Assembly (NCBI RefSeq): GCF_988242995.1 | Contig: NZ_OZ547043.1 | Strand: one strand, 5' to 3' | DNA: 64,000 nucleotides | Shown here: positions 1-64,000 of the stretch, piece after piece | How positions within the stretch are numbered: the stretch's first letter is position 1 | Layout of the letters: the number at the start of each line of letters is the position of its first letter | The notes under the pieces: model-generated | Seen by the model: only the letters and a program-made list of their open reading frames with translations | What the model was told of the DNA's origin: nothing | Database searches by the model: none | Made by a program: the position numbers and the translations under genes

Positions 1-580
1 CAAAGTGTTCTGCCATCAGCATAATGTCGCTTTCGCGCTCGCGCAGGGGCGGCAGTTGCACTACATCGAAAGCCAGCCGGTCGAGCAGGTCAGCGCGAAA
101 AGTACCTTCATTGACCATCGCCGGGAGATCGGCATTCGTCGCGCATACCAACCGCACATTCACCTGCAATGGCTGGCTGCCGCCAACGCGCTCCAGTTCA
201 CCGTACTCAATCACGCGCAATAATTTCTCCTGCACCATCATCGGTGCCGTAGCGAGTTCATCAAGAAATAGCGTACCGCCGTCGGCACGTTCAAATCTCC
301 CTGGATGACGTTTTTGCGCACCGGTAAACGCGCCCGCTTCGTGACCAAACAGTTCGGAATCCAGCAGATTTTCATTTAACGCCGCGCAGTTAAGGGAAAT
401 AAACGGCCCCTGCCAACGGGAGGAGAGATAATGCAGACGGCTGGCAATCAGCTCTTTACCTGTGCCGCGCTCGCCGATGATGAGCACCGGTTTGTCCAGC
501 GGTGCGAGATGCGAAACCTGTTCCAGCACTTCGAGAAAGCTGTTTGCCTCACCAAGTAAATTATCTTTGTATTCTGCCAT
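1..580 (-). CDS. pspF: Sigma54-dependent psp operon activator PspF, 5' part of gene lies outside window start
   Basis: Minus-strand translation from ATG at 578-580 reads MAEYKDNLLGEANS; divergent to pspA; AAA+ enhancer-binding family. Confidence 0.9.
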   Translation of the reverse strand, partial: MAEYKDNLLGEANSFLEVLEQVSHLAPLDKPVLIIGERGTGKELIASRLHYLSSRWQGPFISLNCAALNENLLDSELFGHEAGAFTGAQKRHPGRFERADGGTLFLDELATAPMMVQEKLLRVIEYGELERVGGSQPLQVNVRLVCATNADLPAMVNEGTFRADLLDRLAFDVVQLPPLRERESDIMLMAEHF

Positions 581-674
581 GATGAAATTCGCCACTTGTT
601 AGTGTAATTCGCTAACTCATCCTGGCATGTTGCTGTTGATTCTTCAATCAGATCTTTATAAATCAAAAAGATAA

Positions 675-1415
<741 letters not shown>

Positions 1416-1468
1416 TAACATCCAGGCGGCGTCCGAACGCGCCGCCGCTCATCGTCTAAGGAGTCCTT

Positions 1469-1693
1469 ATGAGCGCGCTATTTCTGGCTATTCCGTTAAC
1501 CATTTTTGTGCTGTTTGTTTTACCGATCTGGTTATGGCTGCATTACAGCAATCGTTCTGGTCGCAGTGAATTGTCGCAAAGTGAGCAGCAGCGATTAGCG
1601 CAACTGGCTGATGAAGCAAAACGGATGCGCGAACGTATTCAGGCGCTGGAATCCATTCTTGATGCAGAACATCCGAACTGGAGGGATCGCTAA
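1469..1693 (+). CDS. pspB: Phage shock protein B
   Basis: 74 aa membrane protein, overlaps pspC start. Confidence 0.93.
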   Translation: MSALFLAIPLTIFVLFVLPIWLWLHYSNRSGRSELSQSEQQRLAQLADEAKRMRERIQALESILDAEHPNWRDR

Positions 1694-2052
1694 TGGCGGG
1701 CATTAATCTCAATAAAAAATTATGGCGTATTCCACAGCAGGGTATGGTACGCGGCGTCTGCGCCGGGATTGCCAACTATTTTGATGTACCAGTAAAACTG
1801 GTGCGTATCCTGGTGGTGCTGTCGATTTTCTTCGGTCTGGCGCTGTTTACCCTGGTTGCTTACATCATTTTGTCATTTGCGCTTGATCCAATGCCGGACA
1901 ACATGGCCTTTGGTGAGCAGCTACCTTCCAGCAGCGAATTGCTGGATGAAGTCGACCGTGAACTGGCGGCAAGTGAAACGCGTTTACGCGAGATGGAACG
2001 TTATGTCACTTCCGATACTTTCACGTTACGTAGCCGTTTCCGTCAACTGTGA
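1693..2052 (+). CDS. pspC: Phage shock protein C
   Basis: 119 aa, translationally coupled to pspB. Confidence 0.93.
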
Positions 2053-2060
2053 GGAAAGTT

Positions 2061-2282
2061 ATGAATACTCGCTGGCAACAGGCCGGGCAAAAGGTGAAGC
2101 CTGGTTTCAAATTAGCAGGCAAGCTGGTACTTCTTACCGCACTGCGCTATGGCCCGGCGGGTGTAGCTGGCTGGGCGATAAAATCAGTTGCTCGCCGACC
2201 ACTGAAAATGTTGCTGGCCGTGGCGCTGGAACCGCTGTTAAGTCGGGCTGCCAATAAACTGGCGCAGCGTTATAAAAGGTGA
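2061..2282 (+). CDS. pspD: Phage shock protein D
   Basis: 73 aa from internal Met [10 protein letters not shown] of ORF 2049..2282. Confidence 0.85.
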
Positions 2283-2356
2283 GGGGAGTTTCGCAAAAAT
2301 TGTTAAAGCTAAGGCATATTATGGATGGCAATTTTCATCCATAGAAGGACGCTTAC

Positions 2357-2671
2357 ATGTTTAAAAAAGGCTTACTTGCTCTGACACTGGTGTTTTCACT
2401 GCCCGTTTTCGCCGCTGAACACTGGATCGATGTTCGTGTTCCAGAGCAGTATCAGCAAGAGCACGTTCAGGGGGCCATCAATATTCCCCTGAAGGAAGTA
2501 AAAGAGCGCATTGCCACCGCCGTTTCGGATAAAAACGACACCGTGAAAGTGTATTGCAATGCCGGACGCCAGTCAGGGCAGGCAAAAGAGATCCTTAGCG
2601 AGATGGGATATACTCACGTTGAGAACGCCGGTGGCCTGAAAGACATCGCAATGCCGAAGGTCAAAGGTTAA
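2357..2671 (+). CDS. pspE: Thiosulfate sulfurtransferase (rhodanese) PspE, periplasmic
   Basis: 104 aa with signal peptide and rhodanese CNAGRQS active-site loop. Confidence 0.92.
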   Translation: MFKKGLLALTLVFSLPVFAAEHWIDVRVPEQYQQEHVQGAINIPLKEVKERIATAVSDKNDTVKVYCNAGRQSGQAKEILSEMGYTHVENAGGLKDIAMPKVKG

Positions 2672-2789
2672 CAAATTACTTATTGAGCGGTGTAAACAAC
2701 GCCGCTTATTCATTTGATAAATCAAAATTAACCCACATTATTATCTCCAGTATCTAATCCTTTCTACAGCTTTCTGGCACAGGACAGCA

Positions 2790-4187
2790 ATGAAGCGACT
2801 TAAAAATGAACTCAATGCGCTGGTGAATCGGGGTGTCGACAGACATCTGCGCCTCGCTGTAACCGGACTTAGCCGTAGCGGCAAAACAGCGTTTATCACC
2901 GCGATGGTTAATCAGTTGCTCAATATTCATGCCGGAGCACGTTTGCCGCTTTTAAGTGCGGTGCGTGAAGAGCGCCTGCTGGGCGTAAAACGCATTCCCC
3001 AGCGTGACTTTGGCATTCCGCGCTTCACCTATGATGAAGGACTGGCGCAGTTATATGGCGATCCTCCTGCCTGGCCGACGCCAACGCGCGGCGTCAGTGA
3101 AATCCGCCTGGCGCTACGTTTTAAATCGAACGATTCGCTGCTACGCCACTTCAAGGACACCTCCACGCTGTATCTGGAGATTGTGGATTATCCCGGCGAA
3201 TGGCTGCTCGATCTGCCGATGTTGGCGCAGGACTATTTAAGCTGGTCGCGCCAGATGACGGGCTTACTTAATGGTCAGCGCGGCGAATGGTCGGGGAAAT
3301 GGCGAATGATGTGCGAAGGGCTGGACCCGCTAGCGCCTGCCGACGAAAACCGGCTGGCAGACATTGCCGCTGCGTGGACCGATTATCTCCACCACTGTAA
3401 ACAGCAGGGGCTGCACTTTATTCAGCCAGGGCGCTTTGTCTTGCCGGGAGATATGGCAGGTGCGCCCGCGCTGCAATTCTTCCCGTGGCCGGATATCGAT
3501 GCCTGGGGCGAGTCCAAACTGGCGCAGGCCGATAAGCATACCAATGCCGGAATGCTGCGCGAGCGGTTTAATTATTACTGCGAGAAAGTGGTGAAGGGGT
3601 TCTATAAGAATCATTTTCTGCGCTTTGACCGCCAGATTGTGCTGGTGGATTGCCTGCAGCCTCTCAACAGTGGGCCACAGGCATTTAATGATATGCGTCT
3701 GGCGCTGACGCAGCTGATGCAAAGTTTCCACTACGGGCAGCGAACCCTGTTCCGGCGTTTGTTTTCGCCGGTTATCGATAAGCTATTGTTTGCTGCCACT
3801 AAAGCAGACCATGTGACCATCGATCAGCACGCCAATATGGTTTCATTACTGCAACAACTAATTCAGGATGCCTGGCAAAATGCGGCGTTCGAAGGGATCA
3901 GCATGGATTGCCTGGGGCTGGCGTCTGTTCAGGCGACCACCAGCGGAATTATTGATGTTAACGGTGAGAAAATCCCGGCGCTGCGCGGTAATCGACTCAG
4001 CGATGGCGCACCGCTCACTGTTTATCCTGGCGAAGTTCCCGCACGTTTGCCAGGTCAGGCGTTCTGGGATAAGCAAGGCTTCCAGTTTGAGGCGTTTCGT
4101 CCGCAGGTGATGGATGTCGACAAACCGCTGCCGCATATTCGTCTTGATGCTGCGCTGGAATTTTTAATAGGAGATAAATTGCGATGA
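2790..4187 (+). CDS. ycjX: YcjX family P-loop NTPase (DUF463)
   Basis: 465 aa; Walker A GLSRSGKT near N-terminus. Confidence 0.9.
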
Positions 4188-5245
4188 CCGAACCGTTAAA
4201 ACCACGTATTGATTTCGACGGTCCACTGGAGGTTGATCAGAATCCAAAATTCAGGGCGCAACAGACCTTTGACGAAAATCAGGCGCAAAATTTTGCCCCG
4301 GCCACGCTCGACGAAGCGCAGGAAGAAGAGGGGCAAGTTGAAGCGGTGATGGACGCAGCGTTACGTCCGAAACGCAGCCTGTGGCGCAAAATGGTGATGG
4401 GCGGGTTGGCTCTGTTTGGCGCAAGCGTTGTCGGGCAGGGCGTGCAGTGGACAATGAACGCCTGGCAAACTCAGGATTGGGTAGCGCTGGGTGGATGTGC
4501 CGCTGGGGCATTGATTATCGGCGCTGGCGTAGGTTCTGTGGTAACAGAGTGGCGGCGCTTATGGCGCTTGCGACAGCGCGCCCATGAACGCGACGAAGCG
4601 CGCGATTTGTTGCACAGTCACGGTACGGGTAAAGGCCGCGCATTTTGCGAAAAACTGGCGCAGCAGGCGGGCATCGACCAGTCGCATCCGGCACTGCAAC
4701 GCTGGTATGCCTCAATCCATGAAACGCAAAACGATCGTGAAGTGGTCAGCCTGTATGCTCATCTGGTCCAGCCGGTTTTAGATGCCCAGGCGCGGCGCGA
4801 AATCAGCCGTTCGGCGGCGGAATCAACGTTGATGATTGCGGTCAGCCCGCTGGCGCTGGTGGATATGGCATTTATCGCCTGGCGCAATCTGCGTTTGATC
4901 AATCGCATCGCCACGCTGTATGGCATTGAACTGGGATATTACAGCCGTTTGCGCCTGTTTAAGCTGGTATTGCTGAATATCGCTTTCGCCGGAGCCAGCG
5001 AACTGGTGCGCGAAGTGGGGATGGACTGGATGTCGCAAGATCTCGCTGCGCGTTTGTCTACCCGGGCAGCTCAGGGGATTGGTGCAGGACTTCTGACGGC
5101 ACGACTGGGGATTAAAGCTATGGAGCTTTGCCGCCCTCTGCCGTGGATTGACGATGACAAACCTCGCCTCGGGGATTTCCGTCGTCAGCTTATCGGTCAG
5201 GTGAAAGAGACGCTGCAAAAAGGCAAAACGCCCAGCGAAAAATAA
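4184..5245 (+). CDS. ycjF: YcjF family inner membrane protein (DUF697)
   Basis: 353 aa; start overlaps ycjX stop (coupled). Confidence 0.9.
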
Positions 5246-5392
5246 TGCAATATCGGGTGCTGACCGGATATCTTTACGCCGAAGTGCCCGTTTTTCCGTC
5301 TTTGTGTCAATGATTGTTGACAGAAACCTTCCTGCTATCCAAATAGTGTCATATCATCATATTAATTGTTCTTTTTTCAGGTGAAGGTTCCC

Positions 5393-6934
5393 ATGCGTCT
5401 GGAAGTCTTTTGTGAAGACCGACTCGGTCTGACCCGCGAATTACTCGATCTACTCGTGCTAAGAGGCATTGATTTACGCGGTATTGAGATTGACCCCATT
5501 GGGCGAATCTACCTCAATTTTGCTGAACTGGAGTTTGAGAGTTTCAGCAGTCTGATGGCCGAAATACGCCGTATTGCAGGTGTTACCGATGTCCGTACTG
5601 TCCCGTGGATGCCTTCTGAACGTGAGCATCTGGCGTTGAGCGCGTTACTGGAAGCGTTGCCTGAACCTGTGCTCTCTGTCGATATGAAAAGCAAAGTGGA
5701 TATGGCGAACCCGGCGAGCTGTCAGCTTTTTGGGCAAAAATTGGATCGCCTGCGCAACCATACCGCCGCGCAATTGATTAACGGCTTTAATTTTTTGCGT
5801 TGGCTGGAAAGCGAACCGCAGGATTCGCATAACGAGCATGTCGTTATTAATGGGCAGAATTTCCTGATGGAGATTACGCCTGTTTATCTTCAGGATGAAA
5901 ATGATCAACACGTCCTGACCGGTGCGGTGGTGATGTTGCGATCAACGATTCGTATGGGTCGTCAGTTGCAAAATGTCGCCGCCCAGGACGTCAGCGCCTT
6001 TAGTCAAATTGTCGCCGTCAGCCCGAAAATGAAGCATGTTGTCGAACAGGCGCAGAAACTGGCGATGCTAAGCGCGCCATTGCTGATAACCGGTGATACC
6101 GGCACCGGAAAAGATCTCTTTGCGTATGCCTGTCATCAGGCAAGCCCACGCGCGGGCAAACCCTATCTGGCGCTGAACTGTGCTTCTATCCCGGAAGATG
6201 CGGTCGAGAGTGAACTGTTTGGTCATGCTCCGGAAGGGAAGAAAGGGTTCTTTGAGCAGGCGAACGGTGGTTCGGTACTGCTGGATGAAATAGGTGAGAT
6301 GTCACCACGGATGCAGGCGAAATTACTGCGTTTCCTTAATGATGGCACTTTCCGTCGGGTTGGCGAAGACCATGAGGTGCATGTCGATGTGCGGGTGATT
6401 TGCGCTACGCAGAAGAATCTGGTCGAACTGGTGCAAAAAGGCGTGTTCCGTGAAGATCTCTATTATCGTCTGAACGTGTTGACGCTCAATCTGCCGCCGC
6501 TACGTGACTGTCCGCAGGACATCATGCCTTTAACCGAGCTGTTCGTCGCCCGCTTTGCCGACGAGCAGGGCGTGCCGCGTCCGAAACTGGCCGCTGACCT
6601 GAATACTGTACTTACGCGTTATGCGTGGCCGGGAAATGTGCGGCAGTTAAAGAACGCTATTTATCGCGCACTAACACAACTGGACGGTTATGAGCTGCGT
6701 CCTCAGGATATTTTGTTGCCGGATTATGACGCCGCAACGGTAGCCGTGGGCGAAGATGCGATGGAAGGTTCGCTGGACGAAATCACCAGCCGTTTTGAAC
6801 GCTCGGTATTAACCCAGCTTTATCGCAATTATCCCAGCACGCGCAAACTGGCAAAACGTCTCGGCGTTTCGCATACCGCGATTGCCAATAAGTTGCGGGA
6901 ATATGGTCTGAGTCAGAAGAAGAACGAAGAGTAA
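5393..6934 (+). CDS. tyrR: Transcriptional regulator TyrR
   Basis: 513 aa from MRLEVFCEDRLGLTREL; AAA+ GDTGTGK motif; C-terminal HTH. Confidence 0.95.
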   Translation: MRLEVFCEDRLGLTRELLDLLVLRGIDLRGIEIDPIGRIYLNFAELEFESFSSLMAEIRRIAGVTDVRTVPWMPSEREHLALSALLEALPEPVLSVDMKSKVDMANPASCQLFGQKLDRLRNHTAAQLINGFNFLRWLESEPQDSHNEHVVINGQNFLMEITPVYLQDENDQHVLTGAVVMLRSTIRMGRQLQNVAAQDVSAFSQIVAVSPKMKHVVEQAQKLAMLSAPLLITGDTGTGKDLFAYACHQASPRAGKPYLALNCASIPEDAVESELFGHAPEGKKGFFEQANGGSVLLDEIGEMSPRMQAKLLRFLNDGTFRRVGEDHEVHVDVRVICATQKNLVELVQKGVFREDLYYRLNVLTLNLPPLRDCPQDIMPLTELFVARFADEQGVPRPKLAADLNTVLTRYAWPGNVRQLKNAIYRALTQLDGYELRPQDILLPDYDAATVAVGEDAMEGSLDEITSRFERSVLTQLYRNYPSTRKLAKRLGVSHTAIANKLREYGLSQKKNEE

Positions 6935-6942
6935 GCGCGAAT

Positions 6943-6974
6943 ATGCCTGATGGTGCAACACCATCAGGCATATT
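6943..6974. terminator. Bidirectional hairpin terminator between convergent tyrR and tpx
   Basis: Inverted repeat ATATGCCTGATGGTG-CAAC-ACCATCAGGCATAT. Confidence 0.6.
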
Positions 6975-6977
6975 AAC

Positions 6978-7484
6978 TTATGCTTTCAGTACAGCCAGAG
7001 CTGCTTCGTAATCCGGCTCGGTGGTGATTTCATCCACCAGTTGGCTGAAAATCACATTGTCATTTTCATCAATAACCACAACGGCACGCGCTGCCAGACC
7101 TTTCAGTGGGCCATCAGCAATTGCCACACCGTAGGCTTGCAGGAATTCAGCGTTACGGAAAGTGGAGAGGGTGATAACGTTGTTCAGACCTTCTGCGCCG
7201 CAGAAACGAGACTGGGCGAACGGCAGATCGGCAGAAATACACAGCACAACGGTGTTGTCGATCTCGGTTGCCAGTTGGTTAAACTTACGTACTGATGCGG
7301 CGCAAACACCGGTATCAATACTCGGGAAAATGTTCAGCACTTTGCGTTTACCCGCAAACTGACCGAGGGTGACGTCAGACAGATCTTTTGCCACGAGAGT
7401 AAAAGTCTGCGCTTTGCTACCCGCCTGCGGGATGGAATTGGCGACTGTAACCGGGTTGCCCTGGAAATGAACGGTTTGTGACAT
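6978..7484 (-). CDS. tpx: Thiol peroxidase
   Basis: 168 aa [28 protein letters not shown]. Confidence 0.95.
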
Positions 7485-7592
7485 GATTATCTTTCCTGTT
7501 TACATATAGTTAACGTCACACCTAGTTTATGCTAACTGTCAATAACACAGCAAACGCTATTTGCGCTTAATCCGCAGACCACCGCGACAACA

Positions 7593-8542
<950 letters not shown>

Positions 8543-8568
<26 letters not shown>

Positions 8569-9271
8569 GATGCCAGCGCAGCAAGTTTGCCATCGCAAAG
8601 AGATATTTTTCGCTGGCTTCGTCGGAGGAGATGGGGGGAAACTCTGCGGTGATGCAATGCAGGTTGAGATCCGCACACCAACTACCGAAAGAGCCAGGTG
8701 TTTCATAACCGACGCTGGTTACCAGAGGCAATTCAAACGCCTGGGCCAGCCATTCGCCTAATTCGCTGTGTCTGGGATCTTCAATACAGGCCAGCGGATC
8801 GTGGAATGAGACCACCCAGGCGGGTTGAATGCGGTGTATAAGCTGGCACAGCGCCTGGGTTTCAGGTTCAGAGCCAGGTTTGTCACCTGTCAGCAATACG
8901 ACATCACGTTCTTCAGCGGCGCTGTTCCAGCGATAAACGGTTTCACCTTCCTTCCAGTTCGCCGCCGGAAAGTTTCTGTTTAAATCCACACCATTAGCAT
9001 TGGCCCGTAACCCCAACTGGCAGCCGTCAGGATTCACACACAGCACCACATGATGGCGGCGCAAAGACGGTGTCAAAGTCCGCAGAGCACAGGAGAGCGT
9101 GACGACCGAAGAGTTTTCATCACCGTGAGTGCCAGCCAGAATCAAACCACTTTCGCGGCTGGCTGCAGGGGCCGGAAACCAGATTAACGGCGCGCCCAAT
9201 AATGAACGTCCGTAATGTTCTGTTCCGGGCGGAAATGCGCCGCGTTCGGCGCGTGGGCGAGTTACGGTCAT
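8543..9271 (-). CDS. mpaA: Murein tripeptide amidase A (gamma-D-Glu-Dap amidase)
   Basis: 242 aa from MTVTRPRAERGAFPPG; 3' end overlaps convergent ycjG. Confidence 0.88.
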
Positions 9272-9561
9272 GATCGTCTCTGGTTCAGGAAGTATTACAG
9301 GCAGTGTTGTGCAAATTTTGCGGATTATCAAATCCTTTTCTTCAACGCTATGTCATCGATCTTGTATCACCTTTTTGCCGGAAGTTGTTTGCATTTTCAT
9401 TGATGGTCAGATATTAGAATTGTCGTAATGTTATATACATGGCGTATTTTATTCTTACTGGTTCTACACATGTTAATCGCATCTGATTGATCAGTTCACC
9501 TTAATAAGTTTAATAAATCGTACTGCACATAGTACAGTACGATGGTAGCTATATAATTGAT

Positions 9562-10200
9562 TTACATGAAGAATGGCTTGTCGCCATCAGTCCCGGGTTG
9601 ATTGATTCCTATATTCTCACCAATGTGTTTCTCAGGTTTATCGATGATATCTGTAATTAATGCTGCGACACTCTTACGTGATACGATCGTACCTTTGAAT
9701 GGTTCATTGCGTGAGGTAAGCTCATAATCAATAATATCTTCATCGGTCAGCCAGGCAGGGCGAAGAATTGTATATTCCAGTCCAGAAGCCTCAATTGCAT
9801 CCGCAGCCCTGCGGAATGGTTTTAGGGGTTCACCAATAACTGCATTATTCCATTCGCCAAATTTTCCTGGAACTTCATCATAAATACCGAGGGAAAGAAC
9901 AAAGATCAGACGTTTAACATCACAGGCTTTCATCGCAGCGATCACTGAATTTGCCTGAATATCTAAATCTTCCCCCGTAAGGTTGGCATACACAACATCC
10001 TGTCCCTGCATGGCCTGCTTCAGTGCTGCATGATTCAGTACATCCCCCATAATAATCTTGCTATTAGTGGGATAGGGTTTGTGGATTTTTGCTGGCTGAC
10101 GGGCAAATAAAGTTTGTTTAATGGTTTGTTTATCTGCCAGTTGATTAATCACATGGCGGGCTATCTGACCGCCAGCACCAAGAATCAGTACATTTTTCAT
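9562..10200 (-). CDS. NAD(P)-binding Rossmann-fold protein (intact counterpart of K-12 ymjC/ymjD fragments)
   Basis: 212 aa MKNVLILGAGGQIARHVINQL, GxxGxxG dinucleotide motif. Confidence 0.75.
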   Translation of the reverse strand: MKNVLILGAGGQIARHVINQLADKQTIKQTLFARQPAKIHKPYPTNSKIIMGDVLNHAALKQAMQGQDVVYANLTGEDLDIQANSVIAAMKACDVKRLIFVLSLGIYDEVPGKFGEWNNAVIGEPLKPFRRAADAIEASGLEYTILRPAWLTDEDIIDYELTSRNEPFKGTIVSRKSVAALITDIIDKPEKHIGENIGINQPGTDGDKPFFM

Positions 10201-10270
10201 GAAACTTTTCCCAGATTATTGGCAGCAATATGCCAGGCCATATCACTATTACGGATTTGAATATGTTTCA

Positions 10271-11191
10271 TTACAGAGTTTCCTCAAAGAACGGAGCTAA
10301 TACTGAAATTGCTTCAGCCACATAGACTTTGCCGTCATAAAGATCCATATGGTTTGCGCCTTCAACAATGTGATAGCGTTTATCCTGGCTTGATGCTCGA
10401 TCGTACAGGTCGTCACTCATCCATTTGCTCCCAGCCTGGCTGCCCGCCACAATCTGTATCGGCTGAGTCAGGTACACTTCCGCCATATGGTAAGCATCAT
10501 AGGTAATAATCTGGTTAAGGCTGCGCAAAGTAGCGTAACCCGGTGCTGTTGGGTACTGCGCGCGAGGGGTGTGGTAATACTCCCAGGCCTGACGCAGTTC
10601 TTCGTTCGGCGCATCGGACTCCTTCATTGGTGCCAGTGGCATAGTGGCGTATTCTCCGCTGCTAATATCGCTGGTTCGGGCGTTTGAACCCGCGTCAACG
10701 TATGGTAGGGCATCAATAGATTTCACATTGTTTTCCCAACCATTACGGAACATCGAACCAATATTGACCGCACTAACAGTACCGATGGCCTTGATGCGGC
10801 GATCCTGAATTGCAGCATTGGCTGTATATCCTGCACCGGCACAAATTCCCATCGCACCAATTCGGCTATTGTCGACATAAGAAAGCGTTGTCAGGTAATC
10901 AATCACGGCACTGACGTCTTCAGTACGAATGTATGGGTTTTCTAACTGACGCGGCTCGCCGCCGCTTTCACCTTGATAAGATGCGTCATAAGCAATAGTG
11001 ACAAATCCCTTTTCCGCCAGTTTTTCGGCATAGGTTCCGGCCGTTTGCTCTTTAACGCCCCCACCTGGGTGAGATACCACAATTGCCGGATACTGACGGG
11101 TTTCATCAAATTTTGGAGGGAAATAGATCACTGCAGACAAAGAGATGGTTGGATTATTGCTGTTAGTGAAGCTGACTTTATTATTCATCAT
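10271..11191 (-). CDS. ycjY: Alpha/beta hydrolase family protein YcjY
   Basis: 306 aa from MMNNKVSFTNSNNPTISLSAV within ORF 10271..11203. Confidence 0.85.
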   Translation of the reverse strand: MMNNKVSFTNSNNPTISLSAVIYFPPKFDETRQYPAIVVSHPGGGVKEQTAGTYAEKLAEKGFVTIAYDASYQGESGGEPRQLENPYIRTEDVSAVIDYLTTLSYVDNSRIGAMGICAGAGYTANAAIQDRRIKAIGTVSAVNIGSMFRNGWENNVKSIDALPYVDAGSNARTSDISSGEYATMPLAPMKESDAPNEELRQAWEYYHTPRAQYPTAPGYATLRSLNQIITYDAYHMAEVYLTQPIQIVAGSQAGSKWMSDDLYDRASSQDKRYHIVEGANHMDLYDGKVYVAEAISVLAPFFEETL

Positions 11192-11328
11192 TCCGTTCCT
11201 CATGGAGTTGTCGGTTCGTTTTAACGGTTGGTGATATCACTATAGATATTGATCATTAAGTTGATTAGACCCAAAATCATGATTAGACCTATCATTTAAA
11301 TGATTAATAGATTGTATGGAGATACTGA

Positions 11329-12228
11329 ATGAAGCGTGAAGAAATCGCTGATCTGATGGCGTTTGTCGTCGTTGCAGAGGAGCGTAGCTTCACTCGCGCA
11401 GCAGCCCGCCTGAGCATGGCGCAGTCAGCTTTAAGCCAGATAGTGCGCCGTATAGAAGAACGATTGGGATTGCGGCTTCTGACGCGAACCACGCGCAGCG
11501 TTGTACCCACTGAAGCGGGCGAGCATCTTTTGTCTGTTCTTGGCCCTATGTTGCATGACATAGATTCTGCCCTGACATCCCTGAGCGATCTGCAGAACCG
11601 CCCATCCGGGACAATACGTATTACTACTGTAGAACATGCAGCAAAAACGATATTGTTACCAGCTATGCGCACATTCCTGAAATCGCATCCTGAAATTGAT
11701 ATCCAGCTTACCATTGATTATGGTTTGACCGATGTCGTTTCTGAACGTTTTGATGCAGGCGTCCGTCTGGGTGGGGAGATGGATAAAGATATGATCGCCA
11801 TTCGAATCGGGCCAGATATACCAATGGCTATTGTTGGCTCACCGGATTATTTTTCTCGTCGAAGTGCTCCAACGTCAGTGTCACAATTAATAGATCATCA
11901 GGCAATTAATTTGTATCTTCCCACATCGGGTACAGCAAATCGCTGGAGATTAATACGCGGTGGACGTGAAGTTCGTGTTCGCATGGAAGGTCAGCTTTTA
12001 CTGAATACGATAGACCTGATCATTGATGCTGCAATTGATGGGCATGGATTGGCGTATCTACCTTATGATCAGGTTGAGCGGGCTATTAAAGAAAAAAAAC
12101 TGATACGTGTTTTGGATAAATTCACACCAGATTTACCCGGTTATCACCTGTACTATCCACACCGTCGACATGCTGGCTCGGCATTCTCATTATTTATAGA
12201 TAGGCTGAAGTATAAAGGTGCTGTTTAG
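11329..12228 (+). CDS. pgrR: LysR-family transcriptional regulator PgrR (YcjZ)
   Basis: 299 aa with N-terminal LysR HTH; divergent from ycjY. Confidence 0.88.
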   Translation: MKREEIADLMAFVVVAEERSFTRAAARLSMAQSALSQIVRRIEERLGLRLLTRTTRSVVPTEAGEHLLSVLGPMLHDIDSALTSLSDLQNRPSGTIRITTVEHAAKTILLPAMRTFLKSHPEIDIQLTIDYGLTDVVSERFDAGVRLGGEMDKDMIAIRIGPDIPMAIVGSPDYFSRRSAPTSVSQLIDHQAINLYLPTSGTANRWRLIRGGREVRVRMEGQLLLNTIDLIIDAAIDGHGLAYLPYDQVERAIKEKKLIRVLDKFTPDLPGYHLYYPHRRHAGSAFSLFIDRLKYKGAV

Positions 12229-12564
12229 CACTACTTGCTGATACATTAATTTAATTCTTCTCTTAACGTATTCTCAGTTCCTTTCAACGTTTTGGTCATT
12301 TTTTATTCTTCGTACAATGGCGACAGATGCTGATTATGATACCGAAAACGGGTTTGAACGTGCGAAGCCCGAACGTAGTGTTCGGAGTTCTATGTGCTTT
12401 ACCGCATTTTGGAGACTATTATTTACACTAAATCTGATTTGATATATTGATACTTAAAACATTTGATGCTTCCTTTGTCACTTTTTTGATGGAAGTTGTT
12501 TGCATTTCTTTAAGGCGAAACAAATAATTACGCATCAATTTTAATGTCGGTTAGAGGGAAACTT

Positions 12565-14178
12565 ATGAAGCACTCTGTTTCAGTCACGTGTTGTGCGCTG
12601 TTGGTCAGCAGCATTTCTCTTTCGTATGCTGCTGAAGTTCCGAGCGGCACAGTACTGGCAGAGAAGCAGGAGCTGGTGCGCCACATTAAAGATGAGCCAG
12701 CGTCGCTGGATCCCGCTAAAGCCGTGGGCCTGCCGGAGATTCAGGTCATTCGCGATCTGTTTGAAGGACTGGTGAATCAGAACGAGAAAGGGGAGATTGT
12801 CCCCGGCGTTGCGACTCAGTGGAAAAGTAATGACAACCGTATCTGGACTTTTACCCTGCGCGATAACGCAAAATGGGCGGATGGCACACCGGTAACGACG
12901 CAAGATTTTGTCTACAGCTGGCAACGTCTGGTGGACCCAAAAACATTGTCGCCATTTGCATGGTTTGCCGCGCTGGCGGGAATCAACAACGCACAGGCGA
13001 TTATTGATGGTAAAGCCACGCCTGACCAGCTTGGCGTCACCGCAGTTGATGCCCATACTTTGAAAATCCAGCTTGATAAACCGTTGCCGTGGTTTGTGAA
13101 TTTAACCGCTAACTTTGCCTTCTTCCCGGTGCAAAAAGCCAACGTAGAAAGCAGTAAAGAGTGGACGAAACCCGGAAATCTGATCGGCAATGGCGCTTAT
13201 GTTCTTAAAGAGCGCGTAGTCAATGAAAAACTGGTCGTGGTACCGAATACCCATTATTGGGATAACGCCAAAACGGTGCTGCAAAAAGTGACCTTCCTGC
13301 CAATTAATCAGGAATCCGCAGCCACTAAGCGTTACCTCGCGGGGGATATTGATATCACCGAATCCTTCCCGAAAAATATGTATCAGAAGCTGTTGAAGGA
13401 TATTCCGGGGCAGGTTTATACGCCGCCGCAGCTCGGGACCTATTATTATGCGTTTAACACGCAAAAAGGGCCGACGGCCGATCAGCGTGTTCGCCTGGCA
13501 TTAAGTATGACGATAGATCGCCGCCTGATGACCGAAAAAGTGTTGGGGACGGGGGAAAAGCCAGCGTGGCATTTTACACCAGATGTTACTGCCGGTTTTA
13601 CGCCGGAGCCTTCGCCGTTTGAACAAATGAGTCAGGAAGAACTGAATGCGCAGGCAAAAACTTTGTTGAGCGCAGCTGGTTATGGTCCGCAAAAACCGCT
13701 GAAGCTGACGCTTTTGTATAACACTTCAGAAAACCATCAAAAAATTGCGATTGCTGTAGCATCGATGTGGAAAAAGAACCTTGGCGTAGATGTTAAATTG
13801 CAGAATCAGGAATGGAAAACCTATATCGATAGCCGTAACACCGGCAATTTTGATGTTATCCGCGCCTCATGGGTAGGGGATTATAATGAACCCTCCACTT
13901 TCCTTACGTTGTTAACGTCAACGCATTCAGGGAATATTTCACGCTTTAACAATCCGGCATACGACAAAGTACTGGCCCAGGCATCAACGGAAAATACCGT
14001 TAAAGCGCGTAATGCCGATTACAATGCGGCAGAAAAAATCCTCATGGAGCAAGCACCGATTGCACCAATTTATCAATATACCAATGGACGATTAATCAAG
14101 CCGTGGCTGAAAGGTTATCCCATTAATAACCCGGAAGATGTGGCGTACAGTCGGACTATGTATATTGTGAAGCATTGA
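12565..14178 (+). CDS. mppA: Murein tripeptide ABC transporter periplasmic binding protein
   Basis: 537 aa from MKHSVSVTCCALLVSSISLSYA (signal peptide); OppA-family. Confidence 0.92.
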   Translation: MKHSVSVTCCALLVSSISLSYAAEVPSGTVLAEKQELVRHIKDEPASLDPAKAVGLPEIQVIRDLFEGLVNQNEKGEIVPGVATQWKSNDNRIWTFTLRDNAKWADGTPVTTQDFVYSWQRLVDPKTLSPFAWFAALAGINNAQAIIDGKATPDQLGVTAVDAHTLKIQLDKPLPWFVNLTANFAFFPVQKANVESSKEWTKPGNLIGNGAYVLKERVVNEKLVVVPNTHYWDNAKTVLQKVTFLPINQESAATKRYLAGDIDITESFPKNMYQKLLKDIPGQVYTPPQLGTYYYAFNTQKGPTADQRVRLALSMTIDRRLMTEKVLGTGEKPAWHFTPDVTAGFTPEPSPFEQMSQEELNAQAKTLLSAAGYGPQKPLKLTLLYNTSENHQKIAIAVASMWKKNLGVDVKLQNQEWKTYIDSRNTGNFDVIRASWVGDYNEPSTFLTLLTSTHSGNISRFNNPAYDKVLAQASTENTVKARNADYNAAEKILMEQAPIAPIYQYTNGRLIKPWLKGYPINNPEDVAYSRTMYIVKH

Positions 14179-14228
14179 TGTGATGGGAATTGGCGTTACC
14201 CTTGTGGATAACGCCAGTGATGTCTGAT

Positions 14229-15260
14229 TTAGCGACCCTGGTCCGGCGGTGTAATGTTATCCATATACAGCGTCTGGCTGGGGAAGGCAAAGTCCGCGCC
14301 GTGTGACTGTACAATATCGATAATCTTCAAATAAACGTCTTGCTGTGCAGCAAGCCATTCAGCCCATACCGTGGTTTTGGTAAAGCAATAAACCATAATA
14401 TTTAATGACGAATCGGCAAACTGGTTGAAATAAACCAGTAAGGTTTGTCGCTGGTCGATGGCCGGGTGATTTTTCAGCATCTCACGTACGGCTTCGACAA
14501 TAACGCCCACTTTTGCCGCATCCTCATAACGTAAACCAATGGTCGTGGTAATGCGCCGGTTGGTCATTCGTCCAGGATTTTCTACGCTGATCGACGAAAA
14601 CAGCGAGTTCGGTACGTACAATGGACGATTATCAAAGGTCGTAATTTTGGTAATTCGCCAGCCAATTTCCGCTACTGTACCTTCGATATTTCTGTCCGGT
14701 GAACGGATCCAGTCGCCAATACTAAAAGGACGGTCGAAATAGAGCATAATCCCGGAAAAGAAGTTACTCAGAATATCTTTACCGGCCATACCGACAGCCA
14801 GACCACCAATACCACCAAAGGTCAACAAGCCAGAAAGGCTCATGCCGAAATGTTCGCCATAAAGCAGAACAAGCACCACAATAATGGTGATTTTGATGAT
14901 ACGCGACATAATCCGCGCACTGGTGATATCGCGACCTTTTTTAATCTGCTGTTTTTCAAACTGATTAATCAGCAGAAATAGCTTAATCGTCAGAATAACC
15001 GCAATCAGGGACGTACAGATAAAATCGATAACGCCTGGGGTGATAAATTTGAGTTTATAGTTTTCTATAACATAATTAATGATGCTACCAACAGCACTGA
15101 TAATTATGGTGTAGATTAAAAATTGCACCGCATGGAATAAAAAACCTTTTCTTTTACGATTTCCGCGGCGAAACCAAAAGCTCATCAGAATCAATGCTGC
15201 GCAGCTACCGAAAATAATGACCAGATTAAGCGCATTATTTGTAAACAGTTCAGCGATCAT
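14229..15260 (-). CDS. ynaI: MscS-family mechanosensitive channel
   Basis: 343 aa multi-TM protein with MscS-like C-terminal domain. Confidence 0.9.
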
Positions 15261-15503
15261 TGTTTTATCAGGCTCCTCCAGATAATTGTCGTCATGCCGG
15301 AAACCCCTGGCGGGGCTATTTTACCGCGACAATTCATTCAGATCATCAATAGTCAGGGAAGGAAGTAGCAACATTAGCTAACTAATCAATGCGTTGATTG
15401 TAAATCCAGCTAAGAGGTAAGGTTTTCAGAGCAGACAACGGTAAAATGTCATGGTATTGTTACGTTTAGGTAACAAGAAATTTGTCTGCACAAGGATTAC
15501 ATC

Positions 15504-15761
15504 ATGATTATGGCGAAACTGAAGTCAGCGAAAGGGAAGAAATTTCTCTTTGGTTTGTTGGCGGTTTTCATTATTGCGGCGTCGGTTGTGACTCGCGCGA
15601 CCATCGGCGGCGTTATAGAACAGTACAATATTCCGCTGTCTGAGTGGACGACATCAATGTATGTGATTCAGTCATCGATGATTTTTGTTTATAGCCTGGT
15701 CTTTACTGTGTTGCTGGCAATACCGTTGGGAATTTATTTTCTTGGCGGCGAAGAGCAGTAA
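15504..15761 (+). CDS. ynaJ: Small inner membrane protein YnaJ (DUF2534)
   Basis: 85 aa, two hydrophobic segments. Confidence 0.85.
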   Translation: MIMAKLKSAKGKKFLFGLLAVFIIAASVVTRATIGGVIEQYNIPLSEWTTSMYVIQSSMIFVYSLVFTVLLAIPLGIYFLGGEEQ

Positions 15762-15810
15762 GTAAAAAATAGGCCCGATAACTCGGGCCTTGTCAGTTAT
15801 TGAAGAGTCG

Positions 15811-16761
15811 TTAATCGTCTTCTTCGTCATCCAGTTCAACGGGTGTCTGATACTGGTCAGGTTTAATGACCAGCAGGTCGCAGCGAAGATGATCAATCAC
15901 CTGTTCCGCCGTGTTGCCGAGGAATGCTGCTGAAATACCGGTGCGTCCGACCGTGCCCAGAACCACAATCCCCGCCTGTAAATGCTCCGCCAAATCAGGA
16001 ATCACCTCTTCTGGCAGACCTTTTTCTACGTGCGTCATGTTTTCATTAATGCCGAATTTCTGCCGCAGGGCTTTCATTGCCAGCAAATGTTGCCCACGAA
16101 TGGCATCGTTATAAACGCTCGGATCAAATTCCGGCAGTTCAATCGCGATATTAATTGGCGTTACCGGATAAGCGCCAACCAGATGAACTTCAGTATGGTT
16201 GACTTGTTCTGCCAGTTCGATCGTCTCTTTGACCAGTTTTTCATTGAGCGCATTATGGTACGGCTCTTCACTGGCGAGATTCACCGCCACCAGCGCCTTA
16301 CCCCCTTCCGGCCACGGCTGGTCTTTCACCATCCACACCGGGCTTGGGCATTTGCGTAACAGATGCCAGTCCGTTGGCGTAAAAATCACCGCTTCCAGAC
16401 GGTCATGTTGGTGCGCCATTTTTAGCACCAAATCGTGCCCGCCGCTGATCACTTCCTGAATGATGGCTTCGAAAGGACGGTTATGCCAGACCACTTTAAT
16501 TTCAATGGGAACGCCAGCATTGAGATAATATTTTGCCTGCTCGTGGATCCAGGCTGTACGCTGGCTGATGACGCCCTGACGCATAGCGGTACGTTCGTCC
16601 GGAGAGAGCAGGGTGGTCATTTCGTATGAGAAGTCATAGATCGGCAAAAAGGCTTTAATTTTGCCACCAATCCGTTGATGTAAATAAACAGCTCGCCGCA
16701 ATGCTGGTTGGTCGTCCTGGTTAGGATCGATAACAACGAGCATGTTCTGATACATAGCCAT
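15811..16761 (-). CDS. uspE: Universal stress protein E (tandem Usp domains)
   Basis: 316 aa from [29 protein letters not shown]. Confidence 0.93.
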
Positions 16762-16912
16762 ACAGGGTCTCCTTACAACAACTGTCAACGCAGTTTGTAA
16801 TTAAAAGATTAACCCATATCTGGTGAATGAAACAGTGATGAACCTTCTGCCAGATCAATAAATCAGAAAAATTTAATGATATGACAGAAGGATAGTGAGT
16901 TATGCGGAAAAA

Positions 16913-17665
16913 TCAGGCAACGTTACGCGTATGACCAGCAAGCTGGGCCAGCGCATCGTTATTTTCGATGGTGATGTATTTACCTTTGACTGCCAGCATA
17001 CCGCTTTTCTGGAAGCGACCCAGCAGACGGCTGATGGTTTCTACCGTCAGGCCCAGATAGTTACCGATATCGCCACGAGTCATCGTCAGGCGGAATTCAC
17101 GAGGGGAGAAGCCGCGTTGGGCAAAACGACGGGACAGGTTGTAGATGAATGCAGCCAGACGTTCCTCGGCATTTTTCTTCGACAACAGCAGGATCATGTC
17201 CTGATCGCCTTTGATTTCACCGCTCATCAGACGCATCATCTGCTGACGCAGATTCGGCATTTTACCGGACAAATCGTCCAGCGTTTCGAACGGGATTTCA
17301 CATACCATCGAGGTTTCCAGCGCCTGCGCGAAGCTCGGGTGATGACCGCTGCCGATTGCATCAAATCCCACCAGGTCACCAGCTAAATGGAAACCAGTGA
17401 TTTGCTCGTCGCCTTGCTCAGTAATGGTATAACTTTTAATCGTACCGGAGCGGATGGCATAAAGCGATTTTAGTTCATCACCAGCCTTAAACAGCGTCTG
17501 GCCTTTCTGAATAGGCTTCTTCCGCTCAATGATATTATCAAGCTGATCAAGCTCATGTTCGTTGAGTGTGAACGGGATGCAAAGCTGGCTGATGCTGCAA
17601 TCCTGGCAATGGATAGCACAACCGCCAGACTGAATGCGCCGTATAATTCGCTTTTCCGGGATCAT
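16913..17665 (-). CDS. fnr: Global anaerobic regulator FNR
   Basis: 250 aa from [29 protein letters not shown] (N-terminal Cys cluster); CRP-family HTH. Confidence 0.96.
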
Positions 17666-17859
17666 AGGTCTGCTCAAGCCGTAATTGATATTTGTCAATT
17701 TTAACATCTTTTTAGGGAGCAAGTAAGTCTAAGCAAACCTTAACAGCAGAGAATTCCGATATTAGATGTAAATATATGTCTATCTATTTGAAAACCCTTA
17801 AGTTGTTAAGGGTAACTTTACATAAAAGTGTGAACAAGCTGGCACAAATTGTTTAATGT

Positions 17860-18375
17860 TTACAGCAAAAGATAACCTTCGTGGCGTAATAACCACTCTT
17901 TTCGCTGAACTCTGCCTGCATATCCGGTCATGGTACCGTTTCTGCCAATGACCCGATGACAAGGCACAACAATGCTGATGGGATTCGATCCATTTGCCGC
18001 ACCTACGGCACGCGCCGCACCGGGGCGGCCCAATTGTTCAGCCAGTTGGCCGTAATGCATTACCTGCCCGCAGGGGATAGTACGTAGTGTTTTCCAGACT
18101 TCGCGCTGAAATGGCGTCCCCCCCGTGGCAGTGGGAAGCGTATCAATAATGCTAAGATTACCGGCAAAATATTCACGAAGCTTGTCACTTAAACCACCTG
18201 GGTTGGTGGCAGAAATGCGTTCATAGCCTTCTTTGCGGTAATGGATGTCCAGCAGCTGCACCATGCGTTCGCTGTACTCTTCCCATTCAACCGCCCGCAG
18301 GCGAAATTGCTCATCGCAAATCACCCACAGTGGACCCAGTGGCGTGACAATTTTTTCTTCAAGTAATCTCAGCAT
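17860..18375 (-). CDS. ogt: O6-methylguanine-DNA methyltransferase
   Basis: 171 aa with PCHRV active-site motif. Confidence 0.95.
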
Positions 18376-18385
18376 CCGTTCTCTC

Positions 18386-19912
18386 TTAAGACAAACGTGG
18401 GTAAATCCCCGGACCTATCGGCAGACCGACAAGATACCACGCCAGCAACATCAGCAGCCATACCACCAAAAAGATAAGTGGATAGGGCAAAACTAACGAA
18501 TAGTAAGTACCCAGTTTCGCGTCTGGTTTGTAGCGTTGCAGGAATCCAAGAAACAGTGGAACAAAAGGAGATACCGGCGCTAAAGGCAATACGGATGAGT
18601 CGGCAATACGAAAGAGGATTTGCGCAAATGCCGGGTGAAAGCCAAGTAGCATAAACATCGGTACGAAAATGGGGGCCAGAATCGACCAGATTGCGGAACC
18701 GCTGGCGATAAACATGCATAAGAAAGAGGAAAGCAACTCCAGACCGACAAACGCCGGGATGCCGCTAAGCCCTGAACTTTCCAGTATATCGGTCAGCCCC
18801 ACGGCGATGAATTTCCCCATGTTGCTCCAGTTAAACATGGCGACAAACTGGGCGAGGGGAAAAACCATCACGATAAATCCCGCCATCTCTTTCATCGGTT
18901 CAATCATTAATTGCGGTAAATCCGCCTGATGTCGAATTGTGCGGGTAGCGATGCCATAAGCCAGCGAGACCACAAAGAAAAAAAGAATGATCAGTGGCAC
19001 GATACCTTTAATAAAGGGTGATGGCATCACGGTGTGATTAATTGGATCGCGCAATATCCCGTTTTCCGGGATCACCATCAGCGCAATCGCAGCAATAAAA
19101 AGTAGCGATACGACACCTGCTATGCGTAAACCAAAACGCTGACTTTCGGTCAATGTCTGCAGTTTCTCATCGCTGTTTCCCTGCCATTGACCTAACCGTG
19201 GCTCGATGATTTTGTCGGTTATCAGGCCGCCAACAATCGTCAGTACGACTACGGAGCTGGCCATAAAATACCAGTTATCAATTACACTGACGTGCATTTG
19301 CGGATTGAACGCAGCCGCCGCTTCCGTGCTGATCCCCGACAGCAACACGTCGGTTGTGACAATCAGTAAATTAGCCGTAAAGCCGCAACCTACGCCTGCA
19401 ATGGCGGCAAGTAAACCTGCAACTGGATGCCTGCCCACCGCCAGAAAAATTAGCGCACCCATCGGTGGCATGATCACTAACGCCGCATCGGAAGAAATGT
19501 GGCTGAAAAAAGCAATAAACAGCACCATATAACTGGCGTAGCGGGCATTCACATGCGATGCCATTTTAACCATCAACGCTGGCAGTAAGCCGACGCGCTC
19601 CGCCAGACCGGCACCTAAAACCAGCGCCAGGATCGCACCAAGTGGAGCAAAACCGCTAAAGTTTTTAATAACATTGGGTAAAAACCAGTGTAATCCTTCC
19701 ACACTGAGCAGGTTTTTCACGACCACCGGCGTACCATCGGTCGGGTTTTTCGCACTGACGCCAAAGGCCGACAAAATTGCCGTCGTCACCATGAGTACGA
19801 TAATCAAATAGATAAAGAGCAAAAAAGGATGGGGAACCTTGTTACCAATTCTTTCGACCCAGCCATAGAGCTTCCCGGATTGGGAGGACGACGGTATGGA
19901 TGACATACTCAT
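18386..19912 (-). CDS. abgT: p-Aminobenzoyl-glutamate transporter
   Basis: 508 aa polytopic membrane protein from [18 protein letters not shown]. Confidence 0.92.
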
Positions 19913-19948
19913 GGGCATTCCTCGTTTGTTGTGTTTGCGTTGTTGTTG

Positions 19949-21394
19949 TTATTTTAAAGGTGACGGTGTCACGTTTTTCGGGATAGGGCAGTGATACGGT
20001 TGCGTGTCCGTAACTTGCTGATGCTCTTGTTGGCATTCTTGCAATAGCCCTGAATCAATGAAGAGATTAAGTGTGGTTGCTGCCATAGTTTTCGCCGCCA
20101 GCAGCATTCCTTTATGAGCAATAGATGTTCGCCCCTGGCTAACCAGTTGCCACGTATGTAGCGGGGTACCGACGGCAAAGCAGGGGCTGAAACACTGGGC
20201 AACAGGCAGTTTCCAACTGACGTCGCCGACATCAGTCGATGCCGCAAGCACGTTATCGGTGGCGGCATATGGAGCGACTTCATTCGCCAGTACCGTTTCA
20301 CGATGACGTAGTGCAAAAGCCTTGCCGTTTTCGCCACCGGTTGCAGCGATATTATTCAGACTGTTTTGCCGATCGTTGGGGGTGAGCGTAGCCTGAATTT
20401 GTTTCGCAAAAGCCAGTTCTTCGCAGTTCCATTCCGGAGTACCAAAATGGGATAGGGCCTGGTACATGGCATTTTCTAAGGTGCGATTCGGGAGATAACT
20501 GGAACAGGCTTTGTCGAAGCGGCATTCAACCGTGGTTTCGGTCATCAATGCCGCACCTTCGGCGATTTTGGCGACCCGATCATAAATATGCTGCACATCG
20601 GTCATTTCGGGGGCGCGGATAAGATAAAGCACTTCTGCCTGCGCCTGGACCACGTTGGGCGAGATCCCGCCGCTATCTATGATGGCATAGTGTACGCGCG
20701 CTTTTTCAATAATATGTTCGTTGAGGAAGTTGGTGCCAGTGGTCATCAACGTTACGGCATCAAGGGCGCTGCGTCCCAAATGAGGGGAGTTCGCGGCATG
20801 TGCTGCGATCCCTTTAAAGCGCCATGATGCCTGAATGTTTGCCAGCGTGCGGGTATTGAACATACCGGCAAAGGCTTCCGGGTGCCAGGTGAGTGCCGCA
20901 TCCACATCATCAAATACCCCCTCGCGGACCATGAACGCTTTACCCGAGCCGCCTTCTTCGCCAGGACAACCATAAAAGCGCACCGTGCCGCCTTGCCCAT
21001 ATTGTTCCAGCCATTTCTTGACGGCTATTGCTGCGGCAAAGGCGGCGGTTCCCAGCAAATTGTGTCCGCAACCGTGACCATTTTCACCGGGCGTCGCGGA
21101 TGTAGGTTGCGCGCAACCTGCTTGCTGACTTAAACCTGCCAGGGCGTCATATTCCCCCAGCAGGGCGATAACCGGTTTGCCTTGACCAAACGAAGCAATA
21201 AAGGCATTTGGGATATTGCCTACGTTGCGGGTAACGGTGAAGCCTGCAGACTCCAGCGCCGAAGCCAGATGCTCCGCTGACCAGAACTCTTCAAAACGTG
21301 TTTCTGGATGATCCCAGATTTGATCGGCAATATCGGTATAACGTTGGCGATCGGCTTCAATCGCATCGTCGATAAAACGATAGATTTCCTGCAT
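19949..21394 (-). CDS. abgB: p-Aminobenzoyl-glutamate hydrolase subunit B (M20 peptidase)
   Basis: 481 aa MQEIYRFIDDAIEADRQRYTDIADQIWDHPE. Confidence 0.92.
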   Translation of the reverse strand: MQEIYRFIDDAIEADRQRYTDIADQIWDHPETRFEEFWSAEHLASALESAGFTVTRNVGNIPNAFIASFGQGKPVIALLGEYDALAGLSQQAGCAQPTSATPGENGHGCGHNLLGTAAFAAAIAVKKWLEQYGQGGTVRFYGCPGEEGGSGKAFMVREGVFDDVDAALTWHPEAFAGMFNTRTLANIQASWRFKGIAAHAANSPHLGRSALDAVTLMTTGTNFLNEHIIEKARVHYAIIDSGGISPNVVQAQAEVLYLIRAPEMTDVQHIYDRVAKIAEGAALMTETTVECRFDKACSSYLPNRTLENAMYQALSHFGTPEWNCEELAFAKQIQATLTPNDRQNSLNNIAATGGENGKAFALRHRETVLANEVAPYAATDNVLAASTDVGDVSWKLPVAQCFSPCFAVGTPLHTWQLVSQGRTSIAHKGMLLAAKTMAATTLNLFIDSGLLQECQQEHQQVTDTQPYHCPIPKNVTPSPLK

Positions 21395-22704
21395 CAGATA
21401 CCTCGCGTCCAGGGAAAATTGAGCGCGGTGCGCGCCAGCGTTTCGACGGCAATAGCGAGAACCTGCTCGTCAAAATCGAATTTTTCGTTGTGATGACCTG
21501 CCGCCAGCTGTGTGCCAAACACCATATAGGAGGCTTGCCCTTGATGTTGCTGCACGCGGGCCATCATTAATGTGGCATCTTCGGAACCCGCAGGCGCTTC
21601 AACACGTTCAATGGCCTGATTGACCCCCGCGACCTGAGCTGCCTGACTTTGCAACCATGCGACCCATTGCGGCGAAGGAGAACTGGCGGTAGCTGCACCC
21701 ATCAGACGAGTTTCAACGCCGACACCATACATGGTTGCTGCGCCCTGAATCGCTTGTTGTGCACGGTCAAAAACATATTGATTAATGACGTCGCTGGCCC
21801 CGCGTGTTTCCACTTTCAGCAACGCTGAGGCGGGAACAACATTACGACCGCTTCCTGCCTGCATAACGCCCACGTTTACTCTGGAAGCGCCTTCGCTGTG
21901 CGGGGCGATTGCATGCAGTGCAAGAGTTGCTTGTGCTGCCGCCAACAAGGCATTGTGACCGTCTTCTGGTTTTGCGCCTGCGTGAGCGGCGGTCCCGGTG
22001 AAGTGCGCGTCAAATTTGGTGGTTGCCATAAAATTATCACTGCCGCACACCACGGTGCCCGCAGGTACGCCAGTGCCAATGTGCACGGCAGTAAAATAAT
22101 CAACATCATCCACTACACCTGCATCGACCATCGCCCGCGCGCCACGCGTACCTTCTTCTGCAGGTTGAAAAATCAGTTTGATGACGCCATGTAGTCCGGA
22201 CTCGAACTGTTTAAGGGTATGCGCCAGCCCAAGCCCAATGGTGGTATGTCCATCATGACCACAGGCATGCATCATTCCGGCGTTACATGACGCAAAACCG
22301 TCGCGGTAGGGGCGATGGCTGACATCCTGCTCTTCACTGAGATCCAGCGCGTCCATATCGACACGGAAAGCCATCACCGGACCGGGGCGACCGGTATCCA
22401 GGGTGGCGACGATACCAGTGAAACCGCCTTCAAAAGCCGCAATCCATTGTTCTAGCGCACCCTGTTGACGAGCGCGCTCGAATTCGCGTTGTAGAGTGAA
22501 TTCATCAGGTAATCCCATCCGGCTACTTTCATTAACTACTTCGCGGCCCAGCGCCAGTGAATAACCGAGCTGGTGCAATTCTTCCGCAACAAGGGTGGCA
22601 GTGCGGAATTCCACCCAGCCAGACTCTGCATAGTGGTGAAAATCACGTCGCCAGTGCGATAATTTTGGGGCAAGCGAATTAATAAATTGATTCAAAGACT
22701 CCAT
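21394..22704 (-). CDS. abgA: p-Aminobenzoyl-glutamate hydrolase subunit A (M20 peptidase)
   Basis: 436 aa from MESLNQFINSLAPKLSHWRRDFHHYAESGW. Confidence 0.92.
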   Translation of the reverse strand: MESLNQFINSLAPKLSHWRRDFHHYAESGWVEFRTATLVAEELHQLGYSLALGREVVNESSRMGLPDEFTLQREFERARQQGALEQWIAAFEGGFTGIVATLDTGRPGPVMAFRVDMDALDLSEEQDVSHRPYRDGFASCNAGMMHACGHDGHTTIGLGLAHTLKQFESGLHGVIKLIFQPAEEGTRGARAMVDAGVVDDVDYFTAVHIGTGVPAGTVVCGSDNFMATTKFDAHFTGTAAHAGAKPEDGHNALLAAAQATLALHAIAPHSEGASRVNVGVMQAGSGRNVVPASALLKVETRGASDVINQYVFDRAQQAIQGAATMYGVGVETRLMGAATASSPSPQWVAWLQSQAAQVAGVNQAIERVEAPAGSEDATLMMARVQQHQGQASYMVFGTQLAAGHHNEKFDFDEQVLAIAVETLARTALNFPWTRGI

Positions 22705-22879
22705 AACCTTTCCCGTCATCAGTAAAAAGTGTGACCCGGTTCACGTAGCGATAGTTTTTACTTATCACTAACTGATTTTTCACAGTTTTAACCGTTCATA
22801 AATTACCCTGACACAATCATCTGCATTAAAGTAGATGCCAGTTTCTTTGGTCTGATAAATAACGGTTATCGGTGGCGTC

Positions 22880-23788
22880 ATGGCTTTTCAGGTAAAAATT
22901 CATCAAATTCGGGCTTTTGTTGAAGTGGCTCGTCAGGGCAGCATTCGCGGAGCGAGCCGAATGTTGAATATGTCGCAACCGGCACTGAGTAAATCTATTC
23001 AGGAGCTGGAAGAAGGGTTGGCGGCACAACTCTTTTTTCGCCGTAGTAAAGGCGTGACGTTAACTGATGCCGGCGAAAGTTTTTATCAGCACGCCAGTCT
23101 TATTCTTGAAGAGCTGCGCGCAGCGCAAGAGGATATTCGCCAACGACAAGGGCAACTGGCAGGGCAAATTAATATCGGCATGGGGGCCAGTATTTCCCGC
23201 AGTCTGATGCCAGCTGTCATATCTCGTTTTCATCAGCAGCATCCGCAGGTAAAAGTACGCATTATGGAAGGGCAACTGGTATCGATGATTAATGAATTGC
23301 GCCAGGGGGAACTGGATTTCACCATCAATACCTATTATCAGGGACCCTACGACCACGAATTTACTTTTGAGAAATTACTGGAAAAGCAATTCGCGATCTT
23401 TTGCCGCCCGGGACACCCCGCCATTGGTGTCCGTTCGATCAAACAGTTACTGGACTACAGCTGGACAATGCCGACGCCACACGGCAGCTACTACAAACAG
23501 TTGAGTGAATTGCTTGACGATCAGGCGCAAACGCCACAGGTCGGTGTAGTCTGCGAGACGTTCTCAGCCTGTATCAGTCTGGTGGCAAAAAGCGATTTTC
23601 TCAGCATACTGCCTGAAGAAATGGGCTGCGATCCCTTGCACGGACAGGGGCTGGTGATGTTGCCGGTTAGCGAAATTTTACCGAAAGCGACCTATTATTT
23701 GATTCAGCGGCGTGATAGTCGCCAGACACCACTGACCGCGTCATTAATCACGCAATTTCGGCGAGAATGCGGCTATCTGCAAAGTTAA
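22880..23788 (+). CDS. abgR: LysR-family regulator AbgR
   Basis: 302 aa; divergent from abgABT. Confidence 0.92.
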   Translation: MAFQVKIHQIRAFVEVARQGSIRGASRMLNMSQPALSKSIQELEEGLAAQLFFRRSKGVTLTDAGESFYQHASLILEELRAAQEDIRQRQGQLAGQINIGMGASISRSLMPAVISRFHQQHPQVKVRIMEGQLVSMINELRQGELDFTINTYYQGPYDHEFTFEKLLEKQFAIFCRPGHPAIGVRSIKQLLDYSWTMPTPHGSYYKQLSELLDDQAQTPQVGVVCETFSACISLVAKSDFLSILPEEMGCDPLHGQGLVMLPVSEILPKATYYLIQRRDSRQTPLTASLITQFRRECGYLQS

Positions 23789-23794
23789 AACTGC

Positions 23795-23890
23795 ATAAAA
23801 AAATAGAGCCTGTCGACATCCGCCAGACTCTACAGTACACACAGCAGTGCATCCTCGTCTTAAATCCGGCCTGGTCTCCTCTGTGCCGGT
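23795..23890 (-). ncRNA. mcaS: Small regulatory RNA McaS (IsrA)
   Basis: Minus-strand sequence ACCGGCACAGAGGAGACCAGGCCGGA...GACAGGCUCUAUUUUUUUAUG with terminal hairpin and U-run, in abgR-smrA intergenic region as in K-12. Confidence 0.8.
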
Positions 23891-24117
23891 GACTGTGTTA
23901 TAACGGTTTTAACCTTTAGTTGCCAATTTTCTTCAGTGACAGATTTCACGAAAATATAAGTTACATTATTAATATCGTGAATGAATAATCATGCATAAGC
24001 ATTTTGCTTAAAATATCGGCAACATTTGGAACTCATTACTGGAAATTTGGGTAATACGTTGTTGGACCGACCCGGTCTGGTTATCATATCGCGCTCTTAA
24101 TTGCGGGAGGATGTAAC

Positions 24118-24681
24118 ATGAACCTTGACGACAAATCGCTGTTTCTTGACGCCATGGAAGATGTCCAGCCGCTGAAACGTGCTACAGATGTCCACTGGCA
24201 TCCAACGCGTAACCAACGTGCGCCGCAGCGTATCGACACGCTGCAACTTGATAATTTCCTCACCACCGGATTTCTCGACATCATCCCGCTAAGTCAGCCG
24301 CTGGAGTTTCGGCGGGAAGGGTTGCAACATGGGGTGCTGGATAAGCTGCGCAGTGGTAAATATCCGCAACAGGCGAGCCTGAATCTTTTGCGCCAGCCGG
24401 TGGAAGAGTGCCGCAAAATGATGTTCAGTTTCATTCAACAAGCCATGGCGGATGGTTTGCGTAACGTGCTGATTATTCATGGTAAAGGGCGGGATGATAA
24501 ATCGCATGCCAATATTGTCCGCAGCTATGTGGCGCGCTGGCTGACCGAATTTGATGATGTTCAGGCATATTGCACCGCGCTACCGCATCATGGCGGCAGC
24601 GGGGCGTGTTACGTCGCACTACGTAAAACGGCGCAGGCGAAGCAAGAAAACTGGGAGCGCCACGCTAAGCGCAGCCGTTGA
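24118..24681 (+). CDS. smrA: Smr-domain DNA endonuclease SmrA (YdaL)
   Basis: 187 aa MNLDDKSLFLDAMEDVQPLKRATDVHWHP. Confidence 0.88.
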   Translation: MNLDDKSLFLDAMEDVQPLKRATDVHWHPTRNQRAPQRIDTLQLDNFLTTGFLDIIPLSQPLEFRREGLQHGVLDKLRSGKYPQQASLNLLRQPVEECRKMMFSFIQQAMADGLRNVLIIHGKGRDDKSHANIVRSYVARWLTEFDDVQAYCTALPHHGGSGACYVALRKTAQAKQENWERHAKRSR

Positions 24682-24701
24682 TCTCGAGACGCATCCGCGG
24701 C

Positions 24702-25934
24702 TTATGCCGCCAGCACGCGGTTGCGTCCATCATTTTTCGCCCGATACAAAGCATCATCAACGCGTTTAAACAGTTCATCGATGCTTTCATTTCCTTCGTG
24801 ATGCGCCACACCAATGCTGACGGTAAAGCGTGGTAAGCCTGAAATACTCACTTTTGCCACGCTTACGCGGATAGTTTCAGCCAGCGAAAGCGCGGTATCC
24901 AGTGGGGTTCTTGGTAGCAATAAGACAAACTCTTCGCCTCCCCAACGAAACACCAAATCGCCTTTGCGAGCGCAACTTTCGAGAGTGCGGGCGAGGGCGC
25001 ATAACACCTCATCACCTTTAGAATGCCCATAGAGATCGTTAATGTGTTTAAAACGATCTGTGTCGATGAGCAATAAGCTGTAATCCTGAGCGATGGCGAG
25101 GTGCTGCATTTGGCCTGGCTCGGTAATGTGATAAAACTGTCGCCGATTCAGTAATCCGGTCATCGCGTCATGGTGGGCAGCATGTTCCAGCTGCTCCTCC
25201 AGCCGTTTTTGCTCAGTAATATCATGCACAATACATAACATGAGCTTGTCGCCATAAATTTCAATCGGCCCGGCATAGGTCTGCACATGACGAGTCGAAC
25301 CATCCGCCAGTTTATGAACAAAATTCAAAGGCTTATGACCGCCTGGTAAATGCGAAATTTCATGCATGATAGGCATGACGCGACGCCCGAGCATATTTAT
25401 TTCCCAGGTATGTTTCTGGCACATCGTTTCATGGTTATAACCATAGAAATTGAGCGCGGCGAGGTTAGCATCGACGATTTGGCCATCTCGTGAGGGGTCA
25501 ATCAACAACATTGGTGCAGAGTTAGTCAGAAAAAAGCGCGCATAAAAACCTTGTTTTTTGCGCTGATAATTTGCCGAGCGACTGGCTTTTAAACCCAGCG
25601 TTGCCGGCGCTTCGATACCTTCGAAAATAATCACCGGTTCTGCTTCTGTCAGCTCTCGCAAAACAAGCCGACAGCTCAATGCTGTTTCCTCTTCATTGCG
25701 CTGAACGGTGAGGATTTCGATAATATCGTGTTGGTTTTGCAGATCGGAGAGGTATTTCGGCAGTTCTTTTTGTGAGGAGACGGAATAGGGACCGGTTCGT
25801 AGCTGACTAAACGTGAGGTCTTGCATCAACAGTCGCGCCGCGCTGTTGGCATAAATTAACTGTTCCTCAAATGGCGAAACGATCCAGACAGGACTGGTGA
25901 GTAAGTCCAGGGTATTGAAGTTGTGCGTAATCAT
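24702..25934 (-). CDS. dgcM: Diguanylate cyclase DgcM (YdaM), PAS-GGDEF
   Basis: 410 aa from MITHNFNTLDLLTSPVWIVSPFEE; GGEEF motif RWGGEEFVLLL. Confidence 0.9.
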   Translation of the reverse strand: MITHNFNTLDLLTSPVWIVSPFEEQLIYANSAARLLMQDLTFSQLRTGPYSVSSQKELPKYLSDLQNQHDIIEILTVQRNEEETALSCRLVLRELTEAEPVIIFEGIEAPATLGLKASRSANYQRKKQGFYARFFLTNSAPMLLIDPSRDGQIVDANLAALNFYGYNHETMCQKHTWEINMLGRRVMPIMHEISHLPGGHKPLNFVHKLADGSTRHVQTYAGPIEIYGDKLMLCIVHDITEQKRLEEQLEHAAHHDAMTGLLNRRQFYHITEPGQMQHLAIAQDYSLLLIDTDRFKHINDLYGHSKGDEVLCALARTLESCARKGDLVFRWGGEEFVLLLPRTPLDTALSLAETIRVSVAKVSISGLPRFTVSIGVAHHEGNESIDELFKRVDDALYRAKNDGRNRVLAA

Positions 25935-26167
25935 TGAGATCCCGTTATTTTTATCAATTTTTGTTGCTATCCGATCGCAAAAAAGCCACGTCATATGATC
26001 AGATAATTCTGATAATGATAGACGCTATTTAACACTTCACACGGTTTGTATATGGAAAAGCATTTTGCTTTTTGTATTCAATTTAGACAGAATTTTATTA
26101 ATCATTTCAGGGTAATGGGGGGATGAGATGTTGCGTAACAGGGCCAGAAGGCTAGACTACAAAATAA

Positions 26168-27172
<1,005 letters not shown>

Positions 27173-27217
27173 CAAAAGCAATTTTTCCGGCTATCTGTAT
27201 ACAAAAACGCCGCAAAG

Positions 27218-27232
27218 TTTGAGCGAAGTCAA
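27218..27232 (+). promoter_or_regulatory. FNR-binding site of fnrS promoter
   Basis: TTTGAGCGAAGTCAA resembles TTGAT-N4-ATCAA, centred about 41 bp upstream of predicted FnrS 5' end. Confidence 0.6.
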
Positions 27233-27267
27233 TAAACTCTCTACCCATTCAGGGCAATATCTCTCTT

Positions 27268-27389
27268 GCAGGTGAATGCAACGTCAAGCGATGGGCGTTG
27301 CGCTCCATATTGTCTTACTTCCTTTTTTGAATTACTGCATAGCACAATTGATTCGTACGACGCCGACTTTGATGAGTCGGCTTTTTTTT
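27268..27389 (+). ncRNA. fnrS: FNR-activated small RNA FnrS
   Basis: GCAGGUGAAUGCAACGUCAAGCGAUGGGCGUUGCGCUCCAUAUUGUCUUACUUCCUUUUUUGAAUUACUGCAUAGCACAAUUGAUUCGUACGACGCCGACUUUGAUGAGUCGGCUUUUUUUU; intrinsic terminator; zntB-dbpA intergenic. Confidence 0.85.
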
Positions 27390-27446
27390 GCCTGTTATTT
27401 ATCAGCGTCTACCCTTTAAGAGTCCACCCAATGACCGGAGGGAAAT

Positions 27447-27620
27447 ATGACGACACTTATTTATTTGCAAATTCCTGTCCCTGAACCGATTCCTGGCGAT
27501 CCTGTTCCAGTGCCCGATCCGATCCCTCGCCCGCAACCCATGCCTGACCCACCACCCGATGAAGAACCGATTAAATTGTCGCATCGTGAGCGTAGATCTG
27601 CGAGGATACGCGCCTGCTAA
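27447..27620 (+). CDS. Candidate small proline-rich protein (57 aa), unverified
   Basis: ATG preceded by GGAGGG at spacing 5; MTTLIYLQIPVPEPIPGDPVPVPDPIPRPQPMPDPPPDEEPIKLSHRERRSARIRAC. Confidence 0.35.
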   Translation: MTTLIYLQIPVPEPIPGDPVPVPDPIPRPQPMPDPPPDEEPIKLSHRERRSARIRAC

Positions 27621-27649
27621 CTTTGCGTCGATGACCACGAGAATAGATT

Positions 27650-29023
27650 GTGACCGCTTTTTCTACCCTGAATGTTTTGCCTCCCGCCCAACTCACGAAC
27701 CTTAATGAGTTGGGTTATTTAACCATGACGCCGGTGCAGGCCGCCGCGCTTCCGGCGATCCTTGCCGGAAAAGATGTTCGCGTGCAGGCGAAAACCGGCA
27801 GCGGCAAAACGGCGGCTTTTGGCCTCGGCTTGTTACAGCAAATTGATGCGTCGCTATTTCAAACCCAGGCTTTAGTGCTGTGTCCTACGCGTGAACTGGC
27901 GGATCAGGTGGCAGGTGAATTGCGTCGGCTGGCGCGTTTTCTGCCAAATACCAAAATTTTGACGTTGTGCGGTGGTCAACCGTTCGGTATGCAGCGTGAT
28001 TCGTTGCAACATGCGCCGCATATTATCGTGGCAACGCCGGGCCGTTTGTTGGATCATCTGCAAAAAGGCACGGTATCACTGGATGCGTTGAATACGCTGG
28101 TGATGGATGAGGCCGACCGCATGCTGGATATGGGATTTAGCGACGCCATTGATGATGTCATCCGTTTTGCGCCTGCATCTCGACAGACGCTTCTGTTTTC
28201 GGCAACCTGGCCGGAAGCCATCGCCGCAATCAGCGGACGAGTGCAACGCGATCCTTTGGCGATTGAAATTGACTCAACAGATGCTTTGCCACCCATTGAA
28301 CAACAATTTTATGAGACATCCAGTAAAGGCAAAATTCCTCTGTTGCAACGGTTATTAAGCTTGCATCAGCCATCCTCTTGTGTGGTGTTTTGCAATACCA
28401 AAAAAGATTGCCAGGCTGTCTGCGACGCGCTGAATGAAGTAGGGCAAAGTGCATTGTCGTTACACGGCGATCTGGAGCAACGTGATCGCGATCAGACCCT
28501 GGTACGTTTTGCTAACGGTAGCGCCCGTGTACTGGTTGCGACTGATGTTGCTGCGCGAGGTCTGGATATTAAATCGCTTGAGCTGGTGGTGAACTTTGAG
28601 CTGGCGTGGGATCCTGAAGTTCATGTGCATCGCATCGGTCGTACAGCGCGTGCAGGAAATAGCGGTCTGGCGATCAGTTTCTGTGCCCCGGAAGAAGCAC
28701 AGCGGGCCAATATCATTTCTGACATGTTGCAGATAAAACTTAACTGGCAAACGCCGCCAGTTAATAGTTCCATTGTGCCGCTGGAAGCCGAAATGGCAAC
28801 GTTATGTATCGATGGCGGGAAAAAAGCCAAAATGCGCCCGGGTGATGTATTAGGTGCGCTGACAGGAGATATCGGGCTTGATGGCGCAGATATTGGCAAA
28901 ATCGCCGTGCATCCGGCGCATGTCTATGTCGCGGTGCGTCAGGCTGTTGCTCATAAAGCATGGAAACAGTTACAGGGCGGGAAGATTAAAGGAAAAACGT
29001 GCCGGGTGCGGTTATTAAAATAA
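27650..29023 (+). CDS. dbpA: ATP-dependent RNA helicase DbpA (DEAD-box)
   Basis: 457 aa; AKTGSGKT Walker A, DEAD box (VMDEADRM), SAT. Confidence 0.95.
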   Translation: MTAFSTLNVLPPAQLTNLNELGYLTMTPVQAAALPAILAGKDVRVQAKTGSGKTAAFGLGLLQQIDASLFQTQALVLCPTRELADQVAGELRRLARFLPNTKILTLCGGQPFGMQRDSLQHAPHIIVATPGRLLDHLQKGTVSLDALNTLVMDEADRMLDMGFSDAIDDVIRFAPASRQTLLFSATWPEAIAAISGRVQRDPLAIEIDSTDALPPIEQQFYETSSKGKIPLLQRLLSLHQPSSCVVFCNTKKDCQAVCDALNEVGQSALSLHGDLEQRDRDQTLVRFANGSARVLVATDVAARGLDIKSLELVVNFELAWDPEVHVHRIGRTARAGNSGLAISFCAPEEAQRANIISDMLQIKLNWQTPPVNSSIVPLEAEMATLCIDGGKKAKMRPGDVLGALTGDIGLDGADIGKIAVHPAHVYVAVRQAVAHKAWKQLQGGKIKGKTCRVRLLK

Positions 29024-29067
29024 TGAAATGTTGAATTGCAGGGTGCAAGAGTAAACATCTTCTTCGG

Positions 29068-29140
29068 GATTGCCGGATGCGACGCTGGCCGCGTCTTATC
29101 CGGCCTCCATAAGAGTAGCCCGATAAGCTTGCGCATCGGG
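29068..29140. repeat. REP (repetitive extragenic palindromic) element(s)
   Basis: GCCGGATGCGACGCTGGCCGCGTCTTATCCGGCCT motif between convergent dbpA and ttcA. Confidence 0.7.
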
Positions 29141-29151
29141 CGCTATCCTGG

Positions 29152-30087
29152 TTATTTCACTTCAACCACATTCAGTCGTAACTCATCCAACTGATTTTCA
29201 TCTTCTTCAGGCTGCCAACCCGCCGGTTGTAGAGGGAGCTCTTCGCGATCAAACGCCAGATCACCCCCGTTAACAACTTCAGAACCGTGGGTAATGCCTT
29301 TGAAATCGAACAGGTTGGTATCGCACAGATGCGACGGCACCACATTCTGCATCGCGCTGAACATCGTCTCGATACGCCCCGGATAACGTTTATCCCAATC
29401 ACGCAACATGTCAGCAATCACCTGACGTTGCAGGTTAGGCTGTGAACCGCACAGGTTGCACGGAATAATCGGGAACGCTTTTGCATCGGCAAAGCGCTGA
29501 ATATCTTTCTCGCGGCAGTAGGCCAGCGGACGAATCACAATATGCTTGCCATCATCGCTCATCAGTTTCGGAGGCATACCTTTCATCTTGCCGCCGTAGA
29601 ACATATTTAAGAACAACGTTTGCAGGATATCGTCACGATGGTGACCCAGCGCGATCTTCGTCGCTCCCAGTTCCGTTGCGGTACGATAAAGGATACCGCG
29701 ACGAAGACGAGAACACAGTGAGCAAGTGGTTTTGCCCTCTGGAATTTTCTCTTTCACGATACCGTAAGTGTTCTCTTCCACAATCTTGTACTCAACGCCC
29801 AGCTTTTCAAGATACTCGGGCAGAACGTGTTCCGGGAAGCCCGGTTGCTTTTGATCGAGGTTAACAGCCACCAGCGAAAAATTGATTGGCGCGCTTTGCT
29901 GCAAATTGCGCAGAATCTCCAGCATGGTATAGCTGTCTTTACCCCCGGAGAGGCAAACCATGATGCGATCGCCTTCTTCAATCATATTGAAGTCAGCAAT
30001 GGCTTCGCCCACGTTACGACGCAGACGTTTTTGTAATTTGTTCAGGTTGTATTGTTCTTTCTTTGTAATTTGTTGATTTTCTTGCAT
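29152..30087 (-). CDS. ttcA: tRNA 2-thiocytidine(32) synthetase TtcA
   Basis: 311 aa with PP-loop SGGKDS and CxxC motifs; 5' end abuts prophage integrase. Confidence 0.93.
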
Positions 30088-30138
30088 TATTTCAGTTCTC
30101 TGGTACTAAATGGGGCAAATTGGGGGCAAACTTTGCAA

Positions 30139-31374
30139 CTACGATAACCGCGCATTCAACATGGCTATCTGTTCGTCGTTCATGTCATCAATCCACATAC
30201 CGTAAATTTCATACACCATCTGCGCAGTTTCATGCCCCATTTGGCTGGCTATAAATGCCGGGTTCGCTCCTGCCGTCAACAGCCAGCAGGCAAAAGTATG
30301 CCGCGTATGGTACGGATTACGGCGGCGAATACCAGCACGTTTTACTGCTGCATTCCACCTTGCCCCCAAACTGCTTACCGAGTAATAAGGTTTTTGTTTT
30401 CCGTTACACACCCTGGGCATGAAAACAAAATGCAGTTTTTGCTTTTCGGTTCTGCCGTACTCCCGATGATAAAAGGTGATTTCGCTTTTGCGATGATGCC
30501 CGGTCAGTTTGTATTGCTCCTTCAGTGCTTCAAGAGCAGGCTGCAGTAGTGTTACTGTTCGGATCCCGGCATTTGTTTTTGGGGGACCGAACATATCAAG
30601 TATCGTCAGGTTTCTTCTGACATTCACTATTCCCTTTTCGAGATCCACATCCTCCCACGCCAGAGCTGCCAGTTCCCCGTGACGAAGTCCTGAGTAAACG
30701 GCAAATTTCCACAAGTTCTGGCTCTGTCCTTTTTCACTTTCCATTAATGCATTGAATTCTGTTTTAGATAACGGATCAGGCTTTATTCTGTTTCGCTGTA
30801 ATTTTTTTACTCCTTCAAATGGTTTGGTTGATATAAATCCCGACTGATACGCAAAACGCAACAGCGAACAGAGCAGGGCGATATAGTTATCAACTGTGCG
30901 CACGGTTCTTCCTTTTTTGTTGGATCTTGGATTATCCAGGTAAAGCGTTTCTCCATGCAGCAGTTCATTCCGGTAGTTTAAGATATCGCTATAACGAATA
31001 TGTGATATCGGGGTACTTTCACAAATTATTATTCTGAGTGTTTTTAATTGTGATTTCGTTTTCTTCATTGTGTTTGTTGTTAACTCTGTCTCTTTAATTT
31101 TTGTCCAGATATCACAAAGCTCTCCGAACGTTTTTATGACTCTCGTTGTCACCATTTTTGCCCCAGTGCTGGACTGGGGAAAACGTCTTAAATACTCAAA
31201 TTCACCGGAGTTTATTTCATGAACTATCAGCGCTCTTAAATTTCCGGCCTTTTTAATATTACTGTTTGTAATCTCCCAGCCTTTTAATGTTTCCCGACAT
31301 CGTTTTCCTCGAAACATGAACCAGATGCGAATGTATCTACCTCTAATCTCGACACCTGTTGGTAATTTAGACAT
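30139..31374 (-). CDS. intR: Prophage tyrosine integrase
   Basis: 411 aa with C-terminal HTRHTFA...Y catalytic region. Confidence 0.92.
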   Translation of the reverse strand: MSKLPTGVEIRGRYIRIWFMFRGKRCRETLKGWEITNSNIKKAGNLRALIVHEINSGEFEYLRRFPQSSTGAKMVTTRVIKTFGELCDIWTKIKETELTTNTMKKTKSQLKTLRIIICESTPISHIRYSDILNYRNELLHGETLYLDNPRSNKKGRTVRTVDNYIALLCSLLRFAYQSGFISTKPFEGVKKLQRNRIKPDPLSKTEFNALMESEKGQSQNLWKFAVYSGLRHGELAALAWEDVDLEKGIVNVRRNLTILDMFGPPKTNAGIRTVTLLQPALEALKEQYKLTGHHRKSEITFYHREYGRTEKQKLHFVFMPRVCNGKQKPYYSVSSLGARWNAAVKRAGIRRRNPYHTRHTFACWLLTAGANPAFIASQMGHETAQMVYEIYGMWIDDMNDEQIAMLNARLS

Positions 31375-31375
31375 A

Positions 31376-31591
31376 TCATGAGTCTTTGATAAACTGATTT
31401 ATCTTTGGATAGTTGTACCAGATAATCCCTCGTTTGCTGTCTGGCTTACCTAAAGGAGATACTCGTTTGAAGTGGAAGCCCTCCACCCAACAGTTCTGGC
31501 GGTATGCTTCAATTTGTCTGGCCCCCAGACCAGTGCGAAGCATCAGGCCGTATTCAACCATCCACTCTTCATTAAAGATTACTTGTGCCAT
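31376..31591 (-). CDS. xisR: Prophage excisionase-like protein (YdaQ/XisR)
   Basis: 71 aa from [21 protein letters not shown], directly upstream of int. Confidence 0.8.
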
Positions 31592-31669
31592 CGCATCACC
31601 TCTGGCAGGCGCCAATGTTAGACTGAAATTGACGCCCGATGTTGATTATTAATAATCAGCTATGAAGTT

Positions 31670-31879
31670 TTAATTTGAATACAATGCAATTCTCGAGGAC
31701 TGAAGTTTCTCGCAATTAAAATTTATCAGTTTTACTTTCTGCTCTCTGGAAACGCCTGCTTCTTTTTTACCTGAGAGCATTTTTTCGCATTCTGATTTCG
31801 TTAGTTTAGATTTTGAATATCTTGTCCAGTTAGTAGGAGTGCCACCTTCCTTTTCAATAGTGGCGGTAATTTTATACAT
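31670..31879 (-). CDS. ydaC: Rac prophage protein YdaC (DUF1187)
   Basis: about 69 aa from MYKITATIEKEGG; start chosen among alternative Mets, uncertain. Confidence 0.6.
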   Translation of the reverse strand: MYKITATIEKEGGTPTNWTRYSKSKLTKSECEKMLSGKKEAGVSREQKVKLINFNCEKLQSSRIALYSN

Positions 31880-32066
31880 GAACACCTCCATTATTATTTC
31901 CAGTGGTTCGTTTATTCCATCTTTCGAGTGCTTCTTTTTCACTTCCACCATAACCGGTTCGGGATTCGCATCCGTTACACTTCGCTCGGTAATATCCTGA
32001 AATGGCTTTCACCGTTACTGATGGACAACCACAAAATGGACATGGTTTAACATTGTCATATCTCAT
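31872..32066 (-). CDS. ralR: Restriction alleviation protein RalR (Lar), type I TA toxin
   Basis: 64 aa MRYDNVKPCPFCGCPSVTVKAISGYYRAKCNGCESRTGY with zinc-ribbon Cys pairs. Confidence 0.85.
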   Translation of the reverse strand: MRYDNVKPCPFCGCPSVTVKAISGYYRAKCNGCESRTGYGGSEKEALERWNKRTTGNNNGGVHV

Positions 32067-32122
32067 AACTTTTCTCATAAAAAATATTTCAAGTTGGCGG
32101 TGCATTACACCGCCAGGCTGAA

Positions 32123-32932
32123 TTATTCCTCTGAATTATCGATTACACTGTATTCCCCGGTTAATACAGAGGAATCTGCAGGATCGATTGTCAGTGGTTC
32201 CTTTTCATCCATTGATACTGCACGCTGGATCTCAATTGATACGGGCAGATATTTGAACAGGCGACGAATAGCCGTTTTCTTTGCCATTTCTTCCCAGTGA
32301 GTTACCCACGGCCCGTTATTACCAGCTTTACTCAGGCTGCGCACCAGCTCAATCTGTTTGCGCGTCATAACTTCAAACTGAGTACCTCCGTCTTTCAGTC
32401 TTGCGACAGCATAGACGTGGGTAACCGGGGCATCTTCGTTTTCTCCCGGGCGGTGTATTAACTTTTCATCAAGGCCAAATTCGAAGCTAAACTCGTCACC
32501 TTCACGGACAACACGGGCTGACAGGCTGGCGATTTGACCAGAACGGCGAGCCAGATCAATCATGCCGCGATAGCCAATGATTAGCTGAACGTTCTTTTTA
32601 CCGCTCTTTTCGTTTTTATTACCAAAAGGCAGTAAATATGCATGACCGAGGGCGCTACCTGGCTCAAGTCCGAGCTGTGAACACTGTACGATCGCACTGA
32701 CAAAACTCATAGTGTCACAGTTTCCTAACGCCGGAACTTTACGAATTTCTGTAGTGGCGATACGGATCATACGTTCAGCCGTCATATGGCGTGGAAGAGC
32801 TGCTGCCAGTTGCTCTTTCATTGATGGCTGGTTAATAAAGCTAATCACGTCGCTATTTTTAACTGCTGCTGGTGCACGGTTTCCCTGAGTTTTTTGCAGA
32901 TCGGCTTTTGCGATTGGTGGTTGCTTAGTCAT
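32123..32932 (-). CDS. recT: Recombinase RecT (single-strand annealing protein)
   Basis: 269 aa from [21 protein letters not shown]. Confidence 0.93.
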
Positions 32933-35525
32933 TTGCATATTCCTTAGCCCAGCGGGGCAGTGATAATGTCTTAATAGCTGGCCATTCATCGGTATTCAGG
33001 CAGTCAGACAGGGTTCGCAGATTGCGGTGATATTCCTGTTGACCTGCCAGTTTTGCTTCTTCGCCCATCATGAAAATTTCAACCGGATAACGTCCGCATT
33101 CAATAGTTGTGCTGGCAACCAGAAAAACGAAAGTTGGCTGCACTCCAAACTGTGCTTCATAACCGTCACTGTAGAATGCATCCTGAACGTGATAGCGGTA
33201 GTCGTAATAAGCGGTTTTGAATCGTTGAATATCCGCCGTAGTTTTCACGTCCATGATCCAGTGAAATTCAGGGATAATTTTGTCCGGACGGCACCGACAC
33301 AAAATTCCTGTTTCAGGATCTTCCCAGTAAATTGATGATTCAGCGTGTCCGGCGCTTTCAACAAGCCATTGCCCCAGCGGCAAAGCCATAACGCTTTGAT
33401 ACATGAGTTCAATTTTCCGGCCTTCTTCCGCAGTGATAACCGTTTTTCCTGTGCTTGCGCATTCCATCAGAAACGCTTTCTCTTCTTCTTTTCCGGCGTT
33501 TGTACGGCGGTTAAATTCAGGTGCTACGATAAAGCGGTTACTGAATTCTTCCGGTTCAAGTACCCGGCAGTGGAAAGCAGTTCCTAAATCGAGCGTTTTT
33601 GTCTTTGTGGTGTCCACGGGGGCATTTTTACGCCACAAATATAGTGCCGGAGTATCAGCAATGTCATCGAGCTGAGACTTACTGATACCGGGACCCGCGT
33701 GGTAATTCTCATTCGAAATTCCGTAATAAATACCTGGCTCTATGTCTTCTACGATTACGGGATCTGCGACTTCGCCAGTTTCATCACTGCAATCGTGATG
33801 CGGATCGCTGCCAGCATTCTCATTGTGCGGATGTTCAGCGCCTTCCATTTCCTCCGGATCATTTTCCTTAGCTTCAACCTGACTCTCTTCATCGAATGTT
33901 TCCTGGTATGTTGCGTCGCCCATCACCGCACCACAGTCAGGGCAGTTATCCCCGCCAGTCTGGCCGCAGGCATTGCAGGCTATTTCCGGTTCCTGTTGCA
34001 CTACTGGCTCAGGTTGATTCATATCTGGGCTGGTTTTTTCCGTTTCTGGCTGGTTCTGGTACACACAATCGCGAGTCTGGATCCCCTTTACCCATTTCGG
34101 ATCGTTCGGGTCGCTAATTCCGTCAACAAATTCACCACGTGATGCAGCAAGCAATTTATCGGCATCGACAGGATTTTTTGATGGAATGTTTTTCCGGGCT
34201 TCATGGAGTTCTGCCCACAGTTCCTGATATTTCGCATCAACAGAATTTACCTGTGACTGAGCATCCAGCGGCTGCGTGTCCTGATGATGTTCAGTTGCGT
34301 CCGGTTCCATTGTTTCAGCCTCTCCCTGTTCAACTGCCGTTGTTCCAGATGGTTGCGGTTTTTCTTCATCATCCTGTTTTCCTTCTTCTGTTACTCGCTG
34401 CGGCATCGGGGCAGAGGAGCGACCGCAGGCAATATCCACGATTTCCGGATCAGGGTTGGCATGATCGGTTTCAGTCAGTACTTTGTTCAGATATTCAGTG
34501 ACGTGCGCGGGGATGACCTCGATCCCAATTGGTGCTTCTTTTACGGACGCAACCACGATGGCGCGGGAATAATCCAGCCCGCCAGGCATGGTGATGAATT
34601 TGTCGCGGAAAACAGAAAAGGGCGGTTTATTTTCAGCGATAATTTCCTCAATGCGTTTAGCGTGTGCCGGATGAAGGTTATAGATGTCCAGATCCATTGA
34701 ACGGGCCAGTACGCCAGTGGCTACGTCGCGCGCCAGTGACGTCAGATCGTGTACGAAACCTTCGCCGCGATCGGTGAGGTTTCCGCCGCCAGCATTAGCA
34801 CCGGAAGCCGTGCGAGTGATGTGTGAAACACGATTACCCTTCATCCACTCTTTTGTCAGCAGTCCTCGATCGGTGTAGTCAGCGTTCAGGTATGCTTCGA
34901 AAAAAGCAGTTATCAGTCCCAGGTTTGAATTACCAGGATTAGGGAAAACTTTGTCAGTGTCACGAACCAGTTTGTGGAGTTCGCGAATTTCCAGCGGGTC
35001 GAGCAGGCTGGTTTTGTGGGAAACAGCCAGGGCAGTAACAGCCGGTAGTTCTTCAGCCCGAGCAATGTGTAATGCCTGGAGTCCGTCGCGTGAAACGTGC
35101 GTTACCGGTTTTTCGCTGCCGTGTTGAGCAAGCCAACGAATGGGCAGTTCCTGGCCAGAAATTGGGAGTAGCATATTCTCCTCAATCTCAGTCATGTCTT
35201 CGCCGTTGACGTTGGTATTGCCTTGATAGTGAGCGTTGTCTGGTGCTGCTCCCGGTTTTAGTTCCCATGTCATGGAGTCTTTGCTGAGTTGATAGCGTTC
35301 ACTCCAGGTAAAATCGATCTCACCTTCAGTGGGCAGGTCATTAACGACAGGAAAATTCGTGGCAACAGCTTTAAAATAGCTGCTCAGTTTTTTACCTGAC
35401 TTAACGATCAGGTAGTCCAGAGTGGCACAGGTCGATTCAAAATCGTTGCTTGCCCACAGGACGACGTCAGGTTCACCGGATGATTTTTTCGCTTTCCGTA
35501 ACAGGAAGAGTGGTTTTGTGCTCAT
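32925..35525 (-). CDS. recE: Exodeoxyribonuclease VIII RecE
   Basis: 866 aa full-length; overlaps recT start. Confidence 0.93.
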
Positions 35526-35624
35526 TGTTTTTTAACCTCAACTCAGATTAAAATTCGTTTTGTTCAGTGAATGATCTTGCCGGATACACACTGTTCATAG
35601 CCTGCGCCATACGCAGGCTATTTC

Positions 35625-36337
35625 TTGTGCACAGAAAACCCCCAGCTAGGCTGGGGGTTCCGGAAAGCTTTCAGCTTTGAGCCAGTTATTAAAACCCCTT
35701 TTGATTTGTTAAAACACTTTGCGGTCTGGCAACTGCAAGTGTCAAACAAGAAATCAAAAGGGGGTCCCAATGGGGAACGAAAAGAGCTTAGCGCACACCC
35801 GATGGAACTGTAAATATCACATAGTTTTTGCGCCAAAATACCGAAGACAGGTGTTCTACAGAGAGAAGCGTAGAGCAATAGGCAGTATTTTGAGAAAGCT
35901 GTGTGAGTGGAAAAGCGTACGGATTCTGGAAGCTGAATGCTGTGCAGATTATATCCATATGCTTGTGGAGATCCCGCCCAAAATGAGCGTATCCGGCTTT
36001 ATGGGATATCTGAAAGGGAAAAGCAGTCTGATGCTTTACGAGCAGTTTGGTGATTTGAAATTCAAATACAGGAACAGGGAGTTCTGGTGCAGAGGGTACT
36101 ACGTCGATACAGTGGGTAAGAACACGGCGAAGATACAGGATTACATAAAGCACCAGCTTGAAGAGGATAAAATGGGAGAGCAGTTATCGATTCCCTATCC
36201 GGGCAGCCCGTTTACGGGCCGTAAGTAACGAAGTTGGATGCAAATGTCAGATCGTGTGCGCCTGTTAGGGCGCGGCTGGTAAGAGAGCCTTATAGGCGCA
36301 TTTGAAAAACCTCCGGCTATGCCGGAGGATATTTATT
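35625..36337 (+). mobile_element. IS200-type insertion sequence, copy A
   Basis: About 711 bp near-identical to copy B; left-end hairpin CCCCCAGCTAGGCTGGGGG, right-end hairpin CCTCCGGCTATGCCGGAGG; contains tnpA. Confidence 0.9.
35770..36228 (+). CDS. tnpA: IS200/IS605 family Y1 (HUH) transposase TnpA
   Basis: 152 aa MGNEKSLAHTRWNCKYHIVFAPKYRRQVFY with HxH motif CADYIHMLVEIPP. Confidence 0.92.
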   Translation: MGNEKSLAHTRWNCKYHIVFAPKYRRQVFYREKRRAIGSILRKLCEWKSVRILEAECCADYIHMLVEIPPKMSVSGFMGYLKGKSSLMLYEQFGDLKFKYRNREFWCRGYYVDTVGKNTAKIQDYIKHQLEEDKMGEQLSIPYPGSPFTGRK

Positions 36338-36613
36338 TCAGATTTCACCTTTTAATTTCATTGCAATTAGAGTTGCCAGAAATTCGGCTTTTTTTTCTGC
36401 GGGCAGATTCTTTCCGATATGCACCAGGCACATTTTTTTGACACCTTCATCAAGTGTTTTTACGTTGCCTGATGGACCATCGATATCAACCACAGTGAAT
36501 GGGGTTTCTTTATTTTCTGTTTTAATTACGTAGCCAATGCGCTTTCCTTCCAGATTCACCTCGTGAACAATGTCATCGGTAGTTACAACAGTGGCTTCAT
36601 AATTGGTAATCAT
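36338..36613 (-). CDS. racC: Rac prophage protein RacC
   Basis: 91 aa from MITNYEATVVTTDDIVHEVNLEGKRIGYVI; stop codon abuts IS200 copy A. Confidence 0.85.
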   Translation of the reverse strand: MITNYEATVVTTDDIVHEVNLEGKRIGYVIKTENKETPFTVVDIDGPSGNVKTLDEGVKKMCLVHIGKNLPAEKKAEFLATLIAMKLKGEI

Positions 36614-36687
36614 GTTTTTCTCCTTAATTAAGGTTGAGCGAATACCTGCCATTTCTGGCATAAATTTAGTTTCGAATAGTCAATTAA

Positions 36688-36858
36688 TTAAAGTTCATGT
36701 GCCATCTGGTCTTTTTCGGCACAAGCTTCACTGCAATATTTTCTCGGTTCGTCTTTTGATAAAATCCCGTGCATGAAGTGAAGCATTCTTTCAATAGCTT
36801 TGCTTTCTTCAACGTCTTTTTTGCAAAGGTGGTAAGCACATTTTATTTTCTTAGTCAT
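36688..36858 (-). CDS. ydaE: Small Cys-rich metal-binding protein YdaE
   Basis: 56 aa ORF read by hand on minus strand ([18 protein letters not shown]...QMAHEL); not in ORF track. Confidence 0.7.
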   Translation of the reverse strand: MTKKIKCAYHLCKKDVEESKAIERMLHFMHGILSKDEPRKYCSEACAEKDQMAHEL

Positions 36859-37079
36859 CACCATGACTCCGCCTTTACAGGTAAACCATCACGACCGAGG
36901 AAGACTTTAATCATGCGGTCAGTAATGCATGTTTTTGTGGTCAGGTTACGAATATATAGTTTTCGCTTTTTAATATTGTTTGCCGAGGCAATATATGTCC
37001 GGCCTTCATGAAGAACATAATCGCCAGGAGTCACACACTGACGTGGTATTTCATCAGTTCCGAAGTGATGTGCAATCAT
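36858..37079 (-). CDS. kilR: FtsZ inhibitor KilR
   Basis: 73 aa from [26 protein letters not shown]. Confidence 0.88.
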
Positions 37080-37520
37080 AATTATCTCCATTTTTACAAA
37101 TGAACTTTGTTGATGCGGTGCCTGGTGCCTCCAGGTGACTGCAACCAGTTAACAATTACAGTCGGCTTTCCCACCCAAACCAATAAGGACTAACATGACT
37201 TTTAACTGTGCCACGTGCGCTTAGCCGCATTCACCGCATCACAAAATTCACTTTAAAAAGGGCGGACATCAGCCGAACTTCAAGAAAAAAACTGATGCCG
37301 CCAGGACTACACACAGCAATGTCGTTATTTACAACCGGAGGCGCACTCCCACCATTTAAATTTAACAGACAAGACCGACTCTTTATGGATATCGGAAATG
37401 CGCCTTCGTGTTGTGCCCGGTTTTATTTCACCACCTCCGGGCTTCGGTGGTCTCGGCTATACCCCTACAGCGAGAGCTTGTGTTAACATTTCAATACCCT
37501 TACAGTTGAGAGTTATTGAT

Positions 37521-38009
37521 ATGTTGGATGTATTTACTCCATTGTTGAAACTTTTTGCTAACGAGCCACTCGAAAGACTTATGTATACGATTATCATTTT
37601 TGGTCTCACTCTCTGGCTGATACCGAAAGAGTTTACTGCCGCATTCAATGCTTATACTGAAATACCTTGGCTCTTTCAGATTATCGTTTTTGCCTTTTCT
37701 TTCGTGGTCGCCATTTCCTTCTCAAGATTGCGAGCACATATTCAAAAGCATTATTCATTACTACCAGAGCAACGAGTATTGCTTCGTTTATCTGAGAAAG
37801 AAATCGCTGTATTTAAAGATTTCCTTAAAACAGGAAATCTTATTATCACTTCTCCTTGCCGTAACCCGGTTATGAAAAAATTAGAACGGAAGGGCATCAT
37901 TCAACATCAGAGTGATAGCGCAAACTGTTCTTATTATCTCGTCACCGAAAAATACTCCCATTTTATGAAGTTATTCTGGAACAGCAGGAGTAGACGTTTT
38001 AATCGTTAG
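37521..38009 (+). CDS. sieB: Superinfection exclusion protein SieB
   Basis: 162 aa from MLDVFTPLLKLFANEPLERLMYTIIIFGLT; membrane segments. Confidence 0.88.
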   Translation: MLDVFTPLLKLFANEPLERLMYTIIIFGLTLWLIPKEFTAAFNAYTEIPWLFQIIVFAFSFVVAISFSRLRAHIQKHYSLLPEQRVLLRLSEKEIAVFKDFLKTGNLIITSPCRNPVMKKLERKGIIQHQSDSANCSYYLVTEKYSHFMKLFWNSRSRRFNR

Positions 38010-38161
38010 CTTACTGTGTGCTTCTCCAACCATCGGCGCGCACCAGTTTCGGTTTTAAATGTTTTGCTTTTGGTATACGTCATGGCAGTGAACGTTCCAT
38101 CCTGGTTGGGGAACACGCCGCACACCAGGGATTCGTTGTTGCCGAGGTCGATTTTTTGCAT
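38006..38161 (-). CDS. ydaF: Rac prophage small protein YdaF
   Basis: 51 aa hand-translated MQKIDLGNNESLVCGVFPNQDGTFTAMTYTKSKTFKTETGARRWLEKHTVS. Confidence 0.75.
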   Translation of the reverse strand: MQKIDLGNNESLVCGVFPNQDGTFTAMTYTKSKTFKTETGARRWLEKHTVS

Positions 38162-38171
38162 TTTGCGAATC

Positions 38172-38306
38172 TCACATCTTGTTGCTACGTATAGCGACTT
38201 CTGCCTGCCAGAGATCCCAGTCGTTGCTGCGTAAAGCCTGCACAGCCTGGTTGTAAGTGATACCGCAACAATCCATCAAATACTGAACTACTTCGTAATG
38301 CACCAT
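38172..38306 (-). CDS. ydaG: Rac prophage small protein YdaG
   Basis: 44 aa hand-translated MVHYEVVQYLMDCCGITYNQAVQALRSNDWDLWQAEVAIRSNKM. Confidence 0.7.
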   Translation of the reverse strand: MVHYEVVQYLMDCCGITYNQAVQALRSNDWDLWQAEVAIRSNKM

Positions 38307-38614
38307 CTTATCTCTCCCCTTAACGCCGGGTGGCGGAACTAACTGCTGCACTGCAAAATTTGAATCCCGCCGTCATGTTCATACGCCTCGGGCTGGCTAC
38401 TTAACCCCTTACCACTGCCTGGTAACTCGAAGTATTGCCCGGCGTTCTGTGGGGCGGGGTGGGTGGTATGCTGGAACTATAGGTAATGCCTAATTGATTG
38501 TCAATAGGCTATGCCTAATGTTTTGAGCGTAACCTAATAGGTGATGGCGACAGCAGAAAGTGATGGGGGGGTTAAATAACGGAATCCAGGAGTTTTCCGT
38601 CAGACCATATAAGT

Positions 38615-39091
38615 TTAAGTTCCAGTTTTTGTGATGTTCTGGCTTTTCCGTTCAGATTCTAGAGCTTTCAGATACTTACCCACTTTCATTTCCATCGCTG
38701 CTATATAGGCGCGAACATCGTGGTCAACCCAATCTGGTTCTGTAGCATTTCCAGATAACAGGAAAGCTACAATCGCTCTTATTTCATCAGAGGCTGCTTG
38801 ATAAAGGTTGTTTATATCTAAAAGTTCACTTTTTGTATCTGAATTGGTGGGGGTTGGTATGGGGTATTCGTTAAGCCCCCAATGCTCTGGACCAACAACA
38901 TCAGAAAAGAAACGCCATAATTCTGGAAGTTTATCTTTACTTATAGAGCCTTTCTTAATCCAGTCATAAATTGATGGTGGTTGGACTTTGAAGTGGCGTG
39001 CGACCTCCGCCTTTGATTTGACGGATCCCGATGCGATTTTTTTGTTAATGGCCTGCTCTATCGCTCGGCCTAAGTCTTTACCACTAAGCAT
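38615..39091 (-). CDS. racR: Prophage repressor RacR (HTH)
   Basis: 158 aa; divergent from ydaS, typical immunity-region layout. Confidence 0.88.
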   Translation of the reverse strand: MLSGKDLGRAIEQAINKKIASGSVKSKAEVARHFKVQPPSIYDWIKKGSISKDKLPELWRFFSDVVGPEHWGLNEYPIPTPTNSDTKSELLDINNLYQAASDEIRAIVAFLLSGNATEPDWVDHDVRAYIAAMEMKVGKYLKALESERKSQNITKTGT

Positions 39092-39214
39092 TGCTTAATA
39101 TTCTCCTATGCGCATTACATTAGGCAATCCCTACCCTTACCGCATTAGGCACAGCCTATTGACAATTGCGTTAGGCGTCGCCTAATATTTCTGTGTGTTT
39201 TTGGAGTTCATTCG

Positions 39215-39511
39215 ATGAAAAAAGAGAACTATTCATTCAAGCAAGCTTGTGCTGTTGTCGGTGGGCAATCAGCAATGGCTAGGCTTTTAGGTGTATCACC
39301 TCCAAGCGTAAATCAATGGATCAAAGGGGTACGTCAATTGCCTGCCGAGAGATGTCCAGCAATTGAACGTGCAACAAGAGGTGAGGTTCTGTGCGAAGAA
39401 CTTCGTCCTGATATTGACTGGTCATATTTACGACGTTCGGCATGTTGTTCGCAGAATATGTCAGTGAAGCAACTAAATGACAGTAACAAATCCTCATTTG
39501 ATCATACCTGA
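39215..39511 (+). CDS. ydaS: Cro-like HTH protein YdaS
   Basis: 98 aa; HTH segment QACAVVGGQSAMARLLGVSPPSVNQW. Confidence 0.88.
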   Translation: MKKENYSFKQACAVVGGQSAMARLLGVSPPSVNQWIKGVRQLPAERCPAIERATRGEVLCEELRPDIDWSYLRRSACCSQNMSVKQLNDSNKSSFDHT

Positions 39512-39533
39512 AACATCAAGAGGCAAATGATTC

Positions 39534-39956
39534 ATGAAAATCAAGCATGAGCACATCGAATCAGTGTTGTTTGCCCTAGCAGCCGAAAAAGGGCAGGCAT
39601 GGGTAGCCAATGCAATTACTGAAGAATATCTGCGCCAGGGGGGCGGCGAATTGCCCCTGGTTCCAGGCAAGGACTGGAACAATCAGCAGAATATCTATCA
39701 CCGTTGGTTGAAAGGTGAAACGAAAACGCAAAGAGAAAAAATTCAGAAGCTGATCCCAGCAATTCTGGCAATCCTTCCGCGCGAGCTGCGTCACCGACTC
39801 TGCATCTTCGATACCCTGGAACGCCGTGCATTACTGGCGGCGCAGGAAGCGTTAAGTACGGCAATTGATGCGCATGATGATGCAGTCCAAGCCGTTTACC
39901 GGAAAGCGCATTTCAGCGGCGGCGGTTCTTCCGACGATTCTGTCATTGTTCATTAA
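39534..39956 (+). CDS. ydaT: Rac prophage protein YdaT (cII-like position)
   Basis: 140 aa directly downstream of ydaS. Confidence 0.85.
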   Translation: MKIKHEHIESVLFALAAEKGQAWVANAITEEYLRQGGGELPLVPGKDWNNQQNIYHRWLKGETKTQREKIQKLIPAILAILPRELRHRLCIFDTLERRALLAAQEALSTAIDAHDDAVQAVYRKAHFSGGGSSDDSVIVH

Positions 39957-39968
39957 GCAAAAGTTTCC

Positions 39969-40826
39969 ATGCTGTTTGTGCTTATTCTAAGCCACCGGGC
40001 AGCATCATACGGGGCAATTATGGCCGCATTACCATACATGCAACTGTACATAGCTGATTACCTGGCTGACACCATGCATTTGTCAGCAGAGGAGCATGGT
40101 GCGTATTTGTTGCTGATGTTCAATTACTGGCAAACAGGAAAGCCAATACCTAAAAACAGGCTGGCAAAAATTGCCCGTCTGACTAACGAGCGATGGGCTG
40201 ATGTTGAACCATCCTTGCAGGAGTTTTTTTGCGATAACGGCGAGGAATGGGTGCATCTTCGGATTGAGGAAGATCTGGCATCAGTCAGGGAAAAATTAAC
40301 CAAAAAATCAGCCGCAGGAAAAGCATCTGTTCAGGCCAGAAGAAGCAGAAAGGAAGCAGATGTTCAAACAAAACAAGAGAGAAATTTAACAGGTGTTCAA
40401 ACAGATGTTGAAGTGGTGTTTGAACATGATGTCAACACAAAGGCAACTAATAAAGATACAGATAAAGATCTAAAAACAGATCCCCCCCTAAATCCCCCCC
40501 GGGGGAATCGAGGTGTCAAAAAGTTTGACCCTCTGGATATTGCTTTGCCGAACTGGATTTCTGTCTCGCTTTGGCGTGAGTGGGTTGAATTTCGCCAGGC
40601 ATTGCGAAAACCGATTCGAACGGAGCAGGGCGCTAACGGGGCGATACGGGAGCTGGAAAAATTCCGCCAGCAGGGTTTTTCACCTGAGCAGGTGATTCGA
40701 CACAGCATCGCCAATGAATACCAGGGCTTGTTCGCGCCGAAAGGTGTTCGACCTGAGACGTTACTCCGACAGGTTAACACCGTCTCGTTACCGGATAGTG
40801 CGATCCCGCCAGGCTTCAGGGGGTAA
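39969..40826 (+). CDS. ydaU: Phage replication initiation protein (O-like) YdaU
   Basis: 285 aa; precedes DnaC-like ydaV. Confidence 0.82.
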   Translation: MLFVLILSHRAASYGAIMAALPYMQLYIADYLADTMHLSAEEHGAYLLLMFNYWQTGKPIPKNRLAKIARLTNERWADVEPSLQEFFCDNGEEWVHLRIEEDLASVREKLTKKSAAGKASVQARRSRKEADVQTKQERNLTGVQTDVEVVFEHDVNTKATNKDTDKDLKTDPPLNPPRGNRGVKKFDPLDIALPNWISVSLWREWVEFRQALRKPIRTEQGANGAIRELEKFRQQGFSPEQVIRHSIANEYQGLFAPKGVRPETLLRQVNTVSLPDSAIPPGFRG

Positions 40827-40832
40827 CTGACC

Positions 40833-41579
40833 ATGAAAAATATTGCGACAGGCGATGTTCTTGAACGTATCCGCAGACTGGCCCCGTCACATGTAACCGC
40901 GCCATTCAAGACGGTAGCGGAGTGGCGCGAGTGGCAACTTTCCGAAGGCCAGAAACGTTGTGAGGAGATCAACCGTCAGAATCGTCAGTTGCGGGTGGAA
41001 AAAATTCTTAATCGCTCTGGCATCCAGCCATTGCACCGCAAATGCTCGTTTTCGAATTACCAGGTGCAGAACGAAGGGCAGCGATACGCGTTGAGTCAGG
41101 CGAAATCCATCGCTGATGAACTGATGACCGGGTGTACAAATTTTGCGTTCAGCGGAAAACCTGGTACCGGAAAAAACCATCTGGCGGCGGCTATCGGGAA
41201 TCGCCTGCTGAAAGATGGCCAGACAGTGATTGTGGTTACCGTGGCTGATGTCATGAGTGCCCTACACGCCAGCTATGACGACGGGCAATCAGGCGAAAAA
41301 TTTTTGCGGGAACTGTGCCAAGTGGATCTGCTGGTTCTTGATGAAATTGGCATTCAGCGCGAGACAAAAAACGAGCAGGTGGTGCTGCACCAGATTGTTG
41401 ATCGCCGGACAGCGTCGATGCGCAGCGTGGGGATGCTGACAAACCTGAATTATGAGGCCATGAAAACATTGCTCGGCGAGAGGATTATGGATCGCATGAC
41501 CATGAACGGCGGGCGATGGGTGAATTTTAACTGGGAGAGCTGGCGTCCGAATGTCGTCCAGCCAGGAATTGCGAAGTAA
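40833..41579 (+). CDS. ydaV: DnaC-like helicase loader (IstB-like ATPase) YdaV
   Basis: 248 aa; Walker [16 protein letters not shown], Walker B LLVLDEIG. Confidence 0.88.
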
Positions 41580-41601
41580 TTTTTACCGGGAGAAAAATTT
41601 A

Positions 41602-42363
41602 ATGGAGACTGTTTTTGACGCACTGAAAGCAATGGGAAAAGCCACATCCATAGAACTTGCTGCGCGACTTGATATCAGCCGTGAAGAAGTGCTGAACGAA
41701 CTATGGGAACTGAAAAAGGCTGGTTTCGTTGATAAAAGCGCGTACACCTGGCGTGTGGCTGATAACAACGTTCAGCAGGAACAGCCAGCGCCGGCAGAAC
41801 TGCCGGAAGAAACTACCACGGCAACAGTCGCGAAAATTTCAGAGAGCGATTTAACTGCGACGATTGAACAACGTGGTCCACTAACTGCGGATGAACTGGC
41901 TACGTTGTTCGGTACCACATCCCGCAAAGTGGCTTCAACGCTGGCAATGGCAATCAGCAAAGCTCGTCTGATTCGCGTTAATCAGAACGGTAAATTTCGT
42001 TACTGCATGCCGGGCGGTAATTTACCAGCAGAGCCGAAAGCTGCATCGGTAGCGGAAACAGATGGTAAAGCCTTTCCTCAGCTAGCCGGTGTTGCGTTAC
42101 CAGTACAGGAAGCTGCAACACAGGAAGATATTAAAACAGAAACTGTGGCGGACATTGTGCAGTCGTTGCCATCGTTTACTGAAACGCAAGCGGATAACCT
42201 GATTTTACCATCGCTGCATATGGCAAACCGTGAACTGCGTCGGGCGAAAAATCATGTCCAGAAGTGGGAGCGAGTCTGCGCCGCGCTGCGGGAGCTGAAC
42301 AAGCACCGGGATATTGTTCGACAGATTTTCGATTCCTCCAGTCGTATTGTGTCGGAAAAGTGA
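41602..42363 (+). CDS. ydaW: Rac prophage protein YdaW (apparently full-length here)
   Basis: about 253 aa from [30 protein letters not shown] (winged-helix-like N-terminus). Confidence 0.7.
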
Positions 42364-42378
42364 TTGCCGGAGGCACCT

Positions 42379-42810
42379 ATGGCAAAAGTATTTACACCAG
42401 AAGAGCGGGAAAAAATTAAAGGGCAGGTTGTTGAACTTGTACGTCTGAGCGGTCGCGAGACGTTACGGGCTCTGGAGGCTAAAACCGGTGCATCAAGGTA
42501 TTACATAAGCACTCTCGCCAGAGAACTGGTCGCCAGTGGTGATGTTTACAATTCAGGCTACGGATTATTCCCGTCTGAGCAGGCTCGTAAGGACTGGCAA
42601 AACGCCCGCAAAAAACTATCCAGGGCAAAGGTGAAAAAAACGGTTGTGGTTGATCCTGACCTTATCTGGTCATTACCAGACGGAGAAATACGCCGCTACG
42701 ACAGGCGCCTGAATATAATCTGTCGCGAGTGCCGGAAAAGCGAAGTTATGCAGCGTGTACTGGCATTTTACCAGAGTAATTTCAGGAGGTTGTCTGGTGA
42801 GCACGATTAA
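42379..42810 (+). CDS. Hypothetical protein with CxxC pair, function unknown
   Basis: 143 aa from MAKVFTPEEREKIKGQVVELV; contains IICRECRK. Confidence 0.55.
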   Translation: MAKVFTPEEREKIKGQVVELVRLSGRETLRALEAKTGASRYYISTLARELVASGDVYNSGYGLFPSEQARKDWQNARKKLSRAKVKKTVVVDPDLIWSLPDGEIRRYDRRLNIICRECRKSEVMQRVLAFYQSNFRRLSGEHD

Positions 42811-42843
42811 CTACTAGGGGGGATAACAATAAAATAAAGCCTC

Positions 42844-43884
42844 CTAGGAGGCTTTGATTATATTAAGCAAATGTTTTCCAATCGTTTCAGACATCTTCGG
42901 AGGGACCGCATTTCCTATTTGACGAGCCCGAGATTGCAAAGAACCAATAAATTTATAATCCAAAGGAAATGTTTGTAGACACGCTGCTTCACGAACCGAT
43001 ATTGCTCGATTTTGTGTTGGATGTCCAAAACGTCCATTTGAATAGCTAATACAACGAGTTGTTAGTCCGCTGGCTGGTTTGTCCCAACTCAAACGTCCAT
43101 ATACGTCTGTATGCCCTTTATGGTTACGATGGCATTCTAAAATCAATTCATCTGGCCAAAATTCTCGACTTCCACCTTCAGGAGTGCATTTTATTCTACG
43201 TAAATTAAGCTCTGATAAGCGTGCAGCTTCATGATCAGGAATACTATTATGCTTTTCTCCTGCTTCTATCTTCGGTAAATTAGCGATCCAGTCCTTTACT
43301 GTTGAATAGGGAGTATTTCCAACCCCATGTGTAGGAGAAGGCAATGCGACATAAAAATCCTTGGATGCAATGAGCACTAATCTTTCTCGCGTCTGTGGTA
43401 CACCGTACCACGCAGCTGGCATTACTTTATAATCTACACTATATCCCTTTGATGAAAGCATTTCTAAAAACATCATGAATGTTCCTTCATTTTTGTTAAA
43501 CTTTTGCATTCCTGGCACGTTTTCAACAAAAATAAAATCAGGCATATAATGCTCTACAAAGCGACTGAATTCCTTTAATAGATCTAATCGTGGATCATCA
43601 TTTTTCTTATTTGAGTTTTGCTTAGAGTACGGTTGACAAGGCGCACATCCTGAAAAAAGAATGTAATCATTACGATGTTTTTTTACTAACTTGTTTATGG
43701 CATTGTTGTCGATTAACCTAATGTCCGAGTTAATAAAAGCAGCCTGCGGGAAATTTGCACGAAATGAACTGGCTGCATCAACGTCGAAATCGAGGCCAAA
43801 AACAATATCCATTCCAGCTTGATGGAAACCTTGGCTGGTTCCACCACAACCGGAAAAGAAGTCAAACACTTTGATTTTTTTCAT
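42844..43884 (-). CDS. DNA (cytosine-5)-methyltransferase
   Basis: 346 aa from MKKIKVFDFFSGCGG; motif I FSGCGG, motif IV GCAPCQPYS, motif VI ENVPGM, motif VIII QTRERLVLIA, motif X GNAVPP; RBS AGAGGGA. Confidence 0.9.
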   Translation of the reverse strand: MKKIKVFDFFSGCGGTSQGFHQAGMDIVFGLDFDVDAASSFRANFPQAAFINSDIRLIDNNAINKLVKKHRNDYILFSGCAPCQPYSKQNSNKKNDDPRLDLLKEFSRFVEHYMPDFIFVENVPGMQKFNKNEGTFMMFLEMLSSKGYSVDYKVMPAAWYGVPQTRERLVLIASKDFYVALPSPTHGVGNTPYSTVKDWIANLPKIEAGEKHNSIPDHEAARLSELNLRRIKCTPEGGSREFWPDELILECHRNHKGHTDVYGRLSWDKPASGLTTRCISYSNGRFGHPTQNRAISVREAACLQTFPLDYKFIGSLQSRARQIGNAVPPKMSETIGKHLLNIIKAS

Positions 43885-43907
43885 TTTTCCCTCTGCATCC
43901 AGAATCA

Positions 43908-45737
43908 CTACCTAATGATACCACGGTCAAGAGCCTGAGTAATTATTTTTCTTATTTTTATAAATTCAGGCAATTCATTTTTAAGTCTTGCGGTCATCAT
44001 TTGTTGGAGGCAAAAAATTTCCTCTGCATTTACTTCTTCTTTATCATACAGGTGTTGCGCTAATAATCTTATTTGATTCTTATACAGTTCTGGATCATTA
44101 GAACTCCAGGTCTGTGAATCAATTATTTCTTTTTCACTTGGCGTAATTGCCTTTTCAATGAGTAATTGTTCGGGAGTATCAAATGGTAAATACTTCACTT
44201 TATTGAATGCATACTCAAGCACTTGCCTTTTGAGTCTATTAGATTCTTGTTCATTTTTTTTGCCATTACTACCACTGGCATTGATAATTAACTCGCAACC
44301 ATAATATTTGCACATTGTATTAACTAAATCAGCATCAGCAATTTCACTAATTCTTACTGGTTTTATTTTTTTGTTTTTATCACCATCAAGTAAAAACAAA
44401 ATATCATTGCGTTCTACCACAGCGTAACTGGGAAGATGCTTGCTTAAAATGGTCTCCGAACCACCTGGTATATAACTTACACTAAATGATAAGCTTAATC
44501 TTTCATCATTTTTAATCGCTTTATCTATAATTGCTTTAGCTAATTTATCTTCTACAATTATTGTTTTCTTGTTAATATCATGCCCTAGCTCTATAAAAGC
44601 TTCATCCGGTGCTATATTTTGAACTATTTTAGCTGTTTCACTCTCTTCATCAAAAACAAATAATTTAATGGCATCTTTGGGAAGAGTGTTCACAATAACA
44701 GGAGAATGGGTTGATATTACCACTTGATGTTTTTTCTGCTCAACAATAGAGTACAGAACATCCATCATCCTTTTTTGTGCACCAGGGTGAAGTGAAACTT
44801 CTGGTTCGTCAAGAAGAATTAATGAATTAGGTTTGGCCGAATAAATATTGAGTATTAGTGAAACTATTGCAAATTCACCACTTCCAGCAAACGCTTCTGT
44901 ATAGTTCAACTTATCAGTTGAAAGTAAAGCGGTTCCTCCTCTGGTTCCAAATAACCGATGCTCAAGAAATTTAATGACTTTATATTTTTTCCCTAATATA
45001 AATGAGACGTGCTCAACTAGTTCTGGCGCCAAGGTTATATTTTTAACAATGGTTTCCGCCCCCCAGAGTCTTAAATTACTTAGCTTTTCATCAAAAGCTT
45101 TCTTTATATATTTAGATTTGCTTCTGATATAGTCTTGCTTTGTAATTAATACACCACTCTTCTTCTTTCTTAATTTAAAATCAGAGTGATACATACATCT
45201 ATCAAATGCACTTATTTCCGATCTGAAATCTAGGAAAACCAATCCCTTCTTGATTTTTTTCCATCTGGTTGCATTACTATTAGCACCCAGATCATCCGAA
45301 ATACTCTCCATGTTATCACCAACAGATGGTCGACTTGTTTCCCAATAATCGATTGTTTTCTTGGTAGCATTGATACGTGCTTGGAGTATTTCAACTAAAC
45401 GGCCATCAGCATTTTTATATCCATATATATATCTAGGTTTAAGAGAACTGCCATCAGCAAGTTTTAGGTCAGGAAACTCATCTGTTTCAGTTGTGAACCA
45501 ATAACGAGTTATATTTTTACCATGTGGGCAACCAAATAGCGCTTTGATAACAGAACTTTTATTAGTTCCATTTTTTCCTACTAAAGCCGTTATAGGGAAC
45601 TGAAAATCGATCCTTGCATTCTGCTCTATATTTTTAAAGTATGGAAAACGGATATGTTGTATGAATGGTTCAAATTCACCGTTTTTTAACGCGCACTGGA
45701 GTGTTCGAATTTTGCTCTTGTATGCGGAAGTGCTCAT
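43908..45737 (-). CDS. ABC-type ATPase fused to C-terminal Toprim-like domain (OLD-family-like nuclease candidate)
   Basis: 609 aa; Walker A LVGKNGTNKSS, Walker B/D-loop SLILLDEPEVSLHP, H-loop VISTHSPVI; C-terminal IIVEDKLAKA glutamate and FLLDGDKN DxD suggest Toprim; 23 bp upstream of MTase on same strand. Confidence 0.7.
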   Translation of the reverse strand: MSTSAYKSKIRTLQCALKNGEFEPFIQHIRFPYFKNIEQNARIDFQFPITALVGKNGTNKSSVIKALFGCPHGKNITRYWFTTETDEFPDLKLADGSSLKPRYIYGYKNADGRLVEILQARINATKKTIDYWETSRPSVGDNMESISDDLGANSNATRWKKIKKGLVFLDFRSEISAFDRCMYHSDFKLRKKKSGVLITKQDYIRSKSKYIKKAFDEKLSNLRLWGAETIVKNITLAPELVEHVSFILGKKYKVIKFLEHRLFGTRGGTALLSTDKLNYTEAFAGSGEFAIVSLILNIYSAKPNSLILLDEPEVSLHPGAQKRMMDVLYSIVEQKKHQVVISTHSPVIVNTLPKDAIKLFVFDEESETAKIVQNIAPDEAFIELGHDINKKTIIVEDKLAKAIIDKAIKNDERLSLSFSVSYIPGGSETILSKHLPSYAVVERNDILFLLDGDKNKKIKPVRISEIADADLVNTMCKYYGCELIINASGSNGKKNEQESNRLKRQVLEYAFNKVKYLPFDTPEQLLIEKAITPSEKEIIDSQTWSSNDPELYKNQIRLLAQHLYDKEEVNAEEIFCLQQMMTARLKNELPEFIKIRKIITQALDRGIIR

Positions 45738-45885
45738 TGTTTACTAAAGTCCATAATAGGCTATTAACAGGTTGAGGATGACATGATAACGATTTTTAAT
45801 GCAGATAAAAGAGGTTTGTTGGTTAGCACACAACAGAAAAAGTGACCTTACCGCTTGAACGAAAGGTAAGGGTAAGTAGGCTGTG

Positions 45886-46038
45886 ATGCAGCAAAAGACG
45901 ATGTTAATCGCCCTGATTGTCATCTGTATTACCGTCGTTGTGATGGCACTGGTAACAAGGAAAGACTTCTGCGAGGTACAAATCCGAACCGGTCAGACGG
46001 AGGTCGCTGTCTTCACAGCTTACGAACCTGAGGAGTGA
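45886..46038 (+). CDS. Hok/Gef-family type I toxin
   Basis: 50 aa MQQKTMLIALIVICITVVVMALVTRKDFCEVQIRTGQTEVAVFTAYEPEE; single TM then conserved C-terminal tail; 3' hairpin GCGAGGGAGAAATCCCTCGC at 46047-46066; below ORF-track size cutoff. Confidence 0.8.
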   Translation: MQQKTMLIALIVICITVVVMALVTRKDFCEVQIRTGQTEVAVFTAYEPEE

Positions 46039-46503
46039 GAGACCAGGCGAGGGAGAAATCCCTCGCCACCTCTGATGAGTCAGGCATCCTCAACGCACCC
46101 GCACTTAACCAACTTTGGCGGGTATATTTTATCTGTGAATATTTTTATAAAAATAATGCCCACGCACAGCATAAAACAAAAAGTATTACAGATAAAAAAG
46201 GAACGTAATGTGCAGATTTGTTGTTTTCCATATTTACTCACCTTAATATGATTAACCCTAATAGGGTTGTTATTTCAGCGGTTTTCAAATGAGATATTAT
46301 GGTGATCTGGCAGATTTGCATAACATTAAAATTTAATTTGTTTAACCGCTTTTAATAATAAGCGTTGTTTGTATCCCAGCAATCTGTTGTTTGGTTTTTA
46401 TTCCATTAAGGTGGGGCTTTACACTGGAGCCAGTTTATTTATACTTCATACGTCAGCCTGAACAACTGGCATCTGCTGCGCTGCGCCATCGAGAGATTAA
46501 GAA

Positions 46504-47103
46504 ATGGCGCATATACAACTGGTCAAACAAACCTCTTCCGGATTACTTCTCCCGGCGACGCCGGAGAGTTGTGATTTTCTGCATCAAATCAAAATAGGCG
46601 AGTGGATACACGCAGACTTTAAGCGTGTGCGTAACTACGCATTCCACAAGCGTTTTTTCAAACTCCTGCAACTGGGATTCGATTACTGGACTCCGGTCGG
46701 TGGGGCGATCACGCCTCGCGAACGAGAACAGCTGTCTGGTTTCGTTGATTACCTGTGCGAATCAGTTGGTCGGGAACACACGCCAGCCCTGAGTGATGCC
46801 GCAGAGCAATATCTGAATACAGTTGCGACACGCAGAACCCGGGATACGGCATTGCTAAAGTCGTTTGAGGCTTTTCGCGAGTGGGTAACCATTCAGGCTG
46901 GATTTTACACCGAACATTTTTATCCGGACGGTAGCCGCGGGCGTCGGGCAAAATCTATCGCTTTTGCGAATATGGACGAAACCGAGTTTCAGCAGGTTTA
47001 TAAATCTGTTCTGAATGTGCTGTGGAACTGGATTCTGTTCCGTAAATTTTCCTCTCCGGAACAAGTCGAAAATGTGGCCGCGCAGCTGCTGGAGTTTGCG
47101 TAA
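46504..47103 (+). CDS. Phage nin-region protein, DUF1367 (YbcN-like)
   Basis: 199 aa; position between replication genes and Q. Confidence 0.6.
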   Translation: MAHIQLVKQTSSGLLLPATPESCDFLHQIKIGEWIHADFKRVRNYAFHKRFFKLLQLGFDYWTPVGGAITPREREQLSGFVDYLCESVGREHTPALSDAAEQYLNTVATRRTRDTALLKSFEAFREWVTIQAGFYTEHFYPDGSRGRRAKSIAFANMDETEFQQVYKSVLNVLWNWILFRKFSSPEQVENVAAQLLEFA

Positions 47104-47393
47104 TGGTGGATTTACGTAAAGCGGCGCGGGGGCAGATGTGCACCGTCAGAATTCCTGGCTACTGCAATCACAATCCCGAAACATCTGTGCTGGCGCATTA
47201 CAGGCTGGCGGGGACGTGCGGAACAGCGACAAAACCACACGATATGCAGGCAGCGATTGCCTGTAGCTCATGCCACGATTTAATCGACGGGCGGGTAAAA
47301 ACCAGCGATTACACCAAAGAAGAATTACGCCTGATGCATGCAGAAGGTGTTTTTCGCACACAAGAAATCTGGAGAAAGGAAGGTTATTTATGA
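47103..47393 (+). CDS. Phage nin-region Cys-rich protein, DUF1364 (YbcO-like)
   Basis: 96 aa with CxxC...CxxC spacing (CTVRIPGYC, CSSCHD). Confidence 0.6.
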   Translation: MVDLRKAARGQMCTVRIPGYCNHNPETSVLAHYRLAGTCGTATKPHDMQAAIACSSCHDLIDGRVKTSDYTKEELRLMHAEGVFRTQEIWRKEGYL

Positions 47394-47932
47394 TTTACCC
47401 AACAAATACAGGCAAAAGCGGGGAACACCTTCGTCTCACCACGCTGGAAAGTGTCTGGATTCAGGGAAAACTGCGCATGTGGGGGCGCTGGTCGTATATT
47501 GGCGGCGGTAAGACGGGAAATATGTTTAACCAGTTGCTGGCATCCAAAAAATTGACGAAAACAGCCGTCAATGAAGCCCTGCGCAGGATGAAAAAAGCGG
47601 GAATAGAGAAACCTGAGCTGGAAGCGTTTTTGCGAGAGATGATCAATGGCAAGCAAAAGACCTGGCTGGCGCATTGTACTGATGCAGAGGCGTTATGTAT
47701 TGATAGAGTCATAAGTGAGGTGCTGGCAGAGCATCCTGGATTGATTAGTGTCCTCCGGCAACGGTATGAAGGACGGGGGATGACTAAGCGCAAAATGGCT
47801 GAATTGCTAAATGATGCACATCCTGAGTGGTGTTTTAGCACATGCGAAAAGCGAATTGCTAATTGGTTGGCTGTTGCTGAGTATGCCCTATATATTCCCA
47901 TGCGAGAATTATTTGCTCAAAAAATAGCTTGA
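47390..47932 (+). CDS. Late-gene antiterminator Q-like protein
   Basis: 180 aa from MIYPTNTGKSGEHLRLTTLE; immediately upstream of lysis region. Confidence 0.6.
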   Translation: MIYPTNTGKSGEHLRLTTLESVWIQGKLRMWGRWSYIGGGKTGNMFNQLLASKKLTKTAVNEALRRMKKAGIEKPELEAFLREMINGKQKTWLAHCTDAEALCIDRVISEVLAEHPGLISVLRQRYEGRGMTKRKMAELLNDAHPEWCFSTCEKRIANWLAVAEYALYIPMRELFAQKIA

Positions 47933-48038
47933 TTTTTTACGCATAAACTGCTTCAATTCCGGTATGCTTCGCAAAGCTGTATCGCGAGGCGAACCAAGCG
48001 CATGAACTTTACCAGAACCCGCCATTGAGCGGGTTTTG

Positions 48039-48751
48039 TTGTGCACAGAAAACCCCCAGCTAGGCTGGGGGTTCCGGAAAGCTTTCAGCTTTGAGCCAGT
48101 TATTAAAACCCCTTTTGATTTGTTAAAACACTTTGCGGTCTGGCAACTGCAAGTGTCAAACAAGAAATCAAAAGGGGGTCCCAATGGGGAACGAAAAGAG
48201 CTTAGCGCACACCCGATGGAACTGTAAATATCACATAGTTTTTGCGCCAAAATACCGAAGACAGGTGTTCTACAGAGAGAAGCGTAGAGCAATAGGCAGT
48301 ATTTTGAGAAAGCTGTGTGAGTGGAAAAGCGTACGGATTCTGGAAGCTGAATGCTGTGCAGATTATATCCATATGCTTGTGGAGATCCCGCCCAAAATGA
48401 GCGTATCCGGCTTTATGGGATATCTGAAAGGGAAAAGCAGTCTGATGCTTTACGAGCAGTTTGGTGATTTGAAATTCAAATACAGGAACAGGGAGTTCTG
48501 GTGCAGAGGGTACTACGTCGATACAGTGGGTAAGAACACGGCGAAGATACAGGATTACATAAAGCACCAGCTTGAAGAGGATAAAATGGGAGAGCAGTTA
48601 TCGATTCCCTATCCGGGCAGCCCGTTTACGGGCCGTAAGTAACGAAGTTGGATGCAAATGTCAGATCGTGTGCGCCTGTTAGGGCGCGGCTGGTAAGAGA
48701 GCCTTATAGGCGCATTTGAAAAACCTCCGGCTATGCCGGAGGATATTTATT
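48039..48751 (+). mobile_element. IS200-type insertion sequence, copy B
   Basis: Near-identical to copy A, same orientation, same terminal hairpins. Confidence 0.9.
48184..48642 (+). CDS. tnpA: IS200/IS605 family Y1 transposase TnpA
   Basis: Identical 152 aa product to copy A. Confidence 0.92.
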   Translation: MGNEKSLAHTRWNCKYHIVFAPKYRRQVFYREKRRAIGSILRKLCEWKSVRILEAECCADYIHMLVEIPPKMSVSGFMGYLKGKSSLMLYEQFGDLKFKYRNREFWCRGYYVDTVGKNTAKIQDYIKHQLEEDKMGEQLSIPYPGSPFTGRK

Positions 48752-48864
48752 GTTTCTGGTACTGGCGAACCTGATGTTTCATTTCTGGAGCGCGATTCCT
48801 GGCGGAATACCTAGAATCGAGACATTCTGGTAAAATTGTTTTCAGTACAGGATGTGGAGGTGAG

Positions 48865-49434
48865 ATGAGAGAACTACCTAAAGATTATTTTTTAGGAGTA
48901 GATGATGAGCTCGTCGATTATCTTGAAAAACAAGGGGAAGAGACGATACGAGAGATTCATCTTTCTAACAAAACCAATGTTGAGAATGGATACAAACTTC
49001 TGAACATTCAGATTGTTGGAATTGGTTCATCTTTTTTATTGCTGACACAGAAAACTAATTTCGATTTTCTCACCGCCGGAATTACCACATTTACATTACT
49101 ATGGACATGGTGCGCCATTTACTTGGTATGTACTGGTTTATCTGTGAAGGTTAGGGGCCTGATCAATGCCCCTCCTGATCATCTATATCATGAAAAATAT
49201 AAGGATATGGAGCCCTCGAGCTTTAAAATATTCGCTGATGCAGGATATTTAGGACCTGATAAGTTATTGCCGCTTATACGAAGGTATCGCCTTGTTGACT
49301 TGAGTGATACAGCAAGAGAGTTACTGTTGGAAAATGAGAAAATCCGCACGAGTCTCGATAAAGCAAGGATGTATACCATCCTTGCTCCGGTAGCGGCGAT
49401 GTTTATCTCGGCTGTTTTTTTATATGTTCAATGA
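48865..49434 (+). CDS. Hypothetical membrane protein (cargo between Q and holin)
   Basis: 189 aa with hydrophobic segments (GIGSSFLLLTQ, TFTLLWTWCAIYLVCTGL, ILAPVAAMFISAVFLYV); AT-rich. Confidence 0.5.
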   Translation: MRELPKDYFLGVDDELVDYLEKQGEETIREIHLSNKTNVENGYKLLNIQIVGIGSSFLLLTQKTNFDFLTAGITTFTLLWTWCAIYLVCTGLSVKVRGLINAPPDHLYHEKYKDMEPSSFKIFADAGYLGPDKLLPLIRRYRLVDLSDTARELLLENEKIRTSLDKARMYTILAPVAAMFISAVFLYVQ

Positions 49435-49659
49435 CTGAGTCGGCAGAATCTCCAACAAAAACACGACGTGTAGCAAAGTCTGTAGTACTTTGTGTTGGAG
49501 TTGGTTTTGGTGCCACGGGGTGCTGAGGTTTATTTTCACCTTGTGGTTTGTTTTTTTCAGACATAAAAATCCTCTTTGTTTGAATTGTTACTTTTGGCGA
49601 TTTAACGATATCAAACACGAGTATATACCGCCAGAAGCTTAATCTGGCACTCCATCTGA

Positions 49660-49685
49660 CCCCGGCATGTCCCGGGGCTTTTTCG
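49660..49685 (+). terminator. Hairpin plus T-run upstream of holin (possible tR'-like terminator)
   Basis: CCCCGG-CATGTC-CCGGGG followed by CTTTTT. Confidence 0.4.
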
Positions 49686-49781
49686 TTGTTAGGCTCCGGA
49701 AACATCCTCGACTTCTTGTTAGCAAGCCTGAGAGCCTGAATCTTACACTTAGCACCATCCGAACTCTCGGAGGTGAGGCTT

Positions 49782-50123
49782 ATGAAAATGCACAATGCCC
49801 CTCATTCCTGGCCTGACTTACTGGAACTCTTACAAAGTTGGTGGCGTGGAGATACGCCGCTGGGTGCAGTGGTTATGTCAATTATTATGGCTGGTTTGCG
49901 CATTGCCTATTTTGGCGGTGGCGGCGGCTGGAAACGAAAAACGCTTGAGATTCTGCTTTGTGGTGCTCTGACGCTGACCTTTGCATCCGCGCTTGAGTAT
50001 GTCGGATGGCCTAAATCACTTTCTGTTGCCATTGGTGGTGGGGTGGGGCTGATTGGTGTTGATGCTATTCGTAGTGCGGCAATGAGGGTCATCGGTAACA
50101 AGTTCGGTGCCCATAAGGAGTAA
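49782..50123 (+). CDS. Class I holin with dual-start motif
   Basis: 113 aa from MKMHNAPHS (Met-Lys-Met like lambda S107/S105); hydrophobic segments; upstream of endolysin. Confidence 0.75.
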   Translation: MKMHNAPHSWPDLLELLQSWWRGDTPLGAVVMSIIMAGLRIAYFGGGGGWKRKTLEILLCGALTLTFASALEYVGWPKSLSVAIGGGVGLIGVDAIRSAAMRVIGNKFGAHKE

Positions 50124-50126
50124 TTA

Positions 50127-50603
50127 ATGCAGACACTTAATTCCCAGCGTAAAGCTTTCCTTGATATGGTGGCATGGTCAGAAGGAACAGATAACGGACG
50201 GCAGAAAACCAGAAATCACGGTTATGATATTATTGTCGGTGGCGAACTGTTCACTGATTACTCCGATCACCCCCGCAAACTTGTCACGCTAAATCCGAAA
50301 CTCAAATCAACAGCCGCTGGACGTTACCAGCTTCTTTCACGCTGGTGGGATGCCTACCGCAAGCAACTTGGCCTGAAAGATTTTTCTCCAGAAAGTCAGG
50401 ATGCTGTAGCGCTGCAGCAGATTAAAGAGCGTGGCGCTTTGCCGATGATTGATCGCGGTGATATCCGTCAGGCTATCGACCGTTGCAGCAATATATGGGC
50501 TTCACTGCCGGGCGCTGGTTATGGTCAGTTCGAGCATAAGGCTGACAGTCTGATTGCAAAATTCAAAGAAGCTGGCGGAACGGTCAGAGAGATTGAGGTA
50601 TGA
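50127..50603 (+). CDS. Lambda R-like endolysin (lytic transglycosylase)
   Basis: 158 aa; near-identical over most of its length to lambda R as recalled ([28 protein letters not shown]). Confidence 0.92.
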
Positions 50604-51064
50604 GCAGAGTAACCGCGATTATCTCCGCTCTGGTTATCTGCATCGTCGTCTGCCTGTCATGGGGTGTTAATCATTACCGTGATAACGCCATCGCCTACAA
50701 AGAACAGCGCGACAAAAATGCCAGAGAACTGAAGCTGGCGAACGCGGCAATTACTGAGATGCAGATGCGTCAGCGTGATGTTGCTGCGCTCGATGCAAAA
50801 TACACGAAGGAGTTAGCTGATGCGAAAGCTGAAAATGATGCTCTGCGTGATGATGTTGCCGCTGGTCGTCGTCGGTTGCACATCAAAGCAGTCTGTCAGT
50901 CAGTGCGTGAAGCCACCACCGCCTCCGGCGTGGATAATGCAGCCTCCCCCCGACTGGCAGACACCGCTGAACGGGATTATTTCACCCTCCGGGAACGACT
51001 GGTAATGATGCAGGCCCAACTTGAAGGTGCTCAGCAATACATAACCGAGCAGTGTTTAAAGTAA
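50600..51064 (+). CDS. Spanin inner-membrane subunit Rz
   Basis: 154 aa [30 protein letters not shown]; overlaps endolysin stop. Confidence 0.9.
50820..51005 (+). CDS. Spanin outer-membrane lipoprotein Rz1 (embedded in Rz, +1 frame)
   Basis: 61 aa; lipobox VVGC and proline-rich [15 protein letters not shown]. Confidence 0.88.
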
Positions 51065-51201
51065 AATCTTAACTACAATATGATTCATTTTGATGATTGT
51101 TTCATAAGGAACAGTGAAGTAAGATCTAAGAGGAGTTAAATTTTATACAGTATAATCATAATATTGCAGCAAGGTGGTTATAATTGAAAGAATATTTAGA
51201 T

Positions 51202-52659
51202 ATGAATACATCTCATGTAAGAGTTGTTACTCATATGTGTGGGTTCCTGGTTTGGCTCTATAGTCTTTCAATGTTGCCACCAATGGTTGTAGCATTGTTT
51301 TATAAAGAAAAAAGCCTGTTTGTTTTCTTTATAACTTTCGTTATATTTTTTTGCATTGGTGGCGGAGCGTGGTATACAACTAAGAAATCTGGCATTCAAT
51401 TACGTACCCGTGATGGGTTTATTATAATTGTAATGTTTTGGATTTTGTTTTCTGTTATTAGTGCATTCCCTTTATGGATTGACTCAGAACTTAATTTAAC
51501 GTTCATTGATGCTCTGTTTGAAGGGGTTTCTGGAATAACAACAACAGGAGCAACTGTAATTGATGATGTTAGTTCATTACCTCGGGCATATTTGTACTAT
51601 CGGTCACAGTTAAATTTTATAGGTGGTTTAGGAGTTATTGTTCTGGCGGTTGCTGTATTGCCATTATTGGGTATTGGTGGTGCAAAGCTTTATCAGTCAG
51701 AAATGCCGGGGCCATTTAAGGATGACAAACTCACTCCCCGCCTGGCCGATACGTCACGGACACTGTGGATAACTTATTCTTTATTAGGTATTGCTTGTAT
51801 TGTCTGTTATAGACTTGCAGGAATGCCTTTGTTTGATGCTATTTGTCACGGGATTTCCACAGTTTCGCTTGGTGGTTTCTCAACTCATAGCGAGAGTATC
51901 GGATATTTTAATAACTATTTGGTTGAGCTGGTGGCTGGTTCTTTTTCCCTGCTATCGGCTTTCAACTTCACTCTTTGGTATATTGTTATTAGCAGGAAAA
52001 CGATAAAACCTTTAATCAGAGATATTGAACTTCGTTTCTTTCTGTTAATAGCCTTAGGTGTGATCATTGTTACCTCTTTCCAGGTCTGGCATATAGGTAT
52101 GTATGACTTGCATGGAAGTTTTATTCATTCGTTTTTTCTTGCCAGCTCCATGCTCACTGATAATGGTTTAGCTACGCAGGATTATGCAAGTTGGCCCACG
52201 CACACGATAGTGTTTTTGCTGTTGTCAAGTTTCTTTGGGGGATGTATAGGTTCAACTTGTGGTGGAATTAAGTCACTTCGATTTCTTATACTTTTCAAAC
52301 AAAGCAAACACGAGATAAATCAGCTTTCTCATCCCAGAGCGTTGTTGAGTGTAAATGTAGGAGGGAAGATAGTTACAGATCGTGTAATGAGGTCTGTATG
52401 GAGTTTCTTTTTTCTTTATACTCTCTTCACGGTGTTTTTTATACTGGTGTTAAATGGTATGGGATATGATTTTCTTACATCATTTGCAACAGTGGCTGCA
52501 TGCATTAATAATATGGGATTAGGTTTTGGGGCTACTGCATCGTCATTCGGAGTGCTTAATGACATTGCAAAATGTTTAATGTGCATAGCTATGATTCTTG
52601 GTCGCCTTGAAATTTATCCTGTTATTATATTGTTTTCAGGTTTTTTTTGGCGCTCCTAA
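51202..52659 (+). CDS. trkG: Potassium uptake protein TrkG (TrkH paralogue, prophage-borne)
   Basis: 485 aa from MNTSHVRVVTHMCGFLVWLYS; AT-rich codon usage. Confidence 0.92.
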   Translation: MNTSHVRVVTHMCGFLVWLYSLSMLPPMVVALFYKEKSLFVFFITFVIFFCIGGGAWYTTKKSGIQLRTRDGFIIIVMFWILFSVISAFPLWIDSELNLTFIDALFEGVSGITTTGATVIDDVSSLPRAYLYYRSQLNFIGGLGVIVLAVAVLPLLGIGGAKLYQSEMPGPFKDDKLTPRLADTSRTLWITYSLLGIACIVCYRLAGMPLFDAICHGISTVSLGGFSTHSESIGYFNNYLVELVAGSFSLLSAFNFTLWYIVISRKTIKPLIRDIELRFFLLIALGVIIVTSFQVWHIGMYDLHGSFIHSFFLASSMLTDNGLATQDYASWPTHTIVFLLLSSFFGGCIGSTCGGIKSLRFLILFKQSKHEINQLSHPRALLSVNVGGKIVTDRVMRSVWSFFFLYTLFTVFFILVLNGMGYDFLTSFATVAACINNMGLGFGATASSFGVLNDIAKCLMCIAMILGRLEIYPVIILFSGFFWRS

Positions 52660-52796
52660 TATATGGCTGATTTATAATTGTGAGTTTAATATTATGTTGA
52701 CTCACTCATTGATCCAATACCTAACTTTACCAGCAACACCTCCGTCCCCAGTAGCACTGGCTGCTGGGGTGCGTTTTATTCATAAAGCAAGGCTGT

Positions 52797-53588
52797 ATGA
52801 GCGAGAAATTAAAGATAGTCTATCGCCCATTACAAGAATTGTCACCGTATGCGCACAACGCCAGGACGCACAGTACTGAGCAGGTGGCACAACTGGTAGA
52901 AAGTATTAAGCAATTCGGCTGGACTAATCCGGTGCTGATTGACGAAAAGGGCGAAATTATTGCGGGTCACGGTCGTGTTATGGCGGCTGAAATGCTCAAA
53001 ATGGATTCTGTTCCGGTCATTGTTCTGTCTGGCCTGACGGATGAGCAGAAAAAGGCGTACCGCCTGGCAGATAATCGCCTGCCGATGAATGCTGGCTGGG
53101 ATGAAGATCTGTTGCGGATGGAGCTGTCGGACCTAATCAATGCTGATTTTGATGTCTCCCTGACAGGCTTCATCCCGACAGAAATTGATGAACTGTTGAC
53201 GGATGTTTTGCCCGGTACAGGAAATGAGGAGGAGCCGTATACGACGAAAATTGATACGCCTGTTTATGAGCCGTCGGGCGGTAAACCGGATATCAGTGAA
53301 CTGTACGACGATACGAAAACTCAGGAGCTGATCAGCCGGATACGTTCGGCGTCCCTTGAGCCTGATATTGAGAAATTCCTCCTGTGTGCGGCAGAACGTC
53401 ACACGGTGTTTAATTTCAGCAGAATTGCGGACTATTACGCTCACGCCCCCTCTGAAATTCAGTGTTTTTTCGAGGAGTCGGCGCTGGTGATCATTGATTA
53501 TCAGCAGGCTATTGAAAATGGATTTGTCCGGATGACGCAGCGCATGGTGGAGATCATGCATGGTGGTGAGGAGGAGGAATATGCGTGA
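52797..53588 (+). CDS. ParB-like nuclease domain protein (full-length counterpart of K-12 ynaK)
   Basis: 263 aa; ParB/Srx-type motif IIAGHGRVMAA. Confidence 0.65.
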   Translation: MSEKLKIVYRPLQELSPYAHNARTHSTEQVAQLVESIKQFGWTNPVLIDEKGEIIAGHGRVMAAEMLKMDSVPVIVLSGLTDEQKKAYRLADNRLPMNAGWDEDLLRMELSDLINADFDVSLTGFIPTEIDELLTDVLPGTGNEEEPYTTKIDTPVYEPSGGKPDISELYDDTKTQELISRIRSASLEPDIEKFLLCAAERHTVFNFSRIADYYAHAPSEIQCFFEESALVIIDYQQAIENGFVRMTQRMVEIMHGGEEEEYA

Positions 53589-54513
53589 TGATTTTTGCGC
53601 CTTTATTCTGACTCACGGGCGACCGGACAAAGTTCTGACTTACCGGACGTTGCGTCGTGCTGGCTATACCGGGAAAATTTTTATCGTTGTTGATGATGAA
53701 GATAAGACACGGCATCAGTACATGGCTGAATTTGGTGAACAGGTGCTGGTGTTTTCCAAAGCCGATATCGCCAGTCGTTTTGACGAAGCCGATAATTTCT
53801 GTGACCGCCGCTCAATTTTTTACGCCCGTAATGCCTGTTTCGACCTGGCAAAACTGGTCGGGTGTAAATACTTCATTCAGCTCGATGATGATTATCACGA
53901 GTTCCAGTTTCGGGTGGATCGCAACTATGACCAGGCCTATTTTCCGATAAGGAAACTGGATGCGATCCTTTCTGAAATGCTGGCGTACTACGAATCAATA
54001 CCTGCTCTTTCCATCGCTATGTCGCAGGGCGGGGATTTTCTTGGTGACAATGGCGGCCATGCTTCGTGGGTGAAACGCAAGGCAATGAACAGCTTTATCT
54101 GTTCGGTTGATCGACCGTTCTCATTCATGGGGCGCATTAACGAGGATGTGAATACGTACACGAATCTCGGTCGCTGTGGTGAATTGTTTATGACGATCGG
54201 TGCTGTCCAGTTAGGGCAGAAACAGACGCAGAAAAACAGCGGCGGAATGACCGAGCTGTATCTGGATTCCGGAACCTACGTTAAAAGTTTTTACTCCGTC
54301 ATGTATGCGCCGTCGTGCGTAAAAATTTCACTGATGGGTGCCAGCCATAAACGCATTCACCATCAGGTCACCTGGAACAACGCTGCAGTAAAAATCCTTC
54401 ACGAAAAATACAGGAAGAAGACACCCTGCATATCAATGGGGGTGACAAATGATTCCGTATTCGAAAGTCGAGTCTCTGGCAGCGTGCCGGATGACTGCAC
54501 AACAAATCGCTGA
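53581..54513 (+). CDS. Hypothetical protein with acidic DDDY motif, function unknown
   Basis: about 310 aa from MRDDFCAFILTHGRPDKV; IFIVVDDEDK and FIQLDDDYHEF segments. Confidence 0.5.
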   Translation: MRDDFCAFILTHGRPDKVLTYRTLRRAGYTGKIFIVVDDEDKTRHQYMAEFGEQVLVFSKADIASRFDEADNFCDRRSIFYARNACFDLAKLVGCKYFIQLDDDYHEFQFRVDRNYDQAYFPIRKLDAILSEMLAYYESIPALSIAMSQGGDFLGDNGGHASWVKRKAMNSFICSVDRPFSFMGRINEDVNTYTNLGRCGELFMTIGAVQLGQKQTQKNSGGMTELYLDSGTYVKSFYSVMYAPSCVKISLMGASHKRIHHQVTWNNAAVKILHEKYRKKTPCISMGVTNDSVFESRVSGSVPDDCTTNR

Positions 54514-54700
54514 CGTTCTGGATGTTGATCTGAACCGACTGAAAGAAAATCGGGAAGCAATGACAGATTTTTATGCGGCCATCCGTAAGGGCAGAGCGAA
54601 AGGTGAAGCCGAGTTACGAGCGGCATTGTTTAAGCTTGCCAGAAAAGGGGATGCCTTTGCTCTGCGCGAACTACTCAGGGTGGATAAAAATCAGGACTAA
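54491..54700 (+). CDS. Small hypothetical protein upstream of terminase (start uncertain)
   Basis: ORF 54449..54700; internal Met MTAQQIADVLDV gives about 69 aa. Confidence 0.4.
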   Translation: MTAQQIADVLDVDLNRLKENREAMTDFYAAIRKGRAKGEAELRAALFKLARKGDAFALRELLRVDKNQD

Positions 54701-54703
54701 CTG

Positions 54704-55798
54704 ATGAGCAGACCGGACTGGGGGGCGTTGCAGCAGGAGTATATTGCTGAATACACCCGCTCCGGTATATCTCCGGTGGCATGGTGTGAAGCAAGGGGAC
54801 TGAATTACGCAACAGCCCGTCGTTACATCAAAAAAACTCCGAAAAATGCGCAGACAGAAATGTGCAAAACTGCGCAAAAAAGTGCGCAGAAAAAATCTGC
54901 GCAGACTGCACAAAAGCGGAACGAAAAATCTCAGGAAAAAAAGCCAGTATTCGATGCGGGCCTGAATGAGGGCGACGCGGAGGAATTTTCGTTCTGTCCC
55001 GATGAATTCGGCATTTCTGACCAGCAGGCTAAGTTTGCGATGCTTGTTGCTCAGGGTAAAAAGCCGACAGAGGCGTACCGACTAGCCGGTTATGAGGGGC
55101 AAGGTGCGACAGCTAACAGCAACGCCAGTCGTATGCTTAGAAATGCCAGGGTTTTTCGCGCTATCAGCTACTTCCGCAATCAGTACCAGAAACGCTATAC
55201 CGCAGACCTGGATTTACTAGTGAGTCAGTTGATGGCTATTGTCCTGGCCGACCCCAATCAGCTTGCACAATTTCGCCGTGTTAACTGCCGTTATTGCTGG
55301 GGCGAGAATCATCTCTACCAGTGGCGCGATATAGCAGAATTCGACAAGGCAGCGGCGCAGGCTTCCAGAGATGGCAAACCCGAACCGGAATATGGAGGCC
55401 TCGGCTTTGTTGATAACGCCATACCCAATCCGGACTGCCCGAAGTGCTGCGGTGAGGGAACGGGACAGCTTTATATGGCTGATACCACTCTGCTTGATGG
55501 GGATGCGCGGCAATTATATGCAGGGGCAAAATTCGGAAAATTCGGCGTTGAGATCCTGCTGGAGGATAAGGCTGCCGCCCGGCGTGAATTGTTGCGTTTG
55601 TTTTCTGCTGGCGGGGCTTTATGTGCAGATAAACGGCTACAGGAACTGGAAATTGAACGGCGCAGAATGGAAAACCAGAAGCTGCGCAAAGAGATCGAAA
55701 CGGTGGAAGATAATGAACATCCCCAGCCTGTGGCGATCAATATTAATGTGGTTGATGCCAGAGTAAGGAGTGATGAAGATGATCTCTCCGACGCTTAA
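54704..55798 (+). CDS. Terminase small subunit (candidate)
   Basis: 364 aa; N-terminal HTH-like SGISPVAWCEARGLNYATARRYIKK; directly upstream of large terminase. Confidence 0.55.
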   Translation: MSRPDWGALQQEYIAEYTRSGISPVAWCEARGLNYATARRYIKKTPKNAQTEMCKTAQKSAQKKSAQTAQKRNEKSQEKKPVFDAGLNEGDAEEFSFCPDEFGISDQQAKFAMLVAQGKKPTEAYRLAGYEGQGATANSNASRMLRNARVFRAISYFRNQYQKRYTADLDLLVSQLMAIVLADPNQLAQFRRVNCRYCWGENHLYQWRDIAEFDKAAAQASRDGKPEPEYGGLGFVDNAIPNPDCPKCCGEGTGQLYMADTTLLDGDARQLYAGAKFGKFGVEILLEDKAAARRELLRLFSAGGALCADKRLQELEIERRRMENQKLRKEIETVEDNEHPQPVAININVVDARVRSDEDDLSDA

Positions 55799-57080
55799 TG
55801 TGCCTCAGGCGCGATTTCTTTCAATGCCCCATAAATTTAAAGCCTATATTGCTGGTTTTGGCTCGGGCAAAACATGGGTTGGGTGTAGCGGCATATGCAA
55901 GGGGATTTGGGAGCATCCAGGTATAAATCAGGGATATTTTGCGCCAACGTATCCCCAAATTCGCGATATTTTTTACCCTACAGTGGAAGAAGTTGCTGCT
56001 GACTGGGGATTGAACGTAAAAATTAATGAGGGAAATAAAGAGGTTCACTTTTATTACGGACGCCAGTATCGGGGAACCACTATCTGCAGATCGATGGAGA
56101 AGCCACAAACGATCGTCGGTTTCAAAATTGGTAATGCGTTGGTGGATGAACTGGACATTTTGCCGAAGGAAAAAGCCAGAACGGCGTGGCGCAAGATAAT
56201 TGCACGTATGCGTTATAAGATTGATGGACTTCGCAACGGTATTGACGTTACAACCACGCCGGAAGGATTCAAATTTGTCTACGAGCAGTTTGTTAAAGCC
56301 GTGCGTGAAAAAACAGAGCTGGCCTCACTGTATGGTCTGGTGCAGGCATCTACTTTCGATAATGAAAAGAACCTGCCAGCAGATTACATTCCTTCGCTTC
56401 TTGAATCATACCCTCCAGAGCTGATTAAAGCCTATCTTCGAGGACAGTTTACTAACCTGACAAGTGGTACTGTTTACCATCAGTTTGACCGGAAACTGAA
56501 TAATTGCGAAGAAGTGGAGCAGCCAGGGGAGCCGATTTATATTGGGATGGATTTTAACGTTGGAAAGATGGCGGGAATCGTCCATGTGCTGCGTTTGGGG
56601 CTTCCATGTGCGGTAACTGAAATCATCAATGCCTACGATACGCCGGATATGATCCGCATCATTAAAGAACGCTTCTGGCTGTATGATGGGAATGATTACC
56701 GGAAAGTGAGGGAAATTTATATTTATCCAGATGCTTCCGGGGATTCCAGAAAATCAAGTAACGCAAGTACGACGGATATAGCCCAGCTTAAGCAGGCTGG
56801 TTTTAACGTTGTGGTGAACAGCTCGAACCCGCCAGTAAAAGATCGCGTTAACTCAATGAATGCAATGTTCTGCAATGCCAATGGTGAGCGTCGCTATAAA
56901 GTTAATGTGAAGCGTTGCCCGTTATATGCCGAATCTCTGGAGCAACAGGTCTGGGATGAGAAGGGGGAGCCTGATAAAAAATCTGGCAATGATCACCCGA
57001 ATGATGCCGGAGGTTATTTCATCGTTAAGCAATTCCCTATTGTCAAACCGACCGGAAGAGTCACATCACTTCGGATTTAA
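55770..57080 (+). CDS. Terminase large subunit
   Basis: 436 aa; Walker A AGFGSGKTW; C-terminal acidic nuclease-like region; start codon uncertain among M1/M2/M4. Confidence 0.75.
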   Translation: MMKMISPTLNVPQARFLSMPHKFKAYIAGFGSGKTWVGCSGICKGIWEHPGINQGYFAPTYPQIRDIFYPTVEEVAADWGLNVKINEGNKEVHFYYGRQYRGTTICRSMEKPQTIVGFKIGNALVDELDILPKEKARTAWRKIIARMRYKIDGLRNGIDVTTTPEGFKFVYEQFVKAVREKTELASLYGLVQASTFDNEKNLPADYIPSLLESYPPELIKAYLRGQFTNLTSGTVYHQFDRKLNNCEEVEQPGEPIYIGMDFNVGKMAGIVHVLRLGLPCAVTEIINAYDTPDMIRIIKERFWLYDGNDYRKVREIYIYPDASGDSRKSSNASTTDIAQLKQAGFNVVVNSSNPPVKDRVNSMNAMFCNANGERRYKVNVKRCPLYAESLEQQVWDEKGEPDKKSGNDHPNDAGGYFIVKQFPIVKPTGRVTSLRI

Positions 57081-57082
57081 TT

Positions 57083-58489
57083 ATGGCTGATATATCAACA
57101 CCCAACCTCGACTATAACGATATGCTGGAGGCGTGGGATATTAACGACGCACTGATGGGCGGTACGCTTGAAATGCGCAGGCAGGGGGAAAATTATCTCC
57201 CAAAATGGCCTAACGAAGATGAAGACGCTTATAAAAAACGCCTGTCTGTGGCTACGCTACTTCCTGTGTATGAAGAAAGCATCAAGCAAAATATTGGGCG
57301 CATATTTGCAGAGCCGACAGTATTGAGTGAGGAAACGCCGGCAAAAATCAGGGAATATGCAGAAAATATCGACATGGAGGGGAGCCGACTGGATGTGTGG
57401 GCGCAGCAATTTTTCAGCCTCGCATTTCAGTATGGTGTGGCACATGCGCTGGTGGACTATCCACGAACGGATATGAAAGAGATTCGGACAAAAGCCGATG
57501 AAAACGCGACCGGTGGTCGTCCGTACGTTACGATGCTGAATCCACGCCAGGTTATTGGATGGAAATCGAAAGTTGAAAAAGGGAAAGTTGTTCTCACTGA
57601 TTTGCGTATAAAAGAGGTCATCATTATTGATGGTGATGATTTCGGGCAGAAGAAGGTGGAGCAGATCCGCCATATTATGCCCCGTCGAGTTGAAATTTAT
57701 CGACGTAGCGAAGGCACTAATGGCGAATCTGTCTGGACGCTTCATGAGTCATGGAATACCAGCCGTGATGATATTCCTCTGGTAACACTGTACACGAAGA
57801 AAACAGGATTTATGCGTGGTACACCGCCATTGCTTAATCTTGGCTTGCTGAATATCAAGCACTGGCAAAGCCAGAGCGAGCAGGACAATATTCTTCATGT
57901 TGCCCGCGTTCCATTGCTGGTGGCCTACGGGCTGGACAGGAATGAAGAACTGACGGTTGGTGCATCCACCGCTACGATTTTTGAGGACAGAACAAAAAAT
58001 GGCCTCGAATATGTTGAACATAGTGGCGCAGCGATAGAATCTGGCGAAACATCACTTGAGAAGCTGGAAAATCAGATGCGTCATGCCGGCGCTAAACTTC
58101 TGCGTGCTGAAAATACATCCACCAAATCTGTTGATCAGACTAATGAAGAGCGAATGCAGGAAAACTCGCCGCTTTATACAATGGCGAACTCCCTCGAAGA
58201 TGCTCTCGATAATATTCTCCAGATAATGGCGGAATGGATCGGAGAGAGTTGCGGTGGCAATGTGGATGTGCGCACTGAACTGGATGTATCTGCCCAGGTG
58301 TTTGACTCATCCTCCGCGCTGGCTGTTCAGTCATTGCGTCAGGGCGGTGATATACGTCAGATTGATGCGGTTCGGGTGTTGCAGGCGTTGAAATTTATCG
58401 ATCAGGATTCCCGTCCAGAGGAAGTGATCGATGAATTAAAAAATCAGAGTGTAATGCTGATGGAAATCAATGATGCAAACCGTGAATGA
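57083..58489 (+). CDS. Portal protein
   Basis: 468 aa following terminase; size and position. Confidence 0.7.
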   Translation: MADISTPNLDYNDMLEAWDINDALMGGTLEMRRQGENYLPKWPNEDEDAYKKRLSVATLLPVYEESIKQNIGRIFAEPTVLSEETPAKIREYAENIDMEGSRLDVWAQQFFSLAFQYGVAHALVDYPRTDMKEIRTKADENATGGRPYVTMLNPRQVIGWKSKVEKGKVVLTDLRIKEVIIIDGDDFGQKKVEQIRHIMPRRVEIYRRSEGTNGESVWTLHESWNTSRDDIPLVTLYTKKTGFMRGTPPLLNLGLLNIKHWQSQSEQDNILHVARVPLLVAYGLDRNEELTVGASTATIFEDRTKNGLEYVEHSGAAIESGETSLEKLENQMRHAGAKLLRAENTSTKSVDQTNEERMQENSPLYTMANSLEDALDNILQIMAEWIGESCGGNVDVRTELDVSAQVFDSSSALAVQSLRQGGDIRQIDAVRVLQALKFIDQDSRPEEVIDELKNQSVMLMEINDANRE

Positions 58490-59585
58490 ACGGCTGCGTG
58501 ATGAATCAATTGCTCATGCAGTCTGGATATCCCGCTATAGCACTGGCGTGGCTGCCAGAATGGTGAAAATACTGAATGACAGCGATGCGGAACTTACTGC
58601 TCGCCTGCTGATAGCACTGGACAGCCTCGATCCAGGTAATTTTACCGTTAAGCGCCTGGAGTCACTTCTGGCGAGCGTCAGAGAGGTTAACCGCACTGCT
58701 ATTAACAGCATGTTTACCAGTCTCTCCGGAGAGCTGAACGAGCTGGCAATTTATGAGGCTGGTTATCAGTTAAGTCTGTTTGATTCTATGCTACCTGATT
58801 TTGTTGCTGATGTTCACCCTCTGGTTGGTATCTCTCCTGATGCACTTTATGCCGCTGCAATGGCGCGACCATTCCAGGGACGACTGCTCAGTGAGTGGGC
58901 CTCAGATCTTGAGGCGGATCGGCTCAGACGCATAACAAATACAGTGCGTCAGGGTTTTTTGCTGGGGGATACCAATGAGCAGATCGCAAGAAAAATTCGG
59001 GGACATGTCAGTAAGGGATTTCAGGATGGTGCATTGCAGATGAGCCGGGCTAATGCGGCCAGCATTGCAAAAACAGCGGTTGGACATCTTGCTGCTACTG
59101 CCCGTGAGAGTTTTGCCAGCGCGAATAATGATTTGATTAAGGGTAAGCAATGGTTATCAACGCTTGATAATCGTACTACGCCACAATGTCGAATCAGGGA
59201 TCGCCTCAAATATACGCTGAATAATAAACCTGTAGGTCACAGCGTGCCTTATTTGCAGGGGCCGGGAAAAATTCATTTCTGCTGCCGCTCAACGGAAACG
59301 TTCATTCTGAAATCAGCGAAGGAACTGGGTATTGATGTTCGCGATATTTCCCCGGCTGAGCGGGCCAGCATGGATGGCGTGGTGGCCGGAGATACAACCT
59401 ACAGGGAATGGTTTTTGCGTCAGCCTTACACCAGACAAAAACAGATTGTGGGGGAAACCCGAGCAAAGCTGATTCGGGATGGTGGTATGTCGCCAGATGA
59501 ATTTTACACCGATAAAGGCGAATGGCTGACGCTGAAGCAGCTCCGTGAGCGTGATGCACAGGTATTCAGAAAAGCAGGGATTTAA
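58470..59585 (+). CDS. Head morphogenesis / minor head protein (Mu F-like, candidate)
   Basis: 371 aa immediately after portal, overlapping its 3' end. Confidence 0.55.
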   Translation: MMQTVNERLRDESIAHAVWISRYSTGVAARMVKILNDSDAELTARLLIALDSLDPGNFTVKRLESLLASVREVNRTAINSMFTSLSGELNELAIYEAGYQLSLFDSMLPDFVADVHPLVGISPDALYAAAMARPFQGRLLSEWASDLEADRLRRITNTVRQGFLLGDTNEQIARKIRGHVSKGFQDGALQMSRANAASIAKTAVGHLAATARESFASANNDLIKGKQWLSTLDNRTTPQCRIRDRLKYTLNNKPVGHSVPYLQGPGKIHFCCRSTETFILKSAKELGIDVRDISPAERASMDGVVAGDTTYREWFLRQPYTRQKQIVGETRAKLIRDGGMSPDEFYTDKGEWLTLKQLRERDAQVFRKAGI

Positions 59586-59604
59586 ATAAATCATTTATTA
59601 CAAC

Positions 59605-59629
59605 AGGCTACCTTCGGGTGGCCTTTTTT
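59605..59629 (+). terminator. Rho-independent terminator after head morphogenesis gene
   Basis: AGGCTACC-TTCG-GGTGGCCT followed by TTTTTT. Confidence 0.6.
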
Positions 59630-59689
59630 ATTGCTGCGATCCGGATGGTGAGCAGCGTAACTGTCGGAAGACTTAAACCAGGTACTAAT

Positions 59690-60454
59690 ATGAAACTGAA
59701 AACGGTCGAGATTAACGGAAAACAATACGCAGAAATTGATACTGCTGGCCTGCCAGTTTATGTGCACGACGATGGTAAAGAAATTGGCTTCGATGCACCG
59801 CTGGCGACAAAAAAAATTACAGAGCTTAATGGCGAGGCAAAAAATCATCGCCTGGCTAAAGAAGCTGCAGAGGAAAAACTGGCTAAGTTTGCCGCTATCG
59901 AAGACCCGAAGAAGGCGATCGAGGCACTGGAAATGCTGTCAAAAATCGACCAGAAAAAGCTGCTCGATGCGGGACAGGTTGACCAGGTTAAGGCAGAAAT
60001 TACGAAAAATTTTCAGCAGCAATTAGATGAAGAAAAGCAACGCTCTCAGATGCTGGAGAAGCAGCTTTACGATTCTATGATTGGCGGTAGTTTTGCGGGT
60101 TCAAAATATATTGCCGATAAAATTGCGATCCCGGCAGATTTATTACAAGCCCGCTTCGGGCAGGCATTCAAAGTGGAAGAAGGGAGGATCGTTGCTTATG
60201 ACGCTTCCGGCAACAAAATTTATTCCCGCGCGAAGCCTGGCGAACTGGCGCAGTTTGATGAGGCGCTGGAGTTCCTTGTCGAAAATTACCCTCAGAAAGA
60301 CTACATCCTGAAAGCCAGTGGCAACAATGGCGGCGGCTCCCGTCCGACACAGCATGATATTGGTCAGAAAACGATGAAACGCTCTGCTTTTGATGCACTG
60401 GATGTTGCAGGTAAGCAAAACGCATTGAAAGACGGTATCACAATCGTTGATTAA
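59690..60454 (+). CDS. Scaffolding protein (candidate)
   Basis: about 254 aa from MKLKTVEINGKQYAEID; charged coiled-coil-like middle; precedes capsid gene. Confidence 0.5.
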   Translation: MKLKTVEINGKQYAEIDTAGLPVYVHDDGKEIGFDAPLATKKITELNGEAKNHRLAKEAAEEKLAKFAAIEDPKKAIEALEMLSKIDQKKLLDAGQVDQVKAEITKNFQQQLDEEKQRSQMLEKQLYDSMIGGSFAGSKYIADKIAIPADLLQARFGQAFKVEEGRIVAYDASGNKIYSRAKPGELAQFDEALEFLVENYPQKDYILKASGNNGGGSRPTQHDIGQKTMKRSAFDALDVAGKQNALKDGITIVD

Positions 60455-60552
60455 CACATTTGTCAGCTTCCGGATGGGAGCTGGTGTCAGGGCTGGATAG
60501 CTCATTACTCCATCTATTCACAATTACGCAAATTTTTAAGGAATATTTAATT

Positions 60553-61692
60553 ATGGCTGGAAATACCCTGACCGGGTTGATCCCGACTATTTATACCGCC
60601 CTGGATGTTGTATCCCGTGAGCAGGTAGGTTTTATCCCTGCGGTAGCAAAAAACGCAAAAGCTGACGCCGCAGCAAAAGATCAGACGGTAACCGCGCCAG
60701 TTGCGCCTGAGGCGAAAACCGAAGATATCGTACCGGGGCCGTCAGCTCCGAATACCGGTGATCAAAATATTGGCACTGTTGATGTAAAAATTACTAAATC
60801 CAAAATGGCACCGGTTAAATGGAATGGTGAAGAACAACTGGCTCTTGGCCCTTCAGGGACTTACAACACCATTCTGGCTGATCAGTTCAAGCAGGCTTTT
60901 CGCGCCCTTGCAAACGAGGTTGAGGCTGATCTTGGTGCGTTGTATTTCGGTGCTTCCCGCGCCGTGGGAACCGCAGGGACAACGCCGTTTGGTGTTAAAG
61001 ATGATCTTTCTGATGCTGCTCTGGCTCGTCAGGTTCTGGAGGATAACGGCGCACCGACAACCGATCTGCAGATGGTGCTTGGCTCCACTGCCATTGCTAA
61101 TTTGCGCGGAAAACAGTCTGTATTGTTTAAAGTGAATGAATCCGGCACTGAACAGCTACTGCGTGAGGGCGTGTTGGGGCGTCTGGAGGGATTCAATATT
61201 CACAGTTCGGCAGGTGTGAAACGAGCGCCAAAGGTTGCTGCAACTGGTTATCTCGTGAATGGAGAGAAAAAAGAAGGCGATGTTCTTATTTCCATTGATA
61301 CTGGTTCGGGGAGTATTTCTGCAGGTCAGATTGTTACGTTCGCTGGTGATCCGAATCAGTATGTTGTGGCAGCAGCGACCAGCAATCTGATTACTCTTGC
61401 AGCGCCCGGACTGCGTCAGGATCTGGCCGATGATACTGCCATCACAGTTGTTGGGGCCTTTACTGCAAATATGGCGTTTGATCGCAACGCGTTTCTGCTG
61501 GCATCCCGTACTCCGGCAATGCCGGAAGGTGGCGATAATGCTGATGATGTAATGAATGTTACGGACCCGATTTCAGGGATTACGTTCCAGATTGCACTGT
61601 ATCGTCAGTATCGCCAGGTGCGCTATGAAGTTGGACTGGCATGGGGTGTTTCATCAGTGAAGCCGGCACATGGTTGTCTGATTCTTGGTTAA
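60553..61692 (+). CDS. Major capsid protein (candidate)
   Basis: about 379 aa from MAGNTLTGLIPTIYTALDVVSRE; followed by strong terminator. Confidence 0.6.
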   Translation: MAGNTLTGLIPTIYTALDVVSREQVGFIPAVAKNAKADAAAKDQTVTAPVAPEAKTEDIVPGPSAPNTGDQNIGTVDVKITKSKMAPVKWNGEEQLALGPSGTYNTILADQFKQAFRALANEVEADLGALYFGASRAVGTAGTTPFGVKDDLSDAALARQVLEDNGAPTTDLQMVLGSTAIANLRGKQSVLFKVNESGTEQLLREGVLGRLEGFNIHSSAGVKRAPKVAATGYLVNGEKKEGDVLISIDTGSGSISAGQIVTFAGDPNQYVVAAATSNLITLAAPGLRQDLADDTAITVVGAFTANMAFDRNAFLLASRTPAMPEGGDNADDVMNVTDPISGITFQIALYRQYRQVRYEVGLAWGVSSVKPAHGCLILG

Positions 61693-61701
61693 ACATTCAA
61701 A

Positions 61702-61722
61702 CGGGGCTTCGGCCCCATTTTT
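61702..61722 (+). terminator. Rho-independent terminator after capsid gene
   Basis: GGGGC-TTCG-GCCCC followed by ATTTTT. Confidence 0.55.
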
Positions 61723-61734
61723 AATGGAGGGCAT

Positions 61735-61911
61735 ATGGCCGGATTAACTAAAGAGCAAAGAGCACAGCGTGAAGCCGCACAAAAAACGCAAATTGAGTTA
61801 GTGGTTATGGTGACCGATTATCAGATGTTTCCCGGCGCACCAACTATCGCTAATGTTCATCCTGATGAAGTTGACAACTGGAAGGCTATGGGCTGGAAAA
61901 CTCAGGAGTAA
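61735..61911 (+). CDS. Small phage protein (58 aa), function unknown
   Basis: GGAGG RBS then ATG; MAGLTKEQRAQREAAQKTQIELVVMVTDYQMFPGAPTIANVHPDEVDNWKAMGWKTQE. Confidence 0.5.
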   Translation: MAGLTKEQRAQREAAQKTQIELVVMVTDYQMFPGAPTIANVHPDEVDNWKAMGWKTQE

Positions 61912-61914
61912 CAC

Positions 61915-62310
61915 ATGATCACTTACGTGACCTGTGATGACGTTGATAATGCGTTTGGGAACGCCTGGACGAGTGAGAACGCTAAAAATAAAGCTGTTTT
62001 AATGGCTAATGCCTGGCTTAATGGCTTCAACCTGAAAATTAACCCATCCCGTATTCCGGAAGAGGTAAAACTTGCGGGAGCATATGCAGCCAGAATTGCC
62101 TCATTCGGTAAGTTGTTTCAGCAGAAAAATGATTCTGGCGTTGTTATCAGTAAAGCCGTGTCGGCTGACGGGGTCAGTGTATCGAAATCATTTGCTGAGT
62201 TGCCAGCAAACAGCACTGTATTGCTTGAACCCGATTTACAGCTTGCGATAGCACTGCTGAAACCGTACGGACTTAGTCGCTCACAAGTCAGGGTTGTGAG
62301 GGGGGGATAA
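61915..62310 (+). CDS. Head-tail connector / head completion protein (candidate)
   Basis: 131 aa; first of four tightly coupled small genes between capsid and tail genes. Confidence 0.45.
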   Translation: MITYVTCDDVDNAFGNAWTSENAKNKAVLMANAWLNGFNLKINPSRIPEEVKLAGAYAARIASFGKLFQQKNDSGVVISKAVSADGVSVSKSFAELPANSTVLLEPDLQLAIALLKPYGLSRSQVRVVRGG

Positions 62311-62693
62311 TGGGGCTTCGTGAAGAGATTCAGTCAGAGGTTGCCGCTGCTTTTGATGAGGATTTAGCGGACGCCGTGAGTGATTTTTCTGGTTCTTACG
62401 TTACGCACCGGCACTGGGATCCTGTGACGGAAACTGGCGGCGAATCCACCGCAATCTATACCGGGCGAGGCGTGTTGACACGTTATAAGCTGGGCAGAAT
62501 TGATGGGATTAATATTTTGCATGGTGACCTTAAATTAACCGCTCTGGTATGCGAGGTTACGGATAAACCCGCTGTCGACCATATTATTGAGATTTATGAT
62601 CCTGTATTAAGGCAGTTACAACGATACGAGGTAATTACAGCGAGTGTAGATCCTTCCGCATCAGTTTACTCTATCCAGTTAAGGAGAGCGTAA
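62310..62693 (+). CDS. Head-tail joining protein (candidate)
   Basis: 127 aa; start overlaps previous stop. Confidence 0.45.
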   Translation: MGLREEIQSEVAAAFDEDLADAVSDFSGSYVTHRHWDPVTETGGESTAIYTGRGVLTRYKLGRIDGINILHGDLKLTALVCEVTDKPAVDHIIEIYDPVLRQLQRYEVITASVDPSASVYSIQLRRA

Positions 62694-63074
62694 ATGGCAA
62701 AGGCATGGGATATAGAACCGTCAATATTTGCCGGGATGATTGAGGAAGATGTGGGGCTGAAAATTCGCTACATCGCTATGCAGATTCTTACTGCTATTGA
62801 TATTGCTGCTCCGGTTGATACCGGACGTTTCAGAAATAACAACCTGGTGTCGTTACAGCATCCCGATTTTGGTATATCTGATAACGTGGATCCGAACGGT
62901 ACGATTGCGGTTCAGCGTGGGATCGGGGTTATTTCGAAAGCTGCAAATTACGGAGTTATTTATATCCAGAATAACCTTCCTTATGCAGAGGCTCTTGAAA
63001 ACGGTCATTCACAACAAGCGCCAACTGGCGTGTATGCCAACGCTTTTCATGGTGTTTTACAGGCTTACAAATGA
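62694..63074 (+). CDS. Head-tail adaptor / tail completion protein (candidate)
   Basis: 126 aa; coupled. Confidence 0.45.
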   Translation: MAKAWDIEPSIFAGMIEEDVGLKIRYIAMQILTAIDIAAPVDTGRFRNNNLVSLQHPDFGISDNVDPNGTIAVQRGIGVISKAANYGVIYIQNNLPYAEALENGHSQQAPTGVYANAFHGVLQAYK

Positions 63075-63463
63075 CGTTTACTGAAATCAGAAATACGGTT
63101 ATTTCCAGAATGACGGCACAGACGATTATTGATGGAAAAGACGTATTGTATCCGAACGCGCCAACGTTCGATCCTTCCGGTAAGTTAATCTGGGCGCGGT
63201 TAAGTAATATTCCCGGGCAGGCTGGAGTTAATGAAATTGGCGCGGGGCCGATTGTTTATCGCACGGGGATAATCATTATTCAGTTATTTGTCCCCGCAGG
63301 TTCTGGTTCAAAACTCATTACTGAGACAGCCGATAAATTGCGGGAACTGTTTGAGTTTCAGGATGACGATCGTCTCAGTTACCAGGCTGTTTCCTCAATA
63401 GCCGTTGGCGAAAAGAATGGCTGGTTCCAGCTTAATCTTCAAATTCCATATCGCGCGCTCTAG
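63071..63463 (+). CDS. Tail terminator / neck protein (candidate)
   Basis: 130 aa; overlaps previous stop by 4 nt. Confidence 0.45.
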   Translation: MTFTEIRNTVISRMTAQTIIDGKDVLYPNAPTFDPSGKLIWARLSNIPGQAGVNEIGAGPIVYRTGIIIIQLFVPAGSGSKLITETADKLRELFEFQDDDRLSYQAVSSIAVGEKNGWFQLNLQIPYRAL

Positions 63464-63489
63464 CGCAATTAATGACATAGGAGGCTCCT

Positions 63490-64000
63490 GTGAGTTCAGG
63501 TGCAAAGGTTATCTCGGCATTTATCCGGGAGACGGTTGCAGGCACTACGCCAGCAAGTGGTGACTGGAGTTTATTAAAACGCACAAGCTGGGGAGTAAAA
63601 CCCACCCAGAATAAAGGCGAAAATAATGAGATTGGTGGCTCCCGGATGGCTCAGGGGGCGACGCCTGGCACTGTGGATGTCGGCGGTGATGTTGGTACCA
63701 AATTTCGCTGGGGTCAACATGATGATTTTCTTGCATCCTGTTTCGGCGCGGAATGGTCAGGCGATTCTCTGACAATGGGGAATGAGCGAATAACATTTTC
63801 TCTGGCGACCTATGCGTCCGATGTCGGAATTGCCTCTGTCGTCAGAGGAGCGCAGGTTGGCTCATGGAAAATGCAGATCCCTAACGACGGCGATATTACA
63901 GCGACCGTAACCTTTGCCGGACTGGACTGGGAATCAAAGGCCGATGATACGAATTTTATCAAAGGCGAACCTGTGGATAGTGCAGGAAAGCTACGTTATT
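63490..64000 (+). CDS. Major tail protein (candidate), 3' end beyond window
   Basis: GTG start after GGAGG; open frame to window end (VSSGAKVISAFIRETVAGTTPASGDW...). Confidence 0.45.
   Translation, partial: MSSGAKVISAFIRETVAGTTPASGDWSLLKRTSWGVKPTQNKGENNEIGGSRMAQGATPGTVDVGGDVGTKFRWGQHDDFLASCFGAEWSGDSLTMGNERITFSLATYASDVGIASVVRGAQVGSWKMQIPNDGDITATVTFAGLDWESKADDTNFIKGEPVDSAGKLRY

Follow-up and report, generated by a model that had tools for sequence, protein, structure and literature searches.

Organization of the ydaU locus

The window (the whole 64-kb stretch of DNA that was analysed) carries a replication initiator gene of the Rac type, ydaU, followed by the helicase loader gene ydaV (Table 1). 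ydaU matches genes annotated as 'YdaU family protein' in 1505 E. coli genomes, with identity of up to 100%, and its PHROG matches are PHROG 6451 ('primosomal protein') and phrog_678 ('replication initiation O-like'); no model for YdaU was found in NCBIfam, and a homologue search with a fragment as the query gave mostly partial E. coli proteins. Both the PHROG alignment and the homologue L187 begin at MAALPYMQLY, so that the true start of ydaU may be the ATG at 40020. The DUF1376 domain is presumed to be the origin-binding module, and the type of upstream repeat differs in relatives in which this domain is replaced. The C-terminal module, which has 2703 relatives at E <= 0.001, is common to initiators with differing N-terminal domains, and its tail, VNTVSLPDSAIPPGFRG, resembles the C-terminus of DnaT. 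The overall match to the DnaT C-terminus (PDB 2ru8, 9zbt) is weak (E = 0.003-0.01), but the tails are nearly identical, and by its sequence the module, terminal IPPGFRG included, can be classed as DnaT-like. In the relatives sampled, tails of the form PDxxIPxGFRG pair with a DnaC-like loader and other tails with a lambda-P-like loader; the C-terminal module of ydaU has ydaV as its partner.

Table 1. Features of the ydaU region, with positions in the window
Feature	Position	Strand	Basis or content
ydaU, Rac-type phage replication initiator, 285 aa	39969..40826	+	ORF, homology, Pfam, PHROG
DUF1376 N-terminal domain, aa 22-104	40032..40280	+	Pfam E = 2.7e-26
Iteron-like repeat cluster	40321..40438		Repeat families D1/D3, inverted pairs I2/I5
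AT-rich stretch, candidate DNA-unwinding element	40440..40481		GC 0.275; codes KATNKDTDKDLKTD
C7 run 1	40482-40488	+	P172, P173 and first base of L174; in 12-bp unit
AT-rich spacer TAAAT	40489-40493	+	Separates the two C runs
C7 run 2	40494-40500	+	P176, P177 and first base of R178
G5 run	40501-40505	+	Remainder of R178 CGG, plus G179 GGG
ydaU C-terminal module	40506..40826	+	Basic patch, then FDPL..LPxW..W..W, then DnaT-like tail
ydaV, DnaC/IstB-like helicase loader	40833..41579	+	Pfam IstB_IS21, Bac_DnaA; PHROG 50 'DnaC-like helicase loader'

Between the two modules of ydaU lie, in this order, the iteron-like repeats, the AT-rich stretch and the C/G block. Degenerate copies surround three exact copies of RTGTTCAAACA, which lie at 40360-40370 (+), 40393-40403 (+) and 40417-40427 (-); no other exact copy occurs in the window, and all three fall inside the same 68 bp. 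The AT-rich stretch holds two GATC sites (40467-40470 and 40479-40482). By nearest-neighbour energy, 40445-40481 is within the least stable 0.3% of the 37-mers in the window, and the step in stability at 40481 ranks among the top 0.04% of window positions. The region has the characters of a lambda-type embedded origin, with putative iterons between the domains, an adjacent AT-rich and easily unwound stretch, a repeat type that co-varies with the N-terminal domain and a loader type that co-varies with the C-terminus. From this anatomy we infer that the region within ydaU is origin-like. Rac is known to possess an origin, oriJ (PMC3945230). Its nucleotide position was found neither in the literature searched nor in the annotation of NC_000913.3, which has no origin feature within Rac, and no experimental mapping of oriJ to the C-run nucleotides was found in the accessible literature; searches on DUF1376 and ydaU were uninformative except for the BM28 frameshift described below.

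The block itself, GATCCCCCCCTAAATCCCCCCCGGGGG, was found exactly as first described in an earlier sequence-only reading, which had placed the C7, C7 and G5 runs within ydaU; its description of the gene as replication-initiator-like is right as well, on the evidence of the homologues and of DUF1376, and so is the peptide that it read, since the block translates as TDPPLNPPRGNRG (D171 P P L N P P R G N R G). The C7 tracts belong to a 12-bp unit, ATCCCCCCCTAA, present as two tandem copies, the first of which spans 40480-40491. C runs of at least seven occur three times in the window, against ~1.5 expected from its composition; two of the three are only 12 bp apart, both in ydaU, and this pairing exceeds chance. 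As single-stranded DNA, the block folded no better than shuffled sequence, whichever strand was taken and also within a longer segment (z = 0.13, -0.07 and -1.5), and a hairpin or cruciform was rejected on this ground. An internal promoter was likewise rejected, since no sigma-70-like site was found at 40250-40650 and the E. coli spacer, CTAAAT, makes a poor -10.

Tract length in E. coli assemblies

The sequence-only reading had proposed that slipped-strand mispairing in the C7 tracts would truncate ydaU and could switch replication competence; as a contingency locus, the site would turn ydaU, and with it the replication competence of the prophage, reversibly on and off. Two of its premises are sound. 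Any +/-1 change cuts YdaU to its N-terminal part (computed products of 173, 186 or 241 aa), a -1 in the first tract giving an immediate TAA, and the site is error-prone in sequencing or assembly. Among the 744 complete E. coli assemblies that carry it, surveyed with a 94-bp probe, ~635 (~85%) are identical across the probe, with C7+C7, and ~28 (3.8%) have +/-1 variants that are annotated as frameshifted pseudogenes. The +1 of the lab-evolved strain BM28 (C7 to C8, reported to shift the frame at codon 178) comes from an assembly that combined Illumina and Nanopore reads, is the only variant with short-read backing and may plausibly be real; the pairs 96_1414B/P and O17_K12a also have a +1 in common, as might be expected of a contingency locus.

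The variants taken together, however, point to homopolymer miscalls, because they are scattered, mostly -1, correlated between tracts and found in long-read assemblies of lab strains. They are singletons spread over unrelated strains, 21 of the 28 are deletions, and most fall in the second C7 run. Both tracts, or all three, are altered together far too often, double and triple -1 changes being over-represented (C6+C6 in four assemblies), and RM12275 has C6 three times, against C7 three times in RM12581, a related O145 strain. Isolated members of isogenic lab series are among the variants, the sister assemblies of the NEB and TUM strains being C7+C7, and J53-Thailand differs from MG1655 across 40 kb at two positions only, both of them -1 in G/C homopolymers. 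IMG/VR prophage contigs were C7+C7 in 80 of 80 cases, a set in which intact copies are favoured because the contigs were chosen as the best in-frame protein matches. The clear natural polymorphism at the site is in-frame and concerns the 12-bp unit, present in two or three copies.

Invariance of the tracts across reads and strains had been named in advance as the observation that would speak against a switch. Formally the tracts are not invariant, since variants exist, but the pattern of these variants is that of assembly error, and polymorphism among close strains does not go beyond sequencing error. The proposed comparison with homologues gave the opposite of a hypermutable contingency tract: in relatives the runs are mostly C5-C6 and conserved in nucleotide sequence, at synonymous sites, across the 16 + 9 lineages described below, and the out-of-frame stops are unconserved. 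A switch of replication competence is therefore unsupported, and we regard it as very improbable; real slippage at the C7 tracts is rare and simply inactivates ydaU. In practice, a ydaU that is annotated as a frameshifted pseudogene in a long-read E. coli assembly is best regarded as a probable homopolymer miscall, and the site can be used as a check on the G/C-homopolymer accuracy of an assembly.

Conservation of the C-run pair at the nucleotide level

Conservation of the DNA was examined in 16 diverged lineages, recruited by protein search. Of 57 Pro codons in the motif, 53 are CCC and none is CCG, whereas CCC makes up 9 of 77 codons at five further conserved Pro columns in these genes (p = 6.6e-23). 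For the Gly codon of the motif, GGG is used in 12 of 14 lineages, compared with 17 of 59 cases where Gly is conserved elsewhere (p = 1.4e-4); the lineages in both comparisons are not phylogenetically independent. Flanking codons compensate in such a way that a C6 run is kept (ACC-CCC-C; AAC-CCC-CCA), the spacers in relatives are TTAAAT, TATAAT, TATAGT, TATAT or TTAAT, and conservation is sharply confined to the runs, the adjoining sequence having diverged. In some phages the spacer between the C runs looks like a -10 hexamer. A second, unrelated initiator family (Firmicutes/gut phages), recruited with protein patterns outside the motif, has the element in 9 of 9 lineages, and 25 of the 32 Pro codons inside the element are CCC, versus 43 of 178 elsewhere (p = 9e-9).

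These data bear on the possibility that the tracts are the incidental coding of a conserved PPxNPPxG linker and have no function as DNA. That the peptide is conserved is clear: PPxNPP(R/K)G or TPPNPRKRG lies ~10 residues before FDPL..LPxW in many of 150 representative relatives, and the motif is seen in relatives down to ~35% identity. A flexible inter-domain linker has also been described in lambda O (PMC6022878). A need for the peptide would not, however, explain why synonymous sites in the motif are fixed when other conserved Pro and Gly codons vary freely, nor why the neighbouring non-Pro codons are chosen so that the run lengthens. Moreover, CCC, CTA, CGG, GGG and CGA are rare codons in E. 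coli. One DNA sequence is read in three phases to give different peptides: among 118 distinct in-ORF instances, the codon phase at the start of the first run is 0 in 53, 2 in 38 and 1 in 27, and the peptides that result are of the kinds PPYNPPKG, TPLTPQG or PPISPQG. We consider a role confined to the protein hinge to be improbable.

The distribution of phases bears equally on a translational device, in which slippage at CCC-C, together with stalling at Pro-Pro, would cause a pause or a +1 frameshift and yield a product consisting of the N-terminal part only. CCC-C is known to be prone to +1 shifts, and a ribosome that entered the +1 frame in the window would meet CCC CCC TAA and terminate directly behind the linker. 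Yet the run occurs in all three codon phases, a stop lies within three codons in only 42 of the 118 instances (+1) or 38 of the 118 (-1), and in many versions a single Pro is encoded at the second run. With a phase that is not fixed, and a nearby stop in only about a third of the instances, programmed ribosomal frameshifting was rejected; we attach hardly any weight to a translational role in general.

Distribution of the element and exchange of modules

An IMG/VR scan with a DNA pattern for the C-run pair, which by design selects on the C runs, gave at least 120 matches. Among the 120 matches listed, the spacer is AT-rich in 89, the 45 nt upstream of the element have a median AT content of 70%, and the reading frame is open across the element in 109. 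Initiator domains (Lin1244_N, HTH_36, Phage_rep_org_N, Phage_rep_O, DUF1376 or DnaD_N) were present in 8 of 10 proteins scanned. With a mirrored control pattern, the matches listed were mostly poly-C ends of contigs; since the real and the mirrored pattern each gave at least 120 matches, it is the kinds of matches that can be compared and not their frequencies. The C-run pair comes after an AT-rich stretch in Gifsy-2, Klebsiella phage 6, phiES15, mEpX1, Pasteurella Pmp13 and Hafnia Pocitis76, with iteron-like repeats visible upstream in five of the six (lambda-like in Gifsy-2). The G run is optional, being missing from mEpX1, Pmp13 and Pocitis76. The element is absent from lambda and from the experimentally mapped origins that TP901-1 and Tuc2009 carry in their rep genes, and so is not required for origins of the embedded type; as the mapped lactococcal origins are without it, an experimental anchor for the element was not found, and a literature search on its sequences gave no match.

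Relatives with a different N-terminal domain have changed upstream repeats and keep the C-run block; relatives that share the N-terminal module and differ in the C-terminal module keep the repeats and the AT-rich stretch and lose the block. Such combinations raise the alternative that the block is a joint for module exchange, that is, a linker of ~25 bp at which homologous recombination swaps origin-specific N-terminal and loader-specific C-terminal modules and which persists because the recombinants inherit it. Homology breakpoints do lie just 5' of the block, with matches that span ydaU 1-494/507 or 485/497-858, and both kinds of hybrid exist: the ydaU N-terminal module with another C-terminal module and a lambda-P-like loader (L009, Rac-SA53), and other N-terminal modules on a C-terminal module of the ydaU type (L010, L097, L098-L106). 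Selection for exchangeability would nevertheless be indirect, the element is kept in phages whose hosts are far apart (enterobacteria, Pasteurella, gut phages) and which are unlikely to recombine with one another, and conservation is limited sharply to the runs, adjacent sequence being diverged. As the main explanation we find module exchange unlikely, though part of the conservation could come from the element being a recombination joint. This explanation is compatible with a cis-acting role.

Discussion

We favour, with a probability of roughly 0.55, the view that the block is the Rac copy of a nucleotide-conserved cis element that bounds the unwinding region of the origin, and not a phase switch. 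The position and architecture of the element are established here, as is its conservation at synonymous sites and across reading phases. Its general form is two C runs, each of 5-8, on either side of an AT-rich spacer of 3-6 bases, often with a G run of 4-6 behind them, and in many phage initiator genes it is placed directly 3' of the AT-rich stretch, which itself comes after the iterons. Because it sits just 3' of that stretch, it comes to lie at the joint of the N-terminal, origin-binding and the C-terminal, loader-recruiting modules, and the Pro-Pro-x-x-Pro-Pro-x-Gly hinge is the in-frame reading of its DNA. In cis, the element may provide a G:C boundary of very high stability, a kind of clamp, that keeps the melting induced by the initiator within the AT-rich segment, and it may also mark the point of module exchange. 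A clamp is, of the roles considered, the one that we would infer, although the tests run fit other DNA-level roles equally.

More tentatively, and at somewhat less than even odds, the C-run pair may be an undescribed cis component of origins, associated with at least six unrelated N-terminal domains, which sets the edge of unwinding or the point of replisome entry or priming, the hinge being a by-product. The phages concerned have enterobacteria, Pasteurellaceae and gut bacteria as hosts, and the DNA is conserved whatever the reading phase. Should the C-run pair be a functional component of the origin, the series of repeats, AT-rich stretch, C run, AT spacer and C run would be a simple signature by which origins embedded in the initiator genes of phages and prophages could be located in many hosts. 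The presence of a PPxxPPxG hinge in so many unrelated replication initiators would then be explained as well, and both the limits of the unwinding region and the shuffling of origin-binding and loader-binding modules would become open to test.

Comparison with known systems

The contingency loci of Haemophilus, Neisseria and Campylobacter resemble ydaU in having a coding G/C homopolymer in which a +/-1 change truncates the product. Their tracts are typically at least 8 long and visibly polymorphic among close relatives; in contrast, the tract length in ydaU is essentially fixed, and its homologues have runs mostly of 5-6 that are conserved in sequence. Iteron plasmid origins such as RK2 oriV combine iterons, an AT-rich unwinding element and a short GC-rich block of poorly defined role, but RK2 oriV is plasmid-borne, non-coding and without a defined C-run pair, and we take the likeness to ydaU as a lead only. 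A further parallel is offered by E. coli DnaT: residues 210-285 of YdaU align, weakly, with the C-terminal region of DnaT, the tail VNTVSxPDSxIPPGFRG being nearly identical, and the gene order dnaT-dnaC is mirrored by ydaU-ydaV. DnaT, however, has no DUF1376 domain, embedded repeats, AT-rich stretch or C-run block.

In phage lambda, ori-lambda lies in gene O, with iterons and an adjoining AT-rich unwinding region in the part that codes for the inter-domain linker; the N-terminal domain of O binds the repeats, and its C-terminal domain recruits the loader encoded by the next gene (PMC6022878; PMC7466680). The same order of parts is found in the window. The parts themselves differ, since the N-terminal domain of ydaU is DUF1376 and not Phage_rep_O, its repeats are of the TGTTCAAACA type and the loader, ydaV, is DnaC-like and not lambda P. 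Lambda is also without a C-run pair after the AT-rich region; there, the corresponding stretch holds an imperfect palindrome.

The homopolymer block and its gene

The homopolymers of ydaU are real and prone to error in assemblies; the best reading takes them for a conserved origin-boundary element and not for a switch. The sequence-only reading had placed two C7 tracts and a G5 tract inside this gene, and all three are found there (see the table), in a Rac-like prophage in which racR, ydaS, ydaT, ydaU and ydaV are arranged as in K-12. Identity of the ORF to annotated ydaU reaches 100%, and the block encodes D171-PPLNPPRGNRG. The two C7 runs, which represent a 12-bp unit, ATCCCCCCCTAA, present twice in tandem, lie 12 bp apart and belong to the three C runs of at least 7 seen in the 64-kb window, where about 1.5 are expected. 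As predicted for a slip, any +/-1 change truncates YdaU, to 173, 186 or 241 aa. The annotated start (MLFVLILSHRAASYGAIM..., 39969-40020) may sit too far upstream, with the ATG at 40020 as the alternative, since MAALPYMQLY is where both the PHROG profile and several homologues start. Downstream of ydaV (41551-43908) the prophage departs from K-12 Rac, with an intact DUF1627 protein (270 aa), a 148-aa ORF and the minus-strand ORF listed last in the table, where K-12 has a truncated ydaW, rzpR and trkG.

Features in and around the C/G block of ydaU, in window coordinates
Feature	Position	Strand	Basis or remark
ydaU ORF, 285 aa	39969..40826	+	ORF call
DUF1376 domain	aa 22-104 of YdaU		Pfam
TGTTCAAACA-type repeat cluster	40321-40438	both orientations	repeat search
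Unstable segment	40445-40481		among the least stable 0.3% of 37-mers in the window
Dam sites (GATC)	40467-40470; 40479-40482		within the AT-rich stretch; the second abuts the first C run
Stability step	40481		top 0.04% of positions
Block, local sequence ...AAAGATCTAAAAACAGATCCCCCCCTAAATCCCCCCCGGGGGAATCGAGG...		+	read from window
First C7	40482-40488	+	window sequence
Second C7	40494-40500	+	window sequence
G5	40501-40505	+	window sequence
DnaT-like C-terminal region of YdaU	40596-40826		tail ...VNTVSxPDSxIPPGFRG
Further length-7 G/C homopolymers	C7 at 18118; G7 at 38565 and 62300
ORF	42844-43908	-	resembles DNA cytosine-5 methyltransferase, by eye

Tract length among assemblies

Of 5426 complete E. 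coli genomes searched with a 94-bp probe, 744 have the site, and 635 of the 744 matches fall in the band of at least 99% identity, which at this probe length is identity over the aligned part. Tract length is thus largely constant across strains but not invariant, since about 28 of these records (3.8%) have frameshifting lengths. Variant-specific probes counted C7+C6 in 12 records, C6+C7 in 5, C7+C8 in 5 and C6+C6 in 4 (first plus second C tract), and the 94-bp probe showed other indel variants in a few. Changes of -1 account for 21 of the 28, both tracts being shortened at once in four records, and all the frameshifted ydaU records sampled are annotated as pseudogenes. Among IMG/VR prophage contigs, all 80 examined have C7+C7, in a set of best in-frame protein matches that favours intact copies.

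The carriers include the lone laboratory K-12 assemblies NEB10-beta, ER1709, Dam/Dcm, J53-Thailand and TUM24769, the sister assemblies of which are C7+C7. Over 40 kb, the sole differences between J53-Thailand and MG1655 are two 1-base deletions, both in G/C homopolymers; the second (NZ_CP195070.1, about 24436 of the fetched locus L012), an intergenic G6 reduced to G5, was taken as a sign, internal to that assembly, of homopolymer error. In NEB10-beta the ydaU deletion is the only indel of the 40-kb comparison. RM12275 has C6 in all three tracts where the related O145 strain RM12581 has three C7 tracts, and 2014C-4423 has an additional T7 to T8 change elsewhere in ydaU. The pattern of these scattered records is that of homopolymer miscalling, in keeping with the earlier warning that the tracts are liable to sequencing or assembly error. 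The accompanying proposal, that slippage turns ydaU on and off and so could switch replication competence, was not supported, because the variants look like miscalls and the tracts fail the tests applied for a contingency locus. One +1 change is plausibly real: for the heat-evolved K-12 strain BM28, a frameshift in ydaU has been reported at codon 178 (of 285; PMC10044804), and the BM28 assembly has C7+C8, although the change is listed for that strain only and BM28 is the one with Nanopore data as well.

The number of 12-bp units, two or three, is a genuine copy-number polymorphism, the probe matches showing a third, in-frame copy in about 16 complete genomes. In O145:H28 RM12581 (NZ_CP007136.1) the unit equivalent to window 40480-40491 occurs three times instead of twice, giving in-frame DPPLNPPLNPPRG; in the three-copy form ydaU is intact and a third C7 run is added. 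In NZ_CP074800.1, ydaU is cut short at nucleotide 494/495 by an IS3-family insertion (about 40463 equivalent), which lies within the AT-rich stretch a little 5' of where the C runs begin.

Conservation at the nucleotide level

At E <= 0.001, 2703 relatives of the C-terminal module are found, and in many of them PPxNPP(R/K)G or TPPNPRKRG stands some ten residues ahead of a conserved FDPL..LPxW..W..W domain. DNA was fetched for relatives picked by protein similarity. They share a synteny of repressor, Cro-like gene, YdaT-like gene, initiator and loader, with DUF1376, HTH_36/DnaD_N, Phage_rep_O or T5orf172 as the N-terminal domain and a DnaC-like or lambda-P-like loader, and all write the motif in nearly identical nucleotides, (GAT)CCCCCC-TTAAAT-CCCCCC-AAGGGGAAA and close variants. 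Among 16 lineage representatives, less than 85% identical in the C-terminal domain, CCC makes up 53 of the 57 motif Pro codons (CCT 3, CCA 1, CCG 0), versus 9 of 77 codons in these genes at five conserved Pro columns elsewhere (Fisher p = 6.6e-23); the motif Gly codon is GGG in 12 of 14, versus 17 of 59 elsewhere (p = 1.4e-4). Codons next to Pro also preserve C6, as in ACC-CCC-C for Thr-Pro-Leu or AAC-CCC-CCA where the last Pro is CCA. Compared across these homologues, the runs measure 5-7 (first C), 5-8 (second C) and 4-5 (G); those of the window stand at the long end because Leu CTA and Arg CGG each contribute a C.

The element extends beyond the YdaU family. Scanning IMG/VR for CCCCCC-N5-6-CCCCCC-N0-2-GGGGRA gave at least 120 matches. 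Among the 120 listed, the reading frame is open across the element on the C-rich strand in 109, and the spacer is AT-rich (CTAAAT, TATAGT, TATAT, TTAAT, TATAAT and others) in 89; the 45 nt upstream have a median of 70% AT in loci of 50% AT. With the mirrored control pattern, 61 of the 125 matches listed were poly-C at contig ends and only 7 had AT-rich spacers. Eight of the ten proteins scanned against Pfam have initiator or organizer N-terminal domains (Lin1244_N, HTH_36, Phage_rep_org_N, Phage_rep_O, DUF1376, DnaD_N). The peptides vary with codon phase (IPPYSPPKGD, NPPISPQGD, TPLTPQGG): of 118 distinct instances inside ORFs, 53 begin the first run in phase 0, 38 in phase 2 and 27 in phase 1, and no consistently close stop occurs in either shifted frame. 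What is conserved is therefore the DNA and neither a peptide nor a frameshift device, and programmed frameshifting finds no support.

Six named phages with a YdaU-type C-terminal module (Gifsy-2, Klebsiella phage 6, phiES15, mEpX1, Pasteurella Pmp13 and Hafnia Pocitis76) have an AT-rich stretch ending ...ATTAATAA, directly followed by C5-6, TAWAW and C5-6, the G run being optional; iteron-like repeats are visible upstream in five of the six, and are lambda-like in Gifsy-2. A second, unrelated gut-phage initiator family, gathered with peptide patterns that lie away from the motif, carries the element in 9 lineages out of 9; CCC is used at 25 of 32 Pro codons inside the element versus 43 of 178 elsewhere (p = 9e-9), and neighbouring codons compensate in the same way. 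No paper in the literature searched mentions the element, a nucleotide signature that is widespread in phage initiator genes and apparently undescribed.

Origin-like surroundings and module exchange

Among PHROGs, the C-terminal part of YdaU hits those called 'primosomal protein' and 'replication initiation O-like', and ydaV encodes a DnaC/IstB-like loader (Pfam, PHROG). Between the two protein parts, the DNA runs from the repeat cluster through an AT-rich stretch (42 bp, GC 0.275, two GATC sites) to the C/G block; the three exact RTGTTCAAACA copies of the 64-kb window all lie inside 68 bp of that cluster. The Asp codon preceding the C run is GAT in 10 of 10 lineages with Asp there, so that GATC-C6 is conserved in enterobacterial versions, a feature that may bear on methylation or on SeqA control of an origin. 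The Rac prophage has an origin, oriJ (PMC3945230), for which no coordinates were found in the literature searched or in the NC_000913.3 annotation.

BLAST matches to ydaU either stop or start a short way 5' of the block, spanning gene positions 1-494/507 or 485/497-858. FHI_NMBU_11 and phage Rac-SA53, with the N-terminal module of ydaU, keep the repeats and the AT-rich stretch and have no C runs, but a different C-terminal module with a lambda-P-like gene after it. Where the N-terminal module is another one, relatives have GTTAC-type repeats, yet a ydaU-type C-terminal module, starting GATCTCCCCCTAAATCCCCCTCGCC (C5+C5, DLPLNPPRQ), and then ydaV. Both mosaic classes assign the block to the 5' edge of the C-terminal module. 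In each of the relatives L098-L103 the AT-rich stretch is closely preceded by its own family of short repeats (CTAC-type in L098, GGTGCA in L099, GTAACG in L100 and L101, GGGGCT in L102), a pattern that fits iterons co-varying with the N-terminal domain.

Proposed role and comparison with known systems

The block lies at the boundary between the AT-rich stretch and the C-terminal module, is conserved at the nucleotide level and is independent of codon phase. We propose that it acts in cis in origin function; in the simplest form, a very stable G:C boundary would confine initiator-induced melting to the AT-rich segment. The block also coincides with the joint of module exchange, which may contribute to its persistence. 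Its absence from lambda, TP901-1 and Tuc2009 counts against a general requirement. A hairpin at the block and a promoter were also considered, and neither found support in the window. The signature is open to direct test in phage initiator genes by synonymous recoding.

Among known systems, contingency loci do not accommodate the ydaU tracts. The C-terminal tail of YdaU weakly resembles the C-terminus of DnaT (PDB 2ru8, 9zbt; E = 0.003-0.01), and ydaU-ydaV therefore parallels dnaT-dnaC. By eye, the alternative C-terminal module of Rac-SA53 and FHI_NMBU_11 looks similar to DnaT in its central region, in which case DnaT-like pieces would be present in both module types. Closest of all is ori-lambda, contained in gene O, where the inter-domain linker holds iterons next to a high-AT region (PMC6022878; PMC7466680). 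Its domains and repeats differ from those of ydaU and it lacks the pair of C runs, but its parts follow the same order.

Follow-up and report, generated by a model that had tools for sequence, protein, structure and literature searches.

A Ren-related DUF977 (LygF) gene at the end of the replication block of a Rac-type prophage

The window, which is the whole stretch of DNA that was analysed (64,000 nucleotides of contig NZ_OZ547043.1, assembly GCF_988242995.1), has a gene at 42379-42810 whose product belongs to the Ren family as one of its long forms (Pfam DUF977, PHROG 142, gene name lygF). The homology of this product to phage lambda Ren is near-certain. The gene closes the early-right replication block of Rac-type and other lambdoid prophages. 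The preferred reading, a DUF977/Ren-family member that belongs to the replication block and has a Ren-like accessory role, is given a probability of about 0.6; the functional part of this reading, which is drawn by analogy with lambda Ren, has roughly even odds. The gene is an already known, ordinary and very common lambdoid-prophage gene, and the only unusual part of the copy in the window is its last 11 residues, which go with the junction to a neighbouring methyltransferase (MTase)/ATPase cassette.

Gene position and coding status

The gene and the elements directly upstream of it are the following.

41602-42363, plus strand: DUF1627 (full-length ydaW) gene, the usual upstream partner (Pfam DUF1627, E 4e-97)
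42369-42373, plus strand: Shine-Dalgarno sequence GGAGG, 5 nt before the ATG, read from the sequence
42379-42810, plus strand: DUF977 / LygF / Ren-like gene, 143 aa plus stop, 100% identical to RefSeq CDS WP_001151113.1 of E. coli FORC 064

The reading frame starts with the ATG at 42379 and ends with a TAA at 42808-42810, which agrees with the 143-aa ORF after ydaW that was described in the original prediction. The ydaW stop codon is at 42361-42363 and the DUF977 gene starts 15 nt later; a terminator-like site was looked for in these 15 nt and none was listed. The ORF listing takes the frame back to a TTG at 42364 (148 aa). The ATG is the start in the RefSeq annotation, and the homologues all open with MAK or MA. 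At exactly the coordinates that correspond to 42379-42810, RefSeq labels the E. coli FORC 064 gene "DUF977 family protein" (100% identity).

The ORF is a real gene under purifying selection and not a chance ORF, because it matches Pfam DUF977 and because synonymous differences exceed non-synonymous differences along the gene (approximately 0.19 versus 0.07 per codon among 54 distinct alleles). A hidden cis element was considered as the reason for the strong DNA conservation of the 3' half and was rejected, since the synonymous diversity is roughly even (0.12-0.27 per codon). It is reduced only in the first 10 codons. A search for an overlapping non-coding RNA with Rfam at permissive thresholds found no RNA family in 41000-47000.

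Family membership and relation to lambda Ren

The protein matches the Pfam DUF977 model (PF06163) with an E-value of 4.6e-27 and 95.2 bits, far above the curated gathering threshold of 22.1 bits, and the match places residues 1-135 on model positions 1-133/134. It also matches PHROG 142, "Ren-like exclusion protein", with an E-value of 9.8e-45, and phage lambda Ren matches the same profile at 1.6e-41. When an alignment of 17 DUF977 sequences was compared with an alignment of 12 Ren sequences, hhalign gave a probability of 96.6% and an E-value of 5.2e-10 over 83 columns, which span both the winged helix and the C-terminal motif. Two results of direct comparison count against the Ren-like reading. 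The pairwise BLASTP similarity between the window protein and lambda Ren is confined to 20 C-terminal residues (55% identity, NIICRECRKSEVMQRVLAFY versus NLVFKECRQSAAMKRVLAVY), and lambda Ren does not reach the threshold of the Pfam DUF977 model.

The protein had been called unknown, which does not agree with the existing annotation. Phage GenBank records name the gene lygF or "Ren-like exclusion protein", and the proteins annotated as LygF in 24 phage records, including that of the inducible phage Rac-SA53, are 85-97% identical to the window protein. The LygF label originates in the Sdr I region of Salmonella Enteritidis and has no function attached to it. Compared with PF06163 as a whole and with LygF of Sdr I and of Rac-SA53, the window protein is a full-length member with no substantive difference. 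A winged-helix fold for DUF977 was already assigned by Kinch et al. 2009 (PMC2686095).

The DUF977 family is narrow, and the contexts that were read are lambdoid-prophage-like. A phmmer search against 1.84 billion representative proteins returned 101 matches, mostly fragments, and no better-characterised distant relative was found among these representatives. A sequence search of the PDB with the window protein gave nothing below an E-value of 0.07, and an NCBIfam search gave no match. A DUF977 homologue with 35% identity (P0168, at 5001-5426 of loci L094/L095) is not part of a recognisable prophage replication block. Its neighbours are an acetyltransferase/colicin-pyocin-like gene region on one side and a fimbrial usher on the other, and it is probably an orphan remnant.

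The gene ren occupies lambda 40280-40570 and encodes 96 aa of PHROG 142, whereas the window protein has 143 aa. Both proteins have a winged helix and the C-terminal motif N-x-I/V-x-x-E-C-R-x-S-x-x-M-x-R-V-L-A-x-Y. They differ in that the window protein has approximately 45 additional residues, a helix and a basic linker, and in that Ren has a Phe where the window protein has its first Cys. The absence of the extra residues and of the CxxC from Ren is a further point against the Ren-like reading. The upstream replication proteins are unrelated (O/P in lambda, YdaU/YdaV/YdaW in the window), and lambda Ren is the only member with a known Rex-related phenotype.

Domain architecture

The protein is made up of four segments, which are listed with their coordinates in the window.

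42397-42570, plus strand: winged helix-turn-helix, codons 7-64 (helices 7-24, 29-36 and 40-53, then a short wing); AF2 pLDDT above 90, supported by Foldseek
42577-42708, plus strand: codons 67-110, a helix (67-85) with a basic stretch followed by a low-confidence linker; no counterpart in lambda Ren, the most variable part of the family
42712-42771, plus strand: family signature N-x-[IV]-C-x-E-C-R-x-S-x-x-M-x-R-[VI]-L-x-F-Y, codons 112-131, common to lambda Ren; the CxxC is at 42721-42732
42772-42810, plus strand: variable tail and mosaic joint, codons 132-143 plus stop; the tail SNFRRLSGEHD is seen only with the cassette

In the AF2 model of the window protein the linker at residues 86-110 is of low confidence and is followed by a C-terminal helix (116-138). 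The AF2 model of lambda Ren has the same winged helix, which is followed directly by two short C-terminal helices, so the order of the elements is the same in the two proteins. The residues that are invariant when lambda Ren is included in the alignment are N112, E117, C118, R119, S121, M124 and R126. Among DUF977 sequences, including those with as little as 31% identity, N112, C115, E117, C118, R119, S121, M124, R126 and F130 do not vary. The tail has 27 distinct forms among 80 viral loci.

The winged-helix region of the model matched MarR, MntR, GntR and other winged helices in Foldseek, and the alignments cover only the core of approximately 60 residues. Against the PDB and BFVD the matches were generic winged helices with E-values of about 6e-3 or worse and none at or below 0.001, and lambda Ren was absent among the matches listed. 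Together with the C-terminal helix, which has a pLDDT of only 58-76, these generic matches also count against the Ren-like reading. Pfam HTH families scored below threshold on the window protein. The fold of residues 7-64 is shared with the MarR/ArsR/GntR-type transcription factors, but there is no significant sequence or fold score to them (best Foldseek E-value approximately 1e-2). The window protein also lacks the MarR dimerisation helices and an effector domain, and its C-terminal motif has no counterpart in these factors.

The original prediction proposed a small nucleic-acid-binding or regulatory protein on the basis of a CxxC pair and basic stretches. Both features are present (C115-R-E-C118, and ARKKLSRAKVKKT at residues 76-88). 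The winged helix makes such a fold plausible; the CxxC alone cannot form a four-ligand zinc site.

The main rival to the Ren-like reading is that the protein is a sequence-specific winged-helix transcription factor for phage genes, such as those of the early operon or the nin-like or cargo genes that follow. The winged helix is modelled with confidence, its nearest folds are the MarR, MntR and GntR repressors, and lambda Ren is termed 'a transcriptional activator' in one review (PMC8614690). The recognition-helix region (residues 41-50) is variable, as would be expected if the targets differ among phages. The distribution of conservation is less favourable. The wing and the C-terminal motif are the most conserved parts of the protein and the recognition helix is not, and the protein stays conserved while what lies 3' of its gene varies widely, with at least 17 unrelated sequence classes. 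With the weak fold matches added to this, a transcription factor is considered unlikely.

Inter-subunit CxxC zinc sites exist, for example in the Rad50 hook, and the CxxC of the window protein could be a metal-binding or redox-sensing site of this type, with zinc held between two subunits that contribute two Cys each. Such a site would be compatible with the other roles. C115 and C118 are invariant in 17 of 17 DUF977 sequences, down to 31% identity, and are located at the start of the C-terminal helix in the AF2 model. They are, however, the sole conserved Cys in the DUF977 alignment, which has no conserved His. In the clade of lambda Ren, C118 is retained (as C79) and an invariant Phe (F76) takes the place of C115, which points to packing rather than ligation; since this clade has Phe at that position, the motif functions without the Cys pair. 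The conservation pattern argues for a structural or packing role of the CxxC, and an inter-subunit zinc site is quite improbable. A zinc site with four Cys or His ligands in one chain was ruled out because C115 and C118 are the only conserved ligands, and a classical zinc finger or zinc ribbon is therefore unlikely.

Replication block upstream of the gene

The DUF977 gene follows directly after replication genes in every prophage context examined. DUF1627 is upstream in 68 of the 76 informative viral loci (68 of 80 viral contigs); another replication protein is found there in 8 of the 80 contigs, and 4 of the 80 have a contig edge. The upstream genes in the annotated prophage contexts include the sets YdaU/YdaV/DUF1627 and DnaT-like/P-like/DUF1627, a set with HTH_36/IstB-like genes and no DUF1627, and a single protein of 320-356 aa. 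The order DUF1376/DnaT, DUF1627, DUF977 is kept even with a homologue that is only 31% identical, and the complete Rac-type genome of phage Rac-SA53 has ydaW and lygF in the same order as the window.

The position matches that of lambda ren, the gene next to P with which the nin region begins. The classical nin5 deletion starts in the 3' end of ren (PMC3349717). The original prediction asked whether the gene travels with ydaW or with the MTase/ATPase pair, and whether it has an assigned nin-region function. It travels with the replication genes, usually ydaW, and not with the MTase/ATPase pair. The DUF977 gene and ydaW are also kept together in prophages without the cassette, and the lambda homologue of the DUF977 gene, ren, opens the nin region. 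By the original prediction's own terms, this essentially refutes a shared module with the cassette.

The upstream neighbour has HTH-family matches of its own. Residues at approximately 20-63 of the DUF1627/ydaW protein (41602-42363) match several HTH-family models (Pfam HTH_Crp_2, HTH_20). A further stretch at approximately 100-150 is weakly Ren-winged-helix-like and may make this protein a distant paralogue of its downstream neighbour. Paralogy is not claimed, given that PHROG 142 matches ydaW residues 100-151 with an E-value of 8e-5 and hhalign gives a probability of 18%.

Cargo slot downstream of the gene

Two features lie on the downstream side of the gene.

42835-42856, no strand assigned: bidirectional terminator-like hairpin AAAGCCTCCTAGGAGGCTTT between the convergent genes, overlapping the MTase stop codon, on the cassette side of the joint
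42844-45737, minus strand: C5 cytosine methyltransferase and OLD/AAA_21-type ATPase, neighbouring cargo that is not part of the feature

The MTase ORF (42844-43908, minus strand) is convergent with the DUF977 gene, and the gap between them is 33 bp (42811-42843) as first described. The cassette region between the DUF977 gene and hok is 42811-45880, and the best PADLOC matches of the cassette are MTase_II/DruM and HEC-04/ATPase-Toprim.

Small HTH controller proteins occur in restriction-modification systems, and the protein could in principle be a component of the MTase/ATPase module, such as a controller protein, as had been suggested for it. It adjoins the MTase convergently, 33 bp from the MTase stop, and all 31 cassettes adjoin a DUF977 gene. 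Such a role is effectively excluded by the synteny counts. The DUF977 gene is found in 3765 of 5426 complete E. coli genomes (approximately 70% of genomes, often in several copies; 6282 places in all) and the cassette in 31 of the 5426, so the gene is approximately 120 times more widespread. The window's MTase is downstream in only 2 of approximately 80 viral contigs (78-80 loci; 2 of 78 in the count of viral loci). The gene is also on the strand opposite to the cassette and in the upstream operon, its homology to cassette-free prophages extends over its full length as far as the stop, and a PADLOC search with the DUF977 protein gave no match at an E-value of 0.01 or below.

The DUF977 gene is the last gene to be conserved ahead of a cargo slot of variable content, and a flank of the slot rather than a member of the cargo. 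This is because the cassettes share one junction, because the match of cassette-less genomes to the window ends at approximately 42811-42818, and because more distant alleles diverge in the last 10 or so codons. All 31 cassettes have one identical left junction with the DUF977 gene and occupy the same slot. The prophage backbones that carry them are of at least three kinds, namely the Rac racR type, the O103 RM8385 type and that of EC11, whose replication genes are DnaT-like/P-like. This suggests that the cassette has spread by homologous recombination through conserved flanks. The conserved DUF977 sequence and hok on the other side would serve as the homologous flanks for the exchange of different cargoes. 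The first 800 bp 3' of the gene account for the at least 17 sequence classes mentioned above, which were counted in 80 viral contigs. The downstream examples include a DUF4406 gene (E24377A), an alpha/beta hydrolase (O157:H7), a methyltransferase fragment plus queH, a string of small unknown genes, and the prophage end; hok lies further downstream in the intact prophages among the annotated examples. The gene had been taken to mark the left boundary of the cargo region, which holds, as prophage homology stops in its last 10 or so codons or just past its stop. The boundary is placed just past 42810, with the cargo starting at approximately 42811-42818, and the DUF977 gene should not be counted as cargo.

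The tail of the gene retains a CAGGAGG followed by a GTG (42783-42810, ...TTTCAGGAGGTTGTCTGGTGAGC...). In cassette-free prophages such as that of E24377A, the next gene (DUF4406) has an overlapping start with the same CAGGAGG ahead of it. The tail may be the relic of a translationally coupled downstream gene that was displaced by the cassette.

The hairpin AAAGCCTCCTAGGAGGCTTT is perfect, with an 8-9-bp GC-rich stem, and reads as a terminator in both directions because it has T-runs on both strands. Rightward early transcription out of the DUF977 gene would meet it ahead of the nin-like and late-regulator genes.

Proposed role

The analysis shows that the protein is a family member and a homologue of Ren, how it is built, where its gene lies and that the gene is independent of the cassette; the Ren-like function, the partners and the mechanism that follow are what we infer by analogy with lambda Ren. 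The product of the DUF977 gene is translated from the rightward early transcript that also carries ydaU-ydaV-ydaW, and by homology and position it is the counterpart of lambda Ren. Its likely role is that of a non-essential accessory of the replication module, possibly one that protects against Rex-type exclusion. In the proposed model, the variable winged helix would contact DNA or a replication protein that is specific to the phage. The invariant C-terminal motif (NxICxECRxSxxMxRVLAFY) would bind a partner that all these phages share, which could be a host factor or an exclusion system. Acting together, the two parts would modulate or shield phage replication. This model of a common and a phage-specific partner fits the distribution of conservation across the family, in which the wing and the C-terminal motif are conserved despite unrelated upstream replication proteins, and the recognition-helix region and the linker vary.

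Toothman and Herskowitz (1980) reportedly found that Ren lets lambda resist Rex-dependent exclusion. Ren is non-essential and dispensable for plaque formation (PMC10695390). It has been described as "likely involved in DNA replication", with two-hybrid interactions with Rex proteins (bioRxiv 10.1101/2021.04.19.439022). No rexAB genes were found in the parts of Rac examined, which is one more point against the Ren-like reading. Since these parts lack rexAB, a need to escape the Rex of the same prophage is unlikely to explain why the gene has been selected here.

A bolder form of the Ren-like reading makes DUF977/Ren a widespread anti-exclusion (anti-abortive-infection) family that is kept as the closing gene of every lambdoid replication module. 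In this form, a common sensor of phage replication intermediates, encoded by the host or by a prophage, would be neutralised by the invariant C-terminal motif, and the DUF977-specific CxxC would act in it as a zinc or redox element between subunits. This is speculative and has a low probability. If true, it would give a handle on what Rex-type systems sense, a question that has been open for decades. DUF977/Ren is among the commonest prophage genes in E. coli, and defining its function would also clarify the long-unexplained relationship between lambda ren and Rex; this would be a property of the whole family and is not particular to the locus in the window.

The Rac locus in the window and in K-12

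The window has a fuller Rac prophage than K-12. The genes run from racR, ydaS and ydaT through ydaU (DUF1376), ydaV (IstB/DnaC-like) and full-length ydaW (DUF1627) to the DUF977 gene. This is followed by the convergent C5-methyltransferase, the OLD/AAA_21-type ATPase, hok, the DUF1367/DUF1364/DUF1133 genes, the lysis genes and trkG. The K-12 Rac is collinear with the window at 99% identity up to 42051 and resumes at 50620. It lacks 42052-50619, an 8.57-kb deletion from inside ydaW to the Rz region that takes the 3' end of ydaW, the DUF977 gene, the cassette, hok, the nin-like genes and most of the lysis genes. This deletion is why a truncated ydaW adjoins rzpR/rzoR in K-12, and the Rac alignment thus confirms the earlier statement that K-12 has the rzpR/rzoR remnants in place of the gene.

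An IS200-type insertion sequence is also present in the window. Both of its copies are absent from the FORC 064 locus, which is otherwise approximately 99.9% identical, and from K-12. The two copies are in direct orientation at approximately 35621-36337 and 48035-48751 (717 bp, 99.9% identical). The internal ORF at 35719-36228 matches Y1_Tnp with an E-value of 7e-37, and there are GC-rich hairpins at both ends of the element.

Follow-up and report, generated by a model that had tools for sequence, protein, structure and literature searches.

A conserved pair of an OLD-like ATPase-Toprim protein and a C5-cytosine methyltransferase as a candidate methylation-linked defence module of E. coli prophages

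A two-gene cassette in an E. coli prophage couples a predicted OLD-like ABC-ATPase/Toprim protein to a C5-cytosine DNA methyltransferase, and across many phyla the two genes form an obligate, tightly spaced pair. Because the same pair is kept together in so many phyla, it is very probably one methylation-linked defence module, for which the cassette is a candidate. As to its function, our prediction is a mobile, restriction-modification-like (RM-like) module that is built on an OLD-type nuclease and coupled to methylation, a reading to which we give roughly an even chance.

Results

Organization and prophage setting of the cassette

The cassette lies in a 64,000-nucleotide stretch of DNA (hereafter the window), where its host element is a Rac-type E. 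coli prophage at ttcA. An open reading frame at 43908..45737 on the minus strand encodes the OLD-like ABC-ATPase/Toprim protein of 609 aa (RefSeq product 'ATP-dependent nuclease'). Downstream on the same strand is the gene for a 346-aa C5-cytosine DNA methyltransferase (42844..43884; PF00145), as delimited by the ATG start used in RefSeq; from a GTG start, the open reading frame covers 42844..43908 on the minus strand and encodes 354 aa. According to the ORF coordinates and the RefSeq annotation, a spacer of 23 bp (43885..43907, minus strand) separates the two genes, which confirms the two co-directional minus-strand genes and the 23-bp gap of the original prediction. Where the methylase and DUF977 genes converge, at the cassette's 3′ end, a consensus scan matched a bidirectional terminator-like hairpin on both strands (42835..42856), a consensus match only. 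The non-coding region upstream, from the ATPase gene to a divergent hok/gef-family gene (45738..45882, minus strand), is presumed from our reading of the sequence to be the promoter region, and a promoter scan gave no minus-strand sigma-70 consensus match within it.

On one side the cassette is flanked by replication genes (ydaV-like, DUF1627, and DUF977) and on the other by hok/DUF1367/DUF1364/DUF1133. Its GC content is 0.31-0.41, compared with about 0.50 for the flanking phage genes. Both the cargo position in the prophage and the AT-richness relative to neighbouring phage genes had been predicted and hold up. Of 5426 complete E. coli genomes, 31 share the 3.25 kb cassette region (≥99% identity), that of ATCC 8739 among them, with the genes annotated as 'ATP-dependent nuclease' and 'DNA cytosine methyltransferase'. 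A second E. coli prophage pair, 39% identical and with the same architecture as the window pair, was present in 8 genomes. For both pairs the copies are too scarce and too clonal to compare remnants that keep only the methylase with remnants that keep only the nuclease. A tblastn search of 50,697 deposited phage genomes with the ATPase as query returned no match at E ≤ 1e-10, and the sole megablast match of the cassette in phages was 88 bp of flank. The cassette is thus known from prophages and not from sequenced free phages.

Domains and invariant residues of the two proteins

The ABC-ATPase domain of the 609-aa protein spans about residues 26-360 (44658..45662, minus strand) and contains the Walker A lysine K60, the signature AGSGE (284-288), the Walker B residues D310/E311, and the H-loop H344, all invariant in 75/75 family members. 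Pfam assigned AAA_21 (5.8e-20) and AAA_15 to residues 49-350, with SMC_N matching as well. Sequence matches in the PDB were confined to this part of the protein, and its structural matches were GajA, TsOLD, PtuA, and SMC heads. Residues 372-609 (43911..44624, minus strand) are predicted to form a Toprim and helical domain with E396, D397, D451-G-D453, E523, and K553. These residues are invariant in 75/75 pairs except for E523, which is kept in 73/75 and is D in the other two. Past residue 350, Pfam gave no match to Toprim, Toprim_OLD, or DUF4435 (DUF2813 came up at E 0.18), and a profile of the C-terminal domain had no match among PDB sequences.

The C-terminal half is nevertheless assigned as Toprim on the basis of structure prediction and the invariant residues. 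The best matches of the C-terminal structure model were the Toprim domains of OLD, GajA, and AriB, including the C-terminal region of BpOLD, and those of the full-length model were GajA and TsOLD, so that the modelled nuclease fold is OLD-like. This agrees with the OLD-type, Toprim-like C-terminus proposed in the original prediction, whose quoted motifs were all recovered in the translation (ALVGKNGTNKSS, LILLDEPEVSLHP, ISTHSP, IIVEDK at 393-398, and DGD at 451-453), with the DGD, expected about 55 residues after the glutamate, lying 55 residues past E396. Its Pfam forecast was borne out for AAA_21/AAA_15 and failed for Toprim/DUF4435. Members of the C-terminal domain family are few and were found only in the architecture of about 600 aa. 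Among PADLOC profiles, HEC-04 scored best on the 609-aa protein (1.5e-34), followed by the retron I-B ATPase-Toprim (3.8e-26), while every NCBIfam match was far under its cut-off and no restriction model reached cut-off.

The methylase carries motifs I, IV (PCQ, with the catalytic Cys), VI (ENV), VIII (QxRxR), IX, and X, with the target-recognition region (TRD) between VIII and IX. It matched PF00145 at 5.9e-61 over residues 4-339, TIGR00675 dcm at 166 bits (cut-off 100.65), and the PADLOC profile MTase_II at 1.3e-96. It is therefore the complete C5 enzyme that had been called from motifs I, IV, VI, VIII, and X. Its catalytic motifs are invariant in 75/75 partners. Judged by their residues, both proteins keep everything predicted to be needed for catalysis.

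Conserved pairing across genomes

Family members of the ATPase-Toprim protein fall into 726 clusters at 50% identity. We sampled 80 ATPase loci from different species in many phyla and scored C5-methylases within 5 kb. A C5-methylase was found in 76/80 loci, or in 76 of the 77 informative ones, and in 54 of the 76 linked loci it was directly adjacent and co-directional. Spacing was ≤30 bp or overlapping in 50/55 adjacent pairs, which suggests co-transcription. In the reverse direction, starting from the methylase, the ATPase gene was immediately upstream in 4/4 sampled homologues, all of them in prophages. The linkage in the window, whose absence among homologues would have counted against the original prediction, is thus conserved as seen from both sides. 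Wherever a methylase was present it was a C5-cytosine methylase, with strict preference over N6 enzymes. The only clear methylase-less locus was L024, with an intact ATPase and no methylase within 6 kb; in L007, a disrupted ATPase stands beside an intact methylase. In Rac-like prophages the pair sits in a cargo slot that is variable, and it was also found between Q and lysis genes adjoining HicAB in other prophages, directly downstream of a CI-like repressor, and in an island with a McrB-like gene.

ATPase clades and methylase specificity

Within the clade of the window, the target-recognition region of the methylase is 56-72% identical to that of the window methylase, usually above the catalytic core (46-72%), and the ATPases are only 34-41% identical to that of the window, except in the closest locus (63%). 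TRD class 5 accompanies ATPase clades 5-8, apart from three exceptions, and TRD class 8 accompanies clade 1, so that in the two-gene clades the ATPase clades track the TRD classes. Neither clades 5-8 nor clade 1 has a third conserved gene, which makes the ATPase-Toprim protein the only nuclease in both groups. Overall, about 54 loci, the window included, have no primary restriction enzyme, and the methylase is the sole partner.

Clade 3 has additional genes: 7 loci encode R.HpaII, 8 encode GHKL proteins of the BbrUII/HgiDII type, and 6 encode a GHKL/histidine-kinase protein, which in five of these loci is accompanied by a receiver-domain protein. In this clade the methylase partner has changed through swaps between at least five TRD classes, and in the HpaII clade the genes for R.HpaII and the ATPase overlap or abut. 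Vsr was present in 18 loci. Altogether, the ATPase module lies in an operon with complete RM systems in about 21/80 loci. In clade 3, the ATPase-Toprim protein looks like an accessory or backup component and not a sequence-specific restriction subunit. Since true restriction enzymes occur in clade 3 modules, the ATPase as the R subunit is not the sole reading of the functional coupling.

Discussion

In the RM-like module that we propose, the C5-methyltransferase would mark a fixed target sequence in the resident DNA, on the prophage as well as on the host chromosome. Its partner would be an OLD-type enzyme, in which an ABC-ATPase sensor or motor is fused to a two-metal Toprim nuclease, and it would use ATP to act on unmarked DNA, e.g., incoming phage DNA. 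Expressed from the prophage, the module may protect the lysogen against superinfection. The nuclease could read the target by its own recognition, or the methylase could serve as its specificity subunit, an arrangement known from type III enzymes. We infer that methylation protects against the nuclease and that the enzyme acts on DNA, not on tRNA. This reading is supported by the linkage, the invariant catalytic residues, the OLD-like fold, the lock between ATPase and TRD, the prophage placement, and the precedent of HEC-04. Counting against it are the restriction enzymes and methylase swaps in clade 3, the methylase-less locus L024, the gene order in the window (nuclease ahead of methylase), the lack of any C-protein-like regulator seen in the window, and the tRNA cleavage and abortive infection of P2 Old and AriB.

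A less likely alternative is that the ATPase-Toprim protein is no restriction nuclease but a latent suicide effector, which is restrained by the adjacent C5-methylase or RM enzyme, or monitors it, and fires on phage interference, with tRNA or any DNA as its target. Such guard logic has precedents in PrrC with EcoprrI and in PARIS, which senses Ocr, and it would suit the operons shared with complete RM systems, the overlapping or abutting R.HpaII and ATPase genes, and the methylase swaps that clade-3 ATPases tolerate. It also suits the OLD-ABC/TOPRIM 'backup suicidal effectors' inside BREX loci (PMC12839542), the toxicity of HEC-04 on induction, and P2 Old and AriB, which two papers (PMC12445682, PMC12409363) describe as OLD-type Toprim nucleases that cut tRNA in abortive infection. 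Nevertheless, the loci whose methylase is the only partner, including that of the window, contain nothing to back up. A protein sensing only a conserved methylase surface would not need the lock between ATPase clade and TRD class, and the strict preference for C5 over N6 methylases is left without explanation. Genome maintenance is a considerably more improbable role, in which the protein would serve C5 methylation by repairing T:G mismatches from 5mC deamination or trapped methylase-DNA adducts in the manner of Vsr/MutS or SbcCD. ABC ATPases do include MutS and Rad50, the linkage is to C5 methylases only and irrespective of their specificity, and some loci combine the ATPase with MutL-like GHKL ATPases and Vsr. 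However, the 18 loci that already have Vsr speak against a simple Vsr replacement, the closest relatives of the ATPase-Toprim protein are all defence effectors, and a sporadic, AT-rich, horizontally mobile, and prophage-borne module does not look like housekeeping.

Finally, the two genes could be chance neighbours, with an orphan methylase of the phage next to an OLD-like abortive-infection nuclease of class 1 that acts independently, as the original prediction had offered for its alternative. Orphan methylases and OLD-like nucleases both exist separately in phages and prophages, and stand-alone ATPase-TOPRIM defence genes are known (HEC-04/IbfA). This is the least probable explanation by far, and the conserved linkage (76/77 informative loci in many phyla, 4/4 in reverse) effectively excludes it; near-zero spacing and a small C-terminal domain family found only in the architecture of about 600 aa also argue against it.

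OLD-type nucleases are a fast-moving field in which each class is defined by its partner. Were a C5-methylase the obligate partner of one such class, the OLD family would be directly connected with the epigenetic marking of self and non-self, and the restriction nucleases would gain an ATP-dependent Toprim enzyme. Many cytosine methylases that count as "orphan" in prophages of Enterobacteria, Pseudomonas, and Pasteurella would then have an explanation. With two genes in 2.9 kb and a copy in E. coli ATCC 8739, a standard strain, the cassette is experimentally tractable, and the pair with 39% identity from other E. coli prophages permits comparison. The multi-gene variants (HpaII, MORC-like GHKL, and GHKL/histidine-kinase with receiver-domain protein) offer a natural test bed for the question of primary versus backup action of OLD-type modules.

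Comparison with known systems

OLD nucleases are classified by partner: none in class 1 (P2 Old and TsOLD), a UvrD helicase in class 2 (GajA, with the UvrD/PcrA-like GajB in tandem), a retron in class 3 (the Eco8 effector), a split Toprim in class 4 (AriA/AriB), and a membrane protein in class 5 (Cran1). The 609-aa protein shares with the family an N-terminal ABC ATPase with insertion and a predicted C-terminal Toprim with E...DxD and a conserved Lys. However, the Old and GajA PADLOC profiles match it only around Walker B (residues about 301-370), and its C5-methylase differs from the partner of any class. The stand-alone class 1 was rejected on the 76/77 informative loci with a C5-methylase partner; Gabija GajA (class 2), as there was no helicase cluster among the conserved neighbours and no helicase in the window; and the retron I-B effector (class 3), as there was no RT gene nearby and no Rfam retron RNA in 40000-50000, although the PADLOC ATPase-Toprim_I-B profile covers residues 41-464 (3.8e-26). 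PARIS (class 4) was rejected because ATPase and Toprim are fused in one protein here; AriA profiles match the ATPase part only, and AriB resembles the Toprim in structure.

HEC-04 is a stand-alone ATPase-TOPRIM anti-phage gene whose defence depends on both the Walker A lysine and the acidic residues of the Toprim and which is toxic when induced (Payne et al. 2024 preprint). HEC-04/IbfA has the fused ATPase-TOPRIM in common with the 609-aa protein and gives its best PADLOC profile (1.5e-34), but the match is partial (residues 232-459 against profile positions 160-383 of 494), and HEC-04/IbfA is a single gene of about 500-520 aa without a methylase partner. Identity with HEC-04/IbfA was rejected on the partial match and the methylase pairing. 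As a pair, the cassette therefore fits none of OLD classes 1-5, reaches no curated NCBIfam cut-off, and has in HEC-04 a partial best PADLOC match. Our literature search found no paper that couples an OLD-type nuclease to a C5-methylase, although an ABC-ATPase survey and an OLD review may list the neighbourhood; two papers naming the 'OLD family' beside restriction-modification concern genes unrelated to the cassette.

Type II RM systems with a C5 methylase (HpaII, HgiDII/BbrUII) are, like the cassette, compact mobile pairs of methylase and nuclease, and the cassette methylase is a typical single-domain C5 enzyme as in those systems; a homologue with 63% identity bears the automatic label 'Modification methylase HgiDII' in one source. 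The cassette nuclease differs in being an ABC-ATPase/Toprim protein, predicted to be ATP-dependent and outside the known restriction endonuclease families. A 2025 restriction-modification review mentions neither Toprim nor the OLD family. PrrC-EcoprrI, in which PrrC is genetically tied to its partner, PARIS, and BREX OLD-ABC/TOPRIM resemble the cassette in tying an ABC-ATPase-coupled nuclease to methylation-based immunity. There the partner is an N6-adenine system, either type I or BREX, whereas that of the cassette is a C5-cytosine methylase, usually without any other restriction component. Tentatively, and with somewhat less than even confidence, we suggest that the pair represents a further class of OLD nucleases and in effect a new type of RM, in which an ATP-dependent ABC-ATPase/Toprim effector reads the C5 methylation of its obligate partner, perhaps with the methylase as target-recognition subunit, and that this family is ancient and spread over many phyla, temperate phages having repeatedly taken it up as a cassette for superinfection immunity.

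Layout and prophage setting of the cassette

The ATPase-Toprim gene (43908-45737, minus strand, 609 aa) and the C5-methylase gene (42844-43884, minus strand, 346 aa from the RefSeq ATG, with an open frame reaching a GTG at 43908) are co-directional and separated by 23 bp. The original prediction of this arrangement agreed with both the ORFs and the RefSeq coordinates, all the motifs it quoted were present in the translations, and the AT-richness it described was evident (GC 0.31-0.41, vs approximately 0.50 in flanking genes). The 3' end of the cassette, facing the convergent DUF977 gene, is closed by a terminator-like hairpin readable in both directions (42835-42856).

The cassette lies within a Rac-type prophage at ttcA, whose genes run in the order intR, xisR, recET, kilR, sieB, repressor/cro-like genes, ydaT, ydaV, DUF1627, DUF977 and the cassette, followed by hok/gef, DUF1367, DUF1364, DUF1133 and lysis genes. 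Among 5426 complete E. coli genomes, 31 have this 3.25 kb at ≥99% identity; ATCC 8739 is one of them, and there the genes are annotated as 'ATP-dependent nuclease' and 'DNA cytosine methyltransferase'. As other Rac-like prophages fill the stretch between DUF977 and hok with different opposite-strand genes (for a KilA-N protein, for an alpha/beta hydrolase or for proteins annotated as hypothetical), this slot is a variable cargo site.

A gene for a type I toxin of the Hok/Gef family (45883-46038, plus strand) is divergent from the ATPase gene, whose start codon is 146 bp away. Other Rac-like prophages also have this toxin gene at the edge of the variable cargo slot. In window 40000-50000, no Sok-like RNA scored above the Rfam threshold. 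Further along are an IS200/IS605-type transposase ORF (48133-48642, 169 aa), with an Hfq-binding RNA of the Rfam family STnc490 ahead of it (48051-48174, 144.6 bits), and another AT-rich patch downstream in the prophage (51000-51750, GC 0.33-0.38), which may be another cargo gene. Of window 30000-54000, the nearest E. coli Rac prophages match just 94%, split into 3-4 segments.

Domain and fold analysis of the two proteins

An ABC-type ATPase was identified at residues ~26-360 of the ATPase-Toprim protein (Pfam AAA_21, AAA_15 and SMC_N). The Toprim nuclease predicted for the C-terminal half found no counterpart in Pfam, and the C-terminal 240 residues likewise had no match in NCBIfam or a PDB sequence search; structure models and invariant residues nevertheless supported it. 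The full-length model (pLDDT 80.6) best matched GajA and Thermus OLD in the PDB, over ~630-650 aligned columns. Residues 372-609 were also modelled separately, from 44 diverse sequences (pLDDT 91.3); the top four Foldseek matches of this model were GajA and the C-terminal regions of Burkholderia and Xanthomonas OLD. Residues E396, D397, D451, G452, D453 and K553 are invariant in the family, and E523 nearly so. On the strength of these residues and both models, the protein is predicted to be a divergent OLD-type ATPase-Toprim nuclease with intact catalytic residues.

The best defence-library profile was HEC-04, which represents a defence gene encoding an ABC ATPase-TOPRIM on its own, and it matched with partial coverage (1.5e-34); the 'ATPase-Toprim' effector profile of retron type I-B matched residues 41-464 (3.8e-26), and the Old and GajA profiles matched only around Walker B. 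Of 1.84 billion cluster representatives, no more than 726 matched a profile of the C-terminal domain, which was always terminal in ~600-aa proteins or fragments of such proteins; this is a small, discrete family.

The methylase, as predicted, is an ordinary single-domain C5-cytosine methyltransferase (PF00145, 5.9e-61; TIGR00675, over cut-off), assigned by PADLOC to the type II methylases (1.3e-96). One source names a 63%-identical homologue (P0149) 'Modification methylase HgiDII', a label hinting at a GTCGAC-like target.

Linkage of the two genes across bacteria

Surveying one genome per species, we obtained 80 loci encoding ATPase relatives (31-63% identity) from Proteobacteria, Actinobacteria, Bacillota, Bacteroidota, Acidobacteria, Planctomycetota, Nitrospirota, Patescibacteria and other phyla. 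When their six-frame ORFs were searched with the window methylase, 76 of the loci proved to contain a C5-methylase, directly adjacent and co-directional in 54 (it follows the ATPase gene in 33 and precedes it in 21). Two of the four remaining contigs stop at the ATPase gene and one has just 498 bp upstream, leaving a single locus (L024) truly without a methylase within 6 kb. Conversely, methylase homologues with 60-78% identity were located in Enterobacter, Klebsiella, Pseudomonas syringae and Pasteurella, and on all four contigs the ATPase gene was immediately upstream. Adjacent pairs overlapped or were ≤30 bp apart in 50 of 55 cases, and the methylase, ATPase and Toprim catalytic motifs were invariant in 75/75 pairs except for E523 (73/75, D in the other two). 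The conserved pairing that had been anticipated thus holds, and these comparisons indicate that the two genes form one functional unit. Chance proximity of an orphan methylase and a stand-alone OLD-like nuclease is ruled out for practical purposes by this linkage.

All enterobacterial, Pseudomonas and Pasteurella copies inspected were in prophages at classic moron positions, such as beside the integrase. A second E. coli pair (L082-L085), also found in Klebsiella (L095-L096, adjoined by hicAB), is found in lambdoid prophages, flanked by the Q antiterminator gene and the lysis genes; its ATPase is 39% identical, its layout the same and its methylase 346-349 aa. It is present in eight complete E. 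coli genomes; 10 more have a partial match to the ATPase gene only (71-74% nucleotide identity). In P. syringae (L097) and Pasteurella multocida (L098), the pair is co-directional with and directly downstream of a CI-like repressor (HTH_3 and Peptidase_S24). Since rexAB occupies this position in lambda, the slot would imply expression in the lysogen. An Abi_alpha gene lies 0.7 kb from the pair in L098. Superinfection defence genes of prophages typically occupy such moron sites. In Fibrobacter (L069, 11007-12815), the pair is followed by two further C5-methylases and a McrB-like GTPase, a defence-island context.

Two regimes and the proposed role of the nuclease

When genes neighbouring the 80 loci were clustered, several extra ones recurred. 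Vsr was found in 18 loci, and a BbrUII/HgiDII-family GHKL (MutL/MORC-like) 'restriction enzyme' in eight (among L030-L038 and L043), seven of them with Vsr; in four (L031, L034, L036 and, by clustering, L032) it has a C-terminal TIGR02391 domain. Six loci (L041, L052, L054, L063, L075 and L077) encode a ~1000-aa protein that begins with a BbrUII/HgiDII-like GHKL region and ends in a histidine-kinase-like ATPase; in five, a ~550-aa protein bearing a Response_reg_2 receiver domain accompanies it. With the C5-methylase and ATPase-Toprim genes these make up a four-gene variant, followed by Vsr in L041 and L063, that is suggestive of signalling layered onto a methylation system. Seven Bacteroidota loci (L045, L048, L051, L059, L061, L062 and L065) contain R.HpaII (PF09561, 2e-144) in an operon of a different-subfamily C5-methylase, R.HpaII and ATPase-Toprim, the last two genes overlapping or abutting; there the OLD-like gene is a third component of a classical HpaII-type system. 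Some relatives thus accompany a complete restriction-modification system.

Comparison of ATPase clades with classes of the methylase target-recognition region (TRD) distinguished two regimes. The window's group (ATPase clades 5-8, ~30 loci) pairs with TRD class 5, with three exceptions, and clade 1 (13 loci) always with TRD class 8; neighbour clustering found no third conserved gene in either. Relative to the window methylase, TRDs in the window's group are 56-72% identical, usually above the catalytic core (46-72%), and the ATPase has drifted to 34-41%, save for the closest locus at 63%. Clade 3, by contrast with these two-gene loci, holds all extra restriction-type genes but one (L075, neighbouring clade 2), and its methylase has been exchanged among at least five TRD classes. 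Our reading is that in the two-gene regime, window included, ATPase-Toprim would be the sole nuclease, locked to one methylation specificity, and in the multi-gene regime a companion of a dedicated restriction enzyme.

The best-supported reading, to which we give about an even chance, is a restriction-modification-like module: resident DNA would be marked by the methylase, and DNA lacking the mark would be attacked, with the use of ATP, by the OLD-type enzyme as the sole nuclease present. The main rival, tentative and rather doubtful, sees ATPase-Toprim as an abortive-infection effector that serves as a guard or backup and is coupled either to the methylase or to a restriction-modification enzyme. 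PARIS and PrrC follow such logic. It has also been described for OLD-ABC/TOPRIM modules inside BREX loci, as backup effectors (PMC12839542), and P2 Old and AriB are reported to be tRNases (PMC12445682, PMC12409363), which fits this rival. A repair function tied to 5mC damage is conceivable, poorly supported and very improbable.

Comparison with known systems

Neither PADLOC-DB v2.0.0 nor NCBIfam release 20 (June 2026) has a profile modelling the ATPase-Toprim family as such; PHROG 3940 covers it, labelled 'unknown function'. Literature searches found the pair nowhere described, although an earlier in-silico listing is possible. A 2025 review of restriction-modification biology includes neither Toprim nor the OLD family, and a 2025 study that added 11 uncharacterised OLD clades does not mention methyltransferases. 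By architecture the window protein falls within the definition of OLD-family nucleases, whereas sequence-profile tests did not place it there, and the pair fits none of the neighbourhood-defined OLD classes 1-5. In our reading, an OLD nuclease is here joined by an obligate partner of a new sort, which is putatively equivalent to a restriction-modification system whose nuclease is of a new type.

Follow-up and report, generated by a model that had tools for sequence, protein, structure and literature searches.

Organization of the locus

The locus considered here lies within a stretch of 64,000 nucleotides of contig NZ_OZ547043.1 (RefSeq assembly GCF_988242995.1), hereafter the window, which is a segment of an E. 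coli chromosome carrying a Rac-type lambdoid prophage and in which Rfam matches to RalA, FnrS, and McaS are found. ATCC 8739 and approximately 25 other complete genomes are 99.9-100% identical to the window over the stretches compared (45700-46520 and 45400-46520). The annotated gene order in ATCC 8739 begins on the left with recE, racC, kilR, ydaT, ydaV, DUF1627, and DUF977, and continues to the right of DUF977 with two genes on the opposite strand, for a cytosine methyltransferase and an 'ATP-dependent nuclease', followed by a 'Hok/Gef family protein', DUF1367, DUF1364, and DUF1133. The orientation of hok is that of the replication and nin/Q genes. The features of the locus are as follows.

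42835-42856, no strand assigned: hairpin, apparently a bidirectional terminator, on the side of the cassette away from hok, with the DUF977 gene to one side and the end of the methyltransferase gene to the other
42844-43884, minus strand: DNA cytosine-5 methyltransferase gene, forming a two-gene unit with the ATPase gene
43908-45737, minus strand: gene for a 609-residue ABC-type ATPase (AAA_21/AAA_15), OLD/HEC-04/PtuA/AriA-like by Pfam and PADLOC, 'ATP-dependent nuclease' in RefSeq
45738-45845, no strand assigned: replacement leader, without homology to canonical hok leaders and shared with the divergent ATPase gene as its upstream region
45771-45780, plus strand: GTTGAGGATG, a perfect 10-nt complement of the fbi box, overlapping the Shine-Dalgarno sequence (SD) GAGGA (45774-45778) of the upstream open reading frame
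45783-45845, plus strand: hypothetical upstream open reading frame (uORF) of 20 codons (MITIFNADKRGLLVSTQQKK), not a mok homologue, with a stop codon abutting the hok SD hairpin
45846-45882, plus strand: remnant of the canonical hok leader, 70-80% identical to the 042 and A17 leaders, holding the SD hairpin, a weakened SD, and an in-frame TAG
45883-46038, plus strand: hok coding sequence, hokD-type allele, 51 codons from GTG, with an alternative ATG at 45886 (50 residues)
46046-46067, plus strand: conserved post-stop stem-loop of hok mRNAs, a perfect 9-bp stem (46046-46054/46059-46067) with a GAAA loop
46084-46102, plus strand: fbi (fold-back inhibitory) box, GCATCCTCAACGCACCCGC, placed by alignment and nearly invariant in hokD-, hokW-, and hokC-type loci
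46097-46133, plus strand: weak terminator-like stem ACCCGC/GCGGGT (46097-46102/46118-46123) followed by a T-rich tail, from sequence reading and the MFE structure

The AT-rich intergenic stretch of roughly 760 bp reported in the preliminary description measures 766 bp (45738-46503) and has a GC content of 0.40 against 0.47 for the window. This AT-richness is confined to the flanks, GC content being 0.37 in the leader and 0.34 in the spacer that separates hok from the DUF1367 gene (46126-46503), as against 0.49 in the hok coding sequence and 0.58 in the 3' untranslated region (3'UTR). The spacer itself is 378 bp long, is 97-100% identical in sibling prophages, and holds on its plus strand three terminator-like hairpins (46253-46269, 46347-46364, and 46415-46431) as well as two promoter-like sites (46225-46252 and 46418-46445). 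From its position, and by analogy with lambda, we take it to be a possible counterpart of the tR2 terminator region, preceding the nin genes.

Elsewhere in the window, an exact duplication of 713 bp was observed (35625-36337 and 48039-48751), one copy following the recE-like gene and the other the Q-like DUF1133 gene, and each copy holding an Rfam STnc490 match (144.6 bits) together with a 169-codon open reading frame that starts with TTG. Downstream of the DUF1133 gene, ATCC 8739 carries tRNA-Thr and tRNA-Gly genes, while an ARAGORN search of the whole window detected no tRNA.

The hok coding sequence and the 3' half of the mRNA

Initial inspection of the sequence had identified a Hok/Gef open reading frame of 50 residues at 45886..46038, and this frame exists. 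RefSeq and the list of open reading frames both begin it at the in-frame GTG at 45883, yielding a 51-residue product with the translation (V)MQQKTMLIALIVICITVVVMALVTRKDFCEVQIRTGQTEVAVFTAYEPEE; the GTG aligns with the canonical hokD ATG, and the next ATG stands in for the Lys-2 codon. Similarity to the Hok family is clear. Specifically, Pfam HOK_GEF (PF01848) matches residues 7-47 over model positions 2-42 of 42 (E = 1.1e-21), and 44 of 51 residues (86%) are identical to those of HokD. NCBIfam Hok models return an E-value of 2e-11 yet score under their curated cutoffs (NF007279, 43.4 against 73 bits; NF007290, 42 against 89 bits), despite which RefSeq names the product 'Hok/Gef family protein' (WP_032158962.1). 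Judged by its sequence, this is a real Hok-family membrane toxin gene, the existence of which, given the RefSeq annotation, is not new.

The hok reading frame is intact in all ten alleles that carry the replacement leader described below, among which seven peptide variants occur. The dN/dS ratio relative to hokD is approximately 0.4-0.5, a value that rests on only about 12 substitutions, too few to separate relaxed from purifying selection, such that the gene appears neither clearly neutral nor clearly constrained. The encoded peptide is predicted to be toxin-competent. Of 45 diverse Hok homologues examined in a recent survey, 42 were toxic on expression (10.1101/2025.08.07.668861).

Two further features of the coding sequence were observed. 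Firstly, the SD and start region of hok (45871-45886) is complementary to the 3' end of the coding sequence (46013-46028) at 13 of 16 positions, compared with approximately 9 of 16 in canonical hokD by hand count; three changes specific to the window, the ATG to GTG change among them, all raise this pairing, the modelled probability of which is low (0.06-0.15). Secondly, the Tyr-47 codon sits in UACG (46020-46023), the target context of TadA. In the hokC, hokD, and hokE mRNAs, A-to-I editing (TadA) is reported to turn the equivalent Tyr codon into one for Cys (10.1101/2025.08.07.668861).

From approximately 45857 to 46125, the sequence can be aligned with loci of the hokD, hokW, and hokC types, with matches in 5,424 of the 5,426 complete E. 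coli genomes and in 102 phage records. The hairpin previously noted at 46047-46066, and likened to the 3' fold-back of hok mRNAs, is real and homologous to the post-stop hairpins of other hok loci (over ten loci, 96% of cells are paired and two compensatory pairs occur), but it is not itself the fold-back element, which is the fbi box at 46084-46102. In canonical loci the fbi box is complementary to the 5' sequence GCGGGTGCTTGAGG, termed tac, and pairing of the 5' and 3' ends through tac and fbi closes the hok mRNA until 3' processing (PMC9841398). The stem at 46097-46133 falls under the threshold of the terminator scan. With coding sequence, post-stop hairpin, fbi box, and terminator-like stem all kept, the 3' half is, by alignment, that of a normal hok mRNA.

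Loss of the canonical control region

In contrast to the 3' half, the region upstream of hok departs from its relatives. Relative to the prophages of E. coli 042 and A17, the window is 97-100% identical over the spacer after hok, approximately 90% identical over the hok coding sequence, and 70-80% identical over the last 30 or so nucleotides before the start codon; to the left of approximately 45846-45857 identity is approximately 50%, which is the level of unrelated sequence and places the homology breakpoint at approximately 45846-45857. Similarly, homology to hokD loci begins at window position 45857-45874 (query position 118-135).

Consistent with such a breakpoint, RF01794, the Rfam model of the 157-nt hok leader and Sok region, has no match in 45400-46600, whether at the gathering threshold or at E<=10 with permissive filters. 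The same model scores 101-122 bits in ten canonical loci (hokC, hokW of 933W, PPompW, a plasmid locus, 042, A17, A2, F9792, strain 135, and MEI003), six of which are sibling prophages with the same downstream genes, and low sensitivity is thereby ruled out as the cause of the null result. The K-12 hokD locus is likewise without an RF01794 match, and relBE is present there in place of the canonical leader. The possibility that the leader is a canonical one altered by divergence or internal deletion was also considered and rejected, as local alignment with the 042 leader is no better than with shuffled sequence (108 of 500 shuffles reach the score).

The individual elements expected of a canonical leader fare no better. 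The preliminary description anticipated a Sok-like antisense RNA and an overlapping mok frame in 45780..45900, neither of which is borne out. When the boxes of the Sok promoter are aligned to the window, the -35 element TTGCCT has become TTACCT and the -10 element TAACCT is lost. In hokC- and hokW-type loci, mok extends hok in frame at its N-terminus; no plus-strand open reading frame overlaps the hok start in the window, and an extension of the mok type is closed in all ten alleles by TAG at 45877-45879 (CAG in canonical loci) and by TGA at 45856-45858. The canonical tac sequence is missing from the window locus as well. To judge from these comparisons, everything upstream of approximately -30, namely the hok promoter, tac, ucb, the mok start, the Sok target, and sok with its own promoter, is replaced with unrelated sequence. 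With leader, sok, and mok lost, the locus has no recognisable antitoxin and no mok coupling, and the complete type I addiction module first proposed is not supported. A general caution for annotation follows: the presence of a Hok open reading frame is not enough to call a toxin-antitoxin module, the antitoxin half being demonstrably absent in this case.

Expression signals upstream of hok

A consensus promoter scan of the leader returned no site on either strand, although such scans can miss real promoters. Scoring by position weight matrix (PWM) gives 12.8 for the hok promoter (TTGGCG-17-TAAAAT) and 10.3 for the Sok promoter (TTGCCT-17-TAACCT) of 042, which served as controls; the best plus-strand score upstream of hok in the window is 8.7, a level at which approximately one site is expected by chance, and the best minus-strand score in the leader is 6.3, so that the search for an antisense promoter gave no support to a Sok-like transcript. 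The ATPase operon, divergent from hok, must nonetheless be served by a minus-strand promoter lying to the right of 45737, within the leader or past it.

Signals for translation of hok are likewise altered. The SD is weakened from AAGGAG to AAGGGT (TAAGGG at 45867-45872), and a hairpin formed by CCTTACC and GGTAAGG (45846-45852/45865-45871) is predicted to cover it with a probability of 0.89, the SD being unpaired with a modelled probability of 0.15. Models of the accessibility of the ribosome binding site are similar for the window, canonical 042, and K-12 hokD, in all of which the site is mostly paired, and do not discriminate between them.

The neighboring cassette and the cargo slot

The preliminary description placed a defence-like cassette beside hok, and this observation holds: the cassette consists of a C5-methyltransferase and an OLD/HEC-04-like ABC ATPase. 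The best PADLOC matches of the ATPase are HEC-04, ATPase-Toprim, AriA, and PtuA, and the protein has no Pfam Toprim match. Experiments support HEC-04 as a defence protein of the ATPase-TOPRIM kind (10.1101/2024.01.29.577857). The pair is conserved in one Pantoea genome and in two IMG/VR contigs, with identities of 63-69% for the ATPase and 72-74% for the methyltransferase, and hok was found near these cassette relatives in neither the Pantoea genome nor the two viral contigs. As the PADLOC matches are partial, the pair may represent an undescribed methyltransferase-linked ATPase system. At its far end, the perfect palindromic hairpin of 8-9 bp at 42835-42856 has T-runs on both strands and resembles a terminator that would act in both directions and close off the cassette.

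The stretch between the DUF977 gene and hok carries different cargo in every Rac-type sibling prophage checked, and other genes lie directly upstream of hok in K-12 Qin and PPompW, as listed below.

Window (slot 42811-45882): Dcm and ATPase pair
042: QueH
A17: a hypothetical gene and a BstA-like KilA-N protein
Strain 135: an Old-family nuclease (PADLOC Old, E = 3e-73)
A2: a two-gene set with no database matches (no PADLOC match)
F9792 and MEI003: a two-gene set unrelated to that of A2, with no database matches (no PADLOC match)
K-12 Qin: relBE directly upstream of hokD
PPompW: a Paa/AdfO adhesin gene directly upstream of hok

The six siblings that share the DUF1367 context keep the full hok leader. 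Since the cargo varies while hok is constant, hok forms the conserved right border of a cargo slot, and its adjacency to the cassette in the window thus reflects the architecture of a hotspot and not a functional pairing. This reading agrees with a survey in preprint form, according to which prophages are enriched in hok whereas the neighbourhoods of defence systems are not (10.1101/2025.08.07.668861). Together with the cassette relatives that lack hok and the siblings that keep hok beside unrelated cargo, the survey result speaks against the stabilised defence island that had been suggested for this locus. As a right-edge anchor in Rac/Qin-type lambdoid prophages, hok(/sok) could serve in the mining of prophage-borne defence candidates.

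The sequence that replaces the canonical leader is rare and is linked to the cassette. In 31 of the 5,426 complete E. coli genomes a 125-nt stretch of it is present, as a single copy that invariably separates the ATPase gene from hok and is accompanied by the ATPase and Dcm cassette, and no annotated feature underlies it in any of those 31 genomes. No match was found in 72,556 plasmid records or 50,697 phage records, nor was a 24-nt exact word from the leader found among GTDB species representatives. In IMG/VR the leader recovers only near-identical copies and one unrelated contig; the latter (L035, IMGVR_UViG_3300021225_000313), a viral contig that is otherwise unrelated, shares an exact stretch of 23 nt corresponding to 45769-45791, which is taken as chance. 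Whether the leader could be native to the ATPase gene was addressed by comparison with the upstream regions of ATPase relatives at 64-69% identity, which gave a weak result: a score of 21 for L019, against 16.9±2.4 for shuffled sequence (34 of 500 shuffles reach it; p ~0.07), and nothing for L020, and the region upstream of the Pantoea ATPase gene is visibly unrelated to the leader.

Ten distinct alleles were assembled from E. coli genomes and IMG/VR. Polymorphic events among them number one in 138 nt at the 5' end of the ATPase gene and five in 145 nt of leader, compared with 17 in 156 nt of the hok coding sequence and 18 in 87 nt of the 3'UTR, and the alleles are mosaic across hok and the 3'UTR, with window-type and hokD-type states mixed. 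The concentration of polymorphism in these two parts implies that recombination junctions fall inside hok. Such a pattern is what a single, recently spread haplotype of cassette and leader would leave on recombining into resident prophages with crossovers inside hok.

Interpretation and alternatives

Taken together, these data make it likely, in our judgement, that the window carries a silent orphan toxin gene of the hokD type, comparable to K-12 hokD, and not a working addiction module. The toxin reading frame and the entire 3' half of the hok mRNA are retained, and the upstream part has been exchanged for sequence that travels with the methyltransferase and ABC-ATPase defence-like cassette. 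In the lysogen, hok is expected to be silent on four counts: no promoter of canonical strength serves it, a terminator and 2.9 kb of oppositely oriented genes shield it from the early operon, its SD is weak and its start codon GTG, and that SD is held in a local hairpin. The gene probably persists because hok provides the conserved homology, on the right-hand side, for a slot at which Rac/Qin-type lambdoid prophages exchange cargo, and would not be there to stabilise the cassette. The interpretation offered in the preliminary description is partly supported. Several points weigh against a silent orphan, namely the reading frame that is intact in ten of ten alleles, the dN/dS of approximately 0.4-0.5, the complement of the fbi box (with a chance of approximately 0.7-1.5%), and a uORF that ends exactly at the SD hairpin.

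A role at induction is one alternative, and an unlikely one. Here, a promoterless hok would be read by antiterminated read-through from the early-right operon when the prophage is induced, and its product would aid membrane damage and phage release in the manner of hokW-sokW of Sp5. The co-orientation of hok with the replication and nin/Q genes would permit this, the toxicity on expression of most Hok homologues cited above is in keeping with it, and a precedent exists in Sp5, where HokW is up on mitomycin C treatment and deletion of hokW-sokW halves phage release (PMC8621323). However, the early genes are separated from hok by the bidirectional terminator at 42835-42856 and 2.9 kb of convergent genes, and the ribosome binding site that read-through would reach is weak and structured.

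Rather improbable, too, is a working hok switch of non-canonical design, which takes its cue from the leader itself. The transcript would begin at approximately 45765-45774, such that 46085-46094 in the fbi box masks the SD of the uORF; 3' trimming would then free that SD, a ribosome ending at 45845 would melt the hok SD hairpin, and antisense transcription from the promoter of the ATPase operon would repress the whole, tying toxin release to the state of the cassette. The complement at 45771-45780 has a chance of approximately 1%: of 5000 dinucleotide shuffles of the leader, 33 match it, as do 1.5% of other 119-nt chunks taken from the window. In models of the full-length RNA, closure of 45771-45780 on the fbi box has a pairing probability of 1.00 and the uORF SD is unpaired at 0.00, rising to 0.31-0.75 in 3'-shortened models; when a ribosome footprint is placed over the abutting uORF stop in the models, accessibility of the hok SD rises from 0.15 to 0.41-0.67. 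Additionally, the uORF, like hok, is open in all ten alleles, and the ATPase gene needs a minus-strand promoter to the right of 45737.

Against such a switch, no convincing promoter was found on either strand, nor any placed to include the 5' arm; a candidate -10 element, TATTAA (45762-45767), is destroyed in two alleles by a 3-nt deletion, and the best minus-strand candidate would start at approximately 45776 and barely overlap the hok transcript. An open reading frame of 20 codons is unremarkable in itself. The complementarity, moreover, was found post hoc, and diverged cassette relatives occur without hok. Across the alleles, no variation occurs in the 5' arm. In the 3' arm one allele has C replaced with T at 46094, a substitution that would keep a G-U wobble with G45771, and no compensatory change is seen.

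What can be said from the models is that the complement of the fbi box and the uORF look like a mimic, arrived at without homology, of the logic of canonical hok regulation. It is very doubtful that the mimicry extends to a fully re-invented control region, in which 45771-45780 would close the mRNA on the old fbi box and hide the uORF SD, termination of the uORF at 45845 would unmask the hok SD, and antisense RNA from the promoter of the defence operon would take the place of Sok. If true, release of the toxin would be tied to transcription of the defence cassette, forming a 'guard' that links a type I toxin to an OLD-like/methyltransferase system. Finally, a canonical hok/sok/mok module stabilising the adjacent cassette, as first proposed, deserves almost no credence: the locus does have the Hok peptide and the 3' mRNA elements and adjoins a defence-like cassette, but RF01794 is absent against ten controls above 100 bits, there is no mok frame, the Sok boxes are degraded, and relatives of the cassette occur without hok.

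Comparison with known systems

The hok/sok (parB) locus of plasmid R1 belongs to the same toxin family, and the general logic of hok mRNA, with 5'/3' end pairing through tac and fbi, is described in PMC9841398. It differs in having Sok, mok, ucb/dcb, and proven post-segregational killing; no Sok, mok, or ucb/dcb is detectable in the window.

The canonical hokW-sokW locus (933W/Sp5) and the hokD-type loci of 042, A17, A2, F9792, 135, and MEI003 share with the window the coding sequence (87-92% nucleotide identity), the post-stop hairpin, the fbi box, and the position in the prophage; in 042 and A17, the two siblings aligned, this likeness extends through the spacer from hok to the DUF1367 gene, at the 97-100% identity given above. 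These canonical prophage loci, unlike the window, have the full 157-nt leader (RF01794, 101-120 bits), the hok promoter, the tac sequence, an in-frame mok, and the Sok promoter with its TTGCCT and TAACCT boxes separated by 17 nt.

The orphan state is paralleled by hokD (relF) of the Qin prophage of K-12, which resembles the window locus in its peptide (86% identical), in a homologous 3'UTR that includes the fbi box, and in holding the same place in a lambdoid prophage, with replication genes on one side and the downstream late-control genes on the other. The hokD locus is likewise devoid of the canonical leader, and its homology sets in only shortly before the SD. Pedersen and Gerdes are said to have described hokD, in 1999, as lacking both sok and mok. 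The two loci differ in their upstream DNA, which in K-12 is relBE on the same strand as hokD and in the window is the divergent ATPase and Dcm cassette. Compared with K-12 hokD, the window allele starts with GTG, its SD is weaker, and TAG lies in frame two codons upstream; it has also gained a new 10-nt complement of the fbi box together with an upstream open reading frame of 20 codons.

Follow-up and report, generated by a model that had tools for sequence, protein, structure and literature searches.

A copy of the insertion sequence IS200 (IS200C type, here copy B) located directly behind the Q-like antiterminator gene of a Rac-family E. coli prophage is likely to have reached the T-run of a tR'-type terminator through its target preference, leaving the candidate promoter and Q-loading region intact and late expression little affected. 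The prophage fills the window (the whole analysed stretch of 64,000 nucleotides, from contig NZ_OZ547043.1 of assembly GCF_988242995.1) from approximately position 30074 to its end and adjoins ttcA, the chromosomal flank being dbpA-zntB-ttcA, with a best identity to complete E. coli genomes of 99.3%. The genes are ordered DUF1367, YbcO, Q-like, IS200, 189-aa ORF, holin, endolysin, Rz and trkG, the order DUF1367-YbcO-Q-lysis genes agreeing with that of relatives, and terminase and then head and tail genes come after holin, endolysin and Rz (Table 1). Copy B lies within positions 47933-48864, which represent the entire gap between the Q-like gene and the 189-aa ORF; directly behind Q, it falls within the late transcription unit. 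A sequence-only reading of this region had held that late transcripts must cross the IS and the 189-aa ORF before reaching a holin some 1.8 kb from Q, and both statements were borne out, the holin start at 49773 being 1841 bp past the Q stop codon.

Table 1. Features of the late leader region and its surroundings, with the second IS200 copy of the window.
Feature	Position in window	Strand	Basis and remarks
IS200 copy A	about 35627..36337	+	100% identical to copy B, same orientation; between recE and racC homologues
DUF1367 protein	46504-47103		
YbcO	47103-47393		
Q-like antiterminator gene, 180 aa	47390..47932	+	Pfam DUF1133 361 bits; Phage_antitermQ PF06530 28 bits, cut-off 26
Candidate pR'-type late promoter	47929..47968	+	Phylogenetic footprint; -35 TTGATT 47929-47934 on Q stop codon, 17-nt spacer
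Candidate promoter -10 region, TGc-TTCAAT	47949-47957	+	Predicted start near 47964
-10-like TATGCT, possible sigma-dependent pause element	47963-47968	+	Comparison
Leader element with 9-bp direct repeat TCGCAAAGC / TCGCGAGGC, 13-nt period	47969..47990	+	Near-invariant in ~80 loci
tR'-type intrinsic terminator, stem CAGAACCCGC / GCGGGTTTTG, loop CATTGA, T-rich tail	48013..48042	+	-16.1 kcal/mol, z -4.1; hairpin 48013-48038
IS200 (IS200C type) copy B, 711 bp	48041..48751 or equally 48039-48749	+	Empty-site alignment to ON470614
IS200 left-end hairpin	48051..48073	+	-18.7 kcal/mol; within Rfam STnc490 match
tnpA, Y1 HUH transposase, 152 aa	48184..48642	+	Pfam Y1_Tnp E 5e-37
IS200 right-end hairpin, then ATATTTATT	48724..48742	+	Terminator-like on both strands; -15.9 kcal/mol, z -5.7
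189-aa membrane-protein ORF, cargo between terminator and lysis genes	48865..49434	+	PHROG 11870 (unknown function), E 6e-108
53-aa ORF, convergent with 189-aa ORF, same cargo block	49403..49564	-	PHROG 14506 (unknown function), E 2e-32
Second terminator-like hairpin, upstream of holin	49660..49677	+	Scan, also at equivalent position in relative L001; weak fold, -12 kcal/mol, z -1.2
Lysis cassette: lambda-family holin, endolysin, Rz	49773..51064	+	Pfam Phage_holin_3_1, Phage_lysis; relatives' annotation agrees

A Q-family antiterminator gene, the first component of a lambdoid late cassette, was recognized by PF06530, DUF1133 and PHROG models, the protein being assigned to PHROG 753 ('anti-termination protein Q-like') with an E value of 2e-79. 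Its relationship to the Q21/Q933W-type family is weak, as the PF06530 score barely exceeds the cut-off (28 versus 26 bits), and Q21 is the solved structure closest in sequence, at an E value of no more than marginal strength, 0.16; comparison together with this weak homology suggests that the 180-aa DUF1133 protein has Q activity. The relatives to which the locus was compared comprised 80 viral-contig loci in which Q is 90-99% identical, plus loci of Salmonella, Citrobacter and other E. coli (Q 76-87%), making approximately 100 IS-free loci in all. A second viral-contig scan with the Rac442 Q returned nearly the same loci and little additional diversity, and a match in SerU-LTIIb proved to be an unannotated Q remnant, uninformative on the promoter. 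The close IS-free 'phages' among the relatives (vB_EcoS-666R9 and similar records) are in silico prophage predictions (bioRxiv 10.1101/2022.06.29.498070), and so do not demonstrate that prophages of this type are active.

A common layout was apparent among these loci, in which ~60 nt of conserved non-coding sequence begin at the Q stop and are followed by ~25 variable nt and by a GC hairpin with a T-run situated 85-100 nt past the stop, the hairpin being formed at this same position by at least five unrelated sequences. The window conforms to this layout, and its sequence from the Q stop as far as the hairpin does not differ from the most common IS-free leader. Three diverged leader types carry a -35-like hexamer that overlaps the Q stop codon, namely TTGATT-17-TTCAAT after TG in the window, TTGATT-17-TATCTT in Rac442 and the near-consensus TTGACT-18-TATATT in the type with a 184-aa Q. 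At P0113-type loci (L206 and L208, about 2044-2190) the same leader is located ~75 nt past the Q stop, where it is non-coding, yet conserved, and coding constraint therefore does not account for its conservation. P0113 is also the commonest E. coli type of DUF1133 Q, being present on at least 1000 contigs. These comparisons place the predicted late promoter on the Q side of the IS, starting at the Q stop codon. The candidate -10 hexamer TTCAAT does not have A, the usual base, as its second letter, and the candidate promoter was not flagged by a simple promoter scan, whose sole call (TTGGCT-18-TATATT, 47867-47896) falls inside Q and is thus also upstream of the IS; this alternative was rated weaker than the stop-codon footprint because synonymous positions in it vary among relatives.

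Two further elements of the leader are shared with relatives. The third position of the TAnGCT element at the predicted start varies, with A2 and T6 fixed, and its placement resembles the arrangement of lambda's sigma-dependent pause element. The 9-bp repeat, with the consensus TCGC(A/G)A(A/G)GC, is kept in E. coli, Salmonella and Citrobacter and is absent from Rac442-type and 184-aa-type leaders. We do not claim a functional RNA hairpin at 47966-47990, as the few variants observed alter one side and break pairs.

The leader is closed by an intrinsic terminator located between the candidate promoter and the late genes. In IS-free relatives the empty site consists of CAGAACCCGC-CATTGA-GCGGGTTTTG followed, across the insertion point, by TTGTTTCTGG, and a terminator scan calls an intrinsic terminator there (relative L001). 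Copy B was inserted within the T-run, and the first nine or so residues 3' of the hairpin are the same after the insertion (TTTTGTTGTG versus TTTTGTTGTT). The sequence-only reading had put the IS where the late promoter and qut site are expected, which the empty sites contradict, since both the candidate promoter from 47929 and the hairpin at 48013-48038 are identical to those of IS-free relatives and the IS occupies the T-run. The comparison with IS-free relatives that had been proposed as a check therefore upheld the idea in part: the IS does lie in the late leader and does carry a terminator, but the candidate promoter and qut region has not been displaced.

Right after the T-run the relatives cease to resemble one another, and more than ten unrelated classes of cargo begin there, including the 189-aa ORF, tRNA-Thr/Gly genes (tRNA genes in 683R6) and others. 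Searches of Pfam and PADLOC returned no match for either the 189-aa or the 53-aa cargo ORF. The 189-aa ORF, called a cargo ORF in the sequence-only reading, did not arrive with the IS; since IS-free relatives also possess it, it is native phage cargo, and a role for the IS as composite transposon or cargo carrier was rejected on the same ground. An extended -10-like motif, TGgTAAAAT at ~48838-48846, may provide the 189-aa ORF with a promoter of its own. Relatives with other cargo resemble the window only from the holin start codon onward, which leaves no conserved sequence or promoter just upstream of the holin, and the lysis and structural genes accordingly lie downstream without a promoter of their own. 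The holin frame itself contains closely spaced candidate starts, GTG at 49773, ATG at 49782 and ATG at 49788 (M-K-M; 49773-49790), a spacing reminiscent of lambda S with its dual-start holin/antiholin arrangement.

Copy B starts 107-109 bp past the Q stop, close to the 106 bp given by the sequence-only reading, the two equally valid placements arising from TT at both junctions. The insertion is clean and without target-site duplication, TT being all that the junctions have in common. Its identity is 99.3% to the element in Lambda_ev058 and 98.5-99.3% to IS200 copies in other phage records, and such copies carry the name IS200C in RefSeq. The Rfam family STnc490, which represents the IS200 left end/5'UTR, gave a full-length match at 48051-48174 (144.6 bits; gathering score 56). 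Of the traits of the IS200 group, a single Y1 ORF of ~150 aa, a length (711 bp) in keeping with the ~700-710 bp of these elements, which are without terminal inverted repeats, no target-site duplication and a left-end hairpin with structured 5'UTR (STnc490/art200) were all found. The transposase TnpA matches solved IS200-type and IS608 transposases with E values of 3e-22 to 3e-18 and retains the C-terminal tyrosine of DYIKHQ, but its HUH motif is not intact, as the first His is replaced by Tyr in both copies of the window (ADYIHML; codon 48364-48366 in copy B and ~35950-35952 in copy A). In an alignment with chains 2ec2 and 2a6m this position corresponds to the initial His of their DHIH, and ADHIHML is present in 14 of the 14 other copies examined. 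Judged by its sequence, the element is IS200 by descent and probably non-autonomous.

Of 5,426 complete E. coli genomes, 136 contain the exact 31-mer with the HUH His-to-Tyr change, each of them a single time, and in 129 cases it is located on a plasmid. Copy A, like copy B, is positioned directly 3' of a hairpin (AGCCTGCG-CCATA-CGCAGGCT-ATTTCTT). As an allele that is elsewhere single-copy is present here as two identical copies at proper hairpin targets, either a wild-type transposase acted in trans or the variant has residual activity. None of the 5,426 complete E. coli genomes contains the exact junctions of copy A or copy B, a finding that points to recent insertion in this strain alone; a unique insertion fits a recent neutral event and would equally fit a mildly harmful one. 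The two copies are in direct orientation, 12.4 kb apart, around the kil/sieB, immunity, replication and Q genes, and homologous recombination between them would remove the whole early region, a deletion that has not happened in the window. The segment at ~42787-46144 is absent from the relative ON470614 and contains, on the minus strand, a gene for a 609-aa ATPase (43908-45737) with matches to models of anti-phage defence (PADLOC HEC-04, E 1.5e-34; also OLD/Gabija/Septu-type ATPases).

The position of copy B is one of habitual target choice. IS1541/IS200 elements in Yersinia pestis reportedly prefer terminator-like stem-loops. When every exact left-end match in viral contigs was collected together with two phage records, 22 distinct IS200 sites were obtained, of which ~20 are independent, and at each of the 22 a GC-rich hairpin with a T-rich tail precedes the IS in constant orientation, the hairpin ending 0-8 nt short of the left end. 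The 45 nt upstream of the IS fold with a mean of -16.7 kcal/mol, whereas 3000 TT-ending controls drawn at random from these loci average -7.6 kcal/mol (Mann-Whitney P = 4e-13). As the flanking hairpins vary in sequence and exist in the empty site, they represent targets and do not belong to the IS itself; the genes that precede them are of many kinds (lom-like, Rz, head decoration, tape measure and integrase). Several of the other copies are co-directional in late operons of predicted prophages behind terminator-like hairpins, after head-decoration (L101, L102 and L114), Rz-like (L093 and L107) and tape-measure (L111) genes. The target resembles the right end of the IS, in which a hairpin is likewise followed by ATATTTATT, and this would fit a Y1 transposase that recognises hairpins in single-stranded DNA. 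Terminator-like sequences have been described as overrepresented immediately upstream of IS200/IS605 elements (bioRxiv 10.1101/2025.07.22.666184). Given this general hairpin preference the position after Q needs no special explanation: that IS200 lands at a terminator is already known, and it is the place that is instructive.

The order of events that we propose is that IS200C, which targets single-stranded DNA directly 3' of terminator-like hairpins and places its left end beside the hairpin, would have moved into the T-run of the intrinsic terminator at the end of the short late-operon leader, with no sign of selection for rewired late expression. The left-end hairpin is, as the sequence-only reading had stated, a documented barrier to transcription, acting as a bidirectional rho-independent terminator which stops ~85% of impinging transcripts (PMC4513863, PMC5435999). 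Without Q, transcripts would end at the phage terminator as before, and the left-end terminator of IS200 would present a second stop. A Q-loaded polymerase, on the other hand, 'ignores terminators', as its narrowed RNA exit channel blocks hairpin formation (bioRxiv 10.1101/651190), and if it passes tR' in this way, it should pass the IS hairpins and the hairpin at 49660 as well. With Q, such a polymerase would cross in turn the phage terminator, the IS left-end hairpin, tnpA, the right-end hairpin, the 189-aa ORF and the pre-holin hairpin. We thus infer Q-dependent read-through of both terminator and IS, by which strong attenuation of late expression would be unlikely; the effect on lysis and structural genes is expected to be small, with the Q-to-holin stretch longer by 711 nt.

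An insertion of the same IS into the T-run of another antitermination-overridden terminator is found in Lambda_ev058 (LR597651) and PhiR63_2 (PV340574), where it occupies lambda tR2, between ren and ninB, upstream of Q and co-directional with the operon. The tR2 site consists of AGGCCTGC-TGGTAATC-GCAGGCCTTTTTATT, the IS and then TGGGGGAGAGG (LR597651, locus L197, 2470-2510 and 3205-3225; PV340574 is locus L198). Delayed-early transcription in both phages must cross the IS to reach Q. The suffix 'ev' designates phages plaque-purified from viromes (PMC6969025), and LR597651 is tied to that plaque-purified collection by the naming rule only. These cases differ from the present locus in terminator, operon and mode of antitermination, being of the N type in a delayed-early operon; the tR2 precedent therefore counts less for Q-type antitermination, on which our preferred reading depends.

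Of the other explanations, one that we regard as unlikely is that the IS left-end terminator and untranslated IS RNA substantially block late transcription, crippling the prophage or making lysis and virion output delayed and weaker. Such a block is suggested by the ~85% termination exerted by the left-end hairpin in ordinary transcription (PMC5435999), by the strong hairpins at the two ends of the IS (-18.7 and -15.9 kcal/mol) and the 711 nt of RNA, poorly translated, which it adds, and by the uniqueness of the insertion among 5,426 complete genomes. Q-loaded complexes, however, ignore hairpin terminators and already have to cross the phage terminator and the 49660 hairpin; in predicted prophages other IS200 copies reside co-directionally within late operons, where they follow Rz, gpD, tape-measure and lom-like genes; and the same IS interrupts lambda tR2 of a phage whose name marks a plaque-purified origin. 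Downstream decay, moreover, is not indicated, as positions 48746-64000 align to an IS-free relative at 99.69% identity with zero gaps over 15,255 bp, a result which also speaks against the domesticated prophage that had been envisaged. That the insertion was adaptive, as a second terminator behind tR' that tightens lysogen silencing of cargo and lysis genes or as an aid to domestication in which copies A and B could delete the early region, we hold to be very improbable: tandem terminators should lower basal read-through, and the identical direct copies do surround the immunity, replication and Q genes, yet hairpin preference explains the position without selection, the insertion occurs in no other complete genome of the 5,426, no deletion has occurred and the late region is intact.

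It is least credible, indeed hardly so, that the late promoter is located downstream of the IS, near the holin, which would leave the IS outside the late operon and of no consequence for it. The terminator-like hairpin at 49660-49677 could close a separate upstream unit and would be in keeping with such a promoter, for which the sequence-only reading had pointed to 49450..49780 as the place where it would undo its own argument. A simple promoter scan of 48752-49772, from the IS to the holin, nevertheless gave no promoter-like site, relatives with other cargo are similar only from the holin start codon, and the conserved non-coding element and terminator right after Q match the standard Q cassette. 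A further and rather improbable possibility is that IS200 copies behind antitermination-overridable terminators are silent in the lysogen and flooded with sense transcript on induction, tying the transposase to phage replication. N- or Q-modified polymerase would then also override the IS left-end terminator at a time when single-stranded DNA is plentiful owing to replication, an otherwise dormant IS would spread, and both Tyr-allele copies would be local hops, made via a wild-type transposase in trans or by a partly active variant.

The preferred reading, in which the element settled in the terminator T-run by target preference, may be set beside known systems. With terminator-adjacent insertions of IS200/IS1541 the locus shares the IS group, the spot 3' of a GC hairpin and T-run, and the co-directional transposase gene; in contrast to published IS200 cases, the hairpin here would be a terminator that belongs to a phage late operon, acts conditionally and can be overridden by Q. 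In published surveys the signal may partly stem from the internal hairpin of the IS, whereas the flanking hairpins considered here differ from one another and are present in the empty site. Group IIC introns also land just 3' of terminator stem-loops and so stay out of genes (summarised in PMC7923331), but do so by retrohoming with a ribozyme and reverse transcriptase and not by means of a Y1 HUH transposase acting on single-stranded DNA. In the lambda and Stx-phage cassette Q is followed by pR' with Q-binding and sigma-dependent pause elements, tR', cargo (tRNAs, stx) and lysis genes (bioRxiv 10.1101/651190; PMC6266700), and the locus has the same order of Q, promoter-like element, short leader, intrinsic terminator, variable cargo and holin-endolysin-Rz. 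It differs in its DUF1133-type Q, weakly related to Q21, in a -35 hexamer placed on the Q stop codon and in a predicted leader of ~80 nt. In Stx phages, stx is carried at the position that matches the cargo slot (PMC6266700).

For this locus the suspicion of a broken late switch is removed, as the candidate promoter and loading region is intact and the IS is situated where antiterminated polymerase should cross it. The locus represents a natural construct for measuring the Q-type override of the protective terminator of IS200. The comparison provides, in addition, a predicted map of the late promoter, leader and terminator module for the DUF1133 Q family, which is widespread and unstudied, a module positioned upstream of a cargo slot of the type that holds toxin genes in Stx phages.
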